A stretch of 20,000 nt of DNA, taken from IMG/VR virus record IMGVR_UViG_3300031227_011830; one strand, given 5' to 3'. This document shows positions 1 through 20,000 of this stretch, piece by piece. The notes below the pieces were generated by a model. That model was not told the DNA's origin and did not search any database. It worked only from the letters and a program-made list of their open reading frames with translations. The DNA is from an uncultured virus (IMG/VR IMGVR_UViG_3300031227_011830). Its lineage: Duplodnaviria > Heunggongvirae > Uroviricota > Caudoviricetes. Positions within the stretch are counted from its first letter, which is position 1. Each line of letters begins with the position of its first letter. Both the position numbers and the translations under genes were made by a program.

Positions 1-3000
1 TTGTCAGCGTCAGAACCGCTATCAAATACGCTTACATCAAATATGGGAGATAACTGATTATAAAGCCTATCGGCCTCTGTTTGATTGTGATTCATTATGA
101 CCACTTTGATGTAAGGCTTCTCTGTATCATAAACAATGCCATACGTCTTAGGGTGATTCTGGTACAGTTTGTCAGTTTTATGATTGTAATTCATTACGGC
201 CACTTTGATGTAAGGCTTCTCTGTGTCATAAACAATGCCATACATCTTGGGGTGATTCTGGCGTATCCGCGCGTGTATTCTATCAAACAATCCTTCAGCA
301 GTCTTAGACATTGAACCAGGCTTCGTTCTATCCCAAACAAACAACTTGCCAATAACCTTGGCAAACTTAACTCCATTCTCTACACACGAATGCCAGAAAT
401 CCCAGTCTTCATAGCCTTCTCGAAGTTTCTCATCGTAACCGCCCGTATCTTGCCATACAGACTTTCTCACCAAAGCTGTACAACATATCTGATTGATATT
501 TGTTATCAGTTGTGGTTTGAAACATTGTATACGTTCGCCTTCCTTACCATCTTCCTCAAGAACTTTAACATCTGTATAGACTACTCCAACATCTGATTGA
601 GATTCCATGTAAGCCACGCATCTCTCAAGCATATCAAGTTCAATATAGTCATCCGCATCAAGCGGTAATACATATTTTCCCCTTGCTGCTCGAAACCCCG
701 TATTGCGAGCCGCAGCTAAACCTTGATTGCTCTGCTCTACCAATACTATCTTATCTTTGCTATATTGCTTCCAAAGTTGTCCAACAGCTTCATCACAATC
801 ATCAGGGCTTCCATCGTTGACTATGATAATCTCAAAGTCTTGAAGTGTTTGATTCATCACACTGCCGACTGAGCGTTCCAAATAAGACGCATGATTCCAG
901 CACGGTATTACAACAGACACCAATGGCTCATGCTGTAAACTTTCTACAGCCACTAATTTATCCTCCGGTACTCTACAAAACTCAGCATGATTTGAACACA
1001 CTTCATAATGCAGCTCTTGTCTAATCTCATAACAATCATACCGCATTCCTGCATGACTTTGGTCATAAATAACCAATGCCTCTGGTACTTTTACAAACTT
1101 GACATCCATTTCCGCACATGACAACCAAAAATCCCAATCTTCATAGCCTTTTTTTAGACTTTCATTGTAGCCACCACATGTCTCCCATACCGATCTGCGA
1201 ATCAAAGATCCAGAATGCAATAGATTATTACCTTTGATTTTCTCAATATCAAACTCTGTACTCCAATATTCTTCGCATCGAGAAAACACCTTTATCACAT
1301 CTGTAAAAACAACGCCAACTTCTGGATTGCCTTTAAATGCTGCAATGCACTTCGCAAGCATATCAAGTTCAATGTAATCATCCGCGTCAAGGGGTAATAC
1401 ATATTTGCCCCTTGCTGCACGAAAACCAGCATTGCGTGCCCCACTCAATCCTCTATTGGGCTGCCCAATCAGGATGATATCAATGTCGTCATACTGTGCT
1501 TGTAAAGAACGAACAACATCAGAGCATTCATCTGGACTACCATCATCAACAACAATGATTTCAATGTTCTTGAAAGTTTGGTTTACAACACTATCAACCG
1601 CTCGCACAAGAAAGTGAGCATGATTATAACAAGGTATCACAACAGACACCAATGGCTCATGCTGTAAACTTTCTACAGCCACAACTGGAATGCTATCAGA
1701 GCCAGCAATCTTATGTTTGTAAGAAGATGATGTAGTTGATACTTTAGAATCGACACGTTCCTTCCACATATCTAAAGCGTTCATACTTCGCAAAACATCT
1801 TCCGTTTGCAAATCATCTACAAGAAATAAATTATCAGAATAAGTTCCAATAGGTGTCAGATTCTGAGCGGCCTTGATGTCCATTCCTGAAACATCAAGCT
1901 CAGACATCTTGTAGGCTCTATACTTGATGTCTAATTGACCCAAATGACGAGCACAGCTTATATCAAGACCGCTATTCAGTCGTTCTCTTTTAGGCCATAA
2001 TTCCCAATCGCATTTTTCCAAAACTCTTCGACTAAAACATCGTCCAAGACCGATAGGCTCATTATGCCTATCAATACCGCCAGCCATTGTCCCTTTTGCA
2101 TAGCCTTCCCAATACCATAAACAATCCAGCTTGTCATCCCAAAAATAAAGATCGTTCAAACCAACAAGACAATCATCCTCCTGAGACTTGGCATAGATAA
2201 TCTCAAAGTAGTTTTCAGATAACAAATCATCCGAGCCCGCTATCACAACCGCATCAGGATTGGATTTTCGCGCCTGCTCAAGACCATGCTGCCACTTATG
2301 GTTCAAAGGCAAGTTAGGAAATTCAAAGTACTCAAATCCACACTGTTCGCATAATTCCTTTGACACATTGCCTTCTGAACCAACAGCAATCAATCTCAAA
2401 TCAAATCTATCACTTATTCTCTCCTTGATGTCCCCATACCGCTTTAGAACGAACTTAGTCAAAGAATGTCGTTTCCATACAGCCGTCAACAAGACAATTT
2501 CAGGATTCTTACGCCACCCTATGCCCCCTAATATCACTGGTTCTGACGGAATCAACTTCCTGACTTTATGATTGGAAATACAACTTCTACAAATGTCCCT
2601 TTCATACTTTCCTTTCGTGGGTAATACTTCAAGATAATCTTCACATAAATCTACAATCTGATTCCCAAAATCTTCCCTTCGATACCAATGTCGAGCAATC
2701 ACATTAGGCATTGCCGAACACCAATATACTGTACTGCCCCGCAACGCATATCCCGCACAATCGCACACAGCAGGCAATACACCATCATAAGGGCTATTAG
2801 GAACAACCAACATTGATTTACGTTCTACAGCAAGCATTTTGTGACCAAAATCGCGCTTCAAAAATGGGATAGCCTGCTCTGCACCAGGAACAACAGAAAC
2901 TCTAATAAAGTCAGCGTATTCGAGAGATTTCTCAATAAGTTTTGGAACGCCATTTCTCGCAGCTAATCCGTTAGTAAATAACACTATCTCTTTACATACA

Positions 3001-3245
3001 CCTGATATCTTTAACATTTTCAACCCATCATACAAAGATTTCCACAATAATGGTTCCCCGCCAGTAATAATAATTCTCTTGAACACATAACCCGCAAGCT
3101 TTGTAAAGTGTACAAAAGATTCAACATCAGCCATCGTCATATCATAGTTAGATTCTTCCATCATCATCCAACGCACGCCACAATCTTTACAACGCGCATT
3201 ACATGCTGAAGTAGTGTACAAATTTAAGTCTTCGCAAACAGCCAT
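1..3245 (-). CDS. Multidomain radical SAM / glycosyltransferase fusion protein (>1080 aa, 3' end beyond window)
   Basis: Translated by hand from ATG 3245, which overlaps the upstream TGA; no in-frame stop down to base 1. N-terminus MAVCEDLNLYTTSACNARCKDC has CxxxCxxC, then ITGGEPLL and LFTNG, then a Cys-rich SPASM/twitch-like segment (VCDC...YWC...ICRSC). Next is a divergent GT-A domain (IVLLTAVWKR...VVIAGSDDLL), two canonical GT2 domains (PLVSVVIPC(Y/W)NH, IIVVDDGS/IIIVNDGS, ARN.GFRAARGKYVLPLDADD, GYEDWDFW), and the start of a further GT-like domain (IKVVIMNHN...VSVFDSGS). Confidence 0.9.
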   Translation of the reverse strand, partial: MAVCEDLNLYTTSACNARCKDCGVRWMMMEESNYDMTMADVESFVHFTKLAGYVFKRIIITGGEPLLWKSLYDGLKMLKISGVCKEIVLFTNGLAARNGVPKLIEKSLEYADFIRVSVVPGAEQAIPFLKRDFGHKMLAVERKSMLVVPNSPYDGVLPAVCDCAGYALRGSTVYWCSAMPNVIARHWYRREDFGNQIVDLCEDYLEVLPTKGKYERDICRSCISNHKVRKLIPSEPVILGGIGWRKNPEIVLLTAVWKRHSLTKFVLKRYGDIKERISDRFDLRLIAVGSEGNVSKELCEQCGFEYFEFPNLPLNHKWQHGLEQARKSNPDAVVIAGSDDLLSENYFEIIYAKSQEDDCLVGLNDLYFWDDKLDCLWYWEGYAKGTMAGGIDRHNEPIGLGRCFSRRVLEKCDWELWPKRERLNSGLDISCARHLGQLDIKYRAYKMSELDVSGMDIKAAQNLTPIGTYSDNLFLVDDLQTEDVLRSMNALDMWKERVDSKVSTTSSSYKHKIAGSDSIPVVAVESLQHEPLVSVVIPCYNHAHFLVRAVDSVVNQTFKNIEIIVVDDGSPDECSDVVRSLQAQYDDIDIILIGQPNRGLSGARNAGFRAARGKYVLPLDADDYIELDMLAKCIAAFKGNPEVGVVFTDVIKVFSRCEEYWSTEFDIEKIKGNNLLHSGSLIRRSVWETCGGYNESLKKGYEDWDFWLSCAEMDVKFVKVPEALVIYDQSHAGMRYDCYEIRQELHYEVCSNHAEFCRVPEDKLVAVESLQHEPLVSVVIPCWNHASYLERSVGSVMNQTLQDFEIIIVNDGSPDDCDEAVGQLWKQYSKDKIVLVEQSNQGLAAARNTGFRAARGKYVLPLDADDYIELDMLERCVAYMESQSDVGVVYTDVKVLEEDGKEGERIQCFKPQLITNINQICCTALVRKSVWQDTGGYDEKLREGYEDWDFWHSCVENGVKFAKVIGKLFVWDRTKPGSMSKTAEGLFDRIHARIRQNHPKMYGIVYDTEKPYIKVAVMNYNHKTDKLYQNHPKTYGIVYDTEKPYIKVVIMNHNQTEADRLYNQLSPIFDVSVFDSGSDAD
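82..261. repeat. In-frame tandem duplication: 81-bp copies at 82-162 and 181-261 (period 99 bp = 33 codons)
   Basis: Direct comparison gives 75/81 identical, with all 6 differences transitions. Encodes QNHPK(M/T)YGIVYDTEKPYIKV(A/V)(V/I)MN(Y/H)N twice. Confidence 0.95.
910..1682. repeat. Exact 44-bp direct repeat (910-953 and 1639-1682) at the start of each duplicated GT2 domain
   Basis: acaacagacaccaatggctcatgctgtaaactttctacagccac occurs twice, 729 bp (243 codons) apart. caagcatatcaagttcaat at 626 and 1355 has the same offset. Confidence 0.95.
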
Positions 3246-5374
3246 CAATTGCCCCTTTTGATTCGGCCTTGAATAACAAAAATGTGATTTACAGAGGAAC
3301 GCACAACCGTAGTCTGATGAGCAATATCAATTTTGCTGCTATATCGCTCGCACACTTCCTCAATGCTATTGAAACATCTTACGTGACTTTTTGTCATAAA
3401 ATTGGGCACAGAAATGACTATATCGCTGCCAATAGGAAGCCCATTCAAAAGGCCCAAATCATCAATAATGTGTTCAAGAACTTCTAGAATGAGAATAACA
3501 TCGCCTAAACGATAACCTTTCCATTCAAAAACATCTGCTTTAACAAACTCAAAGTCGGGAACGTATCTTGCTGATTCCGAAATGCGAACTTGAGAAAAAT
3601 CAATGCCGATATAGCTTCGATAACCTTTATCACATAGCAGACGTGCAAGACGGCCTGTACCACAACCCAAGTCAACAATTCTACCAGACTCCTCTAAAAC
3701 TGGCAATAATTCCACAACAGTCCTATAAAGTTCTTTCCACGGACTCTTCTCCAAAGGTAACAAAGCCAACTCAACGGCAGAATCATACCATTCTACGCCA
3801 CATTCAGCAACATTTCCCATTTCCCGTTTGTGCACAGAATTGTCAATAGGTTTGTAGGGCTTCTTTTCTCTTACCTCGGATGCAATTCTTCTTTGCTCCT
3901 CACAACCCGCTCCTATTCCCATTCCATTCAGGTTGTAAGTGTAGTGATAAAGCATCCTATCATAGAAAAACCATTTCGACCTGCCCGCCATCTCCAAAAC
4001 AGGCAACATTATTACTTGGTCAATAGCCCGCTCATAGTAACTGCCATCCGCTTCACAAAAATCCTTCTTATCTATTGCATCATACAGGAACTTCTTGAAT
4101 GATTTAAGGTGAGATGAAACCCACGGATAACCCCTGACATCACAACTATCCAATAGGCCACAAGCCCCGCGATTCAACCATTCATCCTCGTATTGACTCC
4201 ATACAACATCATAATCTTCATGGCAACGCATCATCTGTGATATAGCATCTGTTCCTATCAGCCAATCATCCCCATCTACAAGAAAAATCACAGATTCCTC
4301 ATTGGAGCAAAAACGAGAAACGGCAACATCGATGTTCTTTGTTTTAGGCTGCTTTTCTCTATTGGATAAAACAATAGTATCCTTTCTGCCCAGCAAAGCA
4401 TCCAACCCCAATTCCAAAGAACCATCTGTCGAGGCGTCATCAACAAAGACTATTCCTAAATCTGGATAGTTCTGTCCAATAATAGACAACAAGCAATTGA
4501 AAAAATGGCATAGTGAATCTCTTTGAGTAACAACTATAATAGCTCTGTTAGACAGACTTCCAGATTTAAACACTTTGACCGCCTGCTGTTCTACCATTAG
4601 TTTGGCAGATTCTCTTTCATACACAGCCCACGGCTGCAACTCGCAGAAATGACATATTGTAGGTTCAACTAACTTAGTGCCTTTCAAAAACTGACATTTT
4701 GCAGACATTACATCTATATCGTGCTCTGAGCTTCCCAGGGTTGAAAACATAAGACTCTTACCAGAAACAACATTGGGCAGAGGCTCTATCCTATAATGAG
4801 CCATTGCAGTACATAAGATTGGCTCGTCTGCCCATTGTCCAGACAATCTCTTGAACTCCCACGACACTGCACTCCTCAAATCAGCAAAGTAATCGCGTGC
4901 CTTATCAAAAACAGCCTTAGCCTGCAAACTATCATCAAAATAGATGATTCCAGAATTGGCTTTGACCATGTAATCAAGATCAAACAACTTTATTTGCGTT
5001 GCAACATCCATATTGCCCCACTGACCTTCATATACCTTTCTTCCTTGAACTGCAAAATGATAATTACTCAACTCATCCCAAAAGAAGTCAATATCATCCT
5101 TGACCATCAAACAATCACAATCGACAAAAAGTGTCCTCTCAAACGGGGAATATCTGTCTATCAAAATCTTATTAGTACAGCCCACCAGCTTGTCATCTCC
5201 CATCACTTGACTATAATTGAACAAGTCGTCATCAATATCAAAAGACATGTCATGCATCAAGCAAATAGGTCTGCCTGTATCACGTAGACGAATAGAAACA
5301 GCAAGATTGCATGCCATTTTATAATACTTGACATCCCCTAGGGCTAAAATGAGATATCCTTCAGACAGAACCAT
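3245..5374 (-). CDS. Three-domain fusion: GT8-like GT-A domain + GT2 domain + class I SAM methyltransferase
   Basis: N-domain KILIDRYSPFERTLFVDCDCL...NSGIIYF...WADEP; middle domain IVFVDDASTDGS...IFLVDGDDWL; C-domain IVDLGCGTG...YIGIDFS...LEVLEHI. Start moved from 5461 to ATG 5374 (MVLSEG), which has an AAGGTGG SD-like sequence and avoids a 100-bp overlap. Confidence 0.85.
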   Translation of the reverse strand: MVLSEGYLILALGDVKYYKMACNLAVSIRLRDTGRPICLMHDMSFDIDDDLFNYSQVMGDDKLVGCTNKILIDRYSPFERTLFVDCDCLMVKDDIDFFWDELSNYHFAVQGRKVYEGQWGNMDVATQIKLFDLDYMVKANSGIIYFDDSLQAKAVFDKARDYFADLRSAVSWEFKRLSGQWADEPILCTAMAHYRIEPLPNVVSGKSLMFSTLGSSEHDIDVMSAKCQFLKGTKLVEPTICHFCELQPWAVYERESAKLMVEQQAVKVFKSGSLSNRAIIVVTQRDSLCHFFNCLLSIIGQNYPDLGIVFVDDASTDGSLELGLDALLGRKDTIVLSNREKQPKTKNIDVAVSRFCSNEESVIFLVDGDDWLIGTDAISQMMRCHEDYDVVWSQYEDEWLNRGACGLLDSCDVRGYPWVSSHLKSFKKFLYDAIDKKDFCEADGSYYERAIDQVIMLPVLEMAGRSKWFFYDRMLYHYTYNLNGMGIGAGCEEQRRIASEVREKKPYKPIDNSVHKREMGNVAECGVEWYDSAVELALLPLEKSPWKELYRTVVELLPVLEESGRIVDLGCGTGRLARLLCDKGYRSYIGIDFSQVRISESARYVPDFEFVKADVFEWKGYRLGDVILILEVLEHIIDDLGLLNGLPIGSDIVISVPNFMTKSHVRCFNSIEEVCERYSSKIDIAHQTTVVRSSVNHIFVIQGRIKRGN

Positions 5375-5951
5375 CAGACCCACCTTGCAGCAAATAATAA
5401 CCATGTGGATTGTCACCCAAATTCTCAACGTGCGATTCAATACTATCAAATTCATTATCATTCCAAATGGATAAATGAGCTTCGTTTATATTGCCATTCA
5501 AGAATCTTTCAGGACCATACCATGTGGGACCAATTGGGACCAACAACAAAAGCCACTTGCACTTTTTCAACATCTCGCCTATCAACCATAATGCCTGTAA
5601 CTTCTCTATGTGTTCTATCACGTCAGCCGAAAAAATCATATCATAATCGCCCATTGTCTCGACAAGCTCGCAAATGTCTCCGATGTAGATTTTGTCATAA
5701 ACCGCTTTCTGCGGTTTACCTATGTAATCTTCAAAGATTTCCACGCCATCAATTTGAGATTCCCACTGATCAGGCAATGGGTGTCCATTAGAAGCATCAA
5801 GAGCTTCCCTAAAAAGATAACCCCATTTGCCGAATCCAATACCAACATCTAAAACAGACATTGGCTTATGTTTCCTTACCATCCGCATCACTCGCGGAAC
5901 ATGAATGCAATCAGACCAACACATTTTGAATCTCCCACTATTCACTCTCAT
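5361..5951 (-). CDS. Class I SAM-dependent methyltransferase
   Basis: VLDVGIGFGKWG motif I, IDGVEIF motif II, YDMIFSADVIEHI. Confidence 0.85.
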   Translation of the reverse strand: MRVNSGRFKMCWSDCIHVPRVMRMVRKHKPMSVLDVGIGFGKWGYLFREALDASNGHPLPDQWESQIDGVEIFEDYIGKPQKAVYDKIYIGDICELVETMGDYDMIFSADVIEHIEKLQALWLIGEMLKKCKWLLLLVPIGPTWYGPERFLNGNINEAHLSIWNDNEFDSIESHVENLGDNPHGYYLLQGGSDGSV

Positions 5952-6549
5952 TCAAGAAAAGAGCAACATGCCGAAAATTACACTCAGTGTTTTCCCGAAC
6001 AGATTCTAAAGGATCACCCATGTTGAAAGGAGAAATCTGCAAGTTCATTGGCCTATATCCTATCCCTTTTTCAATCGGAACATCCAAATCACTATTGGAA
6101 CGTATTGCAGGAAATGTAGTTGTAAGAAGATAACGGCAACCACTCGATTTGAAATTGCCCAATACTTTCAGTATCCATTCATCAGGAAGATGAAACAAAA
6201 AGTCCCGACACAACAACAGGTCTGCTTTTCTAGGTATCTGCCTCACAGCATTGAACACCTCAAATCTATGATTTGGATATTTAGCTTGATTGGCTTCTAT
6301 GATATCAGGGACAATGTCACAGCCCATATAATCCACATCACCAATATCAACATGACGCATCCAATTCCAGTCTCCGCACGGTATGTCATTCATCGAACGA
6401 ATAGCATAACGCCTTATTACATCCTCCAAGTATTTTCTTATCTCATGAGTGTTTCTCAAAAAACTTCCATATCCACTCGCTGATTCTATTCTGCCGACAT
6501 ATTTACAATGAAACGAGTGCCACGATAATTCTTGTTTATGTAAATCCAT
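5938..6549 (-). CDS. Class I SAM-dependent methyltransferase
   Basis: SGYGS, MNDIPCGDWNWM, YMGCDIV, ADLLLCRDFLFHL. Likely start is ATG 6549, just after the upstream TGA (track start 6624). Confidence 0.82.
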   Translation of the reverse strand: MDLHKQELSWHSFHCKYVGRIESASGYGSFLRNTHEIRKYLEDVIRRYAIRSMNDIPCGDWNWMRHVDIGDVDYMGCDIVPDIIEANQAKYPNHRFEVFNAVRQIPRKADLLLCRDFLFHLPDEWILKVLGNFKSSGCRYLLTTTFPAIRSNSDLDVPIEKGIGYRPMNLQISPFNMGDPLESVRENTECNFRHVALFLNESE

Positions 6550-6550
6550 A

Positions 6551-7252
6551 TCAATAGTCCAATCTGTATTTGCCACGTAACATCTGTTGAACATAATCGT
6601 GATAACCCAATTCAACCTCGCCACCGACTACACCTGGTATGCTGCGACGACTTGAAAACCATGTGTGCCATACCAAACCTGAATAATCGCAAGCATGTGG
6701 CGCGAAACGCCCGCCAAAATCCTCCCGACAATACTCTACAAAACTCAAACGACCGCCTTCCTCAACCGCATCCAAACATAACTTCTCGCCAGTATCCCAC
6801 TGCGGCCAATTGTGTTCGAAACTGTGCCTCTTGAGCCAATCTGTACGTGCAAATAAATAAGAAGGACATACATACTTCTCAAGAATGCGACCCCAATCCT
6901 TGCAAATACCCGCAATAGTAACATCATCCTTATACAACCGTAAAGCTAACCCTATCCATTCCGGCGATACTGGATGAGCATCAGAACACAATGTGCAAAT
7001 AATGCCTATATCTGCCATGCTTGAGAGAAAATCCAGAGCCTTGCCATGCCGCACAGAATTGTCCATTCCCTTGAATAAACGAACGTCTGCCTGCGCGTCC
7101 AACCATTCCAAAGAACCATCCGTAGAACCGTTATCATAAACTAAGATTTCATAAGGAATGAGATGAGTATGCTCGCGTACCTTCTCTACACACAATCGAG
7201 TAAAAAAGTACGTATTATAGCTCACAACGCATATCGAAACGCCATCCTGCAT
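6551..7252 (-). CDS. Glycosyltransferase family 2 protein
   Basis: VSICVVSYN, YEILVYDNGSTDGS, atypical DxD region (TLCSDAHP), WDTG. Confidence 0.85.
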   Translation of the reverse strand: MQDGVSICVVSYNTYFFTRLCVEKVREHTHLIPYEILVYDNGSTDGSLEWLDAQADVRLFKGMDNSVRHGKALDFLSSMADIGIICTLCSDAHPVSPEWIGLALRLYKDDVTIAGICKDWGRILEKYVCPSYLFARTDWLKRHSFEHNWPQWDTGEKLCLDAVEEGGRLSFVEYCREDFGGRFAPHACDYSGLVWHTWFSSRRSIPGVVGGEVELGYHDYVQQMLRGKYRLDY

Positions 7253-7276
7253 TTCATACTCCTGTCATCTCTGAAG

Positions 7277-7879
7277 TTATGTTGTGATAACCTGAAAATG
7301 AGAAGACCACTTAGCCTGCAAACGTGCTCGATAATCCCAATAGTTGCCCCAAACAGCACCTTGCTTGGTAAACGTAGTTGAATGATGCTCAAAACGCTTC
7401 AAAGGCAATACCACAGATGCCCGACCATGAGCACGCTGCTCATAACAGTAATCTTCAGCATACAAATGCAAGCCATTAAATGTCTTTTCGTCAAATCGCA
7501 ATCCGTGTTCTTTGTCTATGATTATACAACACGAATCCAACGAGGCTACTTCAATAGGCCTATCTATCTCATTCGACCACTGTATTACGTCAGCCCAATC
7601 AATACCAACTAATCCCATTGTACCAACAGACGAACGATATACACTGTCAGCAACTTTAAGTATTTCCTCAGAAAAGCAAATATCAGGATGTGCGAACATC
7701 ACAAATCGCGTATCCGACGCTTCAAGAATCCGATTGAACACACTTGCGATGCAAATCGGACCTAAACTTCGCATCGCAACATACGGAACGCCTAATGACC
7801 TCAACGAAATCTCAAGGTCATTTTCAAGCACTCGCCTGTCTGTGTATATCGAAAAAATACTAATGTCTCGGCTAACCAT
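7277..7879 (-). CDS. GT-A fold glycosyltransferase (GT2-like)
   Basis: FVMFAHPDICF, VASLDSCCIII, RFDEKTFNGLHLYAEDYC, EHHS. ATG 7879 is preceded by AAGGTGG (track start TTG 7894). Confidence 0.8.
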   Translation of the reverse strand: MVSRDISIFSIYTDRRVLENDLEISLRSLGVPYVAMRSLGPICIASVFNRILEASDTRFVMFAHPDICFSEEILKVADSVYRSSVGTMGLVGIDWADVIQWSNEIDRPIEVASLDSCCIIIDKEHGLRFDEKTFNGLHLYAEDYCYEQRAHGRASVVLPLKRFEHHSTTFTKQGAVWGNYWDYRARLQAKWSSHFQVITT

Positions 7880-8381
7880 CTTCCACCTTGGCAATCATAA
7901 CACCATTCTTGTATTGAGACGATGCCGTATCAACATCAAACTTGTAACGCTTGTCAATACTTTTAATTGCCTGCATAATCTCTTCAACAGTCGGCAGAAA
8001 GTTCCCAAAGTACTGAGTGTCATCTATCAGAATCACATGGCGGTGCGGATGTCGTCTAAGATACCTAAGCTCGTCTAATAAAGGACATGCCTTTCTGTCC
8101 GCATTGTGAGCATCAAGCCATAAAAGGCAACGATCATTGATGCCATCCATCATTCGTGGAAATATCTCGGCTGAGTCCCCGCAATACAAATGAACATTTT
8201 CGCTTTCATTGAATCGCTCAAGGCATTTTGTGTGATACTCCAAAAGCAATTCAACGCTATGCACTTCATCGAAAATAGCCAAAGCTTTGACTATTGTGTT
8301 GCCTTGACGACTGCCCGTTTCAACAAACACTCGACAACCATCTTGATGCTTCTTGAGAAAATCTACACTATCAATTGGCAC
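7872..8381 (-). CDS. Methyltransferase-like protein (Rossmann/SAM-binding fold)
   Basis: VFVETGSRQGNT, VHSVEL, GDS, LLWLDAH, ILIDD. GTG 8381 follows an AGGAG SD (track start 8417). Confidence 0.72.
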   Translation of the reverse strand: MPIDSVDFLKKHQDGCRVFVETGSRQGNTIVKALAIFDEVHSVELLLEYHTKCLERFNESENVHLYCGDSAEIFPRMMDGINDRCLLWLDAHNADRKACPLLDELRYLRRHPHRHVILIDDTQYFGNFLPTVEEIMQAIKSIDKRYKFDVDTASSQYKNGVMIAKVEDG

Positions 8382-8392
8382 TGAAACGTCTC

Positions 8393-8972
8393 CTACTTTC
8401 TGGCAATGCCCCAACAATCAGAACCTAAAGTCACAGCAGTCACATCACCGTTCCGCGAACTAACCAATGGAATAAACAAGTCAAACTCCTTGACATAAAA
8501 AGAGTCTTTTTTGTCTGATATGTAGACTGCGATTGTGGATAACCCAGCCTCCTGAAACATACAACCCATACCATCGGGTAAAAACCTAAATGTGTCTATC
8601 GGATAACTTGTGTTCAGCCCACATGAACGGCGCAGTCAAAAACATATAGCTACCACTTTTCAATACTCTTGACATCTCCTTAACAAGCTTGAATGGATTC
8701 CTACAATGTTCTATAGTCTGACCCGAAATCACGACATCAGCATATTCATCTTCCAAAGGTATTGTGAAATCGTCAGTCATAACAACATCCACATTATTAC
8801 CCGCCGCTATGTCAACTCCAATATAAGTCCAATTAGACGGCAAAGCAGAACGATAAGAACCAACACCTACATCGCAACTACCTACATCAACCACAATCAA
8901 ATTCTCTTCAAATCTATCACTTAAAAACTTCCAAATGTTAGAAAACATCTCTGCAAAAGAAGAATCATGCAC
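8393..8972 (-). pseudogene. Class I SAM methyltransferase interrupted by a 1-bp insertion near 8605-8606 (pseudogene or sequencing error)
   Basis: The first frame has VVDVGS, YIGVDI, ADVVISGQTIEHC...FLTAPFMWAEHK and stops at 8586. Removing one base continues YPIDTFRFLPDGMGCMFQEAGL...DCWGIARK* to TAG 8393. Span is 580 bp = 3n+1. Confidence 0.85.
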
Positions 8973-8995
8973 AATTTTATATCCTTTGTGAACAA

Positions 8996-9907
8996 TTACT
9001 TGTAGGTGTCATCACCTAACCGTAAAACCTTTCGCATCCCAAACATCACATCCATCAAAATGGCAGCAACCTCTTCTTCTCTGTCAAAACGATACTCATG
9101 ACCATATTCGTTATCTAACAAAAACTCAGCACCGTTCGCTTCTTGTGTCTTCTGTTTTGCCCATCCAAAATGTTCCTCAAACTTGCAATCCGTAGATAAC
9201 TGCCCACGAGTAAATCCGCCCTGATGACATATCCTATCCCCATATACTAAACACATCGAACGATTCAATTCTGAATCCATGCCAAGAATAGATTTGGCAC
9301 ATCGTGTTACTCTATAACCATCTACTAGCCCGCCATTACTCCGAACCAACGCCGGAATCAATAAGCCAGTGTCATCACCGCCATTATATCGCATTATCTC
9401 ATACTTGGAAAACAAATCTGTCGAATTTAACTGACAAGCAACGTGCGTGTTGTGCCAACATAACTGTGTCCTAATTCGAAACTCTAAACTGCCAAACTCT
9501 AAAGCCAAAGGCGGAGGAACAAAAGGATGTAAAATGCCAACACATAATGCCCCGGATTCAAGCATTTTGAGTAAATTAGACAACCAATCATCAGCAATCG
9601 GAAAACAATCAGAATCCAAAGTCATTACATACTTTGTCGAAATCTTGCTTGGAATGACCATATCAAGCATTTGACCATGAATACGACTTGATAACTTGGT
9701 AGAAATATCTGTGGGATTTGCAAAATTCAACTCGTGATTTGGAAACTGTGACAACAAATCTTCAGCATCAAACTCATCAGGCGAACCATGACATACTAAC
9801 GACAATACAATGTCTTCTCGCGTATGCCGCCTAATACTGTCCAAACATACCTTTAGAATAGACTTTGTGCCTGTTTTGTAACAAACAACTATCGTTACGT
9901 CTGGCAT
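8996..9907 (-). CDS. Divergent GT2-like glycosyltransferase
   Basis: VTIVVCY...CLDSIRRHT, HGQMLD, YVMTLDSDCFPI, DDTG. Shares the HG..LD, SD..P and DTG motifs with 6551..7252. Confidence 0.78.
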   Translation of the reverse strand: MPDVTIVVCYKTGTKSILKVCLDSIRRHTREDIVLSLVCHGSPDEFDAEDLLSQFPNHELNFANPTDISTKLSSRIHGQMLDMVIPSKISTKYVMTLDSDCFPIADDWLSNLLKMLESGALCVGILHPFVPPPLALEFGSLEFRIRTQLCWHNTHVACQLNSTDLFSKYEIMRYNGGDDTGLLIPALVRSNGGLVDGYRVTRCAKSILGMDSELNRSMCLVYGDRICHQGGFTRGQLSTDCKFEEHFGWAKQKTQEANGAEFLLDNEYGHEYRFDREEEVAAILMDVMFGMRKVLRLGDDTYK

Positions 9908-10491
9908 TCTTCATCCTCGACTTTGGGGTGAATAGCTTCAATTTCCTTTACCCTTTTGTCAACGATACTCTTCAGATAATTCGTAGCCATTATAGATACA
10001 TTCTCTGGAACATCACGGAACTCAATAAGGTCCGCCGCTACCATTCTGTCATCAAATTGTGTCATCACCGGAGTAGATTTGCATTTCTTTTGACCATTTA
10101 TGACTGTAACTGATAAAACTACTCTAACTGTTCCATCATACTTCTCGTCCTTTGGAACAACCACGCCTCTACTAAAAAACGGAAGAACACGTTCATCTTG
10201 ACTACAATCATACTTCTGACATTCTTTCGGATGAGCGCCCCAAATCTTACACTTTCGCTTCAACGGATCAAAATAGCAACAATGACCTGCCGATGTCTTT
10301 GCAACAACATATACGCCTCTACGAGCCAATACCTCATCATACTTGTACTTGTCTATCTCATCCTTTGCAAGACCTACACGGAATGAAGTACAACACATGT
10401 GACCATGCTTGCAATTGTCACAATCAAGATTTACCATATCATCCGGCATACTTTGACTCCTTGTGAACATTCTGCTTGCAATTATTGACAT
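9895..10491 (-). CDS. YkgJ/CxxCxxCC-type cysteine-cluster (putative Fe-S/Zn) protein with C-terminal extension
   Basis: CDNCKHGHMCC, HCCYFD, CKIWGAHPKECQKYDC match the CxxC..CC / C.FL / C.IY..RP..C pattern. Confidence 0.72.
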   Translation of the reverse strand: MSIIASRMFTRSQSMPDDMVNLDCDNCKHGHMCCTSFRVGLAKDEIDKYKYDEVLARRGVYVVAKTSAGHCCYFDPLKRKCKIWGAHPKECQKYDCSQDERVLPFFSRGVVVPKDEKYDGTVRVVLSVTVINGQKKCKSTPVMTQFDDRMVAADLIEFRDVPENVSIMATNYLKSIVDKRVKEIEAIHPKVEDEECQT

Positions 10492-11097
10492 TTACAGATG
10501 AATCGCTAAACATTCAGGAACTTCAATCCACTTGAAGCGATTGCCAAACTCCTCGTAAGTCTGACCATCCGTAAAATAACCTAACTCGCCTTGAAAACCT
10601 GCTTGTTTGAACACTTCTGTTCTTATCATTATCTGTAACGTGTCAATGTGATACAACTTCGGCGGAACCCCAGTCAAAACCTTGGGAGGCTTGCCCCAAA
10701 AGTCCTGTAAAGGCCCAAAATGCAATATGCGACATATCGCCCACGGCTCGTCATTCTCGGCTGATTCCAAAGCTTCAACCATTCTCGCAAGATACGAAGG
10801 CATAATCACATTGTCGTCATCATAAAAAACTAAATAATCCCCAGTTGCATTCTCAACCATCTCCTTGCGTACGCCATATCCATAATCATTGTGAGCTTTT
10901 GAAGTGTGATGGTAAGTCAACTTTTCACTTTCTTCAGCCAAAACAAGCGAGTGAATAGGGCTCTCAAACTCACCATCTGAGCAAAGAATGTGCTCCCAAT
11001 TCTCATAAGTCTGCTCACGAACACATCCAATGCAACGAGCGACAATACGAGGCTCGCGATGTAACGTAGGCGTGATAATCGAAACTTTAGCACTCAA
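10492..11097 (-). CDS. Glycosyltransferase family 2 protein
   Basis: KVSIITPT, QTYENWEHILCSDG, ATGDYLVFYDDDN. TTG start with AAGGAG SD. Confidence 0.88.
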   Translation of the reverse strand: MSAKVSIITPTLHREPRIVARCIGCVREQTYENWEHILCSDGEFESPIHSLVLAEESEKLTYHHTSKAHNDYGYGVRKEMVENATGDYLVFYDDDNVIMPSYLARMVEALESAENDEPWAICRILHFGPLQDFWGKPPKVLTGVPPKLYHIDTLQIMIRTEVFKQAGFQGELGYFTDGQTYEEFGNRFKWIEVPECLAIHL

Positions 11098-11110
11098 CGA
11101 TAGCTCTCCT

Positions 11111-11437
11111 TTACCAATTCACTTCTTTTGCCCCACCAGGACTGTTAGGCGGTCCACCATCCGCATAATACTCTATCAACTTTTTCGCCTGCTTAGGTTC
11201 TATCACGCCAGTTATACCAGATTGTATGTTAGCCTCAATGTTCTTGGCACAATCAAGTATAGACCTGCCAGAAAACGCCGCCGGCCCGCTACCGCCTAAC
11301 ATGGTAAAACGTATGCCATCATTGCCTTTGCAATGAGGACAAAAAAGTTCTACTGAATCAACACGATAAACACATTCGCCAAAAACATCATCCTTTGTCT
11401 TGGTTTTTACTTTGATACACTGTCCTACGTCAAACAT
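11111..11437 (-). CDS. Hypothetical protein (single CPHC motif)
   Basis: 108-aa ORF that fills the operon gap, with an AAGGAG SD and a 13-bp overlap with galE. Confidence 0.7.
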   Translation of the reverse strand: MFDVGQCIKVKTKTKDDVFGECVYRVDSVELFCPHCKGNDGIRFTMLGGSGPAAFSGRSILDCAKNIEANIQSGITGVIEPKQAKKLIEYYADGGPPNSPGGAKEVNW

Positions 11438-12378
11438 CCTTTTACTCCTTTATGCCAACCAAAAGCGGTCAAAACAATCTTGTCAATATCACTCATGCTT
11501 GGCAACCAATTCAATTCCGATTTGGCCTTGTCTACCACGGCCAACGAAAATGGAGAAACGTCTTTTTTGCGTACGCCAACCCTTATCGGCTTGTCAATAA
11601 TGCCGCCTATCTTCTCCAAAAGAGTCATAATGGAAGTGCCATAACCAGAACCAATGTTGAATACGCTAAATTTGCTCTTCTTTGTATGCTCAATAGCTCT
11701 CAAATGAGCATCAGCAACATCACAAACATGAACATAATCACGAATACAAGTCCCGTCAAATGTTGGCCAATCAGCTCCATGCATTATAAACTTAGTGTCC
11801 ATTCCAAAACCTACCCGAATGATGCTCGGAATGATAGCAGAAGATTCTATCGTTTCGCCTATCTTTCCTGAAATGTGAGCGCCGCCAACATTGAAAGGCC
11901 GCAAAACTGTACACCGTAAATCACTCCAACGAGTAAACGCCTCTATCTGCTCTTCTGCTATCAATTTGCTATAACCATAATCACTCTCGGGATTCTTACA
12001 AGCTTCTTCATCAACCCCTGATAAATATGAACCATATACAGCCGCCGATGAACAAAACACAAGACGATTGATGCCACATTTGAGCATGCTTTTTATCACA
12101 CTAAGTGTACCACGAGTGTTGTTCTCATAATACCGCCTTGCAGGATGCTTTCCCTTTCCAATTTCCTTGATAGCAGCAAGATGACATACAATGCTTATGT
12201 TGTGCGTAAGTATGGTTTCAGAAAGCAAAGTCTCATTGAGAACATTCCCCGTAACATGACTATCCCCAAGCGAAGGACTCAAATCATACACTATTGGATT
12301 ATACCCACTATCCTGCAATAATTTTACAAGATGTATCCCAATATAGCCTGCGCCGCCTGTTACAAGTACGTTTTCCAT
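11425..12378 (-). CDS. galE: UDP-glucose 4-epimerase-like NAD-dependent epimerase
   Basis: VLVTGGAGYIG, YYENNTRGT, FCSSAAVYG, YGYSK (YxxxK), DGTCIRDYVHVCDVADAH, FNIGSGYGTS. Confidence 0.9.
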   Translation of the reverse strand: MENVLVTGGAGYIGIHLVKLLQDSGYNPIVYDLSPSLGDSHVTGNVLNETLLSETILTHNISIVCHLAAIKEIGKGKHPARRYYENNTRGTLSVIKSMLKCGINRLVFCSSAAVYGSYLSGVDEEACKNPESDYGYSKLIAEEQIEAFTRWSDLRCTVLRPFNVGGAHISGKIGETIESSAIIPSIIRVGFGMDTKFIMHGADWPTFDGTCIRDYVHVCDVADAHLRAIEHTKKSKFSVFNIGSGYGTSIMTLLEKIGGIIDKPIRVGVRKKDVSPFSLAVVDKAKSELNWLPSMSDIDKIVLTAFGWHKGVKGCLT

Positions 12379-12389
12379 TACTTCTGCCC

Positions 12390-15179
12390 TTACTTCTGAA
12401 GAATCGTACTGCCTTTATTGACATCATAAAACCACGTATTGCTGTCCTCAAACTTACGCAACGGAATAAACGCAATATACCCCTTCTTGATTTCACCCCG
12501 AAATTGCTTCTGACCTTTCTGGAAAACAAAAAACTTTATCTCGTCTACATCATCACTCAACTCTATAAACAAATAAGGATTCCCATTCTTCGACACTCTT
12601 GGTGTAATGTCTTCTACACGACCAAATACAAACGATAAACTGTCCCGATGACATAAGTCCGATATGAAACAGCCCAAACTTTGAGATTCTACCTTGTCTC
12701 TATACTGACTCTGTAAAGTTGGCTTTGATAAGCATAACCCGTTCAATGCTTCACGCTCATGCTTTTCCAAACTCGTTTCAGTAAACTCAGGTGGCTCGTC
12801 TTTTTTGATTTTGCGAAGCTCAAAATACCTGTCCGATACTTCTTGGGGTGCCCCAAAACAATCAAATGCCCGCGCATATACCAAATTCATGAATACACGC
12901 TTGTTGACCCGACGACGATTTACACGATTATGAAAATCCTCTACATCCTTGAATAGACCATTAGCCTCGCGCTCAACAACAATGTCCGCCGCCGACTTGC
13001 CAACTTGCTTGATATGATTCAAAGCGAATCGCATTTCTCCATCTTCAATGCTGAAACCGTCAAGACTCTTATTGATGTTCGGTCCTAATATCTTGATGCC
13101 CCGGCGTCGAGCATAACTAATGTAATCCATCATCAACGGACGACTATCAGTTTGTCGCTTCTTCTTCGCAGGGGGCGTGTTGTTTAACAATGCGGTAATA
13201 TACTCTGTGGGATAATGATGCTTCAACCAAAACTCAGCCGATGTTACTGCCGAATATGCCATTGCATGGGAATTAGACGTGATTATTCCATTAGCAAGCG
13301 CAAAGTTGTGGGATGGATGACGTACTTCCAAATCGTAGACATGTCGGTAGCCCACAAACACTGCTGATAACACTCTCCGAATAACCACACGCCCGGAATC
13401 GACTTGTTTAGTAGAACATTCTAAGCTTTCAAGTAATGAAGGAACCAAAATCTTTTGCGTTCTTTCCCATAAACCTAACGCATCTAACCGTCTCGTTTTA
13501 CTGCTGACCATAGACAATACTTCTATGTTGTCCTTCATTATTTTCCATAGCGGAAGCATTCCATTAGGTGTAAGAAACTTATGATTGACAGAACAAGTAA
13601 CCTTTTCGCCAGCATCAAATGTGACTTCAAAGGATTTCAACTTGCCGTGGTCATGCAATGCAATCACTTCTGTTGGCACAAAATTACCACCATCGTAACA
13701 CCATACACTATCACCAGATTCAAAATCGCATATTCTCTTACTCCTGCCATCTACTGTATCAACCAATGTATCTTTGTCAACTGAACGATTGAATCCATAA
13801 CCACCGAAACTTTTCAATAAATTCCAAATCTCGTCAACTTCTTGCTCTGTTACTTCCCCGGAATCAACCCTTGCTTGTGCCCCCTTCTTGAACTTTTCTT
13901 CCATTATGGGCAACCTATCCAGTTTCTTCTTTGCTATGACACTACGCAATTGATTTGACTCAACAGGGGTGAAGCCCGCAAATACCTGAGCAACCTTCAT
14001 TACTTGCTCCTGATAAACAATTACGCCATACGTCTCAGATAATATCTCTCGTAAACACGGAATCATCTCATATTGCTCACCATGCTTACGCCGTGCATAT
14101 ACTTGGTCCATTCCCATGTTCTTCGGACCAGGACGTATCAATGAAGTCACAGCACTAATGTCGAAAATGCTATCAACGCCAACAGCATCTATAACCGGTT
14201 TCGTACCAGGACTCTCAAACTGAAAAATACCAACGCAATCCTGCTTAGCTTGTAACCTAATAACCTCACAGTCATTGATAGGCAACCTACTACGACTCAA
14301 TTTTCTGCCACGTCCTGCTTCAATATACTGCAAACAATCTGAAATAACAGATAAATTTTTTAATCCCAAAATGTCGAATTTGACAAGACCAATTTCACTC
14401 AATTCGTGTGTTGCTAAACCTTCTGACCATACTGATACCACAGCACCACTATTATCGCGAAAAACGGCTACCTTGTCCTGTAAATCCAAATTGCTTATGA
14501 TGACGCCGCCGGCATGTTTTCCAGCATTCTTGACCTGATTCCTGAGAACCTTTGCATGAGTCAATACTTCAGGATTCTTGTCAAAATAAGTTTTCAGCTC
14601 AGGATAGTGCTTGCAAACTTCCTCAAAATCCATCTCATCAATCTTTTGCTCTTCGCTTTCACCTTCGCCCAGAGCAACATCAAACTTGGCAAGCGTATCC
14701 ATCTGCTTGGTTACCTGCATCGCAGCCCATACATCCAATCCTAATGCTCTGGATACATCAACTATTACAGCACGTGTCTTGTACGTCTGATACGTTCCAA
14801 TTGAACACGTCTTGGCTTCCCCAAATACATCTACTATGTGAGCTTTCACCCAATCCCTAACACGAGGATCAAAATCAGTATCAATGTCGGGAACAGTTCC
14901 TCCAAAAAATTTGTCTTTGTACAAATCTTTACAAGACAACACTGGATCAATCAAGGCAATATCAAGCAAAAACATAATAAGACTATTATAACTATCAGCA
15001 TTCTTGATATTTTGCTCTTTGCTTGCCTGCCACAACCTATTACAGGTTCCTCTATTTTTAGATTCCGTCTTTCTCAACTCTTCTAACTCTTCCACAAGAC
15101 GATTTAGATACCGCTTTTGATTTCCAAATTCAGACATGATTCTTTCAACACAACGCTTCTTTATCTCAAAAAAAGACAT
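12390..15179 (-). CDS. dnaE: DNA polymerase III alpha, C-terminal half (catalytic palm, thumb, fingers, HhH, OB), intein-containing
   Basis: PDIDTDF, KHAGGVII, GLVKFDILGL, GIFQFES, IRPGP, TYGVIVYQEQVM, YGFNR|SHAMAY, LKHHYPTEY, GPNINKS, C-terminal OB-like GRVEDITPRVSKNG. Start is ATG 15179 (MSFF, GAGG upstream) or 15215. Confidence 0.93.
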   Translation of the reverse strand: MSFFEIKKRCVERIMSEFGNQKRYLNRLVEELEELRKTESKNRGTCNRLWQASKEQNIKNADSYNSLIMFLLDIALIDPVLSCKDLYKDKFFGGTVPDIDTDFDPRVRDWVKAHIVDVFGEAKTCSIGTYQTYKTRAVIVDVSRALGLDVWAAMQVTKQMDTLAKFDVALGEGESEEQKIDEMDFEEVCKHYPELKTYFDKNPEVLTHAKVLRNQVKNAGKHAGGVIISNLDLQDKVAVFRDNSGAVVSVWSEGLATHELSEIGLVKFDILGLKNLSVISDCLQYIEAGRGRKLSRSRLPINDCEVIRLQAKQDCVGIFQFESPGTKPVIDAVGVDSIFDISAVTSLIRPGPKNMGMDQVYARRKHGEQYEMIPCLREILSETYGVIVYQEQVMKVAQVFAGFTPVESNQLRSVIAKKKLDRLPIMEEKFKKGAQARVDSGEVTEQEVDEIWNLLKSFGGYGFNRSVDKDTLVDTVDGRSKRICDFESGDSVWCYDGGNFVPTEVIALHDHGKLKSFEVTFDAGEKVTCSVNHKFLTPNGMLPLWKIMKDNIEVLSMVSSKTRRLDALGLWERTQKILVPSLLESLECSTKQVDSGRVVIRRVLSAVFVGYRHVYDLEVRHPSHNFALANGIITSNSHAMAYSAVTSAEFWLKHHYPTEYITALLNNTPPAKKKRQTDSRPLMMDYISYARRRGIKILGPNINKSLDGFSIEDGEMRFALNHIKQVGKSAADIVVEREANGLFKDVEDFHNRVNRRRVNKRVFMNLVYARAFDCFGAPQEVSDRYFELRKIKKDEPPEFTETSLEKHEREALNGLCLSKPTLQSQYRDKVESQSLGCFISDLCHRDSLSFVFGRVEDITPRVSKNGNPYLFIELSDDVDEIKFFVFQKGQKQFRGEIKKGYIAFIPLRKFEDSNTWFYDVNKGSTILQK
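13272..13784 (-). mobile_element. Contiguous mini-intein (171 aa, no homing endonuclease) in DnaE at GFNR|SHA
   Basis: Interrupts the conserved YGFN(K/R)SHA motif. Begins SVDKDT; block B TCSVNHKFLT; blocks F/G VYDLEV..SHNFALANGIITSN; +1 residue Ser. Confidence 0.92.
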
Positions 15180-15181
15180 TC

Positions 15182-15288
15182 TTATATTTTCCTCTTCATG
15201 CTTTGCCCATAACATTTTTTGAACAAAACTTTCTGCGTTCTTTTCGGTTATTTTGAAACTCTCTATTACAATGTAAGCATTTATCCAT
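15182..15288 (-). pseudogene. Small Zn-finger ORF remnant between the two dnaE halves
   Basis: AAGGAG SD then ATG 15288: MDKCLHCNREFQNNRKERRKFCSKNVMGKA* (stop 15196). One extra A in the A6 run gives ...KFCSKKCYGQSMKRKI* (stop 15182), completing CxxC...FCSxxC. Confidence 0.6.
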
Positions 15289-15303
15289 GATGATTCTCCT
15301 TAT

Positions 15304-16896
15304 TTATACACCAAAACTGCAAAATTTTTCCCCCATGCGACCATAATCTAAAAACCGCTCAAAAAGTAATCCATACTTGATCGGATCAAGATCAGTCAAA
15401 CCAAGACACCAAGATACAATCGAACCGGCTGCACTGCCTCTCCCCCAACCCACGCAACCTTCGCCAAACTTCTCCTTCGTATCACTGATTATCCTATCCA
15501 TTGCCAAAAAATAATCAGCAAAACCCAAATTGCATATCACTTCTAACTCAAAATTGAGCCTATCACTATACTGCTTTCCTCGCAAATTCTTTGCCTTGAA
15601 CCCCGCCTTTGCCTTTCCTCGCAACACCGAAGAACTATCATCAAAAAGCTTGGGCAACTTGAACTCAGAATCCAAAACTATCTCTTCGCACTTCATAGCT
15701 ATGAGACGAGTATTCTCAAATGCCTCATTCAATACTTCCTCAGTAAATACGTCACTTCGATAAGCTAACGCACGGCCAGTTGTAACATCTGAAAATATGC
15801 CATCACCCCACAACTGCCGCATCTCAGCTTCCGAACGATAATACAGATTCTTGGCCTCAAATTGCCACACTTCTTCAGGATTCTCTATCTTGTCATCTAT
15901 CGTCTTTCCACTCTTGATGAGTAAAAGAATATCATGAGTCGCAGTATGCTCCGGTAACAAATAATGACTATCACAACTAACGATTAGCGGAGCCCCTACT
16001 TCCCTGGCAAACTCAATCAACCTATGAGTGACTTCAATCTGAACCTGCATCTCTATCAAAGTCAATTCAATGTAAAACTCGTCAAATGCCTCATTGTAAA
16101 AATCATAAACACGACGTGCCTCATCCTTCTTGTCATCCATCAACAAAACAGCTAATTCACCGCCCATGCAGGCCGAACTCGATATGATGCCTTCGCCCCA
16201 TCGCTTCATCGCTTCTTTGTTGACACGGGGACGATAATAAAATCCATGAAGCTGAGCATCATTGTGTATCTTGATGAGATTGTAAAATCCAACCTCATTA
16301 CGAGCTAACATGACAAGATGAAAATTGCGCCGATGAGACTTTCGCTCCTCAACATCATCGCCACGATACTCATTGCAATATGCCTCAAATCCAAAAATGG
16401 GCTTTATTCCAGCCTTGCGACAAATACCATACTGCTTTATCCAACCGCCAACATGACCATGATTGGTCACTGAACAAAATGATTGCTTCCGCTTCTGAAG
16501 TTGCTTTACCAAACCCCCTACAGTGCCCAAACCATCGCGAATGCTAAACTCATCATGATGATGTAAATTGACAAATCGGTCCCCTATCGCTTTACGTACT
16601 TTTTCATGTAAGCTCGGCCTGAATGTGCCGTCCGAAATCACAGGATACTTGCGTGATAAAATTGCGCCCCCAACTTGAATCACAAGATTAGAATCGCATA
16701 GCCTAATCTCCTCACGAGAAAAATCGTCATCCTGCTTAGGCCATGTTACATTTACCTCAAACCTATCAATACCAAGCTCAGTAAGATACTGAGATATGTC
16801 ATAAGATTCATCTGGAACAACAAACAAAATCGGCCTGCCAGGATGATCTATCTCATCCTTTACTCCACTCTGTTCATATAGCTTTTCAAGATTCAC
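15304..16896 (-). CDS. dnaE: DNA polymerase III alpha, N-terminal half (N-terminal extension + PHP domain + start of palm)
   Basis: FVNLHHHDEFSIRDG, VTNHG, KPIFGFEAY, HLVMLARNEVGFYNL, SSACMGGE, SCDSHY, RLNFELEVI...FADYFL, GRGSAAGS, DPIKYGLLFERFL, then a stop before PDID. Confidence 0.93.
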   Translation of the reverse strand: MNLEKLYEQSGVKDEIDHPGRPILFVVPDESYDISQYLTELGIDRFEVNVTWPKQDDDFSREEIRLCDSNLVIQVGGAILSRKYPVISDGTFRPSLHEKVRKAIGDRFVNLHHHDEFSIRDGLGTVGGLVKQLQKRKQSFCSVTNHGHVGGWIKQYGICRKAGIKPIFGFEAYCNEYRGDDVEERKSHRRNFHLVMLARNEVGFYNLIKIHNDAQLHGFYYRPRVNKEAMKRWGEGIISSSACMGGELAVLLMDDKKDEARRVYDFYNEAFDEFYIELTLIEMQVQIEVTHRLIEFAREVGAPLIVSCDSHYLLPEHTATHDILLLIKSGKTIDDKIENPEEVWQFEAKNLYYRSEAEMRQLWGDGIFSDVTTGRALAYRSDVFTEEVLNEAFENTRLIAMKCEEIVLDSEFKLPKLFDDSSSVLRGKAKAGFKAKNLRGKQYSDRLNFELEVICNLGFADYFLAMDRIISDTKEKFGEGCVGWGRGSAAGSIVSWCLGLTDLDPIKYGLLFERFLDYGRMGEKFCSFGV

Positions 16897-17962
16897 ACTT
16901 GTACCTTTCCGCTACCCATGCCGGTGTAACAATGTAAGATTTATCATGCCTGAATACCAATACCTTGTCACTATTATACCGAGCATACGCCGGGTTTACC
17001 GAAGCAATTACGTTCTTCTTGTCAAAAATTCCATAAAAACGCATAAACGCCTTCAAATTGTCATCATCCAAATCAGAAACAACACGCACAACAGCCGTTT
17101 CACTCTTATGTCCTGTCAACTCACGAAACGAATCACTACACCTCACCTCGACTGGAACATAAGTAGACGCATAATGTGTCAATGAAATAGGTTCGTCAGA
17201 AGAGAACACTCCTTCAGGATTCATGACAATATAGATACACTGAGAATCCGTAGGGACTTTCTGCAACATACGACCGTAAAATGACGAATATCCAACACTT
17301 CTACAGGATTCATTCAATGCCGGAATACTCTTTGAAACACTGAAACCCATACGACCCATTCCATCACAAAGCAAATTCGTATCAAACGTCATGTGAGCAT
17401 TATCAGAAACTACTTCTGTGTCAGACTGAGTAAATGAGATACGCCTCGGAATCACTTGCATATCCTGCATCATCCGAATAATGAGCATGCCCAAAGCAGG
17501 CAAAGCATCACTGACTGGAGATACAAAAAACTTGCTTGTGGGGAACTGCCTTGCTGATTCAGATACTGCCAAAGGTGAAAAGTTCTCGCATGATAAACAT
17601 ACTGTCAATTTGCTTGCAATCGCCTTTGCATGCTCAGAATCAATCAAAATACTGCCTTTTAACCCTAAACTATCACGAAACGTGAGAAAAGTAACTAATC
17701 CTTGCTCACAATGCCATAAATTCAAACAGTAATTATGAGAAAAGCCTGATAGGAATGCCGTTGCAGTTATAGCCGCCAACGAAACTTCCGTTGAAATAGA
17801 TTGCCCTTCTAAACTCCCCGAAAGACGACTAGACGAAATCAAGCCATGCGAGATGGAAGGCGGGAAATTATCTGGCATGAAACAACCAACATAAGAAATG
17901 GCCATTTGCTCATCAGAAGAAAACAAATGACCTGTCAGGTTATCATAGCCATAGTATTTCAT
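16886..17962 (-). CDS. Hypothetical protein
   Basis: 358-aa ORF overlapping the dnaE-N start by 11 bp; no motif recognised with confidence. Confidence 0.75.
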   Translation of the reverse strand: MKYYGYDNLTGHLFSSDEQMAISYVGCFMPDNFPPSISHGLISSSRLSGSLEGQSISTEVSLAAITATAFLSGFSHNYCLNLWHCEQGLVTFLTFRDSLGLKGSILIDSEHAKAIASKLTVCLSCENFSPLAVSESARQFPTSKFFVSPVSDALPALGMLIIRMMQDMQVIPRRISFTQSDTEVVSDNAHMTFDTNLLCDGMGRMGFSVSKSIPALNESCRSVGYSSFYGRMLQKVPTDSQCIYIVMNPEGVFSSDEPISLTHYASTYVPVEVRCSDSFRELTGHKSETAVVRVVSDLDDDNLKAFMRFYGIFDKKNVIASVNPAYARYNSDKVLVFRHDKSYIVTPAWVAERYKCES

Positions 17963-17975
17963 GTTTATTGAAACA

Positions 17976-18008
17976 CCGGGCTGGGCAGCGAAATGACACC
18001 CAACCCGG
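17976..18008 (-). terminator. GC-rich hairpin, possible weak intrinsic terminator or mRNA-stabilising stem
   Basis: Minus-strand RNA CCGGGUUGGGUG-UCAUUUCGC-UGCCCAGCCCGG forms a 12-bp stem with three G-U pairs, followed by UGUUUC, about 20 nt after the stop at 18030. Confidence 0.6.
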
Positions 18009-18029
18009 CCTTCGTAAGGGAATGCTTAC

Positions 18030-19259
18030 TTATGCAGTTTCGACTTCAACTCCGTCTTCAACGTCGTCTTCAGAAGACTTACGCGCCGCTCTCTTGACTG
18101 AACGAACAATTGACTGAAAAGTCTTCTCAGATTTCTGCCGCCCAATATCGCCACAAGCGACTACCTTCTCAGCAATAAGCCCAGCAAGGTCATTAGAAGC
18201 AAACTCTGCCTCTGTTACAAGATTATCATACAACTTGCCAATTGCTGAAAGGGTCATCGTAGCAAGATGCTGGTCCGGCTTGAAATCAAACAACTTTGTC
18301 ATAGCGGCTACTACGCCGTTTAAGAATTGCACCGACTTTTTGAGTTCGTTGTCAAACTCAGTTCTTGTTTTCTTAGAATCCCACTTCATGGCAGAACGCC
18401 AAAACGATTTGATACCATTCACAGTTGTCAACGCATCCCCACTGCGATTTGTCAAACTTACGTCAAAATCAAGCTTTCCGCCATGCAACTCTTGATCAAT
18501 AACACTATATGCACTGTACTCAATAGCCTTTGACTTGCTTATTACAACCTTTTCATAAAGCTCGTCACGGTCAATATCAATGTTCCCTCCTGTAGCACGC
18601 AAAATCGCATGTTCTGACTTCTCAAGACCCTGAATCTTACGAGATTCATTAGCCCTGATAACCGCATTCCTTGCTTCCATTAGTGTCATCTCACGTAAGT
18701 CTACAGGAACTTCTACATCAAGACCATACATAAGTGCCAAGAAAGCAAGACGATGACGCCCACTCGTACATTCAAGTGCGTTCCCATTATCCACAACTCT
18801 TGCAACTTCAATGGCAGATGAAACTTTGCCATCTTCAAGAATTGCAACGCCAACCTTTTTGACACCCGCAAGTCCAACTTCCGAACTCAAATTGACCTGA
18901 TTGCGAGCATCCCACTCTTGAGCTAACTCTGCTAAAAGATCATCTTCCGGTGTGCCAAGAAAAACACCTACATCACCAATCTTTACTTTAGAAACATCAC
19001 CTACCCTAGAAAAGAAAAGACTATCCAACTCCGGTAATGCTTCAATCTTGGATTTGCGTAATACCGACTTTGTGAACTTATCACGCGGATTCATTGGCTT
19101 GCGACCACGCTTACGTAAACCACTTGGAACCTTCTCTGCTACTTTTACAGCCTTTTTGGGCCTTTTCTTCGGCACCTCCACTTTCTCTTCAAACTCGTCT
19201 TCAAACTCGTCAAACTCATCGAACTCATCAGATTTGCCTTTTTTGGCCATTTCTTCCAT
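18030..19259 (-). CDS. ParB/Srx- or DGQHR-like domain protein with charged low-complexity termini
   Basis: LECTSGRHRLAFL...VEVPVDL...AVIRANESRK resembles the GxHR/GxxR core. Acidic then basic N-terminus, acidic C-terminal tail, strong SD. Confidence 0.6.
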   Translation of the reverse strand: MEEMAKKGKSDEFDEFDEFEDEFEEKVEVPKKRPKKAVKVAEKVPSGLRKRGRKPMNPRDKFTKSVLRKSKIEALPELDSLFFSRVGDVSKVKIGDVGVFLGTPEDDLLAELAQEWDARNQVNLSSEVGLAGVKKVGVAILEDGKVSSAIEVARVVDNGNALECTSGRHRLAFLALMYGLDVEVPVDLREMTLMEARNAVIRANESRKIQGLEKSEHAILRATGGNIDIDRDELYEKVVISKSKAIEYSAYSVIDQELHGGKLDFDVSLTNRSGDALTTVNGIKSFWRSAMKWDSKKTRTEFDNELKKSVQFLNGVVAAMTKLFDFKPDQHLATMTLSAIGKLYDNLVTEAEFASNDLAGLIAEKVVACGDIGRQKSEKTFQSIVRSVKRAARKSSEDDVEDGVEVETA

Positions 19260-19310
19260 CTCCTAATCTTCCTCCATCACAAAGATACCTCACACAAAAT
19301 CAACACACTT

Positions 19311-19316
19311 ATTATA
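19311..19316 (-). promoter_or_regulatory. Possible sigma70-type -10 element
   Basis: TATAAT in the 89-bp intergenic gap, about 50 bp upstream of the start at 19259; no good -35 at the correct spacing. Confidence 0.3.
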
Positions 19317-19348
19317 CACATTCTTGCTCTGCTTTTTTTGCATTTTGA

Positions 19349-20000
19349 TCAAATTGAACTGTTTTTTGTCGCAATGTAATCCAACACTTCTTGGCGAATG
19401 CCTTTTTGCCGACCTGCTTTCTCAACAAGCTCAAATATGTCAACAGCTTCTTTTTCAAGCTCCATTATGCCACTGACAAACTTGGAAGTGTCCATCCTTG
19501 CCGCATCTCTAACTTCTTCAATGTAATCCACATCGAAAACCTCACCGCCCGGCCTTACATTGTCTAAGAAAACATCCTGTATGTCTACCGGATGACCAAT
19601 CTTGGCAGAAATTATCCCCACTTTGATGCGCCTGTCCATCTCGGTTATCTTACGACGAGAAATGCTGCCTGGATTGTAGAATACAGTGCCGTTTTCTTCG
19701 TGAACCTCAAATCCTGAATGCCAATCACCTGATAAAACTAAATTAAATCCGCAATCAATGTCGCATGTGCGAATGGTCTCATAAGGTAGCTTGCCCATTG
19801 TAATGGTTTTGTGTGCGAGTAGAATGGATTTCTTACGCTTAGTAACCCGCTGCTGTAAACACTCATCAAAATCACTATACCAATGACAAGGATGTAACAC
19901 CGCATCGCCTATGTCTACAGGACCGTCCATAACAAAAAACATCGGACAATGACGCTCAATAAATGCTAAAGTGGACGACTTATACGTTCGTTGATTATGC
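19349..20000 (-). CDS. Calcineurin-like metallophosphoesterase, SbcD/Mre11/T4 gp47-type nuclease subunit (5' end beyond window)
   Basis: ILLAHKTI, LVLSGDWH, FYNPGSISR. The frame is open from 19942 to the window end (HNQRTYKSSTLAFIERHCP-M). Confidence 0.8.
   Translation of the reverse strand, partial: HNQRTYKSSTLAFIERHCPMFFVMDGPVDIGDAVLHPCHWYSDFDECLQQRVTKRKKSILLAHKTITMGKLPYETIRTCDIDCGFNLVLSGDWHSGFEVHEENGTVFYNPGSISRRKITEMDRRIKVGIISAKIGHPVDIQDVFLDNVRPGGEVFDVDYIEEVRDAARMDTSKFVSGIMELEKEAVDIFELVEKAGRQKGIRQEVLDYIATKNSSI

Follow-up and report, generated by a model that had tools for sequence, protein, structure and literature searches.

A variable glycan-biosynthesis island behind dnaE in a huge tailed phage from a salt lake

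Why does a long run of glycosyltransferase (GT) and methyltransferase genes stand directly behind a replicative polymerase gene, and what do its products modify? The window, the whole stretch of 20,000 nucleotides analyzed here, is part of the very large genome of an uncultured tailed phage (Caudoviricetes, DnaE type) from a salt lake. Positions 1 to 12378 form a variable glycan-biosynthesis island inserted in the slot after dnaE, within the replication block.

Phage identity and content of the island

In the ParB and DnaE-N trees the window groups with four records, G001, G012, G015 and G016 (99/98 and 99/96). The lineage records are 5–75% complete and reach 253 kb, at 75% estimated completeness. 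Relatives carry terminase, portal and head protease genes and 29 tRNAs; one of them, G003, encodes TerL, portal and head maturation protease, and tail tube and capsid-like families are found across the lineage. A search of 50,697 phage records gives no match to the ParB marker. The sequence-only reading had allowed for an ordinary bacterial chromosome. This case was examined and fails: the structural genes of relatives, the two trees and the near-absence of the ParB marker from cellular genomes speak against an ordinary chromosome or LPS-capsule locus, where a pattern-limited search of 185,579 species genomes gives a single locus, on a 2.2-kb contig of one MAG. The phage origin is thus supported.

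The minus strand carries every gene of the window (Table 1). The island has 14 ORFs with intergenic gaps of at most 24 bp, and 11 bp separate the dnaE-C stop at 12390 from the galE start at 12378. Everything that the sequence-only reading had listed is confirmed: GalE, nine full and one truncated GT-A(-like) domains (given as 9–10), five methyltransferase(-like) domains, one CxxCxxCC (YkgJ-type) protein and one radical SAM domain. It had overlooked a conserved 108-aa gene (11111–11437). Its "unbroken" run stands as co-orientation and not as a single transcript, with promoter-like sites (43 vs 49.1) and terminator-like sites (12 vs 12.0) at chance level. The claimed lack of membrane proteins and exporters holds across the window: there is no membrane protein, and no priming phospho-GT, Wzx/Wzy or ABC exporter either there or in the sister islands read to their end. 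The sole hydrophobic stretch (KD 2.2) lies within an N-terminal extension overlapping the upstream gene. GalE is the only sugar-making enzyme within the window, and GC and GC3 of the island match those of the replication genes.

Table 1. Features of the island (1 to 12378) and of the flanking replication block
Feature	Coordinates	Strand	Basis or remark
1082+ aa fusion: radical SAM, GT-A-like (residues 245-510), two duplicated GT2, start of another GT-A-like	1..3248	-	open at window edge
738-aa fusion: GT-A-like, GT2, class I methyltransferase	3245..5461	-	
Class I methyltransferase-like, 196 aa	5361..5951	-	PF13489 E 4e-4
Methyltransferase, 228 aa, phrog_3382 family	5938..6624	-	42% identity to gp17 of mycobacteriophage Ariel and gp227 of cyanophage ACG-2014f
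GT2, 233 aa, family A5	6551..7252	-	Pfam; family also in G002, G004, G006, G010 islands
GT2-like, 205 aa	7277..7894	-	PF13712 26.9 bits vs cut-off 27
Methyltransferase-like, 181 aa, O-methyltransferase type (weak)	7872..8417	-	PF13578 E 0.07
Class I methyltransferase, frameshifted	8393..8972	-	one-base shift near 8605; ORFs of 128 and 58 aa
Lineage-specific GT-A, 303 aa, family A9	8996..9907	-	predicted fold, synteny
CxxCxxCC (YkgJ-type) Zn/Fe-binding protein	9895..10491	-	PF03692
GT2, 201 aa, family A12	10492..11097	-	Pfam
108-aa protein, family A3, no known family	11111..11437	-	backbone gene of post-dnaE slot
UDP-glucose 4-epimerase GalE	11425..12378	-	TIGR01179 264.2 vs cut-off 262.3 bits (NCBIfam)
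DnaE C-terminal half (palm, fingers, HhH, OB)	12390..15215	-	profile matches
DnaE N-terminal half (PHP and start of palm)	15304..16896	-	profile matches
Shrunken NodU/CmcH (TobZ-type) carbamoyltransferase fold	16886..17962	-	predicted fold; lineage marker before dnaE
ParB-like protein	18030..19259	-	lineage marker; ESM Atlas neighbors ParB/sulfiredoxin, mostly Uroviricota
Calcineurin-like metallophosphoesterase (SbcD-like)	19349..20000	-	truncated by window edge

Six GT-A domains lie above or just under the Pfam GT2 cut-off, two in the 1082-aa ORF (PF00535 twice, beside PF04055) and one each in the 738-aa, 233-aa, 201-aa and 205-aa ORFs. The seventh, A9, is called from its predicted fold (AlphaFold pLDDT 83.6), which Foldseek matches to the GT-A folds of SpsA, TarP and WrtF (E 7e-9); its 269 metagenomic homologs are all without a name. 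The eighth and ninth, GT-A-like, are called via homologs: for residues 245–510 of the 1082-aa ORF, homolog P0258 matches PF00535 (E 7e-4), and the N-terminal part of the 738-aa ORF matches phrog_1903 as well as a protein of a cyanophage sugar island that itself matches GT8 weakly. The tenth is truncated at the window edge. The two GT2 copies of the 1082-aa ORF show 72% DNA likeness across 397 bp; positions 82–261 contain an 81-bp repeat. The true start of the 738-aa ORF is probably about 90 bp further in. The methyltransferase domains are those of the 738-aa C-terminus and the 196-aa, 228-aa, 128-aa and 181-aa ORFs. The number five stands, and the 128-aa and 58-aa ORFs prove to be one frameshifted gene; its first half matches PF08241 (E 5e-12), its second half is open in the next frame, and the contigs compared show no indel there. 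The weakly assigned 181-aa protein has a homolog in the G015 island with PF13578 and rhamnosyl O-methyltransferase/CmcI matches, also weak.

Among the flanking genes, the C-terminal half of DnaE carries a mini-intein at about residues 479–649. The product of 16886–17962 is predicted with pLDDT 93.7 to combine a Kae1-like and a YrdC-like fold; Foldseek matches TobZ (E 2.6e-6), and among the matches listed of 18 at E <= 0.001 are TobZ, VtdB, NovN and GdmN. It has 358 aa vs about 570 residues expected of NodU/CmcH. The metal-binding HHxxH motif is replaced in the profile of this family (134 representatives), and no His/Asp column reaches 90% conservation among 93 of its sequences.

The slot after dnaE in relatives

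Twenty informative relatives were collected irrespective of GTs, and in 16 of them a GT comes after dnaE. In the four relatives nearest to the window this place is taken by gyrase and GT genes are located elsewhere, and so the coupling of GTs to dnaE is a positional habit rather than a requirement. The position is common in the lineage, and the "directly coupled" of the sequence-only reading is an overstatement. Close homologs of the window's GTs also lie distant from dnaE in relatives, those of A12 in tRNA regions of G003 and G004. A9 is the GT most frequently found directly after dnaE, and the 108-aa gene occurs in 11 of 18 lineage records examined, as well as in the window; the order dnaE, 108-aa gene, A9 is kept across genomes of 35–64% GC. 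Families A9, A7 and A8 form a core in fixed order in 8–9 of nine sister islands (several of them collected using A9 as query). A8, with 68% mean column identity, is the most conserved GT of the relatives' islands and is not in the window. Around this core the island is mobile: its membership is wholly different between close relatives, and the same members recur near virion genes of other phages. Of 144 island-region ORFs in relatives, 142 have no membrane segment and the other two have one each. The slot also gathers dUTPases, a degenerate dUTPase family, MazG, a YfbR-like HD enzyme and adenine DNA methyltransferases, and in G015 the YkgJ-type gene follows dnaE outside the GT island.

What the island may modify

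It can fairly be inferred that these soluble enzymes build a complex methylated glycan. We put at about even the chance that it is placed on the phage's own virion proteins, the acceptor being suggested by association. In such a pathway GalE would supply UDP-Gal/GalNAc, the GT-A domains would add sugars one at a time in the cytoplasm without a lipid carrier, and the methyltransferases would cap the sugars with O-methyl groups. The acceptor would be mainly Thr-rich collagen-like tail fibers, possibly capsid or tail subunits; a fiber-linked GT would place the first sugar and the island enzymes would then lengthen and diversify the chain, giving an altered surface for adsorption, stability or protection. 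The enzyme families, the phage identity, the mobility of the island and the fiber-linked GTs and collagens of relatives are observed, and from the company that these genes keep we infer the single pathway, its acceptor, the order of its steps and its purpose. The window encodes soluble GTs plus an O-methyltransferase, a combination also known from phage virion glycosylation. Ariel gp17, the homolog of the 228-aa methyltransferase, stands with three GTs between major capsid and head–tail connector. Fifteen of 28 IMG/VR loci with relatives of this methyltransferase belong to one phage group, amid tape-measure, head-protease and neck genes, and three further loci lie near portal/terminase genes with GTs; against this reading, none of the 28 has collagen. 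Relatives of the 201-aa GT lie between a tail-fiber gene and the head protease (L347, L349, L350). Of 73 A8 loci outside the lineage, 39 have a collagen repeat within 10 kb (at 90% identity, 30 of 51 groups), vs none of 74 control DnaE loci, and A8 loci often also have tail sheath, tube and baseplate genes. Collagen-like proteins occur in six lineage records and are Thr-rich in four; a GT2-TPR gene ends the tail-fiber module in G003, G004 and G010, and a GT-B gene follows the Thr-rich collagen in G012. The candidate acceptors and the structurally linked GT (GT2-TPR or GT-B) are read from relatives. According to published passages, the capsid and the tail tube of cluster O mycobacteriophages are modified by blocks of GTs plus an O-methyltransferase (PMC11600133), and chlorovirus A064R, a soluble GT-GT-methyltransferase, acts on the capsid glycan (PMC9614988). 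Counting against virion proteins, the island lies in the replication block and not in the structural block in the same 16 relatives, and A8 is missing from the window. A fiber-linked GT might also do all virion glycosylation alone, freeing the island for another target.

The sequence-only reading had proposed two targets, and the neighborhoods of capsid, tail and collagen-fiber genes favor virion proteins over DNA. Glycosylation and methylation of nascent phage DNA, an anti-restriction hypermodification, would account for a place behind dnaE and for the gene order conserved there, and nucleotide-pool and DNA enzymes share the slot. ParB-like and carbamoyltransferase-fold genes precede dnaE, and carbamoyltransferase folds occur in phage DNA-modification clusters; the fold here lacks the His motif. 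In the unrelated phage G020 a divergent thymidylate-synthase-family gene lies about 9 kb from an A8 GT, and at L347 a DNA methyltransferase adjoins the A12 GT. In published passages the ParB-like fold is also placed in such clusters (PMC13229309), and the GTs that act on phage DNA are described as similar to LPS enzymes and as attaching glycans up to the size of a trisaccharide (10.1101/2023.12.21.572611). Base-activating enzymes, which the sequence-only reading did not see in the window, are missing from 16 partial lineage records as well: the thymidylate-synthase family (dNMP hydroxymethylase) is absent from all 16, with the positive control T4 gp42 found, as are QueC and TET/JBP, the latter with silent controls and in a repeat 0/3 with a working control (Cooper, E 4e-8); the search tool overlooked a terminase detected by PHROGs. 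The TGT family is 0/11 by PF01702, which may miss DpdA; a host could supply preQ0 for 7-deazaguanine modification. A C5 methyltransferase occurs in two of 16 records (G012, G013), at least 45 kb from the slot. Searches of the window and 1.74 Mb of lineage DNA by phmmer and tblastn give no match to T4 gp42, alpha-gt, beta-gt or gp56, while the control UvsX finds RecA. In the complete phage G017 an A12, an A8 and an A9-like GT stand side by side, and genes of the thymidylate-synthase family, TET and TGT are absent; the four nearest relatives lack a GT behind dnaE altogether. DNA as the target is therefore disfavored and in our judgment quite improbable. DNA glycosylation by a route independent of both thymidylate-synthase homologs and TET is highly improbable; in it the conserved dnaE neighbors (the ParB-like, pseudo-carbamoyltransferase, 108-aa and degenerate dUTPase proteins) would be adaptors bringing the lineage-specific A9 to the replisome. 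The variable GTs and methyltransferases would then lengthen the first sugar, giving a long methylated glycan on DNA that is specific to each strain.

The sequence-only reading set a host-envelope target aside for want of exporters. This was too early, because the host's own exporters could serve an island that has none: soluble GTs and methyltransferases would work at the inner membrane face on lipid-linked glycans of the host (LPS core, O-antigen or S-layer glycan), blocking superinfection during a carrier state. Similar cyanophage clusters are read so in print (PMC7824862 section 3.4.10; PMC12801897), in the published passages themselves as a proposal, and two to three window proteins match the ACG-2014f sugar island. 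A tubulin/TubZ-like protein in five lineage records and the IMG/VR classification of G001 as a provirus also speak for this target. Sister islands have GT17 genes, and their GT9 heptosyltransferase, HldE-like nucleotidyltransferase and DegT aminotransferase suit envelope chemistry equally. Priming, flipping and chain-length genes are absent from every island examined, and the exchange of island content between close relatives and its recurrence beside virion genes also argue against the envelope, which we regard as an unlikely target. The slot may instead be an insertion and recombination hotspot that serves no single pathway; the glycan genes and others gathered in it would have mixed targets, and some of them would be in decay. 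Eleven of the 14 ORFs join no family of the relatives' post-dnaE genes by full-length clustering, although for one of these, the 738-aa fusion, the GT2 domain has a match in the G003 island (E 2e-59). The frameshifted methyltransferase, the internal duplications, a 97-bp allele block with 16 differences in A9, and extra GT and epimerase genes elsewhere in the same block (L272, G015, G016) fit such a hotspot. The ordered core, the conservation of A8 and the matching GC and GC3 stand against it and point to long residence and selection; we consider a mixed island quite improbable.

Known systems and meaning

The virion-protein reading has its nearest counterpart in actinobacteriophages, tailed phages with soluble GTs and an O-methyltransferase; the cluster O block holds one O-methyltransferase and three GTs (Freeman et al. 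2023, as presented in passages of PMC11600133 and PMC12619734). Unlike these blocks, with 2–3 GTs and one methyltransferase, the island has about ten GT and five methyltransferase domains and lies in a replication block. For the three GTs of Ariel, whose block is known here from its genes, no homolog is detected in either the window or the lineage. The "LPS-like" sugar islands of cyanomyoviruses (P-SSM2, S-SCSM2R, ACG-2014f) are likewise large, variable epimerase/GT/methyltransferase/sulfotransferase clusters of big phages, and their target is a proposal too; the present island differs in being tied to dnaE in a DnaE-type lineage, with GalE as the window's sole sugar-making enzyme. Giant-virus clusters (chlorovirus PBCV-1 A064R/A061L; Mimivirus fibril clusters), from domain descriptions in the published passages (PMC9614988), offer a working analogy: cytoplasmic multi-domain GT-GT-methyltransferases, a methylated glycan and no membrane parts, although in viruses of eukaryotes. 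The domain order of the 738-aa ORF is that of the giant-virus GT-GT-methyltransferase. Phage DNA glycosylation (T-even hmC GTs; C5-MT/5mYOX/GT clusters; 5-hydroxycytosine arabinosylation) resembles the island in GTs and an epimerase near a replicative polymerase. In each of these systems the hydroxyl handle depends either on a thymidylate-synthase homolog or on a C5 methyltransferase together with a dioxygenase, according to passages of PMC13326640 and 10.1101/2023.12.21.572611, whereas no hydroxyl-handle enzyme is found linked to the island.

Large GT islands of big phages have received three published readings, namely host envelope, DNA and virion, with little testing. This lineage is a natural comparison: it combines a common backbone with exchangeable islands, fiber-linked GTs and Thr-rich collagens, and the post-dnaE block is present in some members and absent from others. 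The island provides GT-A families without a name (A9, A7) and the lineage a pseudo-carbamoyltransferase family, all for biochemistry. If the glycans are indeed placed on virions, bacterial viruses would make giant-virus-like, strain-specific methylated coats, far beyond the 2–3-enzyme systems of mycobacteriophages.

Gene content of the island and the phage that carries it

All long ORFs of the window are on the minus strand, and 14 of them fill the stretch from the dnaE-C stop to the left edge, with neighbors never more than 24 bp apart; the gap next to dnaE-C measures 11 bp. Family searches recovered the enzymes named in the sequence-only reading. These are GalE (above its family cut-off), nine GT-A or GT-A-like glycosyltransferase (GT) domains plus a tenth truncated at the window edge, five methyltransferase or methyltransferase-like domains, one CxxCxxCC protein and one radical SAM domain; two of the nine GT assignments and one methyltransferase assignment are based on weak or indirect matches. 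That reading also saw no obvious transmembrane proteins, and indeed no membrane segment was detected in the island. Its gene list holds with two amendments: the 128-aa and 58-aa ORFs form a single methyltransferase gene in which the frame shifts by one base near 8605, and the reading overlooked a 108-aa gene, not assignable to any known family, that separates galE from the first GT. Promoter and terminator scans gave chance-level counts only.

The 108-aa protein carries an invariant G-x-G-P-x-A-type motif, with a CxxC pair in some members. Its gene is nearly always the first conserved one behind dnaE, and the protein is a candidate polymerase accessory factor. The 303-aa GT (family A9) has a predicted fold that resembles generic GT-A enzymes, from which the acceptor is not readable; it has 269 homologs, and the 120 listed are all unnamed or hypothetical. 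A7, a family of the sister islands, is GT-A-like only by one weak Pfam match (E 0.002), since a profile comparison with the 233-aa GT2 (A5) returned no match. Four salt-lake metagenome runs each contain at least half of the window's sampled words, and one of them may be its source. An exact 30-base search for the left flank matched no contig, and the DnaE-C protein is recorded on a contig 67,073 bases long. One block in the A9 gene holds 16 differences, 10 of them at third codon positions, that separate alleles among four runs, and nearly no differences occur outside it across the aligned 20 kb. This block is a recombined patch across the conserved 'THVACQL' stretch.

The window is part of a huge tailed phage, because its IMG/VR relatives (47–56% DnaE identity) share its gene order (RecA, 5'-3' exonuclease, kinase, metallophosphoesterase, ParB-like, 358-aa gene, dnaE), the related genome G003 encodes terminase, portal, head protease and 29 tRNAs, CheckV estimates imply lineage genomes of roughly 215–350 kb, and the ParB marker turned up once in a pattern-limited search of GTDB, on a 2.2-kb contig. 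The lineage terminase is divergent and evaded a PF03237 search. Among 50,697 phage records the best 30 listed DnaE matches are 25–31% identical and the ParB-like gene is unmatched; DnaE-N as a single-sequence query found no match in IMG/VR. Moraphages (PMC12619734) were ruled out as the identity of the lineage, as they have a family B polymerase. We found no published description that fits, although genome tables in paper supplements could list the lineage, and it is apparently undescribed. tmRNA genes occur in G002, G004 and G005.

Coordinates of features in the window and in related or unrelated phage loci
Feature	Location	Strand	Remark
Glycan island	1–12378	−	
Methyltransferase gene	8393–8972	−	aligned contigs have no indel at the one-base shift
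Ends of run X1 contigs	8606–8635		in the methyltransferase gene; a second allele may be present
Block in A9 gene	9395–9491		
108-aa gene	11111–11437	−	
dnaE-C stop	12390	−	
dnaE	12390–16896	−	split in two genes, 88 bp between
358-aa gene	16886–17962	−	
ParB-like gene	18030–19259	−	lineage marker
Degenerate dUTPase family (among others)	L120:16943–17344; L001:12325–12750; L214:17473–17889		131–143 aa; occupies the post-dnaE slot of both sub-lineages, lacking in the window
Amber (CTA) anticodon tRNAs	L085:5860–5946 (G003); L099:5701–5775 (G004)		called Pyl by ARAGORN
Tandem short paralogs	L241:658–9138 (G015)		about ten, each beginning 'MKxRxGFVSNSSSSSF'
GT-B genes with LAGLIDADG inteins	L238:5141–7372 (G012); L107:10037–12538 (G004)		
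Thymidylate-synthase-family gene	L148:262–1101 (G020)		E 7e-18; possible hydroxymethylase

Position of the island behind dnaE

Relatives were collected with ParB alignments, independently of GT presence. The IMG/VR search gave 17 loci, 14 of them distinct and 13 with sufficient sequence behind dnaE; nine of the 13 have a GT within 2.5 kb of dnaE and four have gyrase, identified by sequence motif and not by family call, a few genes on. The metagenome search gave 44 loci, 15 with at least 1.5 kb behind dnaE, and all seven that were new carry the A9 GT, one of the seven being 91–96% alike to G013. The GT position behind dnaE is thus real and old, since 16 of 20 informative relatives share it in a GT-blind search. 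Three further GT-next records came from queries other than ParB.

The sequence-only reading coupled the island directly to the polymerase. The slot is indeed a common one, but an obligatory link is unsupported. In the ParB and DnaE-N trees the window joins the four gyrase-next records (support 99/98 and 99/96). One of these is G015, where SbcC and RuvC are followed by a different cluster, with about 18 genes for GTs, methyltransferases and radical SAM proteins; another, G012 (253 kb, 75% complete), has no PF00535 match. In G003 and G004 the tRNA regions hold close homologs of the window's 201-aa GT (E 1e-63 and 6e-56). A contig that matches the window's right end exactly carries a fused GT/epimerase gene upstream of the phosphoesterase. 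In full-length clustering, just three of the window's ORFs (A3, the 108-aa gene; A9; A5) group with genes that follow dnaE in the relatives, and the slot also houses dUTPase, a degenerate dUTPase family, MazG, an HD enzyme and adenine DNA methyltransferases. The island is an exchangeable cassette in a favored slot.

The first ~100 residues of the DnaE C-half match the early palm region again, and this half contains a mini-intein starting with Ser. A similar split is found in other homologs of 765–945 aa that lack PHP. The family of the 358-aa protein (134 representatives at 50% identity) was not placed by Pfam and PDB sequence searches, with TobZ at E 2 only, and the ESM Atlas gave no usable match. 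The predicted fold is a reduced TobZ/NodU carbamoyltransferase that lacks the metal-binding His motif. Most of the lineage has the gene directly before dnaE; G012 and G016 do not. The protein may be a pseudo-enzyme adaptor of the replisome.

Target of the glycan

Virion proteins and DNA had both been proposed as targets. We favor the virion, and put the chance that the island builds a virion glycan at about even. Precedents are cluster O mycobacteriophages (PMC11600133, citing Freeman et al. 2023) and chlorovirus A064R, a soluble GT-GT-methyltransferase (PMC9614988). Mycobacteriophage Ariel gp17 shares 42% identity with the window's 228-aa methyltransferase; it is encoded between capsid and head-tail genes along with three GTs, which have no detectable homolog in the window or lineage. 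Of 28 IMG/VR loci that encode a relative of the 228-aa methyltransferase, 15 belong to one related-phage group and are flanked by tape-measure, head-protease and neck genes, three are beside portal or terminase genes, and none has collagen. For the 201-aa GT, three of nine close relatives have a tail-fiber gene on one side and a head protease on the other. A8 is the most conserved sister-island GT, and the window lacks it. Outside the lineage, 39 of 73 A8 loci (the best 80 of 518 matches, less seven lineage loci) have a collagen repeat no more than 10 kb away; for groups formed at 90% identity the count is 30 of 51, and for control DnaE loci of comparable length it is 0 of 74. Collagen-like proteins are encoded in six lineage records, four of them with Thr-rich versions, and a Thr-Pro repeat protein is present in G002. 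The tail-fiber module ends with GT2-TPR in G003, G004 and G010, with a sulfotransferase too in G003, and in G012 a GT-B is two genes downstream of Thr-rich collagen.

Soluble GTs can use host lipid carriers, so an exporter-free island is still compatible with modification of the host envelope glycan, which we consider unlikely. The sister islands do encode GT9, GT17, HldE-like nucleotidyltransferase and DegT aminotransferases, a tubulin-like gene is present in five records, and comparable cyanophage islands are interpreted as LPS modifiers blocking rival phages (PMC7824862, PMC12801897). A mixed island with no single target appears somewhat less probable still. Glycosylation of phage DNA is equally improbable. 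Known cases require a hydroxyl handle, from a thymidylate-synthase homolog or from a C5 methyltransferase with a dioxygenase (10.1101/2023.12.21.572611, PMC13326640, PMC13229309). The thymidylate-synthase family was found in none of the 16 lineage records, with T4 gp42 recovered by the identical search. TET/JBP was found in 0 of 16 with silent controls and in 0 of 3 with the Cooper control positive, QueC in 0 of 16 and TGT in 0 of 11. C5 methyltransferase is present in two of 16, distant from the slot, and a prolyl-hydroxylase-type 2OG-Fe(II) oxygenase in one of 16. T4 gp42, alpha-gt, beta-gt and gp56 had no match in 1.74 Mb, and 102 conserved or slot proteins, most without a family, included no base-activating enzyme. 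In G017, a complete phage of 320 kb that does not belong to the lineage, A12 (the 201-aa GT family), A8 and A9-like GTs adjoin one another, and searches for thymidylate-synthase-family, TET and TGT genes found none. However, the lineage records are 5–75% complete, so these absences cover partial genomes, and the search tool behind them overlooked a divergent terminase. Further points on the side of DNA as target are G020, an unrelated 260-kb phage whose A8 gene lies 9 kb from a divergent member of the thymidylate-synthase family, a DNA methyltransferase adjoining an A12 gene at L347, and the ParB and carbamoyltransferase folds upstream of dnaE, the latter without its His motif.

Big phages with large GT islands are already known. 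The glycan island described here is real, large and variable, and belongs to a huge-phage lineage; its distinctive features are the preferred slot behind dnaE, the unnamed GT-A families and the pseudo-enzymes flanking dnaE.
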